A stretch of DNA of 64,000 bases from assembly GCA_964016885.1 (NCBI GenBank), contig OZ024741.1:132060001-132124000 (forward strand), in the 5' to 3' direction. The stretch comes from Eledone cirrhosa (Eukaryota). Made by a program: the position numbers and the translations under genes. Of the stretch, positions 1 to 64,000 are shown piece after piece. The notes beneath the pieces are model-generated. The model ran no database searches and was not told the DNA's origin. It saw only the letters and a list, made by a program, of their open reading frames with translations. The first letter of the stretch is position 1. Each line of letters starts with the position of its first letter.

Positions 1-570
1 GTGTATGTATGTGTGTATGTATGTATGTATGTATGTATGTATGTATGTATGTATGTGTGTATGGATGTATTTATGTCTGTATGTATGTGTGTATGCATGT
101 ATGTATTTATGTATGTATGTATGTATGTATGTATGTGTGTATGGATGTATTTATGTCTGTATGTATGTGTGTATGTATGTATATATGAAAGATGTATGTA
201 CGTGTCTATGTATGTATGTATGTGTGTATGTATGTGTGTATGTATGTGTGTATGTATGTATATATGCAAGATGTATGTACGTGTCTATGTATGTATGTAT
301 GTGTGTATGTGTGTATGTATGTGTGTATGTAGGTGTGTATGTATGTATGCATGTATATAAGCAAGATGTATGTACGTGTGTATGTATGTATGTATGAATG
401 TATGTATGTATGTATGTATGTATGTATGTATATGTGTATGTAGGTGTGTATGTATGTATGCATGTATATATGCAAGACGTATGTACGTGTGTATGTATGT
501 ATGTATGTATGTATGTATGTATGTATGTATGTATGTATGTGTATGTATATGTGTATGTATGTGTGTGTAT
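1..570. repeat. (GTAT)n-type degenerate microsatellite
   Basis: Tandem GTAT/GT units; the ORFs here are MYVC repeats. Confidence 0.97.
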
Positions 571-917
571 TCCTGTCTTTTGTTCATGTGACAGACCTGG
601 ATAATGTATTTTTTACTCATTCCTTCTCTCCCCCTTTTTCTCTCCTATGTCTCTCTCTCTATATTGTCTCTCTTTCTCTTCCTTTCATATTCCTACCTCT
701 CAATTTCCTTTGTTTCCCTTTACACACACACTCATATTCACACACACACACACACACATACTTACACACATACACATACATACACACACACTCCCACACA
801 CATACTTACACACACGCACGCACACATACACAGGAGCACGCACACTCACATACACAACAAGTCACTTCACAGGAACACACAACGAACAACACATGATACA
901 GTAATGCATAGAAGCAT

Positions 918-959
<42 letters not shown>

Positions 960-1992
960 CATACACATACACGAAGCCTGCATATTCAAACACGCACTGG
1001 CACAACTCATAAAACGCACACATATATGCACGCATATACACAAATATATACATATGAAATAGACATACACACACACATGCAGATGTAAGCACATGTATAT
1101 AGATACAGGCATACACATACAACACGCAACACATACACATATAGGTATGAGACATTACAAAGCCTTACATGAATAATTCCAGCTTCATCACAACCTCACG
1201 TGCATCACCGACAACACTATCAACAACAACACCACTACTGGCGACAACGCCGACACCACCATCTTCACTACCATCATCACCATCGCCACCAATAACAGCG
1301 AAAACATTGGCACTACCACTAACGCCACTGTCGCTACCTTCGCCACCATTACCAGCGTAACCAGACCAACAAACATCATTCTCACCACCAACACCAACAC
1401 TACAACCACCATCATCCCCCCACCAGAACCCTCTCACCCTCATCTACATCATCACTTCCGCCATCTCAATATAGACCTCCACCGCTGCCATCATCTCCTC
1501 CACCGTCCCAGCATCACAACAAATACCACCACACCGCCATCAACAACACAACCATCATCACAACTACCAGCCCAAGCCATCCGAACACACTTCATTCCAT
1601 CATGATCATCCACCATCAACCCCCCCCCCCCCCCCAATCAGTCAAAACAACGACCACCACCATCACCGCCACCACAAATGCCATCACAATAAACAACAGC
1701 CTCCCCACCACCCTCCTAGGCCAACCTAACACACACTAACACCTCACCATCGTTCACCATCACACCCCCATCTCAACAAACACCATCAAAACAATGGCCA
1801 CCACCATCATCACCACCACCAATACCATCACAAGCATCACTAGCCTCACCACTTCACCTTTACCCTCTCCTAAACCATCTCTCCCACCATCACTCCCACC
1901 ATCAAAATAAAGGCTACCACCGACATCATCAACACCTACCCCTCAAACGCCATACCCAAACCCCTACCACTTTCTAGGTCTCCCTATTCACA

Positions 1993-2025
<33 letters not shown>

Positions 2026-2337
2026 TTCTCTCTCTCCCTCTCTCTTCCTCTCTCTCTCCATCTATCTATCTAGCTATCTATCTCCTTTCATTCACAGTCT
2101 TAACATCCGGATTCACTGAAACAAATGTTGAGCAATGTTGATAATATGAAATTGTCTTTGACACGGTTATTCATGTGTGCGTGTATGGGAGGAGGGGTGG
2201 GGTGGGCTTGGGGGGGGGGGGGGTAGCTCGCGTGCGAGTTCGTGTGTGTGTGTGCATTTACCTGAGTGTTTGTATGTGTGCACAAGTGTCCGTGAAAGAG
2301 CAAGAGATCAATCAATAGATAGACAGACATTCAAACA

Positions 2338-2655
<318 letters not shown>

Positions 2656-2839
2656 AATATTGGGCGTTTTGGAAACCTCAACAATGCAGATGGGTAAATC
2701 TCCGGGTAACAGAATCCAGTGTTGAATACAGAGATGTAATGAAATGTAGAATGAGATGTATAGTGTGTAGAGGAACGTAGGAAAGAGCGTAAAAAATAAA
2801 AATAATAACACGAGATAGAGTTACCTTTGGAAAAATTTA

Positions 2840-3790
2840 ATTGTCCCTATATTTCGGATTTCGCATCCATTAACTGGGGGTTTTCCGGGAGGGAAAGTTA
2901 TCTGTCGGAGAGGAACGGTACGTGGCCTCTGTTGTCCGCCGTTTGTGTGTAACTGAGATATTCTGTAGAGCGCGCGTGCGCGCGGAATAGGTGCGGTCAA
3001 GCAAAGGTCGAGGCAGTTCCTTTTTATTGTGGGAGTGGGATGGTGCTAGCTGTCAATCCATTGTACTACCTATATGTACTAGTCTTTGTTACTGGCAGTG
3101 TAGTAGTCTGTCTGGTCACTTGTTGGTCGGTGGATGGTGGGGGCGCTATACACACAATAACAATCGTTCGAATGCCACTGTGTGTGTGTGCGCGTGTGTT
3201 GTTGTCTCGTTTGTTTACACCAGCCACCTCGTCTCGCTTCTCTCGGATCGTTTATTTATTCGAGGTCATAGACGTTTGATCCAAAGTGCTTCCTTGATTC
3301 GTAACGTGCCGACGTTGTGTTCTGTCGCTAGCACTGTGACAATGGGCCATCCGTCTTTGTTTCCGTATTTGGTTATGTGTTTCCGGAAAGACGAGGCTCT
3401 GGTGTTGATGTGCTCCTTGATCCGAATATGTATCGGCCGGATTGTGCTACCGATATAGTAGTGGTTGCACTTGTCACATTCTACCCTGTACACAACGTAT
3501 GTACGTAAGCAACAGTTCGTATGGCGCAAGAGGGTACATCACGAACAAGATCACGCGAATTAAAAACAGATATAGCGATCCCGTGAGTGGTGTCACCCAT
3601 ACCTGGGCGAGAAAACCACCAACGCTATCCACAGGGCTATCCAGAGAGCCTCGACATCCACCAGGCCCACTCGTGCCCCTCCTTGCGGATATGCCTCTCG
3701 AGGAAACCCGGGAAATCGACTGACGCGTGTTCCCTCAGAAACTATCCGATGCGCCATACGAACTGTTGCTTACGCACATACGTTGTATAT
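2840..3790 (-). mobile_element. 5'-truncated PLE 3' fragment (GIY-YIG endonuclease) with short 5' inversion
   Basis: ORF 3266..3529(-) reads VVYRVECDKCNHYYIGSTIRPIHIRIKEH...EALWIK. 3491-3528 is inverted at about 3750-3787. Decayed hammerhead-like GGAU-GCGAA-AUCC-GAAA at about 2844-2878(-). Confidence 0.8.
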
Positions 3791-4129
3791 CTGCATTGTT
3801 GGGGCTTCCAAAATGACCCATATTTTTTATTATTCCACAATTCCTCAAGCAAACTTCAATACTCTCTTATATATATACATATTCTTTTGTTAACCTGTTT
3901 AGCTTGCTTCATTTTTTTTTTGGGGGGGGGGGGGCTCCGGTGGCTGATAGCTTCATGACCGCCGTTTTCAGTTTGTCTGGCCTCTATAACGTATGTTAAT
4001 TACTCTGGTCTTCTTTTAGTCCATATCTCGAAAATTGCGTTTCGCTTTGTTTTTTACCACAGCCGAAATACGATCTCGCTGAAATTATATTTGTGTATAT
4101 ATATACATAAACAACTTTATAGATGGAAA

Positions 4130-4546
4130 CATTTTAAATCGTATTTATTTCCTTACAGATGTTTCAAGGGACTTGTACATCCAATAATTGGATATGTTAT
4201 GAAACAATCGTATAATTAATATCTATAAACAAACATTGATATATAGGCATAATTGTGTGTTCCCTCTCTTTAGAAAACAATAAAGTGTCTTAAAAGGAAT
4301 GAGAATGTATCTGAAATAGAACTCGTACCTTAGGCAGGAGGGATGAAGCTACAATACAATCCATTTGTACAGTGTAAAAATTAGTTGCATTTCAGACAAC
4401 TCTGAAGAGAGGGGACGTACAATTATACCTATATATCAATGGCTGTATATAGATATTGATTATGCGAATTGTTTCATAACATTTTAACTAATTGCATGTA
4501 TAACTCCCTTGAAACGTGTTTAAGGAAATAAATATGATTTAAAAGA
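4130..4546. repeat. Imperfect inverted repeat of a PLE-like terminal segment with decayed long-stem-II hammerhead
   Basis: 4130-4275 is the diverged reverse complement of 4400-4546. CTGAAGA-GAGGGG (4402) ... TCCCTT-GAAA (4511). Confidence 0.65.
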
Positions 4547-4751
4547 TATTTTTTCATCCATATACTTGTTTATATTTGCTGTATGTTTATGTCTGCATCT
4601 CCAAATATTTCTCCTAAAAACTTCTTTCTCTTCTAACCCATAATATATAATACGTTGAGCTAATTCTGAAAAGTCGTGGCAATTATATACTATCATATAT
4701 AATTCTCTACTTTTCTTTGAGGTTTGTATATATAGTTTTACCTTTGCTATA

Positions 4752-4840
<89 letters not shown>

Positions 4841-4841
4841 A

Positions 4842-4900
<59 letters not shown>
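4752..4900. repeat. (TAG)n microsatellite
   Basis: About 50 TAG units. Confidence 0.98.
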
Positions 4901-4994
4901 CATATTAAAAGTTCAAGCAATGAATTTCTGATTTTTCCCTAAGCGGCATCATTTGAAATTGTCCTCTTTGGATTTGTTTTGATTTATTATTACT

Positions 4995-5153
4995 GATTAG
5001 CAGTATCGGTAGAGAGTCGGACGCCATGTTTTCCAGCATATAGTTACGCCCCTTTATGGACTGAGTTCAAATCCCGCCGAGGTTAACTTTGCCTTTCATC
5101 CTTACGGGGTCGATAAAATAAAGTAGTAATAATGTACTGAGTAGAAACAATTA
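4995..5153 (+). mobile_element. tRNA-derived SINE (dominant family in this window)
   Basis: Box-B-like GAGTTCAAATCCC, body GCCTTTCATCCTTACGGGGTCGATAAAATAAAGTA; many copies in the window. Confidence 0.85.
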
Positions 5154-5362
5154 TTACTATATATATATGTGTGTGTGTGTGTTAAGTATTTACCTAGAAA
5201 AGGTAAAGGAAAGAAGAGTGCTCTATGTATTGTACAGACTATCATTACATAATAAACAACACAATATAATTATTCCATTACCAAAGGTTTCAGGAAACTA
5301 GGCGATCCTTACAATATATATTTATATATAATAGTATCGCTAAAAAGCTTTCTCCGATATTG

Positions 5363-5404
<42 letters not shown>

Positions 5405-5532
5405 TATGAAATAGTAAGATCTAGGAAAGTTTGGGATGAAGTGATATATATATATAGTGCAAATTTGGACGGGAACGAGACAGAGAGGCAGACAAATAAA
5501 GGTTTATTAGGTTCACGCTCTTGAGAGTGGGG

Positions 5533-5566
5533 GGCGTTTCAGGCATAAGCCCTTCTTCGGGAGAAA
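5533..5566 (-). ncRNA. Decayed minimal hammerhead ribozyme (PLE type)
   Basis: Minus strand CCGAAGA-A-GGGC-TTAT-GCCT-GAAA-CG; core has U4C. Confidence 0.5.
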
Positions 5567-5604
5567 ATAGGTTAGGAAGAGAGTTAGAAAAAAGGAGGAA
5601 GGAG

Positions 5605-5647
<43 letters not shown>

Positions 5648-7839
5648 TAATAAAAACAATGAAATAAAAACAAAGAACAAGTTCCTTATATTAAAAATTC
5701 ATCATTTTACGATCGTTTCTAGGATGTATATGTGTGTTGGTATATATATCATATAGTTCTATGTAAAAATATTACAAATTATCAGAGGAAATATACATAC
5801 CTTCACATATAAATGCTGTCTTAAGAAATGATGAGATTTATTTATTGAAAAAAAACAACAAAGATTTAATATAAAAGGTCTGTTTGGGAACAGGTTTTGA
5901 ATTGACCAATAGAGAAGTAGTTAGAGGTCAAGTTGATAGAATAGTGGTAGTAGAAATTTAATTTAGGTGGAGAGGAGTGCAGACAAATGTTTTGAATGAA
6001 AAGAATGTTTTGAATGAAAAGAATATTTTGGGGATGAAAAGAGGTCAAGCCAGTGAAGGGTACACGAAAATTTGATGTTATTAAAGAATAATGTTAAAAA
6101 CGAAGGAAAATAAAATTTTAGGGTAAGGGTATTAGTAAGAAATACTAATCTTATTTAAACCACAAGGAATCTAGATCTATAACAAGAAATTAAATTAATT
6201 GATAGGTATACTTATAAGGATAAATTTATATTAATTCATATGAATGTGATAAATAAGAATTAGATGTTATTAAAGAGTGCTGTTAAAAAACGAAGGAAAG
6301 TAAAATTTTGCGATAAGGGTAGTAGTGGGAAATACTAATCTTATATAAACTACAAGGAATCTAGATTCATAACAGGAAATTAAATTAATTTATAGGTATA
6401 CTTTTAGGTATTAATTTTAGCAAAAGCGCTGTAAGAGGGAAATAAAATTATGAAGTTCTCTGTAGTAAATTACTAATTATAGGTTAACTAAATTAAAAAA
6501 ACTAATTATAATAATATGTAAAATATAAGTGTAAGGTGTATATTAATTAGGTTTATAATATTTGAAGGTTCTTCTAATTCTATGATTGCAAGATATAATT
6601 AATTTCTGTCGCTTATTTAATAGGATATCCTTAGATTTCATGATTTCAAAAAGTTCCTGGGATCATAACCTACACTCGTATCTGTTATGTTGATAAGGGG
6701 TGGCCCTTTTGAGCACACTTCAGGTCAGGTTGTAATCGCTATTCTTCTTTCTATAATTATTAATTGTTTCAGCCAAGGATATTGTATTAGTTAATGCGGC
6801 CTTTTTAAAACTATGTTTATGGGTATTAAATCTTACTTTAAATTGGTTAGAGGTAGCTCCTATATATGAATAAGTGGAGTCCTTGGTGCTAATTTTACAT
6901 TTATAGACTATGTTATTAATAAGACAACTTCCCTTTAATGGGCAATTTCTTTTGATTCTACAGTTGCAACCATTCGTGAATATTATATCAGGGGAGTTAG
7001 TCAAATTTGGTGTGGAATTTACTCGACTTGTTATAGTTGAAGGAGTTGGTGGTTTGTTGCGGTTTATTTTAGTATTATGGTTGGTTTGATGTGTTGGTAG
7101 TATATTTGTGGGGTTTTTTACATTTATATGCGTTGTACGCACTTATATTTTGTTGTATATTTTTGGTAGTGCAGTAGGAAAATTTGACAGTTGATCTATT
7201 TAAAATTTGATGGTATTTATGGTTTGGCGGGGAGTTTTTCTCTAGGATAGTAAAAAAAATGTTAGGGATATTATCTTTAATTTGTAGATTAAATGGAGCA
7301 TTATACCAAGTAACCCGTCTATTACGGTTTCGATATTGTTTTTTATATTTATACGATGTATCAGGATGTTTACTAAGAGAGTTACTATTAGTGAATGTAT
7401 TATATATAGGTTTAGTTAGATTAACTGATTTAGGTGTTTTAGTCTGATTACTAGGAATTTTGTTAGTAATGTTATTAACGTATATTGGAGTATTAGGATG
7501 AATGGTTTTTGAAAGTTATTATATTTTATGTGAGAAGAGGTAGAGAAATTAAGTTTTAGGTTGGTATTTTTGGGTGTAGTATGAGTGGCATTTAGGTGTG
7601 GGTTTTTCATTTGGTGTTTGTTGGTAATATTGGGTTGTATGTTTGAAGTATTATTGGTCCAAGGTATATAGACTAATTTGTTTTTATGGCCGCTTCTAAC
7701 TAAAGCTTCGCTATAAAAGGGCGCGTTTTTATCGAATACATCCTGGTTAGATGAAAGGTTAGAGATTCTGAGTGAGATATTATATGCTAGGTTTTTAAGG
7801 AATACTGGACCAGAAATACATATAGTAATCTCTTCTACA

Positions 7840-9442
7840 TTACTATGGGCTCTAGTGATTCCGCCCAAATTACCGTTCTTTTGGGCCTCTTTCTTTTATT
7901 TAACATTAATTCATCTTTTCCCCACCTTAAAGGTGGTTTATATCGTGATGACTGTCTTCTTCTTTCCACTAATCTTAGCCTATCAGAAATTGAAAAAATA
8001 AAAAACTTATTAGAACTTTCCTCAAAGACTATTACAGTCTCACTATTACATTTGAAAACACCAGTAAAATAGTCAATTTATTAGATATAACTTTCGACCT
8101 ATCTACGGGTATCTACCAACCTTACTATAAACCTAACCAAAACTTACATTACATACACTCACGATCCAATCACCCTAGATCTATCCTTAAAAACCTAGCA
8201 TATAATATCTCACTCAGAATCTCTAACCTTTCATCTAACCAGGATGTATTCGATAAAAACGCGCCCTTTTATAACGAAGCTTTAGCTAGAAGCGGCCACA
8301 AAAACAAATTAGTTTATATACCTTGCACCAATAATACTTCAAACATACAACCCAATATTACCAACAAACACCAAATGAAAAACCCACACTTAAATGCCAC
8401 TCATACTACACCCAAAAATACCAGCCTAAAACTTTATTTCTCTACCTCTTCTCACATAAAATATAATGACATTCAAAAACCATTCATCCTAATACTCCAA
8501 TATATGTTAACAACATTACTAACAAAATTCCTAGTAATCAGACTAAAACACCTAAATCAGTTAATCTAACTAAACCTATATATAATAAATTCACTAATAG
8601 TAACACTCTGAGTAAACATCCTGATACATCGTATAAATATAAAAAACAATATCGAAACCGTAATAGACGGGTTACTTGGTATAATGCTCCATTTAATCTA
8701 CAAATTAAAGATAATATCCCTAACATTTTTTTTACTATCCTAGAGAAAAACTCCCCGCCAAACCATAAATACCATCAAATTTTAAATAGATCAACTGTCA
8801 AATTTTCCTACTCCACTACCAAAATTATACAACAAAATATAAGTGCGTACAACGCATATAAATGTAAAAAACCCCACAAATATACCACCAACACATCAAA
8901 CCAACCATAATACTAAAATAAACCGCAACAGACCACCATCTCCTTCACCTATAACAAGTCGAGTAAATTCCACACCAAATTTGACTAACTCCCCTGATAT
9001 AATATTCACGAATGGTTGCAACTGTAGAATCAAAAGAAATTGCCCATTAAAGGGAAATTGTCTTATTAATAACATAGTCTATAAATGTAAAATTAGCACT
9101 AAGGACTCCACTTATTCATATATAGGAGCTACCTCTAACCAATTTAAAGTAAGATTTAATACCCACAAACATAGTTTTAAAAATGCCGCATTAGCTAATA
9201 CAACATCCTTGGCTGAAACAATTAATAATTATAGAAAGAAGAATATCGATTACAACCTAACCCGGAGTGTGCTCAAAAGGGCTACCCCTTATCAAAGCAA
9301 CAGATACGAGTGTAGGTTATGATCCCAGGAACTTTTTGAAATCATGAAATCTAAGGATATCCTATTAAATAAGCGACAGGAATTAATTATATCTTGCAAT
9401 CATAGAATTAGAAGAACCTTCAAATATTATAAACCTAATTAA
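7840..9442 (+). pseudogene. Naiad-type PLE ORF remnant (RT 3' part, thumb, GIY-YIG)
   Basis: Several frameshifts. The frame of ORF 8843..9322 continues past TGA 9320-9322 as SQELFEI...LLNKRQELIISCNH to TAA 9440-9442. Confidence 0.85.
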
Positions 9443-10150
9443 TATACACCTTACACTTATATTTTACATATTATTATAATTAGGTTTTTTAATTTAGTTA
9501 ACCTATAATTAGTAATTTACTACAGAGAACTTCATAATTTTATTTCCCTCTTACAGCTCTTTTCCTAAAATTAATACCTAAAAGTATATCTATAAATTAA
9601 TTTAATTTCCTGTTATGAATCTAGATTCCTTGTAGTTTATATAAGATTAGTATTTCCCACTACTACCCTTATCGCAAAATTTTACTTTCCTTCGTTTTTT
9701 AACAGCACTCTTTAATAACATCTAATTCTTATTTATCACATTCATATGAATTAATATAAATTTATCCTTATAAGTATACCTATCAATTAATTTAATTCCT
9801 TGTTATAGATCTAGATTCCTTGTGGTTTAAATAAGATTAGTATTTCTCACTAATACCCCTACCCTAAAATTTTATTTTCCTTCGTTTTTAACATTATTCT
9901 TTAATAACATCAAATTTTCGTGTACCCTTCACTGGCTTGACCTCTTTTCATCCCCAAAGTATTCTTTTCATTCAAAACATTCTTTTCATTCAAAACATAA
10001 GTCTGCACTCCTCTACACCTAAATTAAATTTCTACTACCACTATTCTATCAACTTGACCTCTAACTACTTCTCTATTGGTCATTCAAAACCTGTTCACAA
10101 ACAGACCTTTTATATTAAATTTGTGTTGGTTTTTTTCAATAAATAAATCT

Positions 10151-10284
10151 CATCATTTCTGAAGACAGCATGTATATGTGAAGGTATGTACATTTCCTCT
10201 GATAATTTGTAATATTTTTACATAGATCTATATGATATACATACCAACACACATATACATCCTAGAAACGATCGTAAAATGATG
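10151..10284 (+). ncRNA. Type I hammerhead ribozyme with long stem II (Naiad 3' UTR); mirror copy at about 5700-5832(-)
   Basis: CATCATTT / CTGAAGA (10159-65) / ATGTATATGTG...CACATATACAT / GAAA (10265-68) / CGATCG / TA / AAATGATG. 8-bp stem I, palindromic ACGATCGT. Confidence 0.8.
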
Positions 10285-10466
10285 AATTTTTTAATATAAG
10301 GAACTTGTTCTTTGTTTTTATTTCATTGTTTTTATTAATTTATGTTGACTCTGTTTTCCTATGATTTTCATCGAAAATTTTTGAATGCATCTTCATTTTT
10401 CATATTTGGATTACATTGAGTTCTTCATACGGATTGGACACTACCGTATATTTTGGTAGATTTATC

Positions 10467-10534
<68 letters not shown>

Positions 10535-10635
10535 TATGAAATAGTAAGACCTAGGAAAGTTTGGGATGAAGTGATAAAAGTTGATCAAGCCCAATTAACC
10601 CTCACAAAGGAGATGACACGGAATCGAGATCTCTG

Positions 10636-10792
10636 GTATTAATTTTAGGAAAAGAGCTGTAAGAGGGAAATAAAATTATGAAGTTCTCTGTAGTAAATTA
10701 CTAATTATAGGTTAACTAAATTAAAAAACCTAATTATAATAATATGTAAAATATAAGTGTAAGGTGTATATTAATTAGGTTTATAATATTTG
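10636..10792 (-). mobile_element. Third short fragment of the Naiad 3' region
   Basis: Matches about 6408-6563. Confidence 0.85.
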
Positions 10793-11261
10793 TACTGCAA
10801 AAAATAAACCCCGCCTTCAATTGTACAAATAATGAAACAAACCTTTAGAGGACACTATTCTTCACCAATCTTCTCTTTACCCCTCCCCATTGACCCTCTC
10901 CTGTCATAATAGCCCAGCCTCACCAGCATATTATTATAGACCATGAAAACCTCACTGACCAATCTGTTGGATTAATAAAGTTAACATAATCACTGAATCG
11001 CCATCAGCCAACAACACCAACAGCGCCACCAGATCAATTGAATTTGATAAACAAATTCAACAAAATTGAAAAAGACAGTGAATCATTAAAGACCTAATTA
11101 AACATAACAACCTGTCAAACACTCAAAAACAACAAGATATTGTGGAAGTAAAACAAGCCAATAATAACAAATAAACTGCAAACGTTTGGGCCAACGTTGT
11201 AAAGAATAATATATCCAAATTGGCAATCCCTTCCAGGAAAAAAAGCAAAAAATAAACAGTT

Positions 11262-11346
11262 TTCTTCTTCTTCTTCTTCTTCTTCGCTCACTTATTCCTG
11301 AGAGGCTCGTGGGTGCAGAGTCCTGAAACACTCCTTCCTGAGGGTC
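11262..11346 (-). mobile_element. RTE LINE 3' tip with (GAA)n tail
   Basis: Similar to 31842-31915, the 3' end of the RTE fragment. Confidence 0.6.
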
Positions 11347-11779
11347 CGGTCAAAAATGGAGATAATAAAAGGGATAGAATTGATGAATTCGTTTACAATA
11401 ACAGGTGCAACAATTGTTCATCTACCCACACTATTACAGAAACTGAACCTATGAAAATGATCCTACCACGGCAAAATGCCACAAATGCAACAGAGCCCAC
11501 CCATACAAAAAATACTACTTAACAACACAACAATTATCACGTCAATAAAACAATTTGTTAACAGTAATGTAAGCAATAATAACCGAAAATGAGTTTTAAA
11601 AAAGGGGCTTCAGAAATACAAATTCAAACACTGAAAAATTGATGATGATAATAATAATTGTTACTACTTTAGGTACAAGGCCATCAATTTGAAGAGGAGG
11701 GGAAAGTTGATTAAATCGACCGCAGTACTTACTGGTTTTTCATTCTAACGACCTCGTAAGGATGGTGATAATAATAATA

Positions 11780-13300
11780 ACAATGAACCAAATCAAAATA
11801 TATAACATCAAACTAAACAAGCAGCGTGAACTAATGGAATTGCATTTAAACAACATTTTATCGACAAAATGCAAGACAATAATCGAGAATGTACTTGTTA
11901 CTTATGTCAATCCGAATACACAATAAGGCATAGTGGAGCGAAGAATTAAAAAGAAAAGTGATGTCCTAGTCATTAAGAAAATGAAATACCATCCAACAGA
12001 TTCCAATTATTGAAAGTATAAAGGGTTAAAGAAAAAGTTTAAGAGATAAATAAAGTAAGCTGGGAATGATTTTTGGTCTAACAAAACTAACTTGGAGCCC
12101 ATGGAGCATATATAACTAAATGATGAAACCAAAACCACCCCTAAAACAAATCAAGAGCTATTAATACATGATCACAATAATGAGGTAATCTTAAACAGCA
12201 CCAAATTGTCATCGCTATTTAGCAACTTTTCATTTATAAGAAAGCGTTTAAATATAAGTTTGAAAGTAGTGACAACGGAGTGGAGTTCTAGCTAGATCTT
12301 GTCAACAAAATCTCCATACGGTTTAAATACACAAGTCCTCGATATCCAAAGGGCTAAAAATCTCTGCAGAAGGGCACCCATGTGTCATGACCTGAATGCG
12401 ACCCGGCCCCCTTAGAATATAAGAAGTTAAGAGCCGAAACACTTGCATGAGGGGAGAAAGATCTTCTCTGAAGACCTTCTTCTGTCCAGCTCTCCAGAGA
12501 GTTTCTTACCACTTAATTACAAAGAATTTACCTCTCACTCCAAATATAGCCTTCTCTCTTATCATTGACAATTATTGAATAAGAGCTATAAGTTAAAGAT
12601 GAGTTAAATGAGGAAACGGTCACAGGCCCAGATGGAAATCTAATCTAATCATAAATTAATGCGGCGTGCAATACAAAAATACTGCTGAATATATTTAATA
12701 GTATACCGTATTTCCCGGCGTCGAATACGCTACTTTTTCCCTTAAGTCTCAAAAATCTACCATGCGTCCTGGAGGCCGAAGGTTGTTTATTATATTTTTT
12801 TCAAATTTTGGGTTGTCAAAATTAGGGTGCGCTCTCGGGGACGAAGCGTCTTCGGCGCCGGGAAATACGGTAATTAAATTTCAACAAGATCCAGATACAT
12901 GGAAATTTACCCATACGTTAGTAATACCAAAACCGAATTAAGACAATTACCATTCTACCAGATCATGTCATTTTAGCAAAGACAAAGAACATTTTCCCCA
13001 AATCTCTGAGAAACAACTGAGTATTGTGTACATTAAATACCCACATTTATGGGAAATTCTTGAAAATCTTGAAATAAATCAACCAGCTTGATCTCATTAG
13101 ATATAAAGGGGGCTTACGACACTCTAATTAAAATATTATACCATGAAGGTCCAAACTATATTTGCAACTCGATTGATCGCCTTATCACCAATCGTAGTAC
13201 AAGACTGATTCTGGGAAATGAGAAAAACTAAATTATTTACTTTTAGAAGTCTGTAGTCACACCCATTCTCTTTCTATTTTACACAACATATCTGCTGTAT
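11780..13300 (+). pseudogene. Highly decayed APE/RT LINE remnant
   Basis: Scattered motifs only (GPDG at about 12626, VIPKP at about 12921); no intact frame. Confidence 0.35.
12706..12870. mobile_element. Tc1/mariner-pogo-type MITE
   Basis: 26-bp TIR CCGTATTTCCCGGCGTCGAATACGCT (2 mismatches), flanked by TA on both sides. Confidence 0.9.
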
Positions 13301-14236
13301 ACAAAGAATACACATATCTGCTGTATAAAGAGAAGGATTGTGACTAGAGAATCTTGTGGAAGGCTTACTAAAAGGTAAATAATTTCTTTTTTTTTCTTTT
13401 ATTTTTCTTTTTTTGTTGTTTTTTTCATTTGTGAGAATAAGTTTTATACTACGATTTGGCGTCAGTTATATTGATGGGGCATATTCAGACAATGTAGTAA
13501 GGTGTGGAGCTATAGATATGAGCTTCAAATGGCGCCAGGATTTTACAATATTTGATGCAGAGTGGCAGGGAACTATATTATACATAGATTCAGCTAAAGT
13601 AATACCATGGTTAAAAGGTTTCCTATCTAATGATAGTTTATCAAACCTAGAATTGTTTCAATCAAGAAAAGAGGTCTGGTTAAAAATATTTGAATGCTCT
13701 GATAAATATCTTTCAGAAAATAATAAAGAAATATCAATGATTTGACACCAGGTCATAACGATTCTAAGGGAATAGGAAAAGGGGTAAATTAGTAAAAGAA
13801 AGGGAGCAAAAAGGCAAATAATAGATATAGACTATATTCCAAATCTATCGCGAGTAAAATCATTTAGCAAAAACATAATTAGTCAGGGGTGGAAAATAAA
13901 CATCAAGAGAAAAGCTCTCAAATTTCAATCTTCCATTATCTATCCCAGATCTGTCAACGTATAAAACGTAAAGACTTTGATTCGTTGAAATGCATTTTGC
14001 CACGAACAAGGTGTATAGTATCTATGTCCTGTGGTGTATGTGGAGTTTAGTAGTCGACATACCTGATTGAATGACAAAGAAGGGGATGGAGAGTGTGAGA
14101 AGTGTCTAGTTGGAAGAATTGGAGTGGAAACTGACAGTGAAAAGGGAGTAGGAAGAAGGTGAAAGGGAAATATTAGTAAAGAGAAGGACGATTAGGGAGA
14201 GAGATAAAGTATTCATTTAGATGTATTTGTATGTAT

Positions 14237-14361
<125 letters not shown>

Positions 14362-14800
14362 AGACGAGAGAGAGAATGTGACACATCCATACATATTTAT
14401 AAGTATTGTTATAGAGATCATTTCACTTGTATGTCTAATACTATGTGACACAAAGATTTTATGCGTGTGTGTAAGTATACATATGTGTGCGCTTATGAGT
14501 GTGTGTATGTGTGTGTGCGTGTATTTGTGAGTGTGTTTGGCTCTACTATCTGTCTGTGTGTGTTTCTGTATGCATACTCATACATACGTACATACATACG
14601 TACAGTAAACGATACTGTCTAGAACTGTATACAGGCTAATCACGTATGTGCACGTTGAACAGTGATCAATATATCACGTTGGTCTCTGCTTGTCATGGAT
14701 ACTGATTTTGTCAGCTGTACTACCTCATGTACATAGACTTTCTTGCCTTCTTTTTCCCTCCCACTTTATATTTCATTCTATTCTCTTTCTCTCACCCATC

Positions 14801-15015
<215 letters not shown>

Positions 15016-15235
15016 CGTTTCTGAATTTGTTTAGCAAGATTCTTTATCTGAAATCGTGTGTTGAAACCGATATTGTTATACTTTGGGAGGGTCATGTTGC
15101 CAATAAGAAACACACGCACCAGTTGCTTTCACTTCAATTTATTATATATTTATAAATTTATAAATTTACAAATTTACACACTTATAAATTTCTGGTTGGT
15201 TGGTTGGTTCCACAACCAGATAGTTGTTTATATAT

Positions 15236-15280
15236 AGTCATAGTCCTTTCGTCACACACTCTGTGACCTCTTCAGTGACT
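15236..15280 (-). ncRNA. Minimal hammerhead ribozyme in downstream pLTR
   Basis: AGUCA-CUGAAGA-G-GUCACA-GAGUG-UGUGAC-GAAA-GGAC-UA-UGACU. Confidence 0.88.
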
Positions 15281-15510
15281 GGGGATTCCTTTCTTTGTTT
15301 CTGTGCCTTTCCTTTCTTCTATCCTACGCCATTTTGTTTCTGTGTGTGTGTTGTGTGCTCAGTTTGCGTATGCGCCACATCCGGGTGTCTGTGTGTGTTT
15401 GTGTTCATTTATCTATTTGTTTATTTATTTATTTATTTATTGTTGGTTGGTTGTTTGTTCTATGTGTGTGTGTGTTTTCATTTTGTCCTGTGTGTGTTTT
15501 CATTCTGTCC

Positions 15511-18500
15511 TTAATTGTAAGTTGTGATGTTGCTGTTCCACTCATATTTTCTATTTAATTTTGGTTGTAATTCTTTTATGCTTACTGCCTCTGTAATTTG
15601 CCTAAACATTGCATCTTTTCTGTGTGTGGATTCTATTTTTATTTCTATGTTCTCTAATCTACCCCTGTGTTCTATCTTAGCATGTTGGTAGAGTACAGAT
15701 GATTCTTTATTATCTTGGAGGTCTCGCCAGTGTTCATTTATTCGTTCCCCTATACTACGAGCTGTCTCACCTATGTACACTATATTTTTGTTTCTACATT
15801 GTCCTTCAGTACATCTTATGCTATACACTACATTTCTAGTTTTACAGTTAATATGGGGGCTTATTTTACAGGTTATACATTTCTTATCTATACATGAAGG
15901 TCTTTGGAACGGGTATGTCTTGCTAATAAGTGTTTTTACGGAGGTACCTGGTCTTTCTACTATCTTAATATTGAGTTTATGTTTATTTAGGGCCCTTCTA
16001 AATTTGTAGGCTAGTTCGCCTCTAGGGGTTGTATTGATGAACATTACACTCTGGTATTTATTGCTATCATACCATGAGTTTATTCTATTGGCCTTGTTCC
16101 TAGTTCTTTCTATTCTATTCCAAAATTTGCTCCTATACAAGGGGCAGGTCCCATTTATGTCATTATTTACCATTTTTTCCCATTTGGTTCTGGCTCCTTT
16201 ATACACTCTGATTCTATCTCTCTGATTGTAGCCAGAGAACTGCATACGGTGGATGAAGTGTTGTATGTGTCTCTCTAGTTCTTCGGGGTTGCACATGCTG
16301 GACACATTTCTCATCACCCGTACCAAATCCGCAATCAGTATGTTGATTTTGGTATGGTCCGAAATGGCCGAGTTTCGGTGGATCAGATGTTTGGAAGTCA
16401 TGGGTTTGGCATAATGGGAATGGAGGATTTGTTTTTGGTTGTTAATGGTATCTAACCAGAGCTCTGTGTCTAGTACAGGTAATCGATGGTTGGGGTGTCT
16501 ACTTGGGTAGTCTATAGTAACTCTAATGCTCTGGTGGATGGAGTTTGCTATTTGCTGGCTTTCCATTGTGTTTTTCTCTAGTTCCTGACTGTTCTTTAGT
16601 GGGGGTGTCTTAACTACGATGTTTATATCATCTACGTAGCGGGAGTACATTATCAGGGTTAAGCTGTCTTCTAATTGTTCTTTAAGTTTTTGTTTAAGTC
16701 TACTGTCCCACCATACCATGAATAAGTTAGCTATGTCGCCTGCAATGCTAACACCAATGGCTGCTCCTTCCTCTTGGGCATATGTTTTACCATTAAATTT
16801 GAACATATGTTCCTTAAGGGTTAATTTTATGCTGGCCCCTACCGCATGTGCAATCATTTTCTTCAGTTCATCGTGGTTTTCGGGTGTCCGTATGGCTCTG
16901 GTCCACCCGTTCCATCTATCTGTGTGGGTTTTCTTGGCCATTGAGGTAATGGTAGGTGGCCTGCCTCTTGCTGGTCTTGTAGGGCACAGGTTGCTAAGGT
17001 CATAAGTGTCTAGGTAACTATTACTATGGGTAAGCTTAAGTAGAAGTCCCAGTTCACTGGTATCAATCCCACGGAACTCAACCTTGCTCTCGCTGATCAT
17101 TTCTACGCATTTCTCCACAGCAAAATCCACGTCAATAGATGGATACAGGGACACAACATCCATACTGCCTATTATGCAGTTTGTTAGGTCCCCAGATCGG
17201 TTACCCGCGCCGATTCTGCTGAGGAGGTCCTCCGTGCTGTCACATACATCTGGGGACATCTCAATGATGGGGCGTATGATCAGGGAGAGGAAGTAGGACA
17301 GTCTGTAGTTACTAGCAATGTTAGCCCCACAGACTGGCCGTGTTGGTGGTCCCGCGACAGGGTCCCAGTCCGTTTTATGGTCTTTTCGAAGCCCATACAA
17401 CGCCGGCACGTCATTGTTCCAGGCCTGGAAGTTATTGGCAGTCCTTTTGTTGGGCTGCATTATATTCGTCCACATCACCATATGGGCATTGAGGGCTTTT
17501 TCTCTATCCTCATGCTCCTGTGGTGTTACCTCTCTTGTGTTAGTGATGTGGGGTTGCATTGCCTGGATGTAGTTTGGCAGGCTGTCAACCGACATTCTGC
17601 CAGACTTGTCTGTTGGAAAACATGCTATCTCTCCATTACGCGAGCGCTGCATGAGCTTACGCAAGCCATTTGCAGATTTTTCTCCCAGTTGCTGGGCCTC
17701 TATTCTATTATGCTTCTTGCTATACTGTTCTATAATATTTCTAAGTTCGGATTTAGCTATACTAAATTGTGCTTCTGTTTGTTCATCGACCTGCGACGGC
17801 AACTGCGTGCGTTTGTTAAATGGCAAAGTCGTGGCGTGGACTCGTTGTAGGTCGAATGATTTATCGGAGGGATTATAAAACAGAGAGTTCCAGGCTGCTG
17901 CTTTATGTGTACTAGTGCTATTGTTATTGTTAGTTGTGTTGTTTCTATTTCTATTTCCACCAACAGCCTCATGGTTGTTTCTATGTCTCTCATAATTACT
18001 CCTGTCTCTTTCCACTGGCTCAATGTTGTTATCTACCCTATTTTGTGTGTCTGTGTGTTCGTCTTGGTTATTCTCTTTGTCCTTAGTCTCCCATCTCCTT
18101 TTCCTTTTAATCCTATTACTTTCCCTTATTTCTCTGATTTCTGTGCTACTGTCATTACTTGTTTTCTGTGTCTGTGTGTTTGTTAAGATTGTGGTGGTGG
18201 TGAGAGGCATTGAATGCGTGTGTGTTGTTGTTGTTGATGTGTGTTGTTGTTGATGTGTGTTGTTGTTGTCTCCGTGTGTGTTATCGTTGTTGTGTGTGTT
18301 GTTATTGTTGTTTGTGTCTGCGTGTCTGTTGTTGTTGTATCTGGGTATGTTGCTATTGTTGTTGTTGTTGATGTGTGTGTTGTTGTTATTGTTATTTGTG
18401 TCTGTGTGTCTGTTGTTGTTGGGATGTGTGTTGTATATGTGTGTGCGTATATTGTTGCTTTTGTTTTTGATGCTCCAGCGTAGTTTTGTAAATGATTTTT

Positions 18501-19221
18501 CTATTTCTGACAGACAACTAATCATATTTACCTTCTTGAATGTCGCAAATTTGGGCGGCAGACATAACACAGACATCTCATTATTATCTATTTCCGTGTT
18601 TCCATAAATGTTGGTATTTTCGTTGTTGAACTCTTCTGATAATGAGGTGTCGGCCATGTTGATACCGTCAATTTTGTCGGGATATCTATTGGTATACTCT
18701 ATAGTATCCCGATTTAGCTTTGCCTGTTTAAGCCACTTTAGTTTCCTGTTAAAGTGCTTATCACATTCTTGAGTAATGTACTGTTCTTCGGGGCGTATAA
18801 GGCTTATAAATATTAGTTTTTCTGTTGGTGTGGTGATTTTAGCTATTTCTTGTATTAGGTTACGCTTTTGTTTTTCTTGATGACTTAATTCTCTATAGAT
18901 CTTTTTTATGTTTAGAATTAAAGTTCGTTTTAGCCTATCTGCTTGTTTTTTGGTGAGTTGTAATCTTCTAACGTCGGTATTGATGGTGTTGGTGTAGATT
19001 CTAGAAGTGGCGCACAGCTTTATGAAGTGTAGTTGTCGAGATGTTATGGTTTTTCGTAGACAACAGAACATGGTGGTTTTCAGTATCTTGTTAGCCTGGC
19101 TAAGGCTTACGATATTTCGTTTCTGAATTTGTTTAGCAAGATTCTTTATCTGAAATCGTGTGTTGAAACCGATATTGTTATACTTTGGGAGAGTCATGTT
19201 GCCAATAAGAAACACACGCAC
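15511..19221 (-). CDS. PLE polyprotein: reverse transcriptase, Cys-rich linker, GIY-YIG endonuclease (first ATG at 19197)
   Basis: SMDVVSLYPSI, QEEGAAIGVSIAGDIANLFM, YSRYVDD, CIDKKCITC...C, NVVYSIRC...YIGETARSIGERINEH. 1236 codons without a stop. Confidence 0.95.
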   Translation of the reverse strand: MRVFLIGNMTLPKYNNIGFNTRFQIKNLAKQIQKRNIVSLSQANKILKTTMFCCLRKTITSRQLHFIKLCATSRIYTNTINTDVRRLQLTKKQADRLKRTLILNIKKIYRELSHQEKQKRNLIQEIAKITTPTEKLIFISLIRPEEQYITQECDKHFNRKLKWLKQAKLNRDTIEYTNRYPDKIDGINMADTSLSEEFNNENTNIYGNTEIDNNEMSVLCLPPKFATFKKVNMISCLSEIEKSFTKLRWSIKNKSNNIRTHIYNTHPNNNRHTDTNNNNNNTHINNNNNSNIPRYNNNRHADTNNNNNTHNNDNTHGDNNNTHQQQHTSTTTTHTHSMPLTTTTILTNTQTQKTSNDSSTEIREIRESNRIKRKRRWETKDKENNQDEHTDTQNRVDNNIEPVERDRSNYERHRNNHEAVGGNRNRNNTTNNNNSTSTHKAAAWNSLFYNPSDKSFDLQRVHATTLPFNKRTQLPSQVDEQTEAQFSIAKSELRNIIEQYSKKHNRIEAQQLGEKSANGLRKLMQRSRNGEIACFPTDKSGRMSVDSLPNYIQAMQPHITNTREVTPQEHEDREKALNAHMVMWTNIMQPNKRTANNFQAWNNDVPALYGLRKDHKTDWDPVAGPPTRPVCGANIASNYRLSYFLSLIIRPIIEMSPDVCDSTEDLLSRIGAGNRSGDLTNCIIGSMDVVSLYPSIDVDFAVEKCVEMISESKVEFRGIDTSELGLLLKLTHSNSYLDTYDLSNLCPTRPARGRPPTITSMAKKTHTDRWNGWTRAIRTPENHDELKKMIAHAVGASIKLTLKEHMFKFNGKTYAQEEGAAIGVSIAGDIANLFMVWWDSRLKQKLKEQLEDSLTLIMYSRYVDDINIVVKTPPLKNSQELEKNTMESQQIANSIHQSIRVTIDYPSRHPNHRLPVLDTELWLDTINNQKQILHSHYAKPMTSKHLIHRNSAISDHTKINILIADLVRVMRNVSSMCNPEELERHIQHFIHRMQFSGYNQRDRIRVYKGARTKWEKMVNNDINGTCPLYRSKFWNRIERTRNKANRINSWYDSNKYQSVMFINTTPRGELAYKFRRALNKHKLNIKIVERPGTSVKTLISKTYPFQRPSCIDKKCITCKISPHINCKTRNVVYSIRCTEGQCRNKNIVYIGETARSIGERINEHWRDLQDNKESSVLYQHAKIEHRGRLENIEIKIESTHRKDAMFRQITEAVSIKELQPKLNRKYEWNSNITTYN

Positions 19222-19337
19222 CAGTTGCTTTCACTTCAATTTATTATATATTTATAAATTTATAAATTTACAAATTTACAAACTTATAAATTTCTGGTTG
19301 GTTGGTTGGTTCCACAACCAGATAGTTGTTTATATAT

Positions 19338-19382
19338 AGTCATAGTCCTTTCGTCACACACTCTGTGACCTCTTCAGTGACT
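19338..19382 (-). ncRNA. Minimal hammerhead ribozyme in upstream pLTR
   Basis: Identical to 15236-15280. Confidence 0.88.
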
Positions 19383-19950
19383 GGGGATTCCTTTCTTTGT
19401 TTCTGTGCCTTTCCTTTCTTCTATCCTACGCCATTTTGTTTCTGTGTGTGTGTTGTGTGCTCAGTTTGCGTATGCGCCACATCCGGGTGTCTGTGTGTGT
19501 TTGTGTTCATTTATCTATTTGTTTATTTATTTATTTATTTGTTGTTGGTTGGTTGTTTGTTCTATGTGTGTGTGTGTTTTCATTTTGTCCTGTGTGTGTT
19601 TTCATTCTGTCCTTAATTGTAAGTTGTTTGTTCTATGTGTGTGTGTGTTTTCATTTTGTCCTGTGTGTGTTTTCATTTTGTCCTTAATTGTAAGTTGTGA
19701 TGTTGCTGTTCCACTCATATTTTCTATTTAATTTTGGTTGTAATTCTTTTATGCTTACTGCCTCTGTAATTTGCCTAAACATTGCATCTTTTCTGTGTGT
19801 GGATTCTATTTTTATTTCTATGTTCTCTAATCTACCCCTGTGTTCTATCTTAGCACAGATGATTCTTTATTATCTTGGAGGTCTCGCCAGTGTTCATTTA
19901 TTCGTTCCCCTATACTACGAGCTGTCTCACCTATGTACACTATATTTTTA

Positions 19951-20182
19951 TATAGAGTGTCCGTGCTGTTTGCTCTGATCTGAGATCAGATCAGAGCAAA
20001 CAGCACGGACACTCTATCTCAAAATTATTTTTGAAAAGCATTTAGAAATGCGCAACCGGTAAAAACTTAAAAACTTAAAACCACAACTGAATACTAACCC
20101 ATACAATCACTAATACTCTTTTATTCCTAATTAAACCATTTTTCAACTGTGAACAATTTGTCAGCATTTTCTATTCCGTTTA

Positions 20183-20185
<3 letters not shown>
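19951..20185 (+). mobile_element. Short PLE-like fold-back fragment with decayed U3-A8 hammerhead
   Basis: Palindrome 19952-20017. TTGAAAA-GCATTT-AG-AAATGC-GCAA-CCGG-TA at 20031-20061. Similar to 53745-53820. Confidence 0.65.
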
Positions 20186-20269
<84 letters not shown>

Positions 20270-20639
20270 GTATATATATATATACATATATAACTAGGAA
20301 TTGATCAACATATATATAAATATGAAAAATCACAGGAGATAATTTTTACAAGCGTGCAACCACGCATGGCTAGTAGGTAACAAATAAATAAAGTTAACTA
20401 GAACTTCAAAAATATATACCTTTTAATGATTAATCTTCCCTGTATATATTTCATTAAAGAAATATATTTCACCAATTAATCAGATGGTAAGTCACGGAAA
20501 GTGGATATTATTGGATTATCAACAAGGAAGAACAATATCAAGCGATCCATGTTTACACTTCGAGTCAAAATCTTAAACTGGCCGTTACCACGTGTTGATA
20601 TTACACATCACAGCGGCTTCGTTTCAGTGGCGTGAATAG

Positions 20640-21457
20640 GTATTCGACCACCATTATGGGTGCACGATCCAACACTGTGGTTCGCGCACATTGAAGCGCA
20701 GTTGGCATCGAACCGGATCGTTAGCGAGGCATCCCGTCTCACACATGTCATCGGTTCGATGTCTCCAGAGATTATGAATGAGGTTCGAGACCTCATTTTA
20801 GCACCACCCGGCTCTGTGTCATATGACACATTTAAAAGAACATTAGTTAAGTGGACGTCGGAGTCGCAGCAGAAGCGTTTGCACCAGCTCCTCATATCGG
20901 AGGAATTAGGAGATAAAAAGCCGACGCAACTCCTACGGCGAATGAAGCAGATTCTGGGAGAACATAAACTCCCGAATGAAATTTTCAAGCAACTATTCCT
21001 CCAGCGTTTGCCTTCTGCCACACAAGTTGTACTAGCATCCACCAGGGAGTCCACCACCATAGAACTCGCCGAGCTGGCAGATAAGATCATGGAGGTACCA
21101 CATCCGCACTCAACTTTAGCGAATGTGACGCCAGCCGTGCCTTCCACCAATCCTTTCCTTCAGCCCTCCAGTGCCACAGAGATGCCCGATCTACACCAGT
21201 TACTGGCACAGCAAGCAACACAGATACAGGCCTTGACGCAACAAATTAAGGCCTTGTCACTGGGCACCCCTGCCACGCGTCGGTCCAACAGTCGAACTCG
21301 CCGATTTGGAGGTCGCTCAAGAAGTCCGAGCGCATCTCGGGATTCACCAGAAATGTGTTGGTACCACCAAAGATTCGGGAGACGAGCGCAAAAGTGCAGC
21401 CATCCCTGTTCATTTGTTTCGAAAACGAATCAGGGAAACGACACAGCCAGAAACTGA
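20640..21457 (+). pseudogene. gag: Gypsy/Ty3 gag
   Basis: PPLWVHDPTLWFAHIEAQL, LGDKKPTQLLRRM, LFLQRLP, CWYHQRFGRRAQKCSHPC. Confidence 0.9.
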
Positions 21458-21495
21458 ATGCGACGGACTTTTCTGGCCCTCATAACCAAAGTCGC
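21433..21495 (+). promoter_or_regulatory. -1 ribosomal frameshift signal (G GGA AAC plus predicted pseudoknot)
   Basis: Heptamer 21433-39 in the gag frame, pol in the -1 frame. GCCAGAAA/TTTCTGGC stem; loop GCGAC pairs with GTCGC at 21491-95. Confidence 0.8.
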
Positions 21496-24400
21496 CTATT
21501 TTTCATTCAGGATCGCGTCACAGGCACGCGTTTCCTGGTCGACACCGGTGCTGAAGTCAGCATCATCCCGGTTTCCTGCGTTCCTGGAAAAAGGAGAGAG
21601 ACACCAGCCTGGCTCCAGGCGGTGAATCACTCACATATTCCGACCTACGGAGAACAGTCCCTGACACTAAATTTGGGACTTCGCCGCACTTTCCAGTGGG
21701 TATTCGTTGTGGCTAAGCTGCCGACCCCTATTTTAGGAGCTGATTTTCTTCAACACTTCTCGCTGCTAGTGGATCTGAAAAACTAACGACTCGTTGACAA
21801 CTCCACTGGTCTCGCTGTGCGCGGCATAGCCGCTAGGACAGCCACAGTCAGTCCAGTCATTTCACGATCGACAACAACAACCTGGCACAACCACATCATC
21901 AACAAATACCCAGACGTAGATCGACCACTCTTCAACGCTTGCCCTGTAAAACATGACGTCACACACCACATAAAAACACACGGACCACCTGTCGCTGCAC
22001 GACCTAGAAGGCTACCACCAGACCGGCTGAAGTCCGTCAAACAAGAATTTCAGCACATGCTGGATCTCGGCATCATACGTCGTCCAGCAGCAACTGGTCC
22101 TCACCCATACACTGTGTACCCAAGAAGTCGTCCAACGACTGGCGAATCTGTGACAACTACCGTGCACTGAACAACTGCACCGTTCCTGACTCTTATCCAG
22201 TGCCTCATCTACAGGACTTCTCTAGCTCGCTGCACGGGGCTCGCATATTTTCGAAGATCGATCTTGTGCGAGCTTACAATCAGATACCCGTTGAGCCCGC
22301 AGATATTCCAAAGACCGCCGTCACAACACCCTTTAGAATGTTCGAATTTCTGCGTATGCCTTTCGGTTTGCGAAATACAGCGCAGACATTCCAGCGATTC
22401 ATCGATACAGTCACCAGAGGTCTACATTTTGTATACGCATACATTGACGACTTACTGGTGGCCAGCAGCTCCGAGGAAGGACATGAGAAACACCTGGATA
22501 TCCTATTCACACGTTTGCGTGAATACGGAATTGTTATCAACCCCAGCAAATGTGAGTTCGGAGTTGCGTCCCTTCATTTTCTGGGACACATCATTGACAA
22601 AGATGGTATTCGCCCACTTAAGAAGAAAGTCAAATCCATCATTGACTTTCCACAACCTACATCTCTCCGCAAACTGCGAGAATTTCTTGGTCTGGTTAAC
22701 TTCTACAGAAGATTTATACCCCACTGTGCAGAGACAACCCAAACACTCACAGATTTGCTGCGGCAGCGTACAACCAAAATCGCAAACAGCAATCTCAGCG
22801 AAAAGGAATGTACCGCTTTCGCTGAGTTGAAGAAAATGTTGTCCGAGGCTACAATGCTGAGTTACCCCAAACTTGACGCCCCAATGTGTTTATTGACTGA
22901 TGCATCCGATTTAGGAGTTGGAGGTGTGCTTCAACAACTCTCTGGCGATATTTGGCGACCTGTATCTTTTTTCTCTAAGCGATTAAAACCCGCCGAAACT
23001 AAGTACAGCACATTCAGTCGTGAATTATTGGCAGCATACCTTGCTGTCAAGCATTTTCGACACATGCTAGAAGGTCGTGTGTTCTCTATATACACCGACC
23101 ACAAACCACTAGTGTACGCGTTCAACGCCAAGCCTGACCGACACTCACCCAGGGAGGTCCGACATCTGGACTTCATTTTTCAGTACACTACTGATATTCG
23201 GTACATTAAGGGTGCCACCAACTCAGCAGCTGATGCCCTATCACGCATGGAGCTTAACGCAAACCACACCACTGCCACTATCGACCTCCAGAAGATTGTA
23301 GCGGATCAACAGAATGACGAGGAACTGCTGCAACTCCGGAAATCATCCTTGAAATTGAAGGAATGCCCGCTGCCCTCTTCTTCGGGTTATATTTGGTGCG
23401 ATATCTCCACAGGCCACGAGCGCCCATACGTCCCCCGAAAACATCGACGCGACGTATTCTCGGCACTGCATTCTCTGGCATATCCTGGCGTCCGCGCCAC
23501 GCAGAAACTGATGGTTGCCCGCTTTGTGTGGCCCAATATCAACAAGGACACCCGCGAATGGGCTAGGAACTGTATCGCGTGCCAGAAGGCGAAAATTCAC
23601 CGGCACATTAAGCCCCGATCGGTTCTTTCGCAACACCTGATGCACGGTTCCAACATGTGCATATAGACATCGTTGGACCTTTGCCTCCTTCTCACAACTA
23701 CACTCATCTTCTCACCTGTGTCGACCGATTTTCTCGCTGGCCAGAAGCTTTTCCCTGACGGATATTACTGCGGAAACTGTCGCCAAAACGCTTGTGTTTC
23801 ACTGGGATTCGCGTTTCGGCACACCCACGACCATCACTACGGATAGAGGACGTCAGTTCGATTCGCACCTATTTACCAAGCTGAGTCGTCTCCTCGGGTG
23901 CAAACACATCCGTACAACAGCGTATCACCCTGCCGCTAACGGCATTGTAGAACGCTTCCACCGCCAGCTAAAAGCATCTATCAAGGCTTACGAAGACTCC
24001 ACTAACTGGTTCGAATATCTCCCACTCATTCTTCTTGGTATTCGTTCCACTGTTAAGGAGGGAGTCGGACATTCTCCGGCTGAAATGTTGTATGGCACCG
24101 TACTCACTCTACCCGGAATAATGATCGCTCCTGTTTCGCTACAAGAACTTCCAGAATCAACAAAATATGTGCACCGTTTACGGTCATCGATGTCGCATCT
24201 GTCTCCTTCATCCCCTAAACAACAACACGTTACTTCACACATACCAAAAGACATCGATACATGGACGCATGTTTTCGTTAGAAATGACGGTATTCCATCG
24301 CAACTTCGTCCGCCGTATTCCGGGCCCTATAAAGTGATACAGAAACGCCCTAAGTATTTCGTCCTCGACTTGAACGGGAAACGAAATACCGTCTCCATTG

Positions 24401-24570
24401 ATCGTTTTAAAAAAGCGTTCATAGAACAGGAATTGCCACCAGTACCCACCGTTTCTCCAGCAGACTCACCAACAACTTTGCCCGACACAAACACGACAAA
24501 TTCTGCACAACCCCGACACGCCAAATCTGGAAGAACAGTCCGATGGCCCACGCGATACGTACAAGTTTAT
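21433..24570 (+). pseudogene. pol: Gypsy/Ty3 pol (protease-RT-RNase H-integrase), disrupted
   Basis: [69 protein letters not shown]. Stop at 21784-6; frameshifts near 22085, 23612 and 23755. Confidence 0.93.
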
Positions 24571-24970
24571 CGGGTAAGTACAAATTATGCATCTGGTCGA
24601 CATTTCGACGAATTTGTACATTTCAACGAATCGGCCAATTTCTGTGGTCATGAACTATTGCACAAATCAATTAACTCTGTGCATCACCCACGTCAAAAGA
24701 ACAGACAAAAGAACATTTTTCCGTTTCTATGAAATGAACGAACTTTTAATCAACAAACTTTTCGTACGAACATTTTCAATTTTATGTAACATCACAGTGC
24801 ATTTTCCTGCATGTAAATTTTTTTTGCTTTGCATGTTTTCTTTCATTTCTCCTGTTTGTAAATGACTTTCATGTGTTTTTTGTTTTTACTGATTTTCTTC
24901 AACAACACACCTAGTCATACCTATCTTCATTTCACATGCACCTAGATCGTTCAAACTTAGCTTTCTCACT

Positions 24971-25541
24971 GGAAGGGGGGTACTATAACGGCGGCGAAGA
25001 TTCGAAACCGAATCTGAGCTTTCCCGCCTCTGGGACAAGCAGTGGTAAGTTGTTTACGCTCAAAAGATTAACCCCTTTGGAGAGGCTAAACACAGGTCAG
25101 AGGTGTTTACGCCTGGCAGAAAATAGGTCAGAGGATATATCCATCTTTCTGACTTGTTTACGCTTGGCAAACTAATCCCTTGGGAGACTAACCAAAGTTC
25201 AGAGGATATACCTATCCTTCTAACTTCAACTCTTATAAATACAGGGGTTGTTTACGCCTCGACAGAAAAGAAGTGATATACAGACAAGACAAGTCGCATT
25301 TACAAGCTCTCGTCACGAAAAACCAGTCTGCCACTTATTCTCACCTTCCTGGCTGATCGCTGACTCCTGCAATACAAACAAGTAAATATACTGATACGCA
25401 CACACGCATCATAGTGAGTTCAGTATTTTTAGACGCACCATTCATTTCTGTTTACACATATTGTACCTTTCTGATACAGTACAAATCATATTATAATTGT
25501 ATTCTGTGATACTTGAATTTACGTGGCTCGAAGAGCCACCA
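24971..25541 (+). mobile_element. Polypurine tract and 3' LTR of the Gypsy element (5' LTR not found)
   Basis: GGAAGGGGGG 24971-80, LTR from about 24984, TATAAATA at 25234. The end position is approximate. Confidence 0.65.
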
Positions 25542-25584
25542 AATTATTGTATGAATATTTTGTGTTATTGATTTTATCACGAGG

Positions 25585-25770
25585 GCGGTGGATTGGCAGT
25601 ATCGGTAGAGGATCGGACGCCATGCTTTCCAGCATAGTTACGTCCCTTTACGATCTGAGTTCAAATCCCGCCGAGGTTGACTTTGCCTTTCATCCTTACG
25701 GGGTCGATAAAATAAAGTACCAGTAATGCACTAGGTAATTGCTGGCCTTGTGCCTAAAGTAGAAACAGTT
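25585..25770 (+). mobile_element. SINE copy, full length
   Basis: GGCGGTGGATTGGCAG head, box B, tail CTTGTGCCTAAAGTAGAAAC. Confidence 0.88.
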
Positions 25771-26254
25771 ATTGATTTTATCATTCAATATTCAAATTGA
25801 ATATTGTTATAATAAAATAAACTTTGTAACAACACAATCCTGGTATTTTTCTTTACATCGAAACCACCATACCAACAGTTACATCCACCCACTTATCGTT
25901 ACAACCACACATAATATTCCGTTACATATATATATATATATATATATTTATTTAATTATCTATATATTTATTTACTTATCTATCTTTATATCTAACTATA
26001 TCTCTATCTATCTAGCTATATATATATACGGACGGCGTTCTCCCGTGTAGGAGTTAGCCCTGGACAGTAAGCTCCAAGTCGAAACGGCTTGAGCTCTGCC
26101 GTCGGGGTTGAACATTTTCCTATTACCCACGCTACTACCATAAGTATTGAGTACTCTGGTACGTTATGGTCCATCTGGTTTCTTAACACACTTCCTTCGT
26201 TATATATATATATATATATATTTATCTATCTATTTATCTATTTTGATATGATGT

Positions 26255-26560
26255 CACGCGTCGCAGAAAGTTTGAGGATTACTACTACATCACTTGTGTC
26301 CACCAACATGGTGTACTAGATAGCCATATGGAACTATCCAATCCAGGGAGGCAAACTCCCGCTGGCGAAGCGGTTCCTTCCAAATTGCGTAATGTATATA
26401 ACATTACCTAATTTTTGCACATGGTGCTTCCATTCGGACCACAGCCAGCAGATCGGAATCGTAGAAACTAGTGCATCGGTCCGGCAAGCTCAAGTTCCCT
26501 ACCCACATGAAGTCGTTTTCTCTCTGATAACGTTTAAGTTTACGTTCGAATCGGTTGGGT
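26255..26560 (+). pseudogene. Very decayed PLE GIY-YIG fragment
   Basis: ITC/STNMVY*I...LAKRF remnants between TA tracts. Confidence 0.35.
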
Positions 26561-26668
26561 TCGAATTTTAATAACTCTGACTTAATTAAATTATTGAGTG
26601 AGTGAGGAAACGTCCGAAGCTGTGTCCATTCTATTCGATAAGCTTCGTTCCATAATTATATGCATACA

Positions 26669-26733
<65 letters not shown>

Positions 26734-26941
26734 CGTTTCTGAATTTGTTTAGCAAGATTCTTCATCTGAAAACGTGTGTTGAAACCGATATTTTTATACT
26801 TTGGGAGGGTCATGTTGCCAATAAGAAACACACGCACCAGTTGCTTTCACTTCAATGTATTATAATAAAGTTATAAATTTAGGAATTTATAAATTTCCGG
26901 TTGGTTGGTTGGTTCTACAACCAGATGATTGTTTATATATT

Positions 26942-26984
26942 GTCAAAGTTCTTTCGTCACACATTATGTGACCTCTTCAGTGAC
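26942..26984 (-). ncRNA. Minimal hammerhead ribozyme
   Basis: GUCA-CUGAAGA-G-GUCACA-UAAUG-UGUGAC-GAAA-GAAC-UU-UGAC. Confidence 0.8.
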
Positions 26985-27090
26985 TGGGGATTCATTTCTT
27001 TGTTTTTGTGCCTCTCCTTTGTTCTGTCCTATGCCATCTTGCGTAGGACAGAACAAAGGAGAGGCACAAAAACAAAGAAAAGAATCCCCA

Positions 27091-27133
27091 GTCACTGAAG
27101 AGGTCACAGAATGTGTGACGAAAGAACTTTGAC
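27091..27133 (+). ncRNA. Minimal hammerhead ribozyme
   Basis: GUCA-CUGAAGA-G-GUCACA-GAAUG-UGUGAC-GAAA-GAAC-UU-UGAC. Confidence 0.8.
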
Positions 27134-27295
27134 AATATATAAACAATCATCTGGTTGTGGAACCAACCAACCAACCGGAAATTTATAAATTCCTAAATTT
27201 ATAACTTTATTATAATACATTGAAGTGAAAGTAACGAGTGCGTGTGTTTCTTATTGGCAACATGACCCTCCCAAAGTATAACAATATATATATAT

Positions 27296-27389
<94 letters not shown>

Positions 27390-27394
27390 GTATG

Positions 27395-28283
27395 TTCTGG
27401 TTTTATAATTTCACAAATGTTTGCCAATAGAGAGAGAGTCGGTCTCTAACATAGACACAAGACTCTCTCATTGGAATTTACACATCAACTAGGTAGAAAT
27501 GTCTGCATGTCTTCTTGCATGCATGTGTAGATATGGATGTTATTGTATGTGTGGATGTGGATGTTTTTAGTTGTATGTGTTCATGTGTATATGCTTAGTA
27601 TCTGTACATGTGTATATGTAGCTATTAAATGCAAAATTTTTGGAATGTTTTACATATTTTTACTGTTCCATTAATGGATTGTACTTGTAATTTCCTAACT
27701 AGTTGTGTTCTTTCTGTTCCTGTGAAGACCAGCTTCTCAAGATTTGTATTGAGGCAGTTACTAACATATCCCAGTGCCCCAATAATCGCAGGCATAAATC
27801 TGAAGGCATAATCAGGGTGGAGTATCTGAAGATTTCTCATCAGTTCTGCATAAATATTCTCCTTTTGCTAATCTTTGATATTATAATGGCATCTGCTGGG
27901 CAGCTAATTTCCACTACTGTGCATGCCTTATTTTCCCTGTCCCATATCATATCTGGTCTGTTATGCCTGCATTTTATTGGGGTTTTTACTGGAACATTCC
28001 ACCAGTACTCTTTCATATTATGTATATGTATGTCTTCCACATTGCTGTAGCTTTTAATGTGTTTATTATCGGAGCTATCTTTTCTACGGATTGTATTGTA
28101 CAGTGTTTTGGCCACTACATCATTCCTCATAGGTAGATAGTACCGCGATGACATCTTTGGACAGCTGCTTATGACATGGGTGATATCCTCGATGTTAATT
28201 CTGCAGAGTCTGCAATTGTTATCACATCAAGGTGTTTTGCCTGCATCCCTATCTCTTTTGTGAATCAGGTATTTCGTGTTGAT
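27395..28283 (-). mobile_element. R4/Dong-like non-LTR 3' fragment (restriction-like endonuclease) in (TATG)n
   Basis: CRLCRINIEDITHVISSC, HNRPDMIWD...VVEISCP, PAIIGALG; frameshifted; (TATG)n on both sides. Confidence 0.85.
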
Positions 28284-28685
28284 GTATGTATGTGTTTATG
28301 TATGTATGTACGTATGTATGTATGTGGATTTCGTATATCTAAAGATATACGGTATGTTTAATAAATAAACATTTTGAAAGCCTAGCTATGAATATTGAAA
28401 GGCTGACGGCCAACACCGTGTAGTGAATTTCATCAGAGCAGTGGGGGGACGACTGTCTATCCGCATTTCTAGCTTCTGGCTCTCATCCGAACAGTGCTTC
28501 CTCGCTCTCTACTGGAACTTGAAACAGGCGAATATGTATGTATATATATATCGTCTCCCTGTTTTCCTTCGGTTGTAACGTTTTTCGAAATATTTACTTC
28601 TGCGTCCACAGATTGAATTTTTTAGTTTCAGAAGATCCCGTTAAGAGTGAAAGCAGCGATTCTTTGCTTAAACTTTAATCTGTTC

Positions 28686-28730
<45 letters not shown>

Positions 28731-29139
28731 ATGTATATTAAAACATATGCGATACGTTTATGTATAATAAACACATGAGAACCTCTTTATAAAAGTCAGA
28801 AAACTTTGTTATAAAAATATCTTTTCTCTTATTTTGTGTTGTGAACAAATCACAGCTATCTTAGTGGCCGATAAGAATGCCAGACAGCTGTTTTTAGATT
28901 CGTTAATCTCACGTCATTGATATTCACTCGGTACTGAGATAAACTTTTTTTATCTTTCATACCGAGGCTCTCATGTGTTTATTAGACATAAACAAATCGT
29001 ATTTGTTTTCATATACACCCCTATTATGAAACATGGTGTATTAGTGCTATCGCCAATAATATATATATATACGTGTGTGTGGGGGGGGGGGGGTAGCTAA
29101 GGTTAATAGTACGCTGCAGAGTTAACTCAGAATTAATGT

Positions 29140-29285
29140 TGGTACTTATTTTTAGTTAAGTGTGCGGAGCTCTGTGGAATTAAGCGTTTTACTCCAGAAC
29201 ACAATGCGACACCCTGTCCAGGAAACGAACCTACGGCATTATGATCGAAAGTACAACATCCTAACCACTATGTAATGCACCTTCA
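29140..29285 (-). mobile_element. Decayed second SINE family
   Basis: Minus-strand TAGTGGTTAGG...GGTTCGTTTCC A/B-box-like head. Confidence 0.5.
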
Positions 29286-29291
29286 CACACG

Positions 29292-29343
<52 letters not shown>

Positions 29344-30057
29344 GTTCATATCGACCCTACATGTCAATCGGTATTATCTCCGAGTAACAACCGGGATGAA
29401 TTGAAGTTAGGAACATGTATATAGAATTGATATAAATCCATTGCAGACAAATAAAAATGCTACAGCATCGAGTATGACTTGGTTGTCTGAAACATGATTT
29501 CACACTAAGGATTTTAGGTGCAAATGCTGTCGAGAAAACTATTGGATACCTTGTTGCCGCTTCCTTCTTTGATCTAGTGGAACTATCAAAATGTGACAGC
29601 TAGGAATAAAGAAAGCTGCACCAGCATTTGGGTTATTGCTTTCTTCATCAACACCAAAAGGAGGAAAAGCAAAGTGTACCTCGGCGGGATTTGATGTCAG
29701 AATGCAGAAATCGGGAAGAAATATTCAACGTTATATCAGCTAAGCCCAATCGAAAGCCTTGTAATGTAGATATATAAACAATAAATTTACATTCTTTTTT
29801 ATTAGTGTCAAAGATGATAGGGGTAGATTATTGTGAAACATTTATGCATTGTTTATTACATTATATATGTACGTGAAGTGAACTTTGATTCAACCAATGC
29901 TGGACATACCTATAAGTTAAATAAGCTATAGGTTAAAGCCACACAACCTCGGAGTCCTATTTAAAAAATTGTCTATGCAGCAAATGGAATAAATCAATTT
30001 TTTTTAGATAAAAGAGAAACATTGTGTAACTAATTTAATTTTCTAATCGTTAATAAA

Positions 30058-30178
30058 TAATTGTTTCTACTTTTTGCACAAGGCCAGCAATTAATCCGGT
30101 GTATTACTGGTACTTTATTTTATCGACCCCGTAAGGATGAAAGGCAAAGTTAACCTCGGCGGGATTTGAACTCAGAAT
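30058..30178 (-). mobile_element. SINE copy
   Basis: Reverse complement of the family consensus. Confidence 0.85.
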
Positions 30179-30504
30179 GGTTCGTTAATAAATAATGATC
30201 ATGTATAATTATTTATAATTTTTTTACCCATTTTTTTTTTCGATGAGGTGAGGGCCTCAAATTTCATACAGCTTAGGGCCTCAGTAGGTGAAATCCCGGC
30301 CCTGGATTCAAACAAAGAACAAAACTGGATCACCGATTCAAAAATGAAATGATCGCCGGTTACTGCCGCCTCTCGTTCCAAGAGGAAGAAATATTTATGA
30401 ATAATCACAATTTTACAACTTATTTCAACAATCAGGACATGTTCTAATTTATGGGAAGCATATTGTTAATTAACAGTTAATAATTGTAATTAAATGTCGT
30501 TATT

Positions 30505-30800
30505 GATGGCATAGTCGTTAGAACATCGGACAGAATGATTTGCGGTATACGTCCCAAACCTCTGCTCTCTCAGTTCACATCCCGCAGAGGTCAACTTTGG
30601 CTTTCATCCTTTCCAAGTCGTTAACAAAGTACCAGTCTAGTACTGGGATCGTTTCTTCCTCTTTATCTCTTTCTCTCTCACTTTCTATCCATTGCTGGAA
30701 GAAATTTGCTGTACTCAGGCCTAGAGAGGGATGGGCTCCGTCAAGCTTAAAACGCCCTTGAAGTGACCTATGTCACTACGGCGCCCCTACAACTCCATCA
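30505..30800 (+). mobile_element. Older SINE copy followed by a second repeated module
   Basis: Same SINE-plus-module arrangement at 59120-59430. Confidence 0.6.
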
Positions 30801-31076
30801 GATGTTACGTGACCATGCATGCATACATTGGTGGTCAGAATCCAAAGTAAATTAAAATATAGTTTTCGGTGACGTGACAATGCCAATAATATTGATAATA
30901 GATACATAGGTAGATAGATACACAGACGGACGGACGGACGGTCGGACGGTCGGGCATGTATCGTGATATGAAGTAAACTATATTCCTGATTGATAAAATT
31001 ATTTTAACAAGGGAGATAACTTTATAGGGGAAGTAACTCTAAAGAATAAGTTTTCTCCCATGAATAGTTAACTTTA

Positions 31077-31470
31077 ATAATTGTTTCTACTTTTTGGCAC
31101 AAGGCCAGCAATTAAGACAGTGCATTACTGGTACTTTATTTTATCAACCCCGCAAGGATGAAAGGCAAAGTTAACCTCGGCGGGATTTGAACTCAGTCCG
31201 TAAAGGGACGTAACTGTGCTGCAAAGCATGGCGTCCGACCTTTCTACCGATACTGCCAATCCAAATGTTTGTAAGTACATATATATCATTTGGCAGTATA
31301 GGTAGAGGGTCGGACGCCATGCTTTCTAGCATAGTTACGTCCCTTTACGGTCTGAGTTCAAATCCGCCGAGTTTAACTTTGCCTTTCATCCTTACGGGGT
31401 CGATAAAATAAAGTACCAGTAATGCACTGAATAATTGCTGGCCTTGTGCTAAAGGTAGAAACAATTATTA
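31077..31470. mobile_element. Two SINE copies head-to-head (31077-31263 minus; 31289-31470 plus)
   Basis: Mutual reverse complements with a spacer of about 25 bp. Confidence 0.9.
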
Positions 31471-31841
31471 TTGGATAGCATAGGGAGGTGGATTGTCAGA
31501 ATTGTTTGAAGTATTTAAAGAAGAATCAAATAATAGACAGGATGAGAGAAAAAGAAAAGAAAAAGAAATATACAGGCAAACAAAGAAAATATCAAATAAT
31601 GAATAAAGCGGACGACTGATGAGGGATGAGGGGAAAACGCTACACACTTGGCTGTGTGGTATATTTCATGTGCGGGCTGCTGCCACAAGGACAGTCAGCA
31701 GTACCCGCTGCATCAGTCATTCAGCCTCACGGGGCTCTTCCCTATATTTCTTACGGTCTATAGGGATATAGAACATGCCTGTAGTTGAAGAAGGTTACTT
31801 TAAAACTGTAGTGCGTTGTAGTTGTTAGTAAAATGTTTCAA

Positions 31842-32325
31842 TTCTTCTTCGCCCACTTAATCCTGAGAGGGCCAGGGGGGAAGATTCCTCAACCACTCCC
31901 TCCAGCAGGTCCTCTTAGGAGCAACCATCTCCAACTGATTCGACTCTATCCCCAAGCGCGTGACCAGCAAAGCTCATGGATGCTATCTAACCATCTTGCT
32001 CGGGATCTACCCCTGGGTCCTTTGCCGGTTGGTTTTTGCCCGTAAAATCTGTCCAGCGATTCTTTCCTGAGACATTCTAACTAGATTGCCATAGTATTGG
32101 AGCTGTGATCTCTCAATTCGGAGAAGTAGTGGTTCTACCTGGAGTAACTCTCTCATCCCCGAGCTACACACTATATCGAGCAACGTTACTCCAAAGACCA
32201 TTCGTAGGAATCCCATTTCGGCCGCTTGTATTCGCGATCGTATTTTCTCGGTCATTATCCAAGATTCGTGACTATACGTAAGGGTTGGCACGAATAGCGA
32301 ATTGAAGACTGCGAGTTTGGCGTTT
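31842..32325 (-). mobile_element. RTE-clade LINE 3' fragment
   Basis: PTLTYSHESW...IQAAEMGFLR...IERSQLQYYGNLVRM; (GAA)n tail. Confidence 0.85.
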
Positions 32326-32613
32326 ACGTTTCACATCTATATAATCTAAAAAGCAATATTAATTGGCCTTGGACGAAATTGTTGACTGCGGCATTTGGGC
32401 TGGGTCTGTACAGAGTTCAAACTCCGCCAAAATCACCTTTGCCTTTTATTCCCCTACAAACATATTGCTGGCCTTGAGCATAAATTAGAAATGGAGATCT
32501 ATTAAAGTAATTCAAAACTGAAATAAGTAAAAATGGTGGATGTATCGATAGATGGACTGACGAGCAATCAAGAAGATGGGTTGACGAACATCGGGCGAAT
32601 GGACGGATGATTG

Positions 32614-32664
<51 letters not shown>

Positions 32665-32665
<1 letters not shown>

Positions 32666-35600
32666 TTCTTTATTAGCCACAAGGGCGCACAAGAAAAGAG
32701 GACAATACAAAGACATGCCAAGGATTTTACATACAGTCGTGTAAAAAATATAAAATCAAACACTTACAACAATCGAAATCCCCAATAGGAGGGAGGCGCC
32801 ACAAATGGGTTGTTTAATACCCCGTCGATAGAACAACCCTCAACTCCAGGAGCGTGTTGTGCAGGTGCTCCTTTCTTCCTTTTGCTCTCTTCCTCAACCT
32901 ACAGGCTTATAAACAGAGAAGGCCCAATCACTCGGACCATTTTCGCTTCATTCACCCACCTTTCAGTAAATTTACTGGGATGCAGTGCCTTTCTCTCCAC
33001 CCTGATTCTCCTTCTAAAGTGATACTTAAAGAAGGGAATCAATTGTTGTCCGGAGAGAAAGGTATCTGTCCTCAGTCCTCTCAATCTCGTCCACCATATA
33101 ACTTCTTTCACCATAGCCACTGTACAGAGGAAAACTGCTTCTCTTTCGTTTTTGAAAGAGGCTGGCGGTTTGATCCTTACTATGGACTCGGCATTCAACT
33201 AAAGTTGTCCCATACGCGACAGCAGTTGCTCTGCATAGTTCCACAGGTCGGTTACGCTCGGGTAGTGTACAATTGCGTGCAGGACTGTTACAATGTCCTG
33301 CGCGCATCTTGGACACGTCCTCTTTGAAGGATCCCTGCTGGGGCGTCCGTGCCTGTAGATCTTGTCACGAACCGGTACAGCTCCTCGGTAGCACTGCCAG
33401 GCCAGGGACCTCTGGAAGTTGTCCATAGGTCTCGGGCGGAAAGTCCTACCAAACAGACTGGTGAGCTCATCGTCTTCGACGCCCAGAATCTCTCCGTACA
33501 ATCCCTCTATAGAATGTCGAAATGGAGTCTCCACTGATTGCAGCGCCCGCTTGCCAGAGGACTGTAAGCGCCTGAGCGCATTCAATGTGCCAGGCGCCCA
33601 TCGTTTTCGGTCTTTTCTTCACCCAGGACTGCAGTTCCGTCAGCGAGACGAGCTGTGGGAAAGCCTGTCTCACAAACGGTGCCCACACCGGTTGGGGGTC
33701 GGTGAGGAATACCTGGAGATGCCGCAGCCTCAGCGCATGTTTGCGCATCATCAGCCACTGCATGGAAGGGTGCTGACAGCAGACGGATCTCCTCACTAGC
33801 GGAGCCTGCTTCTTCCACAGAAACTGGAAGAGCATGCGTTCCATCTTGGCGAGGTGTTCACGAGGACAAGGCACGACAGTCAAGCGGTAGTAGATGACGG
33901 ACGCTATAAAAGTGTTCGCCACCTCCGCTCGACCTTTCAAGGACAGTTTGCACTCTGCCCACTTCTGGGTGAGTGCAAACACCTTGGCCGTGACCTCGTT
34001 CCAGTTTTTCTCCACCTGGAGGTCTGGACCGAACCAGACCCCGAGCAATTTCACCGGTTCGTCCGTCAAAAGTCCAACGACGCTGTTGGACGTCATCGGT
34101 TTGCCTCTACACGTACCGAGTTGCAAACCGACAGACTTTTCCGGGTTTAGTTTTGCTCCCGTCAGCGTTTCGTATTATTTCAGTAAGTTGCCGATCACCC
34201 CGATTTCCGAGGTGCTCAACACCGTTACCGTCACGTCGTCGGCATAAGCCGACGCCGCTTTGCGCAGTCACGGTTCTAGAGGGATGCCCTGCAACAGCTC
34301 CAATTTCCGCAGTAGTGGCTCTAGAGTCAATACATACAGAATGGAGGAGAGAGGGCACTCCTGTCGAATGGAACGCGTGATTGCGAACGGCTCCGATAGG
34401 TAGCCGTTCGCAATCACGCGTTCCATTCGATTACGAACGGCTCCTATAGGTAGCCGTTCACCTTGACCCTCGAGCAGATGCCGGTGTGCATCGCCTCGAT
34501 CCATCCTCTGAACACGGGACCGAAACCGGCCGCCTTGAGAACCGCTTCCAAGTATCGATGGTCGACCCTATCGAATGCCTTAGACTGATCCAAGTTGATC
34601 AGAGCCCCACCGAAGCCGGGTTTACTACCCACCCTCTCTATGATGTATCGCATGAGGTGGAGGTTGTCGTGTATGGACCTGGTCGGGATTGCACACGTTT
34701 GCGCTTTCCCTACCAGGTTCTCGACGACAAGCGCCAACCTCGTCGCTAGCACCTTGGCTAAAATCTCAACTCTGTGTTGAGCAGAGTTATGGGCTTGAAG
34801 TTGTTAATTTCGTCCCCTTTGTTCTCGTCTTTCCTGATCAGCATTACTACGCCCTTGCCTGCAGAACTGAGAATTCTCCCGTTCTGCTGTCAATTGCAGT
34901 AGACGGCTTTAAGGACGCCAGAGAACAAGTCCGGCATGCCTATGTAAAATTCGTAGGGTAGACCATCTAGACCGGGTTGCGTTTCCCGCAACGGCCCAGA
35001 GCGTCCCGTATCTCAGTGTCCGTGATCGGTCTTTCGCAGAACTCGGCGTCCGTGTTCGAGAGACGCGGCAGGCCGTCGAGGTATGAACTAAAGTCCATTG
35101 CCCCGTGTAAGCTTTACATGCCGGCAACGACACGTTCAGCTTCCAGTATCCGGGTCCCTGTCTATGTATTCTATCACGGTTGACTAAGCAGACGACTAAC
35201 TTGTGATCTGAATAGGCAACCATGTGCATTCGTGGACATCTTACCATCTCCTTGTCCCTTTCTCTAAAGAAGAACCTATCTAAATACGATCTAGATGTCC
35301 CACTGCGGTTTGCCCACGTCCACTGTGGTGCAGTCGGGAAATCCAGTCGATACCTATCGGCCAGTTGGAATTGGCCGATTAAATATTTGAGGCTGTTGCA
35401 CCCCGCTCTACTGGGACATGCTCCCACATAGTCCCATCGTGCATCTAGGATACCATTCCAGTCCCCCACTAAAAGTAAGGAACGAGACGTTCCCAGAAAA
35501 GACTGTAGCCGCTTAAAGATGTCTGGCCGTGATTGCGATTGCCCGATCGCGGCATAAACGGCCACCACTCTGAAGGCTCCACCTCCGATACTGTTCACGT

Positions 35601-38032
35601 CTAGGACTACCAGTCTACCCTCCGAGTCCAAGTGTACTTGCTGTACTCCGACGTCCTGGTTCTTCCGAAACATGACAGCCACTCCACCTCCACCTCCTGG
35701 CTGACAGAGAGATGCGTAGATCTCAAAGTCGTCGAAGATGGGGGTTAGTTGCTGCCTGTTGTGGATCCTGGACTCGGTGATGGCTATCACATCCATACTG
35801 TGTGACCTAAGGTCGTTTAAAAGTTGGCCCTGTTTCCAGGGCATCGCTAGTCCACGCACATTCACGGTTCCAACTCGTAAACTAGCCATGTTGGTGAAGA
35901 AAAGTTGGAGAAAAAGGATGAAAGGTGCACTTACCTTTTCGTTTCCTGGAGATCGGGTTGTTCAATCTCCATTTGGGTGCTGGATGGGGTGTTGGGTGGG
36001 GTGGGGAAACATTTTAACAGGACGCGGTTGATGGGTTTGTGGCAGGGGTTGCCCACGTCCTGTGAAAATTTATTTTTTAGGTCATTATAGGTTTCCATAG
36101 AAACCTTTATAAGTTTAAGGTGTGGAGACGATTCTGCCTTGACGAAAGTTTTTCCCTCCGTCTCCACCTTGGGGTTTTGGGAGATGACCTCCATCAAACT
36201 CTTGTTGTTTGTGTTGATGTATGCGTATTGTTGTTTGTGTTTTTGTTGTGTTGTTTTAGTTTGTTGTTCGTCCGGGAGTTTTCTTTTTATGGTGGGTGCT
36301 TGTGTTTGGGGTGGTGTTGGTGCTGGTTTTGCTGATAGGGGATGTTTGACTGTGGTGTTGTTTGTGTTGTTGTTTGTGTCTGTGGTTGTGTGTTGGTGTT
36401 GGTGATTGGAGTTTTGGGGGGTTTGTGGTATCTCGTTTTTTGATTTTTAGATTTCCGCGGTTCTTCCTCTTCTTCACTTAAAGAAGGAGAAGCAGCTTCA
36501 TCCGTCGATGAATAATCATCGTCAGGTGTGTGGGGTAAGGGTATGTTGTGTGGTGGTGGTGTTTCGGTGTGTGTGTTTGTGGTAGTGTTTGATGGAGTGG
36601 GATGGAGTGGGGCTGTGTTCTTCAGGGGTGTTGTCTCTGTTTTTTCTGTTGTTGTTGGTTGAGTGTCTGTTTGTTTTGGTGTGGTTGCTCGTTTCGTCTG
36701 TCGTTGTACTTGTGGTGGTGGTGGTTGTTTTGGTGTTGGTGTTGGCGTTTTTGTTTATGATGTTGTTGTTGTGTGTTTGTGGACAAGAGGCTTTTAGGTG
36801 TGCTGTGTTACCACAGCGAAAGCAATGAAATTTTCGTCCTTCTACCGAAATGTTTATTTTGTTGTTATTATCGATAACGACTCTTTCGGGTATTTTGGAG
36901 ATTCTCTCCGGTTTCATTTGCAACAGAATCTCCAAATCTGTGCCCGCCCACCTTTGTCGAATAGATTTTCGTATCGAAAGTATCATATCAGTTTCTGGCT
37001 CTACGAAGCCAGCCAAGATCCACCAGATGTTAATGTTTGGAGGTATGTTTTTTTTTGTTTTTTTTTGTGTCCTTTTTCCCATGTATGTAGGGAAAAAGGT
37101 GTATGCTTTTGACACCATTGGTGTTACAGAGTTTTTTTAGGCGAGTGCCTCGCTTTTAAACAGTACGGAAACACATCCGTACTGTTTTCCTCGCTGGAGA
37201 AAATCGACATTTGCTAGAATTTCCTTGAAAGTATCTTCTATATCTGCTTGGTTAACAAATGTCGGCTTTCTTGTGGAATTTGAAACAGTCCTAAAGGTGA
37301 CTGATCTGCGGATTGTGTCTTCCTTTATTTCAAGGGGTGAGTTAATTCTAAACCCACCTCTTTCTTCGAAAGTTACACCTTTTCTCCCTTGCTGGAGCAT
37401 ATCTCTTGCGTTGGAGATATCAAGATTTATAAAATCTTGTTTTTTGTTCACTGTTTCAGCGAAAGACATTTTCTTTTTTTGTGTGGTGTTGCTGTTGTTG
37501 TTGTTGTTGTTATCGTTGTTGGAAATCTCAGTTCCTTGTTGAGGTGAAACATTATGTGTATATGTATCTGTAGAGTTGTTGATGTCTTTTTCATGTGTAT
37601 GTATGTTAATGGGTTTAATTCCTGTGTTTTCCTGTGTTATTGTTATTTTTCTCCGCTTCGACGGTAGAAATTTAAGAAATGTTCAAGTGTTAATATATTT
37701 TTCTCTTTGTTGACACTTGTATCTATGGCGACGTCCATAGTAGCAGAAGCAGATATAACGTTAATATCTGCCTCTTTCTCTCTCTTTTCTCTATTAACAT
37801 TCTCCAGCGTTCTTGTGTTGCTCAAATTATTTAGTTTGTAAAATCTGATATTTTAAAACAAATTTTTAAAATAAAATTTTCGCCCCTACAGGCGCAAAAA
37901 ATGGGATTACCACGCAGCTGACAATTCAGCTTGGGAGTTAATCTACAAAGTGTTATGTTTTTTAAAACAATTAGTTCGGTTTTTTGCATAGAAATTAACA
38001 AAAAAGCTTACCGGCGATGTTCCACACGTCAG
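32665..38032 (-). mobile_element. Tx1-clade (L1 group) LINE A, near full length, decayed
   Basis: ORF1 with CFRCGNTAHLKASC. ORF2 MASLRVGTVNVRGL (35889), GDWN, SDH, DQSKAFDRVDH, YADD. AATAAA then (TCTA)n. Internal deletion at about 35105 relative to B. Confidence 0.9.
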
Positions 38033-38061
38033 ACAGAAAGAGAGATAGATAGATAGATATG

Positions 38062-41000
38062 TTTCTTTATTAGCCACAGGGGCACAAAAGAAGGGGACAA
38101 ATACAAAGGGGGAAGTTTACATACAATAAAAACGTGTAAAATGTTATCACAAATGCAATTAAAAAAGTTAGTCGATTTTCCCCAATAAGGGGAGACAGTT
38201 TAATGGGTAACACATACCCCCGAAAAAATGTTAAACCCTCATCTCCAGGAGTACGAAGAGTTTGTACTCCTTTCCTCTCCTCCTTCTTTTCCTCAACCAA
38301 CAGGCTGATATAGAGAGAAGGCCCATTCACTCGGGCCATTCTCGCCACTTTCATCCACCTTTTATAAAACTTGCTGGGGTACAGCACCTCTCTCTCCATC
38401 CTGATTCTTCTTCCAAAGTGGTATTTGAAAAAAAGAATCAGTTGTTGGCCGGAGAGAAAGGTGTCTGACCTCAGCTCTTTCAACCTTGTCCACTATACAA
38501 CCTCTTTCGCCATAGCTATCACACAAAGGAAAACCGCCTTTCCTTCGTTTTTGAAGGAGGGTGGCGGTTTGATAATGACAATGGACTCGGTGGTCAACCA
38601 GATTGGTCCCACCCGCGACAATAGTCGTTCTACATAGCCCCACAGGTCGGTGACGCCCGGACAGTGTATGAATGCGTGCGCGACGGTTTCTTCGTCTCGC
38701 ACGCACCTCGGACAGAACTTTTTTGCAGGGTCCCTTCCCGGGCGCCCATGTCTGTAGAGCTTGTCTCGAACTGGTAGAGATCCTCGGTAGCACTGCCAGG
38801 CCAGGGACTTTTGGAAGTTTTCCATCGGTCCCGGGCGGAAGGTCCTACCGAACAGACTGGCCAGTTCGTCTTCCTCTACGCCTAGAGTTTCCCCGAGCAC
38901 GTCGTCGCACTTACTGCGGATCAACCCTCTATAGAATGACGAAGTGGAGTCTCCACTGATCGCCGGGTCCGCCTGCCAGAGGACTCTGAGCGCCTGAGCA
39001 CATTAGATGTGCCAGTCGCCCATTTTCCTCGGTCTTTGCTAGACCCAGGACTGCAGCTCGGTCAGCGAGACGAGTCGGTTGTCCGGTGAGCAATACGTAG
39101 AGATGCTGCAGCCTGAGCGTGTGTTAGCGCATCGTCAGCCACGGCATCCCCAGCGCTCCGTTGGGACGGTGTTGGCAGCAGATGGATCTTCTCACCAAAG
39201 GAGCCCGCCTCTTCCAAAGGAATTCGAAGAGCGCGCTCCATTTTGGCGAGCGTTTTGGCTGGACAAGGCACGACGGTCAAGCGGTAGTAGATGGCGGACG
39301 CTATAAAAGTGTTCTCCACATCCGCTCGAACTTTCAAGGATAGTTTGCACTCGGCCCACTTCTGGGTGAGTGCAAACACATTGGCCGACACCTCCTTCCA
39401 GTTCTTCTCCACCTGGAGGTCCGTACCAAACCAGACCCCGAGCAGCTTTACTGGTCCAGCGTCCGACGACGCCATCGGAAGGCATCGATTTGCCTCTCCA
39501 CGATCCGAGTTGCAAACCGATGGACTTGTCCCGGTTCAGCTTCACCCCTGTGAACCTTTCGTATTCCTTCAGTAAGGTGCCGACTTCCTCGATTTGCGAG
39601 GCGCTCGACACCATAACTGTCACGTCGTCGGCGTAGGCCGACGCCGCTTTCCGCAGTCCCGGTTCCAGAGGGATGCCCTGCAATAGCTCCAACTTCCGCA
39701 GTACTGGCTCGATAGTCAGTACGTACAGAAGGGAGGATAGAGGGCATCCCTGTCGAATGGATCGCGTGATATGAAACGGCTCCGAGAGGTAGCCGTTCAC
39801 CTTAACCCTTGAGCAGAAGTTGCTGTTGTGCATTGCAGCAATCCAGCCGCTGAACACGGGCCCGAAGCCTCCCGCCTCGAGCACCGCATCCAGGTAACGA
39901 TGGTCAACCCTATCGAAAGCCTTAGACTGATCCAAGTTGATCAGGGCACCACCGAAGCCGGGTTTACACCCCACCCTCTCTATGATGTATCGCATGAGGT
40001 GGAGGTTGTCGTGTATGGACCTGGTCGGGATTTCGCATGTCTGCGCTTCTCTCACCAGGTTCTCGACGACAGGCGCCAGCCTCTTTGCCAACACCTTGGC
40101 CAAAATCTGTAACTCTGTGTGTAGCAGAGTTATGGGCCGGATGTTGCCTATGTCATCCCCATTATTCTCGTCCTTCCTGACTAGTGTGACTACGCCTCCG
40201 GTCACAGAACTGGGAATTCTAACGTTCTGTTGCCAGTTGCAGTAGACCGCTTCCAGGAGACCGGAGAATAAGTCCGGCATTGCTACGTAAAATTCGTAGG
40301 GTAGACCGTCGAGACCTGGAGATTTGCGTTTGCCGCATTGGCTCAGCGCGTCCCCTATCTCAGCGGCTGAAATCGGCTTTTCGCAGAACTTTGCCTCGCT
40401 GTCCGAGAGTCGCGGTAGGCCGTCGAGGTATGGACCGAAATCCATAGCCCCTCCCTCCGCTGAAAGGCCGCACACATCTGCTTCGGCTCACGTATCACGC
40501 GTCCGTTTTGGTCCTTCAAAGACCGAATCGTGGACTTGTTGCCACTTTTTGCCTCCGTCACTCGGGCCCAGCTAACAGCTTTGGCTCCATCGTTTCCCAG
40601 AGCACGTAGTTTGCTTCTGACAACGCAGCCCTCATGCTTTGCGTCGAAGAACTGGTCCAAGGCCGTTCTCGTTGCTAGCACGCTGGCTACTTTGCCACTT
40701 CTTATTGCCTCTTCTACTTTATCTACCATTTCTTTCTCGGTTCTATTTCTATCTAACGCTAATTCTTTACTAAAACCTAACGAGTCTAATCTAACTGCCC
40801 TCTTGAGAGAGTACCACCATCTGTTGTTGACAATGGCCCCTGTTAAGTGCTGTTTAACTAAAGCGCTAATCCGTCTACTGTAGACTTTGCATGTCGGTAA
40901 CGACAAGTTCAGCTTCCAGTAGCCGGTTCCTTGTCTATGGGTTCTATCAAGGCTGGCCATGCAGGTCACTAGTTTGTGATCTGAATAGGCAACCATGAAC

Positions 41001-43870
41001 ATTTGTGGACAGCTTAACATGTCCCTATCCTTATTTCTAACTAGAACCCTATCTAGGTACGATCTAGATGTTCCGCTACGATTAGTCCACGTCCACAGTG
41101 GCACGGTCGGAAAATCTAGTCGATATCTATCGGCCAGGTCAAATCGGCCGATTAACTGTTTGAGGCTGTTACACCCTCCCCCCCCCTTTATCGGGACATG
41201 CTCCCACATAGTCCCAACGTGCATCTAGGATTCCATTCCAGTTCCCCACTAAAAGCAAGGAGCGGGACGTTCCCAGAAAAGTCTCTAGACGTTTGAAGAA
41301 GTCTGGCCGCGGTGTCCCAGATGGGGCATATGCGGCCACCAGCCTGAAGGCTCCACCTTCACTACCGTCAACGTCTAGGACCACCAGTTGACCCTCCGGG
41401 TCCAGATGTACCGTCTGTGTTACTAGACCCAGGTGTTTCCGCAGCAAAACGGCAACCCCGCCCCCACCCCCCGGCCGACAGAGAGATGCGTAGATCTCAA
41501 AGTCATCGAAGATGGGGGCCAGCTGTCGCTGGCTGTGGATCCTAGACTCGCAAATGGCTACTACATCCATACTGTGCGACCTGAGGTCGTTTAAGAGTTT
41601 GCCCTGTTTCCAGGGCATCCCCAGGCCGCGTACATTCACACATCCAACTCTTATATTGGCCATGTTGGTTCTGAAAAGTTAAAAGAGGAGAAGAAAACAC
41701 TCACCTCTTCGTCTCCCGGGATCAGGCCGCACGGTTTCCATGGGGGTGTTAGAGGGGTTGTCTGGGTGGATGGTGGTTTCCGGTGGGGTGGGGACGGAGA
41801 TGTTGGTGGGGTGGGGGTGTCTAGGGTGAGGGTGGGGAAACTTTTTAAAAGGACGCGGTTAATGGGTTTAACACAAGGATTACCCACGTCCTTAGGAAAG
41901 TTTTCCTTTAAAGACTTATAGGTGTCCGTAGGGACCCTAATCATCTTTAAATTAGGTTTATCTACACAGTTCGAAAAAGTTTTCCCTTCGGTTTTCACCA
42001 AAGGGTCGTTGGAGATGACCTCCATTAAAGTTTTGTTTTTACTGTTTATGTATGTGTAATGTTCTTGTTGTGTTGCGGTGGTTTTTGTCTGTTGTTCTTG
42101 TGGGAGCTTTCGTTTTGTTGTAGGTGTTTGTGTTTGGAGTGATGGCGTGGTTTTGTTTACAGGATGGAGGGGGGGGGGGTTGTTTGTAATGTTTGTGTTG
42201 TTTGTGTTGGTGATTGTATGTTTGTAGTGATGTTTGTTGTTTTTTTGTTCTTGTGGTGTCTTTTCTTCTTTCTTTTCGAACGGAGAGGCTCTCCCTCATC
42301 ATCACTTGGTGATGATGTGGGGGCCTGGTCCGTTGTGGTGTCTGTGTTATTTGGAAGGGATATGTTTTGGGGAGCTGTTGTGTTTGTGGGTGTTTTTGCA
42401 GTGGTTTTAGGTGGAGTGGGGTTGGGTGGGACTGTGCTTGCAGGTTGGTTTGTTGTTCTTGTTTTGGTTGTGTTTGCGTGTTGTTGTTGTTGTTATTGTT
42501 GTTGTTGTAGCGGTGGTGGTGGTGGTGGTGGTGGTGGTGGTGGTGGTGGTGGTGGTGGTGGTGGTGGTGGTGATGGTGGCGGTGGTTGTGTTGTTGTTTT
42601 GGGTGTTGGCAGTAGTGCCTCTTTTTTTTTTTAGTTAACTGAGGACAGTAAGACTTTAGGTGACCACTGCTTAAACAGTGGTAACATGAAGGCCGCCTAC
42701 TCTCAACAGAAATGTTTATGTGTGAAATTCCATCCAGAGGCACACGTTGGGGTATTTTAGCTATCCGTTCTGGCCTCATTTGGACCAGAACTTCTATGCT
42801 TGTACCGTTGAATGTGCCTCTGGAGGACTTTCCCACCGAAATGATGGTGTCTTCGTCGAAATCGATGAAGCTAGTTAGAATCAACCAGACGTTTACATTT
42901 GGTGCAATGTTCGAAATTTTTATTTTTTGTGTTCTTTTTCCCATATATGTGGGGAAAAGGGTGTAAAAGGGGGGGACACAATCGGCGATACAGAATATTT
43001 TTGTGCTGTCAATTGGTCTTTCAACAACACCGAAATGTTTCCAAAAAGTTTCCCTTTTTGGATGAAGGCAATATCCTTCATGGAATTCTTCAGAACCAGT
43101 TCAATATCGTTTTGGGATAATTGAAGTGGTTTTTTCGACACATTTGAAACCGTCCTAAAAATTACTGTTTTTAGAACAGTTTCTCTGCGTAACTGTTGAG
43201 GAGAAGTGATGCTGAAAGCACCACTCTCACCAAAAGTTACGTACTGTTTTGCATCGCTTAACATTTCCCTAGCATTGGAAATGTCAAGGTATGTAAACAG
43301 TTCCGTCTTTTGGACGGTTTGAGCAAAGGAAATCTTTTCCTTGTTCGTGGAGTTGTTCGTGTTGCTGTTGTTGTTGGTGGTGGTGTTGTTATCATTGTTG
43401 CTGTTGTTGTTCTTGTTGTCATTATTGTTGTTGTTGTTGTTGTTGTTCTGGTTGGTGTTGTTTATATTTTGCATGTTATTGGTGTTTGTGTTAGTGTTGA
43501 TGTTACAATCAACGTCCGACATCGTGTTTTCAAAACTGACGACATTTTCGATGTCTTTCAATGAGGTGGTGAGAGGAGGTGACTGCGAGCTTAACACTCT
43601 TACCGCCTCTCCACCACTTCTAGTTATGAACGCAGCGTTCATGACTGAATGCAATGTTTGTTTACACTTATTTTTTCACCGGCGAAATTTTTTTCCCAAA
43701 CGAAAATTTCACCCCAGGGAGGGGTGAAGATGACTTGACCCACCGTCTGAAAGTCCACACGTGGGGTCAAGCTATAAAATAGTAATAAATTTAACAATAA
43801 ATTTTTGATTTCTTACTTAGAAAATCAACAAAAACTTACCAGCGAACTGGCACAGTGCAAGTTACACCAG
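38062..43870 (-). mobile_element. Tx1-clade LINE B, near full length, decayed
   Basis: ORF1 CYHCLSSGHLKSYC. ORF2 MANIRVGCVNVRGL (41663), KSPGLDGLP, RQGCPLS, AYADD, CPRC..H...C. Same 3' end as A. The 5' end position is approximate. Confidence 0.9.
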
Positions 43871-44444
43871 TATACTCAGCTGAAAGTACCAGTAGTAGCT
43901 GGGGTTTAACCAGCTACTTTATAAATACAGCACACTATAGTGTACTCCTGTTTAGGAACTACAAAACACCCTCCTGTCCCTCGTTTTCCTTCTTTGGAAA
44001 AAAATCAGCTGTTTTCAGATCTGAAGAAAGATGGTCTCTGTCCGGTTGAAAATTATGAAAAACATCCCCATCAGGCTTTATGGGTCCATACATACACACA
44101 AAGCTGCTTCAAAAAAGAAATCGTGTTATTGGTAGGGGAGGTAACTCTTCAGACATGTTTAGATAAATTATTTAAGCTGGGAAATTGTATGTGTATTACT
44201 TTTTGTATAGAGTTGTTGCATCAAAACAAGTTGTAAACACATTTGGGTGAATTCAAAGTGTTGTACATACCGCGTGATGTTAACTGAAAAATGTGTTGGT
44301 TAAGCAGTACAATATAAATGGTAATAAGGAAATGAAAAAATATAGTGAAGAAAAAGAAGGAAAAGAAATTAAGCAACGAAAGAAAAGGAAAGGTGAGATG
44401 GATTTACAGACTGTGCACACCAATCTGAGCGGTATGTTTCAGCT

Positions 44445-45235
44445 ACGTCACGCGGACAAAATGGCGAAGGTATTGCCGCAGAGAATGGCCAGCGACACTT
44501 GCTACAACAGCCACTCCACTTCACGGAGCTCCTTGCTCAGACGGGCGGCTTTCTTCCCGATTTTGTTGACCGGCACCGAATGGTAGTGGTTGGTCAATCC
44601 CCAGTATTAGGTTGTTTTCCTCTCCTCTACGTTGAGTGTGCCTGGTTTTGTAGCCAAAGAGACAAGGTTGGATACGGAGAACGAGTTGGAGCACGTAGCG
44701 TCTCAGATTAGGGTTTTACGTCCCTCGAATGAGAAGGAAGTTATCCCGTCTGGGCGCTTACCATCACTGATATCAGGGTCAGCTCGCTTCAGTTGTGACG
44801 GGAAGCTGGTCATTTTGTTCAGAGCGATTTGTCTAGGGAATTAACATGCGCTATGAGGGCAGAAAAGTGGGTCCAGACCGAATTCGTCAACAACAGCTCC
44901 GCAGGACTCAGATGCGAGAGCACTCATCACCAAGAAAGTTATCGGTTGATGAGGATGGCATCGAATTGAGCCATACGCCGCTCTTTGCCTAGGAGGAAGA
45001 TCGGAGGCAGGCGAGACGGTATTAGGAAGACGCGATCCTCCTGAAGGTTGACCTGCGCTTCATATCATCGCAGTTGTGTTGGACATCTGCATACTGTGGA
45101 ATGGCGAGGCCTTCATCGATCCAATCAGTCATATTTGACTACAGTACCCGGCTCGCGCACGATCCTGTTGTCCAGAGGAGGACCTCGCTGATGAGGGTGC
45201 GGCTAGAGGAGATTGGAGATAGATAGGCTGGCCGT
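44445..45235 (-). mobile_element. CRE-clade non-LTR 3' fragment, decayed
   Basis: SGVWLNSMPSS, CGAVVD, DGKRPDGIT...LI*DATC, WLL*QVSLAILCGN. Confidence 0.75.
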
Positions 45236-45838
45236 GTAACTGTATATAGACTTCCAGTCGTAATCTGGAATAGTAGTTTAGTTTAGACCAGAAGAATCAA
45301 GAATTAACGTAACATCAACTGCAGAAACGAGATTATCAACAACGGCCGAGAGTTTGTTGTGAACAGCAGCAACAGCAGCAGCAGCAGTTGTAGCTGTAGA
45401 TGTAAATAACATTTTAGATTAAAAATATATTTATTTAAAACAAGAAATCATAACCCAATTTGCAATTTTGTGTAATCGTAAATATGCTTATTTCAAAATA
45501 CAATTTTTTTTTTTTTTTTTTTTCATGTCTAGCGATTGTACACAATTTTTGTTTACAGCTATAAGCACACTGCCATCATAATTCTCATATCAGAGAAGAA
45601 TTATGCCTTTATACATCAAGACACTCTTTCTCACATGGTACATCAGACATCGAGAAAGACACTACCTACAAGGGAAATAATTCATTATTACTTTTTCTAA
45701 TTTCCTCCCTTGTTTCATGTAAATATTATTCAGCGTTCCGTGACAAAATTATTTTTCCTACGTAGGTATACGCATACAAACATGACAAAATCAAATTTTT
45801 CGTACACACATACACGCACGCGCACATACACACACTCT

Positions 45839-45899
<61 letters not shown>

Positions 45900-45984
45900 G
45901 TATACTTGCATACACAAACACATACATTCACTCATGCGCATGCACACACAAACTCATATAAGTAACCGACAGTTTTAAATTTGA

Positions 45985-46190
45985 AAAGTACATATTCGCC
46001 GTCGAGACTTCAGGCCTCCTCGGACCCCGGACAGCTAGCCTTTTCCTTAAAAATCGGATCGATATCAAACTGTCTGGGGAACGAGCCTCGCGAGGAAGAG
46101 TGGCTATTGCAGCGTGTGTTGCTGGCCATTGCCCACGAAAATACCTTTGCCATTTTGTCCGCAGAGCACAGCCAAAACACCACTCTGACC
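45985..46190 (+). mobile_element. CRE-clade 3' fragment
   Basis: FAVETSGLLGP...EPREEEWLLQRVLLAI. Confidence 0.7.
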
Positions 46191-46343
46191 TAGGTGTAGC
46201 GTCTATCACCCTCACCCCCTTTTCTTTCTTCCTTTGTCTAGTAATCCTTAATCTTTCCCTCCTTTTCCTCTCATTTGTGGCATTTATAGTCCTTTCCAAT
46301 ACTGTTCTTTTTTTCTGTATGTTTAACCATATATATATATATA

Positions 46344-46496
46344 CCGTATTTTCTGACGTCAAAGACGCTACTTTTTCCTAAAATAAGTCACAAAAATGTA
46401 CCATGCGTCCTGGAGGCGGAAGATTGTTTATCATTTTTTTTTTTCTTCAAATTTTTAGTTGTCAAAATTAGGGTGCGTCCTCGAGGACGAATACAG
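46344..46496. mobile_element. Second copy of the pogo/mariner-type MITE
   Basis: Collinear with 12706-12870; TA flanks. Confidence 0.85.
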
Positions 46497-46581
46497 TATT
46501 TCTTCAAAATACAAAGAAAATTAGGACTCCAAGGCTTCATTTATGAAAATATAGTAAAAGACAACATTTACATCTTTAAAT

Positions 46582-46780
46582 ACGAGAATCAGCTGAAAGG
46601 TTCATAGGCTGACCAAGATATTCTCATGGAATGACGAAATGAGGTTTGTTTTTCAGCATAGTCCCAGGAAAGAAACTGCAGTTATTAATATAAAAAGTTG
46701 AAATTAAAACATGCAAGATTTCATAGTCCTAGCATCACTCCTTCACAGTCAGCCTATGAACTTGTATATCATAGTTCGAA
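46582..46780. mobile_element. Mariner-type MITE, decayed (related copy at 49901-50075)
   Basis: TIR remnant GTTCATAGGCTGAC / GTCAGCCTATGAAC; starts TA-CGAG. Confidence 0.7.
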
Positions 46781-47021
46781 TGACAGAGAATGGGGTGTGG
46801 GGGAGGGGACAGACAGACAGAGTAGTCTACACACAACCAGGTCGATAATTGTTGTTTCATAACACTAAAACAGAGAAGCTCGATTCTCATCCCAGCGTGA
46901 CTGACTGCATGCAAATATTCATTTATTTAAAACTCATGCAATACTAGGGCTATAACCAATGTGTAATATGTAACTCACAGGTGCGCACGCACGCTCATAC
47001 ATACATACATACATACATACA

Positions 47022-47054
<33 letters not shown>

Positions 47055-47057
47055 GAT

Positions 47058-47661
47058 GGCTGCCAACTCGTTTTCGAGTACGGCCACTACTTTATATCCA
47101 TGTAGGAGAACCCCTACCGATGCGCTGAACGAGTGTGACTGTTTAGTCCAGCCAGTGACTTGAAAACTCTGGTACAAACACTACACTTGAGACAATTATT
47201 GACACATAGTGCTGGGCCCATGGTACCATGTGACGACAAGTGCAGAGGGATCTCCAGATATAAAGCAATGGCTGTGCCGTGAAGCTTTTATAGTGAGCAA
47301 AGGCACTGCACAAAGCCAGTTCCACTCTCTTAACCAAGATGATATTTACCAAAAAGAAGAACAAGTCAACATCATTGGATACCATCAGGGTTGCAGGTGT
47401 TATATCAGAGTTTTCCTTCTCCTAGAATTCTGCCTTGACAAAGGCTAAGGGGTCATCTCTCCCGGTGACTTTGGATGGCCATTGACTCTTAAGAGCTCCT
47501 TTGCCCTTTGACAGATTTTGATTTTAGTCCTGCAGGATGTCCAAAGTCACCCTCCTCACCAAGAAACCTTGGTGGGGTTGCCAGTTTAGTTGCCAATGAC
47601 CCGACCATGAGACAGGTTGTACTAGGATACATGTTACCAGTAGCACCAACTGGTGACCTGA
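47058..47661 (-). mobile_element. Non-autonomous RTE-derived element, copy 1
   Basis: RTE-like 5' UTR motif CTAGGAGAAGGAAAACTCTGA; 3' end encodes a C2H2 remnant; (TATG)n tail. Confidence 0.7.
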
Positions 47662-47944
47662 CATATGCGGATGTTCGCTTTCTCGGCGGGACGCCGCTCT
47701 GCGACCTGCGGACACCGCGCGCCATCCATCCTGACGGGAACGGGTCGCGACGACGGATCGAAGGGGAAGCGCGTCCGATGCCGGCACCCCGCGAATCGTA
47801 ACGTCGTCGAAACGAGAGACCGCCGACGACGGCGCCTTCAAACAGCAGCGGACTGAGTCCCCTCGCGATCGCGGTAAACGGTCCTACATACATGCATACA
47901 TACATACATACATACATACATACATACATACATACATACATAGT

Positions 47945-49005
47945 GATTGCTTCATATTTGCATATAATCGCAGTCTTCCTTTGCACCCCCATCAACCGTC
48001 ACCAACGTCTGTTCATGGCCTCTTAGGTGGCTTTTAAGTCCAGCTTTAGATTTTCATGGTCTGCAGCAAATATGACAGACAAATGATGTACCCTCTATTG
48101 GATTGATTGGGTCAGTTTATGGGATATCATCCTTAGGTCCCCTTATATGCATTTTAAGACCAGAGATTGATTTGCAGATCTTTTTGCACACCACACATGT
48201 TGTCTCACCTAGCATTGGAGGGATAGAGTTGCATACAGTTGGCGTTTTATGTGATTTTAAATGAGTCATGTACCCAGATTTAGAGATCAGTGGACGACCA
48301 CACACTTCACAAATCCAGCTCCCTGTGTTCTTATTGATGTTCATACTGTGGCCTTTTCGAGGCTGACGTTTAAGTTTTTCATGGACAAGACGTCTCTCTT
48401 CAAACATTCTGCAGCCTTCCTTCACATGTCCTCTCCATTCAAGCCTCTTTAAAGCAAGCACTTTCCAGTTCTGAATTTCAAACTGTAGATCCTTAATGGT
48501 TTTCTTTGTTTGAGCTGAGGGCGTTTCTCAATGTGCAATTGACTCTAAAATAGTTGTTTTGGGAGTCTTTCCTCATTTATGCGCTTAACATGGCCTACGA
48601 AATGCATTTGAGAGGGTATGATGGTAAATTCAATGCTCGTGCAACTAGCATCTATAAGGATTTGTGTGACAGCTATTTTTGCTGTCATTTGATGTTTAGG
48701 ATTCGTCTTAAACACTTTTGATTAAAGTGTTCAAGCAAATTAAGATGATGTCTACGATGTACTGTCCACGTTTCCGAAGAGTACAACAGAGCACCCAGAA
48801 TGGAGGCCTTGTGCACACTAATCTTGCTCTTGATATTGATGCCATGATCCGCCAACACTTTCTTTTCAAGTATTTCGAAGGCTACAGAGGCCTTCTGAAT
48901 GCGCAGGTATATTTCTGCATCCAGTGAACAATCCTTCGATAAGGCACTGCCCAGGTAAACAAAAGTGTCAACTACACCCAACCTAGATCCATGCACCATT
49001 ATATT
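47945..49005 (-). mobile_element. RTE/BovB-like LINE 3' part with C-terminal C2H2 fingers
   Basis: VDTFVYLGS...RIQKASVAF...LLYSSETW...CLRRILNIK; CEVCGRPLISKSGYMTHLKSH. Confidence 0.85.
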
Positions 49006-49184
49006 TAGCTCAATATACTACGTTAGACTTTTTTAGATTAATTTTAATGCCAAAGGCATTACAAGATACATACATACATACATACATACATACATACATA
49101 CATACATACATACATACGTACATACATACATACATACATACATACATACATACATACATACATACATACATACATGGTGGTAGT

Positions 49185-49785
49185 GGCTGCCAACTCGTTT
49201 TCGAGTACGGCCACTACTTTATATCCATGTAGGAGAACCCCTACCGAACCCCTACGAGTGTGATTGTTTAGTCCAGCCAGCGACTTGAAAACTCTGGTAC
49301 AAACACTACACTTGTGACAATTATTGACACATAGTGCTGGGCCCATGCTACCATGTGATGACAAGTGCAGAGAGATCTCCAGATACAAAGCAATGCCTGT
49401 GCCGTGAAGCTTTTATAGTGAGCAAAGGCACTGAACAAAGCCAGTCCCACTCTCTAAACCAAGATGATATTTACCAAAAAGAAGAACAAATCAACATCAT
49501 TGGATACCATCAGGTTTGCAGGTGTTATATCAGAGTTTTCCTTCTCCTAGAATTCTGCCTTGACAAAGGCTAAGGGGTCATCTCTCCCGGTGAATTTGGA
49601 TGGCCATTGACTCTTAAGAGCTCCTTTGCCCTTTGACAGGTTTTGTTTTTAGTCCTGCAGGATGTCCAAAGTCACCCTCCTCACCAAGAAACTTTGGTGG
49701 GGTTGCCATTTTAGTCGCCAACGACCCGACCATGAGACAGGTTGTACTGGATACATGTTACCAGTAGCACCAACTGGTGACCTGA
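49185..49785 (-). mobile_element. Non-autonomous RTE-derived element, copy 2
   Basis: Highly similar to 47058-47661; (CATA)n on both sides. Confidence 0.75.
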
Positions 49786-50199
49786 CATACATACATACAT
49801 ACATACATACATACATACATACATACATACATACATACATACATACATACATACATACATACATACATACATACATACAAATATATATATATATGTACAT
49901 ACGAGTTCGGATGAAAAGTTCACTTGTTGTCTAAAATACTCTCATGTGATGACCAAATGAGGTTTAGTTTTCAACATAATCCCTAAGAAAAGTTGAAATT
50001 AATGTATGCAAGATTTCACAGCTCGAGCATCAATCCTTCATAATCAGCCTATGAACTTTTCCGCCGACCTTCGAATATAAGAATGATGAATAAGGCAGTG
50101 TTCTGGAATCTTATATCATTTTATTAAATATCTCATTGCTATTATGCGCATTTCAATCGTATTATATAATTGATATGATATCGTCAAATAACCATTGTG

Positions 50200-51240
50200 T
50201 AATTATTCATACTGTGGTATGTCCAGGGCTAGTATTTTCGATGTTGTCACCTCAAGTCCACAAACATATGAAGCTGCAATCCGGTACATACATAATAGAC
50301 CTAATATAGTTCTATGGGACAGAGAACAAAGCTAATGAAATGCTGTAGGAGTCAGTTACCCAGCAGATGTGAATGCATCGTCTAATATTAAAGGGAAAAA
50401 ACATTTATGGTGAGCTGATATGGAACTCACATAAATTCACATTTGTACCTGATATCCGAAAGCCTTCTTGGCCTCTACAAATACTTGCTTCTTTCTTGTC
50501 ATTCTGCATCTCCTCGACAAATCTTCTTAGTTCAAAGATATGTGGTGTAGTAGAGTGAGTTTGGCAAAATACATTTTGGCCGGGGCGTTGAAAGTTTTTG
50601 ATGACGTGTCTGATTCTATTCACAACCAATCTATTATAAACCTTTGCTGAAATGTTGGTAAAACTGGTGCTTCTATTGTTTATGCGTATGGAGATATTTT
50701 CCTTTTTAGGTCATAGTACTGTTCCTAGTATTTCCCATTCCTTAGGTCTGTAACCTTCAAATGTTTCAATGCAGAAATCTCTTAGAAACTTGTGAGCTGT
50801 AGGTAGTTTCCATAGGTCTGTAGTTAGGCCATGAAACCCGGGATATTTGCCTGGTTTCATTGATTATCTCTGATTGGATTTCAAATATTGGGTACATATC
50901 TATGTCAAAGTCACAATGTTTGTCTGCTAATAGGAGCTTGTGAAAGTGCTCCTTTCTAGTTGAAAAGCGGTCTTCTCCTTGGATATATGCCACATTCTTT
51001 ATCATAGCAGAAAATTGTTTTACCAATATCCAAGCTTCTTTAAAACTGTTGTTCTAACTGTCCTCAAAATTAGTCAGGCTTTGGTTGATTCTTTCACGCT
51101 CCAAATTTTCGAAAGTAGAATGCTGGAATTTCTAGTGATTTACCTCTGAAACCATAGATTTTAGGGTGGAATTACTAAGTGTAAACATTGTCATACTTTT
51201 CATAGTATGTGTGGCCCGACAGGGGTGTCTTGGTAGGTTT
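50200..51240 (-). pseudogene. Decayed RTE-X-like RT fragment
   Basis: NNRSTSFTNISAKVYNRLVVNRIR, STTPHIFELRRFVEE. Confidence 0.6.
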
Positions 51241-51389
51241 ACTTAATCTACTTCATTACAGATAGATACAAATGAAGCTGGCAAGGATTCAAATTGAGTT
51301 GTCAATTGTTCTTGCAAGGTTGACATTTTCCAATAAAGCCGTTTTTCACTGGCTTTCCTAGTTGGACGAAGGCCAGTTGACGTTTCACT

Positions 51390-51838
51390 GTATTTATGTA
51401 AACAACCAACTAGTGACGAGTAAATAAACACATAAATAAGTAAATAAAATAAGTAAACACATAAATAAGTAAATAAACACACACACACGGATGTAACATA
51501 TGCGCAAACCAAGCACAGAGTACACAACACACGAAAACAAGATGGTGTAGGACAGAACAAAGGAGAGACACAAAATAAAAACATGGTCACTGAAGATGTC
51601 ACAGAATGTGTGACGAAAGAGCTTTGACAGTATATAAACAACCATCCAGTTATCGAATCAACCAACCAACCAGCCAACCAACCAACCAGCCAACCAACCG
51701 GAAATTCAAAATAAATTGACGTGACAACCAACAGGTGCGTGTGTCTTTATTGGCAGCTTGACCCTCCCAAAGTATAACAATATCTTTTTAACACACATTT
51801 TCAGAAAGGAAATCTTGCAAAGCAAATTCAAAAAGGAA

Positions 51839-51842
<4 letters not shown>
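51390..51842 (+). mobile_element. Diverged pLTR of the full-length PLE family, ending in (TA)n, with hammerhead at 51586-51628
   Basis: GUCA-CUGAAGA-U-GUCACA-GAAUG-UGUGAC-GAAA-GAGC-UU-UGAC; collinear with the reverse complement of 15013-15460. Confidence 0.85.
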
Positions 51843-51896
<54 letters not shown>

Positions 51897-51986
51897 CAAT
51901 ATGTAGAAAAGGTAAGAGTCTATGGCTCCGTTAATTTATCTTGATATATATATATATATATATCAAGATATATATATGTATATATA

Positions 51987-52229
51987 TAAAATACAATATG
52001 TTGAAAAGGTAACACACCAGAGAGAGATATACAGTGCGCTATCAATAAAACAGGGAAAAAAACACCAGTGTATGGAATCTATAACCTATGAAAGGCAGAC
52101 TATAGACACGATAATAGTCTGCCTTTCATAGGTTATAGATTGCATACACTGGTGGTTTTTCCCTGTTTTATTGATAGCACACTGTATATATCTCTCTGGT
52201 GTGTTACCTTTTCAACATATTGTATTTTA
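51987..52229. repeat. Near-perfect palindrome (arms about 115 bp) between (TA)n tracts
   Basis: TAAAATACAATATGTTGAAAAGG... / ...CCTTTTCAACATATTGTATTTTA. Confidence 0.9.
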
Positions 52230-52306
52230 AAGAGCTCAGGATTTCTCCTTTGAGCACATTATTTACAGGGAATGGCGAGGGCCTATGGCTCCGTTAATTT
52301 ATCGTG

Positions 52307-52459
<153 letters not shown>

Positions 52460-52678
52460 TTTTATTTGTTTGACCCGAATTACTTGGTCGTTTTTATGGC
52501 TGTGCGGATGATTGTTTAACCATCGTCTCAGTGTGTTTGGCCTTTAACGTATGTTGTAGGTCTGGTTCATCTGAATCATTGAGCGCTTGCCACACATCTC
52601 GGAAATTGTTTTTCGTTAATTCCTAAGCCGAAATACGATTCTCGCTAATTTATATTTGTATATATATATATATATATA

Positions 52679-53454
52679 TATGAGAGACGTAAAATAAGAA
52701 AATTATAAAATTAACTTACTTACTAAAATTTCACTCCAACTAATTAGTTTCTGAAAGGGAATAAACATACTTTCCGAAGAAACGTACAGAGAAGCCTTTC
52801 GTCATCAGGGAAGTCTATTCTCAGCTAAGTTTCCAGGCAATACGTGGACACAGGGAACTTATCAAAAATAATTCAGTGGATGGAAAAAAGCAAAGCGTGG
52901 ACTAAATTCCAAGCCATTGAGAAAATCACTGCCTACTGCGTCGGTGGCAAATTCAAAAGACTCAATCACGTGACATCGAGGTCAATCAGTGAAGAGTGTT
53001 TTGTTAAGAAGACAGCAGCCGGACTGTTACTAAAGTAGTAGTTTTGGCCAATTTTTGCTCGACAAATAATTTGGAGATAATTATAAAGAATTAGTATATC
53101 TAGTAACATATATATACACAGATGCATACTTATGCTAGCAAATATATAGGTTTTGTCTTAGTAACTTTGTGGTTCAATGCATGGTGATGCAGAACAATAA
53201 TATGAGAGACGTAAAATAAGAAAATTATAAAGGCTTCTCTGTACGTTTCTTCGGAAAGTATGTTTATTCCCTTTCAGAAACTAATTAGTTGGAGTGAAAT
53301 TTTAGTAAGTAAGTTAATTTTATAATTTTCTTATTTTACGTCTCTCATATTATTGTTCTGCATCACCATGCATTGAACCACAAAGTTACTAACCTATATA
53401 TTTGCTAGCATAAGTATGCATCTGTGTATATATATGTTACTAGATATACTAATT

Positions 53455-53460
<6 letters not shown>
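52679..53460. repeat. Nested inverted duplications between (TA)n tracts
   Basis: 52679-52798 is inverted at 53230-53349; 53082-53230 is inverted at 53317-53460. Confidence 0.85.
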
Positions 53461-53518
<58 letters not shown>

Positions 53519-53524
53519 GTGAGG

Positions 53525-53557
<33 letters not shown>

Positions 53558-53668
53558 TGAAAAATAACCGAGGTGTCCTACACGAGTGAAAGTATAAAGA
53601 AAATGAGATGAAATTGAAAATGCTACTGGAGTCTTATTTTTTTTTTAAATATATATATTTATTTGGTT

Positions 53669-53706
53669 CCTCTACCGGTTTCGCAGTTCTTCTGCTTTTC
53701 AAAAGG
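53669..53706 (-). ncRNA. Minimal hammerhead with U3-A8 core (mirror copy)
   Basis: CCUU-UUGAAAA-GCAG-AAGAA-CUGC-GAAA-CCGG-UA-GAGG. Confidence 0.75.
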
Positions 53707-53781
53707 TGAGTTGAGATGGAGGGTCTGTGGTTTTTCTCACATCTGATGTGAGAAAAACCACAGACCCTCCATCTCAACTCA

Positions 53782-53819
53782 CCTTTTGAAAAGCAGAAGA
53801 ACTGCGAAACCGGTAAAGG
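53782..53819 (+). ncRNA. Minimal hammerhead with U3-A8 core
   Basis: CCUU-UUGAAAA-GCAG-AAGAA-CUGC-GAAA-CCGG-UA-AAGG. Confidence 0.78.
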
Positions 53820-53888
53820 AACCAAATAAATATATATATTTTTAAAAAAAACAAGACTCCAGTTGCATTTTCGATTTCATCTCTTTTT

Positions 53889-53958
<70 letters not shown>

Positions 53959-54051
53959 CATTCATATATATATATAATACATTCCTGCTCACATTATTCA
54001 TCCTGTTAAACAGTTTATTTTTTACTGCCACCTTCCAAGATCTAACTTAAC

Positions 54052-54090
54052 TCTTCCTGAAGAAGGACTAACGTCTGACACGTTGAGACA
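54052..54090 (+). ncRNA. Decayed minimal hammerhead
   Basis: CTGAAGA-A-GGAC-TAAC-GTCT-GACA-CG. Confidence 0.45.
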
Positions 54091-54192
54091 TTTCTTTTCT
54101 TTTTCCAACAAGCATGACACTAATAAGACCTTATGTATATTGCTGAAGCATATATATATATAAATATATATATATTGCGTAGGTGTATGTAA

Positions 54193-54278
<86 letters not shown>

Positions 54279-54800
54279 ACGCCCACGTAATGTGTGTATG
54301 TGTGTAAGTGTATTGTTATAGATGCGTGTAAATGTATCTGATTATGCGCGATTGTGATAAGTTGCTAGTTACAGGGATATTAGGATGGATATATATATAT
54401 ATATAGATAGATAGATATATAGATGTGAGAGTAACAGCATGTGTAAGAGTGAATGAGAGAAGAGAGATAGTGGGGGGGGGGGGCAGAGTGTGAGAAAGAG
54501 CAGAAAAGAGGGATAAAGTGGCGAAAGATAAAATGTGGTTGTTTTTGTGTGTGTCGGTGGAGGTTTGTACACTGTATCGTTGATGGTGGTGGTGGCGGTA
54601 AGGGTATTTTGTGGCGGAGCGGATGCGGGGGAATATTGGTAATGGAAGTGGTTATGGGAGATTTGGGTGAAGATGGTGATTTTGCTTCTGGTGGTGGTGA
54701 TGTTGATGTCACAATGGTGATAGTGGAAGGTAGAGATAGTGAAGGAGAGAGGAAGAGAGCAAGGAAGGTTTAAAGAGAAACGACGCATGTTAGAGAGGGC

Positions 54801-54861
<61 letters not shown>

Positions 54862-55046
54862 GGGGAGAGAGAGAAAGAAATCGAAAGATAAATGAGGAAG
54901 CTGTGATAGGATGTGTGTGTAAGTGGCTGCGGGGTGGGGGGGGGAGAAAGAGAGACAAAAGCATAATGTTGCAGATGTGTTGAATTGACAGGCTAATAAC
55001 ATATCCAAATATAGTGTTTTGGACGAATTATTTCCAGAATAATCAG

Positions 55047-55650
<604 letters not shown>

Positions 55651-55708
55651 TTGCATAATCTGTAATCAGTAATACACAGGAACACACATTGATAAACATT
55701 ATGTTACG

Positions 55709-56133
55709 GGGCGGTGGATTGGCAGTATCGGCTAGAGGGGCGGACGTCATGCTTTGACGCATAGAGTTACGGCCCTTTCCATTCTGAGTTCAAATCCCGC
55801 CGAGGTTAACTTTGCGTTTCCTCCTTACGGGCGTCGATAAAATAAAGTACCAGTAATGTACTGGTGTAATTGCTGGCCTTGTGCCAAAAGTAGAGACAAT
55901 TGTTACGGGGTCGATAAAATAAAGTACCAGTAATACACTGGTGTAATTGCTGGCCTTGTGCCAAAAGTAGAGACAATTGTTACGGGGTCGATAAAATAAA
56001 GTACCAGTAATACACTGGTGTAATTGCTGGCCTTGTGCCAAAAGTAGAGACAATTGTTACGGGGTCGATAAAATAAAGTACCAGTAATACACTGGTGTAA
56101 TTGCTGGCCTTGTGCCAAAAGTAGAAACAATTA
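55709..56133 (+). mobile_element. SINE with its 3' 77 bp present in four tandem copies
   Basis: Units start at about 55825, 55903, 55980 and 56057. Confidence 0.92.
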
Positions 56134-56338
56134 TGTTTCATATGAAGGATACCCCACACGCGGACCGACACACACTGGAGTACAATAAATGTGATCACGT
56201 GATAGTCATATGCAGGTCACCATCCGACTGAGTCTATATCCCACATTTGCCTCAAGTTGTGTGACGTCAGCAAATGTTTGACGTCATAGCTTAACCTGAC
56301 AGATGTGATAGTTGTATGGTTGTATTGTAGATAGATAG

Positions 56339-56427
<89 letters not shown>

Positions 56428-56600
56428 AAGAAAGAAGGACAGAGAAAGAAAGAGAGAAAGAAAGAAAAAGAATGAATGAATGAAAGAATGAATGAAATAA
56501 GAAAAGTGAGAATGAGAGATATTGAATGGCAACTGGGATAGATAGATAGATAGATAAATGGATGGATGGATGGATGGATGGATAGGCAAAGAGACATGTT

Positions 56601-56636
<36 letters not shown>

Positions 56637-56753
56637 AAGAGAAAGAGAGAGAGAAGTAGGTAGGTAGATATGTGCCGATAAATAAATGGTTATATATAGA
56701 GATATAGATAGATAGATAAATATATCGATTGATTGATAGCTAGATAGATGGAG

Positions 56754-56787
<34 letters not shown>

Positions 56788-56926
56788 GGGGGAGGAGAGA
56801 GAGATATATGTATTGATGTATATATACATATATATATAGAGAGAGGGGGAGACAGAGAAATTTTGCCACAGAGCCAGAAAGGCAAACACCAAGAACGGGT
56901 GACAAGCAGGGGAGAGAGGGGGGGGG

Positions 56927-56959
<33 letters not shown>

Positions 56960-57396
56960 GCCAACAGACAGACAGAGAGTGGGACTGTTTGATTGGGTAG
57001 GAGAGAGAGTGATATTATTTGAAGAGGAGAAAATCTTGTAGAGGAAGATAGTGGTGATAAGGGTAGACGTGATTTAAGGAGAAGGAGAGGGAGGTGTAGT
57101 AGGAGGTGAGTGAGTTGTGGTAGGAGGAGAAGGAATATGGTAGGGAGAGAGGGAAGTGTGGTAGGAGGAGAGGGAGATGCGGTGGGCGGAGAGGGAGGTG
57201 TGGTAGTAAGAGAAGGAATATGGTAAGGGATGAGAATGGTAGGAGGAGAGGGGGAGATGGTAGAGGAGGGGGAGATGTGGTCAGAGAAGAAATAGATGTA
57301 GTAAGAGTATATTATTGTCAAATCTGGGGGAAATGGAATCGGACTAAACTATTTTAGTCCAATCGAGATTTGGGAGTGAGAATGACGAATAGAGTA

Positions 57397-57520
57397 GGTG
57401 CATGGCCGAATGGTTAAGGAGTTCGCTTCGCAATCATTATGTCCCAGATTAGATCCTAATGTGTGGTACCTTCGGTGTCATTTGCTATTGCTTCAGGTCA
57501 ACCCATTCCTTGTCGATCAA
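57397..57520 (+). mobile_element. Decayed tRNA-head SINE
   Basis: TGGCCGAATGGTTAAG A-box; degenerate B-box. Confidence 0.5.
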
Positions 57521-59119
57521 ATTAGAAAGCCGTCAGATAGATTGTACCAACAATTTAAATGGTCAGCTTTGTCAGACACTGCGTCATGGTAAACCTCCCT
57601 CAGAATTATGTTCAGGAGACAAGTTTCTAGAGAAGACTCAGCTACTTATATGTTAATTCCCGAGAAGACTGTTTTGATAGTCAAACAAGTGGGACACGCA
57701 TCGTAAAAACTGACGAAGGCCATTCCATTCAGAGAAGCTAAGAATGATGTAGTAACGGTAATAGAGAGAAAGAGAGGGCCGGGGGATAAACAGAAAAACC
57801 TATCGGTTTATTCGTTGTAATGTGCTGGTGTATGTAGACGAATAAGGTGTAGGATCTCATCCATTGTTTTCTTATAGTTTCTGATTCGATCTGATGTAGG
57901 ATTTTTAAAGTGATCCTAGACCATTTTTACCATCAAGAATTTTTTTTTTTTTTTTTTAGTCTAGGTAATGCTCCCCTAAAGGAAAACTGACAAGATCCAC
58001 GAGATGATTAAAACTCCATACGAATACGAGAAAATCTGACTCTTACTGTCTTCTTAAATAGGATGGGAAAACGCGACCATAGTTGCAAAAGTAGACCACA
58101 GAAAGTTTTATGGCGGGAGCCTTTCTTCTAAAAACATTTCAATACTCCTAAGCTACCTTTCCCTTATGATTAATTCAACGTCGGGCTATATTTCCTTTCA
58201 GACCCTCATAGTTTGAATTTGCTTTGCAGCTTCTGGGTGTCGAATTTTTACCGACACCCAGCTATGCAGCACTGTTTTTTTTTCTCTCGTATCTGCTGCA
58301 AGCACCTCAGTTAGAATAGCTATTTGGACCTTCTCCCATCCACTTTAACCAAATTGGTCGCATGTACATAGCATGAGTTCTTGTTGAGCAAGGAGATTTT
58401 GAGAGTTTTACTATTTTGCTGCTATAGACCCAAGATTGTGGCTGTCGATATTGCTTTTGTTATTTTTGCGGTCAATGATTTCTGATGAAATGGCGGGCAA
58501 GTCTTCTTCTGTCGCTGCAGATGCTGTTGTCTTTGATGAGTTGTCGTTTACATTGGCGCTATTTAAGAACATTTTATTGATTTTATGGGTTGTTCCCTTC
58601 AACGGATGTTGTGAGGATTCCTCCATTATTTCTAAAAAAAAATAAGGGGCATATTTGTATTTAAAATACAGTTTTCGCCTATTAGATGAGTTGTTAGAGA
58701 CCTCTTGTAGTTTCTCCTTGTTGTTGCCGTTTTTCCTGTTAAGGATTTCTATTTTTCTATTTATCATTAAATATAACATTTTAACAACGACCGAAGTGAT
58801 CTGTTAAAGAAATACATTTAAAGATCTATAATGATTAGAACGCTTCGTAAAAATATATAATGAAACTGAAACTTAAATTATAAGCATAATATTGTATCAG
58901 TTATAAATTATTGTAGTGGTTAAATTGATAAAGTTATGCATTGTGCCATTGAGCTTTGAAATTCACCAAAAGAATTTCTCAGGTTCTTTGTTGAATGTCA
59001 GTAGATATATGTGTATGGTATATATAAGGAACATTCTTAAATTTAGATATAGTATGTAATATGGTATATATAAAGAACATTCTTAGATTTAGATATAGTA
59101 TGTAGTATGTAGTACATTA

Positions 59120-59430
59120 AGGCGGTGGATTAGGAGAGCTGTTAGAATGCTTTGCTGTATTCGATTCGGCTCTCTTCTTGCTGAATTCAAATCCTGCCTA
59201 GATCAAATTTGCTTTTCATCCTTTCGAGATCGATAAAAAAAAGTACCAACCCAGTACTGGAGTCAATTCTTCTTCTCTATCTCATTCTCACTTCCTCTCT
59301 CCATTTCTATCCTTTTCTGGACGAAATCTTCTGTGTTCAGGCCTGGAGAGGAGATGGGCTTTGCCAGGTTTTAAAATGCCCAGGATATACCGTATGTCCC
59401 TACGGCGCTCCTACGACTACACCAAGAGCT
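59120..59430 (+). mobile_element. Older SINE copy plus repeated module
   Basis: Parallels 30505-30800. Confidence 0.6.
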
Positions 59431-60011
59431 ACAGCATCATACACTATCATATAGTACATTATACATTCATCAATTATAAATGAAAAGATATCTGACACAG
59501 ATATTTGACGATATTTAACTGAAATGCTCAAGGGTACGACGCATAAAATTTTCGATTTAGCCACTACAATGTTTAAATACTCTAAAAATGCTATAATCTG
59601 TTTTCCAATAAATCAATGTAACAAGATGTTATCATCTTAAATAGATTTACTCATAAAATACTTCGATGGGGATTTCTTAAATTATTCTAAATGTTTTTAA
59701 TAAATAAAGATAAAAAATTTAACCTAATATTGGTATACATCAAATCACTATATAAAAAATTGTATTGAGAATTGTATGATATAGAATCATAACTTTTAAG
59801 GGATTCGTAGGGCGCCATGTTGACATACGGCGTTTCTTAGGGTATTTTGAGAATATGTTATTTATATTTTTTTTTATATATTGTTTATAACAGATTTTAA
59901 GCAATAAACTGGAAAGGGAAATAAGAAAGAGAAAAAAGAGAATTAAGTAGCGAAGAAAGGGGAGGGCGAAAGGGAGAGACATATTTTACACCTCAGTCTG
60001 ATTGGTGATTC

Positions 60012-60165
60012 GGCCGTGCCCCACAGACAGAATGGTGATGGCATTGCCACGGAACATGACCAGCGAATCATGCTACAACAGCCACCCCGCTTCACAGGGC
60101 TCCTTCTTCAGGCGGATTTTGCGGGTGAAATTAGTAAAGCGGGATCAAGAACATCAGAGGTTTCG
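60012..60165 (-). mobile_element. CRE-clade 3' fragment
   Basis: KEPCEAGWLL*HDSLVMFRGNAITILS; homologous to 44445-44560. Confidence 0.65.
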
Positions 60166-60995
60166 ACGACAACTGGTACAAAAAGGAAGCGATCGGACAC
60201 AGAAATGTAATATTCTGGACATATTTATAAATTATATCGAATTTCAGCATCACAATTTCGATGTAGACAAAGAGACAGCATGAATCCTCTAAAATCAAAT
60301 TTTGTTGACACCAAATCATCACTCTATGTAGATGTTTAAATTTTTCATTTTCCCATTCTGCCTTTTCATAAAAACCGGGTCGTTCCGTTGTGAGGCGTGA
60401 ACAGTTAGGTGTTGGGTGAAGTGATACAGGGAACGAATGGGACGGATGATAGGAATATCGTTGTCAAGTCGTATGTAGTTTAGGCACTCTGCGAAAACCT
60501 TGTAATCTCTGTAGCGCTGACATCTTGAAAATCTGCTTTAAGGAGAGCATCTTGATCACAAACTCAAATCTGATTTCAGCATGTAAGCATAAATTATGCA
60601 AGACTCTTTCACATACACTGTACCAAATAGATGAGATGAATCTACTTACTAATAACAGACGGATGGTGTTGGTCTTGACGCGATGATTTAAGAACTATTA
60701 TTATTTGAGACATTGTATTTCAAACTCTAAAATTGGTTTTCAATATTATAAGAAGATTTACTTCGAAACATATTTACACTTGTATATGTGAATGCATATG
60801 TATTTATAAATGTACATGTATGTGTGTATAAGATGACTGTATATGCGTTTATATATGCACGTATATAAGTATGTAGGCTTGGAGAGGGATGGGCTCCACC
60901 AGGCTTAAAATGCCCAAGAAACGCCATATGTCAATACGGCGCCCATACGACTCAGGAGTTACGGGGCCATACCTACCATATAAGTATGTAGTGAG

Positions 60996-61023
<28 letters not shown>

Positions 61024-61027
<4 letters not shown>

Positions 61028-61236
61028 ATACAAGGACGAATGGTTACTCCTTCATTACGTTTATTGGTTGGTGACGCGCGTTTCGATTCTGATCAATTCA
61101 AGGTTCGATCTGCATTGATCTAGCCCGACTCTAGATCGATGCAGATCGAACCTTCAGCTGATCAGTAGCGAAACGCGCGTCGTCACCAACCAATAAACGT
61201 AAAGAAGGAGTAACCATTCGCCCTTGTCTTATTATA
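61024..61236. mobile_element. Palindromic mini-element with the 3' half of a hammerhead
   Basis: Arms of about 100 bp, 7-nt spacer; GAAACGCGCGTC at 61170-61181. Confidence 0.75.
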
Positions 61237-61418
61237 CTACACTCTGTCTAGCTCTACACCTCGATACCGACGTGAACCTAAACATCGAATGCTCTCCCGG
61301 GTGAACCTACAGTAACTCCGCGTTACACTCCCTGGATATATATATATATATATATATATATACTGGAAGGTAATATCCGTGGTGGTAGAGCACTCAGTCC
61401 ATGGGACGAGTTAGGTAG

Positions 61419-61534
61419 AAGTGGTTACACAACAGTTAGTTCACCATACCGAGAACAATTGTTTCACCTTAGCGGATGCTCAGCTCGTAATGGACAATTG
61501 TTCTCGGTAGGGTGAACTAACTGTTGTGTAACCA

Positions 61535-61537
<3 letters not shown>
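61419..61537. mobile_element. Small fold-back with decayed hammerhead (61450-61487 minus)
   Basis: CGAG-CUGAGCA-UCC-GCUAA-GGU-GAAA-CAAUUG-UU-CUCG; ends in (TA)n. Confidence 0.7.
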
Positions 61538-61609
<72 letters not shown>

Positions 61610-62081
61610 GACACAGAAGAGTGTGTTTTTCTTAAGGTTACATGGTGAGCCTCAGAGCCTTGTTGCTCTGGAGTTTTCGTCTGCGCATTCACAGGATCAT
61701 TAGTTGATAACTATAAATGATAGTTTAATACATCTGGTAAAGTACCCCACTGAGATTTAAAAAAAAAAAAAAGTGGACAGGGACACCTGCAAGAAATCGA
61801 ATCATACATCACTCGTGTGCCGAGCGACCACGTTTAACTACTGTGGCGAATGTTTTCAAATTTCAAATTTATTCGTGCTTCGTGAGCCAAACAAATAATC
61901 GCTCTTCTAGCTTCAAGCATAAATCTTCTAGAAAGACGGAAACTAGTGGACAGAAGCCCTTTTGCGTCATGGTTAAACGCTCTCGATCAGCATATGAGAG
62001 ATGGGTATTTCTCCGTAGTTATCTCTGCCTCCAGAGGTAATTTACCCGACTTATTCGATTATGGTATATAGTTATTATCTA

Positions 62082-62560
62082 CAGTATCGGTAGAGAGTCG
62101 GACGCCATGCTTTCCAGCATAGTTACGTCCCTTTACGGTCTGACTTTAAATCCCGTCGAGGTTAACTTTGCCTTTCATCCTTACAGGGTCGATAAAATAA
62201 AGTACCAGTAATGTACTGGATAATTGCTGGCCTTGTGCCAAAAGTAGAAACAATTATTATAGTACCAGTAATACACTGTGTAATTGCTGGCCTTGTGCCT
62301 AACGTAGAAATAATTATTATAACTATCTGATAATTTTATGAGAACGGTGGTTTAGCAGTATCGGTGGAGCATCGGAGAACATGCTTTTGCATCAAAGTGT
62401 TATGTCCCTTTACGTTCTGAGTTCAAACCCCGCCGAGGTTAGCTTTGCCTTCCGCCTTACGGGGTCGATGGAATAAAGTACCAGTAACGCATGGGGCCGA
62501 TTTAATTGACTTTCCCTCCCACGAAATTGTTGGCCGTGTGCCTAAATCCGAAACTATTAT
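62082..62560 (+). mobile_element. Two tandem SINE copies (the first with a duplicated tail)
   Basis: 62082-62320 and 62345-62560 match the family. Confidence 0.88.
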
Positions 62561-62593
62561 TATAATTACCTGCATTGTAGTGACCACATTTTA

Positions 62594-62677
<84 letters not shown>

Positions 62678-63197
62678 TAGTTTTAAAAAGACTCGTGTGG
62701 CTAAGGCTTTCGAATATGAATTTCAAAACTGGGCCACATAAAATAAAGATAGCGGGAAAACGGACAGTCCCATCTCCTCAGTCAACCACTTGAAATCACT
62801 ACCGTTTTGAATATATATATATATAAGGAAGAGATAGTATGTAAAGCGATAGAGAATATGAAAGAGATGATGAGAAAAAAGAGACAGATTGTGTGATAAA
62901 GAGAGATAGAGAGTGAAAGTAGCAATCCGGTTAATTCATATATGGAATAATTTACTAGCAGACATGAGAGACTGATCGATATTATTACACTGGATTGATT
63001 GATCGATCGATGAAACGGAGATGACAAACAATGAGGGAAATATGAGTCCACCCACGTAATCAGGCCACATAGAGACAAGAGAAAATATACTGAGAAACTG
63101 GGGTGAGTTTTACACACAAGCCGACACTCATATACACACACATATCCACACCCACATATATAATATATATATATATATATATATGTATACACACACA

Positions 63198-63268
<71 letters not shown>

Positions 63269-63613
63269 ATAATAATTATAAAGACCAAAATCCGAAGAGG
63301 GCTTGATAAGGATTATATATATATATGTGTGAGTGTGTTCTGTTATTAATTCTGGCAATATTACACAAATATGACCCTCCCCAAGTATAACAATATATAT
63401 ATATATATATATGAAAATAAGGAGAAAAAGACGATTATTTGGAAGAAAAAAAAATTCTTTTTCCTTTTATTTTTTCTCTCTTTTTTCTGGGTTAGAAAAT
63501 GTTTAAAACAAAATATTTTAATTTGTGTGAAGGGTTAAGGTATTAGTTAACTTATTTATTAATTAACAATGGCATTTATTTATTTATTTAGTTATTTATA
63601 TATTTAATAGTTG

Positions 63614-63656
63614 TCTATTACCGGTTTCAGCATTTTATGCATTATCAAAGGGGGGA
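63614..63656 (-). ncRNA. Decayed hammerhead with U3-A8 core
   Basis: UUGAUAA-U-GCAU-AAA-AUGC-U-GAAA-CCGG-UA; stem I degraded. Confidence 0.5.
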
Positions 63657-64000
63657 ATTTGTATTGGTATAAAATGTAGGAGATAATGTGATGTTGAGCA
63701 TGTTAAGGAAATGGGAAAGAAAGAATAATATTATTTACAAACAAGGTTCTTGAAGTAAAACAAAAAAAAAAACAAAAGGGGGTGATGTGGAACATGATAA
63801 GGTAATGGGAAAGAAGGAATAATATTATTACAGGTATAGTTCTTGAGGATAAGCAGTTCAAAAAGTGTTATTATGGCAAGAGCGCTTGGTTTGTCCATGA
63901 TGGAGGCAAATGGTAGTCTCGGGTTGGATATGATTTCCCTTTTTAGAGAGTTACTATGTAGGGGGAGGTAATTCAGAGTGGTCAGGTAAGGGAGAGAGAA

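Follow-up and report, generated by a model that had tools for sequence, protein, structure and literature searches.

Hammerhead motifs and Penelope-like insertions in the window

The window analyzed here is a 64-kb stretch of the Eledone cirrhosa genome (contig OZ024741.1, positions 132,060,001 to 132,124,000) that holds 3′ ends and fragments of several Penelope-like element (PLE) families among other retroelements (Table 1). A search of the window with a descriptor for hammerhead motifs bearing U3-A8 in place of the canonical C3-G8 core pair returned four matches, whereas 100 shuffles averaged 0.01 matches and never gave more than 1. Two of the four lie in the arms of a palindrome near 53.6 kb, where both strands confirmed the reading CCUU-UUGAAAA-GCAG-aagaa-CUGC-GAAA-CCGG-UA-(A/G)AGG given in a first-pass annotation of this DNA, and the related motifs that it had placed at 20031(+) and 63648(-) were recovered by the same descriptor. 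Its description of these motifs as otherwise canonical held for the 53.7-kb motif only and failed for those at 20031 and 63648.

Table 1. Features of the 64-kb window
Feature	Position	Strand	Details
Whole family A insertion	53506..53895		two 5′-truncated 3′ ends, head to head, junction ~53745, pointing outward; (TA)n on both sides; left arm, long end (68-nt tail); right arm, short end
Family A hammerhead motif	53782..53819	+	stem I 53782-85/53816-19; core U3-A9 53786-92; stem II 53793-805 (GCAG/CUGC), then GAAA-CCGG-U-A; G12-A15.1 53806-09; palindrome ACCGGU 53809-14; predicted cut after A53815 (A17)
Second family A hammerhead motif	53669..53706	-	inverted arm; core at 53702; U·G wobble at 2.1-1.1; predicted cut after position 53673
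Family E 3′ end	19985..20192	+	208 nt, 100% identical to an intact copy (L212)
Inverted arm beside family E 3′ end	19944-19983		40 nt
Family E motif	20028..20064	+	U3-A8 core at 20031; stem II GCAUU/AAUGC; G12-C13-A14, with C13 at 20053; palindrome 20055-60; H17 at 20061; stem I of 3 bp, all U-A
Family B 3′ fragment	63393..63931	-	motif 63648-63619, UUGAUAA core; U·U mismatch at stem II base; stem I of 1 bp
Comparison PLE, canonical C3-G8	15010..19943	-	1239-aa open frame 19230-15511; hammerheads at 19377 and 15275
Further copy of that C3-G8 motif	26980	-	descriptor scan
Further copy of that C3-G8 motif	27095	+	descriptor scan
Further copy of that C3-G8 motif	51590	+	descriptor scan
Inverted pair of another PLE family	5896-10089		1.9 kb; GIY-YIG-like frame 8843-9322; no hammerhead by descriptor
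Degraded LTR retrotransposon	20636-24732		reverse transcriptase, RNase H and integrase zinc-binding domains
Two tandem degraded LINE-like elements	33467-43675	-	endonuclease-like and reverse transcriptase frames

The two arms of the palindrome belong to one insertion event and do not count as separate cases. They are 94.6 to 100% identical to an intact natural copy of family A (L098), in which the two ends occur as loose ends at positions 1169 and 1237; these element ends lie 79 and 147 nt beyond the predicted cut, i.e., 68 nt apart. An RNA reading through the palindrome folds computationally as one hairpin of -234 kcal/mol, and since its two motifs sit on opposite strands within that hairpin, the locus offers no dimer in cis; the palindrome is probably silent. 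We lean toward regarding the window copies as by-products of insertion, a view that forms part of the joint explanation developed below. Similarly, the A13 change at 20053, first taken for an individual mutation, is a trait fixed in family E. Rfam covariance models run over the window gave 87 matches at E ≤ 1, none of them to a hammerhead family and with hairpin-type chance matches only, a scan that is insensitive here, as it also missed all five canonical C3-G8 motifs present in this stretch.

At 15010-20192, a (TA)n-flanked block brings together two 3′ ends, the left one from the canonical C3-G8 family and the right one from family E, which meet at 19943/19944. This block may be a tail-out insertion from RNAs of two families or may stem from two successive insertions; a count of such two-family junctions is confounded by cross-matching between families A and E.

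The U3-A8 core and its parent elements

We counted core variants across this one genome (3.0 Gb) with four patterns sharing the same spacer and GAAACCGGT tail, with reversed patterns as controls; a run labeled as another organism, 99% identical, was not taken as a second species. The U3-A8 double change returned 23,458 matches (control, 50), the U3-G8 single mutant 188 (control, 28), the C3-A8 single mutant 195 (control, 27), and the C3-G8 core with the same tail 110 (control, 154). Single mutants are found at less than 1% of the U3-A8 level, and most of those among the matches listed carry the stem II of U3-A8 families. An exact 29-mer from the palindrome occurs 11,625 times, and the UUGAUAA class accounts for 2,720 matches. 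The comparison with single mutants had been suggested at the outset as a way to expose AT-biased decay of a CUGANGA family; with singles far rarer than doubles, such decay is ruled out, and the counts, together with the parent elements described below, bear out the proposal of a Penelope-like lineage with a fixed U3-A8 core. Here the variant has not supplanted the canonical core, of which a separate family has 20,415 C3-G8 motifs. The 45 matches of a metagenome scan had no related protein in their vicinity, and we take them as chance.

The patterns also brought up other repeats. Most of the C3-G8 matches listed (110 in total) form a small separate family (L031-L050). It combines the C3-G8 core with ACCGGU, a possible stem I is set off from C3 by two additional bases, and no protein was found within 1.5 kb. 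Among the 100 C3-A8 matches listed, one at G000:C1:91259722 and ~11 more belong to another repeat family with a purine/pyrimidine stem and an ACCGGU tail, which may represent another odd core, one base shorter. At 348.86-348.95 Mb (G000:C1; L054-L057), a tandem array of ~9.6-kb units has in each unit a cysteine-rich frame, presumably IL-17-like, and a family A copy with a U3C change has been duplicated together with the unit.

Identification of the parent PLE, which the first-pass annotation had called for, was achieved. Upstream of the longer motif copies lies an open frame encoding reverse transcriptase (RT) and C-terminal GIY-YIG domains; RVT_1 and GIY-YIG were each detected at E values of about 1e-6 in families A and E, RVT_1 in family A falling below the curated cut-off. 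Family A is young, with a 775-aa RT/GIY-YIG frame in a unit of ~4.7 kb, and 746 relatives were counted. Among 30 GIY-YIG loci examined from 150 scored, with 1.5 kb downstream inspected, 25 have the motif 1.0 to 1.4 kb after the stop codon; this protein-led sample used the same motif pattern, yet it shows the motif at a fixed distance. Intact 775-aa frames are accompanied by the motif in 11 of 12 cases (the remaining one has none within the flanking sequence inspected), as are all 18 intact 784-aa frames of family E, each with C13. Tandem units measure 4679 to 4840 nt and hold one motif each, and insertions take the form of tandem repeats and of inverted 5′-truncated copies with a one-sided tail. 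No parents were found near the motif copies examined of families C, G, and H.

The family A protein carries a CX4CxxC linker and a CCHH motif, and its copies lie in (TA)n. These traits fit elements of the Neptune type as described in PMC8557442, although the linker also occurs in Nematis and does not separate the two, and our tree comprised unnamed proteins. Two other candidates were discarded: a non-LTR retrozyme, as the units are 4.7 to 4.8 kb and protein-coding instead of short and noncoding, and the intact element at 15.5-19.2 kb of the window, which has its own C3-G8 motif and is 26 to 30% identical to the U3-A8 families. The RT frame of families A and E is overlapped in the -1 phase by a first frame of 400 to 455 aa (L098:2392-2398; L212:6627-6633), and the conserved U-UUU-UUA slippery site at the overlap suggests programmed ribosomal frameshifting.

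The U3-A8 pair is fixed in four families (A, B, D, and E) whose adjacent proteins are 54 to 58% identical pairwise, except for B and E at 74%. A quick tree built from 43 of 120 listed relatives groups these proteins in a single 13-row clade (SH-aLRT 99), which also contains eight unnamed proteins, their motifs out of view, scattered among the five U3-A8 rows. The core UUGA(A/U)AA and ACCGGU are kept in all families; the search patterns themselves contained the tail with ACCGGU, which accounts for part of its conservation, and they covered only families with this loop 3. Stem II differs in its letters yet is paired, at 4 to 6 bp in families A, B, C, D, and E, with 2 to 3 bp in G and a U·U mismatch at its base in family B, the 63648(-) copy included. 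A13 is present in all copies of A (53/53), B (19/19), C (9/9), and D (3/3), G12, A14, and A15.1-U16.1 are kept in the same four families, and a single one of 160 family-assigned copies departs from A, C, or U at H17. Stem I is less regular, with 3 to 4 bp in 45 of 53 A copies, three U-A pairs in 64 of 71 E copies, and 0 to 2 bp in all 31 copies of B, C, and D. In one copy (L251/L252), the hammerhead between the stem I strands seems to have been deleted, as though skipped in copying.

Family E departs further from the canonical core. A pattern with non-A at position 13 returned 12,903 genome matches (control, 87), almost all of which, among the 100 listed, are family E with C13, and E-type motifs with A13 number 41 against ~12,900 with G12-C13-A14. 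Thirty of those 41 were examined and, apart from one family A copy, are scattered over both E subfamilies, like back-mutations; the spread speaks against an A13-bearing ancestral subfamily, which we reject. Private decay is likewise ruled out as the origin of A13C by the ~12,900 copies and by the intact frames. Family E is recent in appearance, about 90 of 150 scored protein matches being 100% identical, and because A, D, and B, the sister of E, carry A13, the quick tree implies that C13 is derived. Between the two E subfamilies, the ~43-nt motif block differs by a loop indel alone while ~15 flanking positions differ (40 copies, over half of them picked for A13, the sole reason that position 13 varies in the sample); constraint on the block has therefore persisted after C13 arose. 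Since family E lacks the G12-A13-A14 of type I minimal hammerheads, we file its motif as a hammerhead-derived variant and not as a hammerhead member.

Could the motif be without function, an AT-drifted dead hammerhead carried along by a handful of master copies? Both core changes are toward A/T in an AT-rich genome, and copy counts mirror master copies and so are by themselves no sign of selection. However, core and palindrome are identical across families this far apart in protein while the letters of stem II turn over, and the E block is unchanged where its flanks differ. We consider this reading highly improbable and largely refuted.

Predicted cleavage and insertions that begin at the cut

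Our preferred reading, held at a probability of roughly 60%, is that a Neptune-type clade with fixed U3-A8 carries in its terminal repeat a type I minimal hammerhead sequence, likely to cut weakly as a dimer after A17 and probably needing the element protein. This reading draws on the position of the motif, its same state in intact copies, its occurrence once per tandem unit, and the retention of core and palindrome across families; we also find it somewhat more likely than not that family A cuts its RNA. Two motifs, from successive tandem units or from two RNAs, would pair through the ACCGGU palindrome into a 6-bp stem III (duplex computed at -8.3 kcal/mol), and the dimer would cut slowly or weakly after A17, releasing the unit RNA, probably with the assistance of the element protein. 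Most insertions would be copied from uncut RNA, given that the element ends lie well beyond the cut, and a minority (~1%) from cut RNA, which would begin at the cut. The dimer, slow cutting, protein help, and uncut template are modeled on work reported in PMC4209133 and PMC11167929.

Several observations weigh against cutting, among them a stem I of 0 to 3 bp in four families, the spread of family E to its present copy number with C13, and computed folds that do not favor the hammerhead. The hammerhead-compatible fold of the family A monomer is at -4.7 kcal/mol against -6.4 for its lowest fold, that of family E at +0.6 against -3.5, and for the family A dimer a longer duplex is favored, one that consumes the 3′ strand of stem I. 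An alternative is that the motif, of hammerhead descent, is now a noncutting RNA element, a dimerization palindrome with a hairpin bound by the element protein, with U3-A8, C13, and the loss of stem I marking a stepwise relaxation of catalysis. Fixation of C13 in a young family with intact frames is in line with this alternative, as are the stem I of 0 to 2 bp in B, C, and D and the second 6-nt palindrome that C13 creates, computed to be as stable as ACCGGU. Insertion in vitro without a need for cutting (PMC11167929) and the proliferation of Naiad elements without canonical hammerheads (PMC8557442) also agree with it. Yet conservation falls on the catalytic letters (U4, G5, A6, A9, G12, A14, A15.1-U16.1, and an H17 that is not G, with the single exception given above), the 3-8 pair has changed as a pair, and 5′ ends of family A are in excess at the cut. 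We regard a noncutting role as doubtful.

We asked where insertions begin by counting, per position, matches to the sequence downstream of a boundary that are preceded by a nonfamily base. The cut and position -1 were classified by script and the other family A positions by eye on 7 to 12 bases of context, with A-runs blurring the position. At the cut, 134 family A matches have a non-A before the cut product, and 21 of 30 examined are true 5′ ends (a few borderline, one locus counted twice), which extrapolates to ~94. By eye, true ends amount to ~16 to 19 of 72 matches at -16, ~18 of 114 at -6, ~49 of 63 at +1, ~60 of 81 at +2 (~27 of them from one fold-back hot spot), and 30 to 36 of 69 at +4. 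At -1 there are 77 matches, 17 of 30 being true ends by script, about the level expected from cut-site ends preceded by a chance A. Family A 5′ ends at the cut thus stand at ~5 times the upstream rate and 1.6 to 3 times the downstream rate, and involve ~1% of copies. The canonical family points in the same direction in small numbers (7 of 18 versus 0 of 2 true ends). For family E, 14 of 30 examined at the cut (64 matches) compare with ~13 of 88 at -16 and 12 of 57 at +7, where the +7 control omits T-ended junctions.

The excess in family A is suggestive, a hint that cleavage in vivo may have left a trace in the genome; our literature search returned no earlier genomic 5′-end trace of Penelope hammerhead cutting. 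A 5′-end profile of this kind would serve as a DNA-only test for cutting in vivo. Alternatively, the hammerhead reading may be right while the excess arises from microhomology with TA-rich flanks, from nicking at TA steps, or from RT leaving its template at the folded motif. Many junctions do end in T or (TA)n, and when family A is restricted by eye to C/G-ended junctions the excess shrinks, to 24 to 29 at the cut, 13 to 17 at +1, and 9 at +2 (for family E, 10 at the cut and 6 at +7). On the other hand, boundaries that likewise start with AA (-16 and +4) yield fewer ends, and -1, the position expected for a stall ahead of stem III, shows no excess. Nested insertion as a source of cut-site ends is excluded, the upstream half being missing within 1.5 kb in 29 of 30 cut-site loci. 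Such other sources remain a serious contender, to which we give a little less than even odds.

If position 13 behaves here as elsewhere, A13C in family E would likely slow cutting rather than abolish it: changes at A13 cost 10- to 100-fold, less than changes at C3, G5, G8, G12, or A14, according to PMC4075628. The compound reading that family E is a working natural hammerhead with three core changes (U3, A8, and C13), active via dimers and the element protein, and that cut-site insertions record Penelope hammerhead cleavage in vivo, seems to us unlikely as a whole. Either outcome would be informative. Should C13 cut, A13 would not be invariant in nature, and search descriptors would be overlooking large families; should it not cut, an autonomous element would be thriving without cutting while conserving the motif, which would imply a second, noncatalytic role. 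If the compound reading is true, the A13 and C13 sister families amount to a ready natural experiment.

Comparison with known hammerheads and Penelope-like elements

The hammerhead class and the U3-A8 swap are known, and the swap by itself is ordinary; the novelty that the first-pass annotation implied for it does not stand. Natural U3-A8 hammerheads were reported in 2011 and stated to be active in vitro (PMC3088659, Perreault et al. 2011), and ~1,300 U3-A8 motifs with UUGAAAA/UUGAUAA cores were described in Penelope elements of Schistosoma mansoni in 2014 (PMC4209133). The 2011 paper lists both the U3-A8 covariation and a U10.1·U11.1 mismatch such as that of family B here; A13C is not among the variants named in its core-variant section, to which its figures S6 and S7 may add. 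We found no literature report of a natural hammerhead with A13C or another A13 substitution, although the 2011 figure data and studies of small PLE variants may list one. Nor did we find U3-A8 described as fixed across a Neptune-type clade, a novelty that work on small Penelope hammerhead dimers may reduce. The available excerpts of bioRxiv 10.64898/2026.07.22.740005, PMC7151607, and PMC11014351 contain nothing on U3-A8 or C13 variants. In a deep mutational scan of another hammerhead, strong rescue was reported only for a G3-C8 swap (PMC9901934).

Penelope hammerheads are reported to cut poorly in vitro and to be dispensable for insertion in one reconstituted system (PMC4209133, PMC11167929). 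In PMC4209133, dimers cut weakly; the schistosome motif tested there is family Sm1, and the passages on these assays describe no test of a U3-A8 motif. For the Poseidon_Ac hammerhead of Anolis, PMC11167929 reports that cutting needs the 3-8 pair and is protein-assisted, that it is not needed for insertion in vitro, and that no RNA reads ended at the cut. Like the Eledone elements, Poseidon_Ac has a terminal-repeat hammerhead, and its two downstream RT starts give a tail, matching the two ends found here; unlike them, it has a canonical C3-G8 core, overlaps the start codon with its hammerhead, belongs to the Penelope/Poseidon clade, and has been tested in vitro (PMC11167929). Neptune-clade elements as described by Craig et al. 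2021 (PMC8557442) share with the Eledone families the order of RT then GIY-YIG, a CX2-5CxxC linker, a CCHH motif, (TA)n targets, tandem and inverted truncated insertions, and a one-sided tail. The hammerhead descriptors given in PMC8557442 use a CUGANGA core, and U3-A8 motifs would therefore escape them. In the present genome, young families with intact frames add up to tens of thousands of copies and cover three states (canonical, 20,415; U3-A8, 23,458; U3-A8-C13, ~12,900).

The closest parallel is Cercyon of Schistosoma mansoni. If Cercyon belongs to the Penelope/Poseidon clade, the U3-A8 swap would have arisen twice. As described by Cervera and De la Pena 2014 (PMC4209133), Cercyon resembles the Eledone families in its UUGAAAA/UUGAUAA cores, terminal-repeat location, short stem I, palindromic stem III, high copy number, and opposite-strand pairs. 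It differs in that the loop-3 palindrome of the Eledone families is ACCGGU, that family A is without the extra base after A9, that the Eledone elements have a Neptune/Nematis Zn-finger linker and reach ~36,000 copies versus ~1,300, and that one of their families adds C13 to the shared U3-A8 core.
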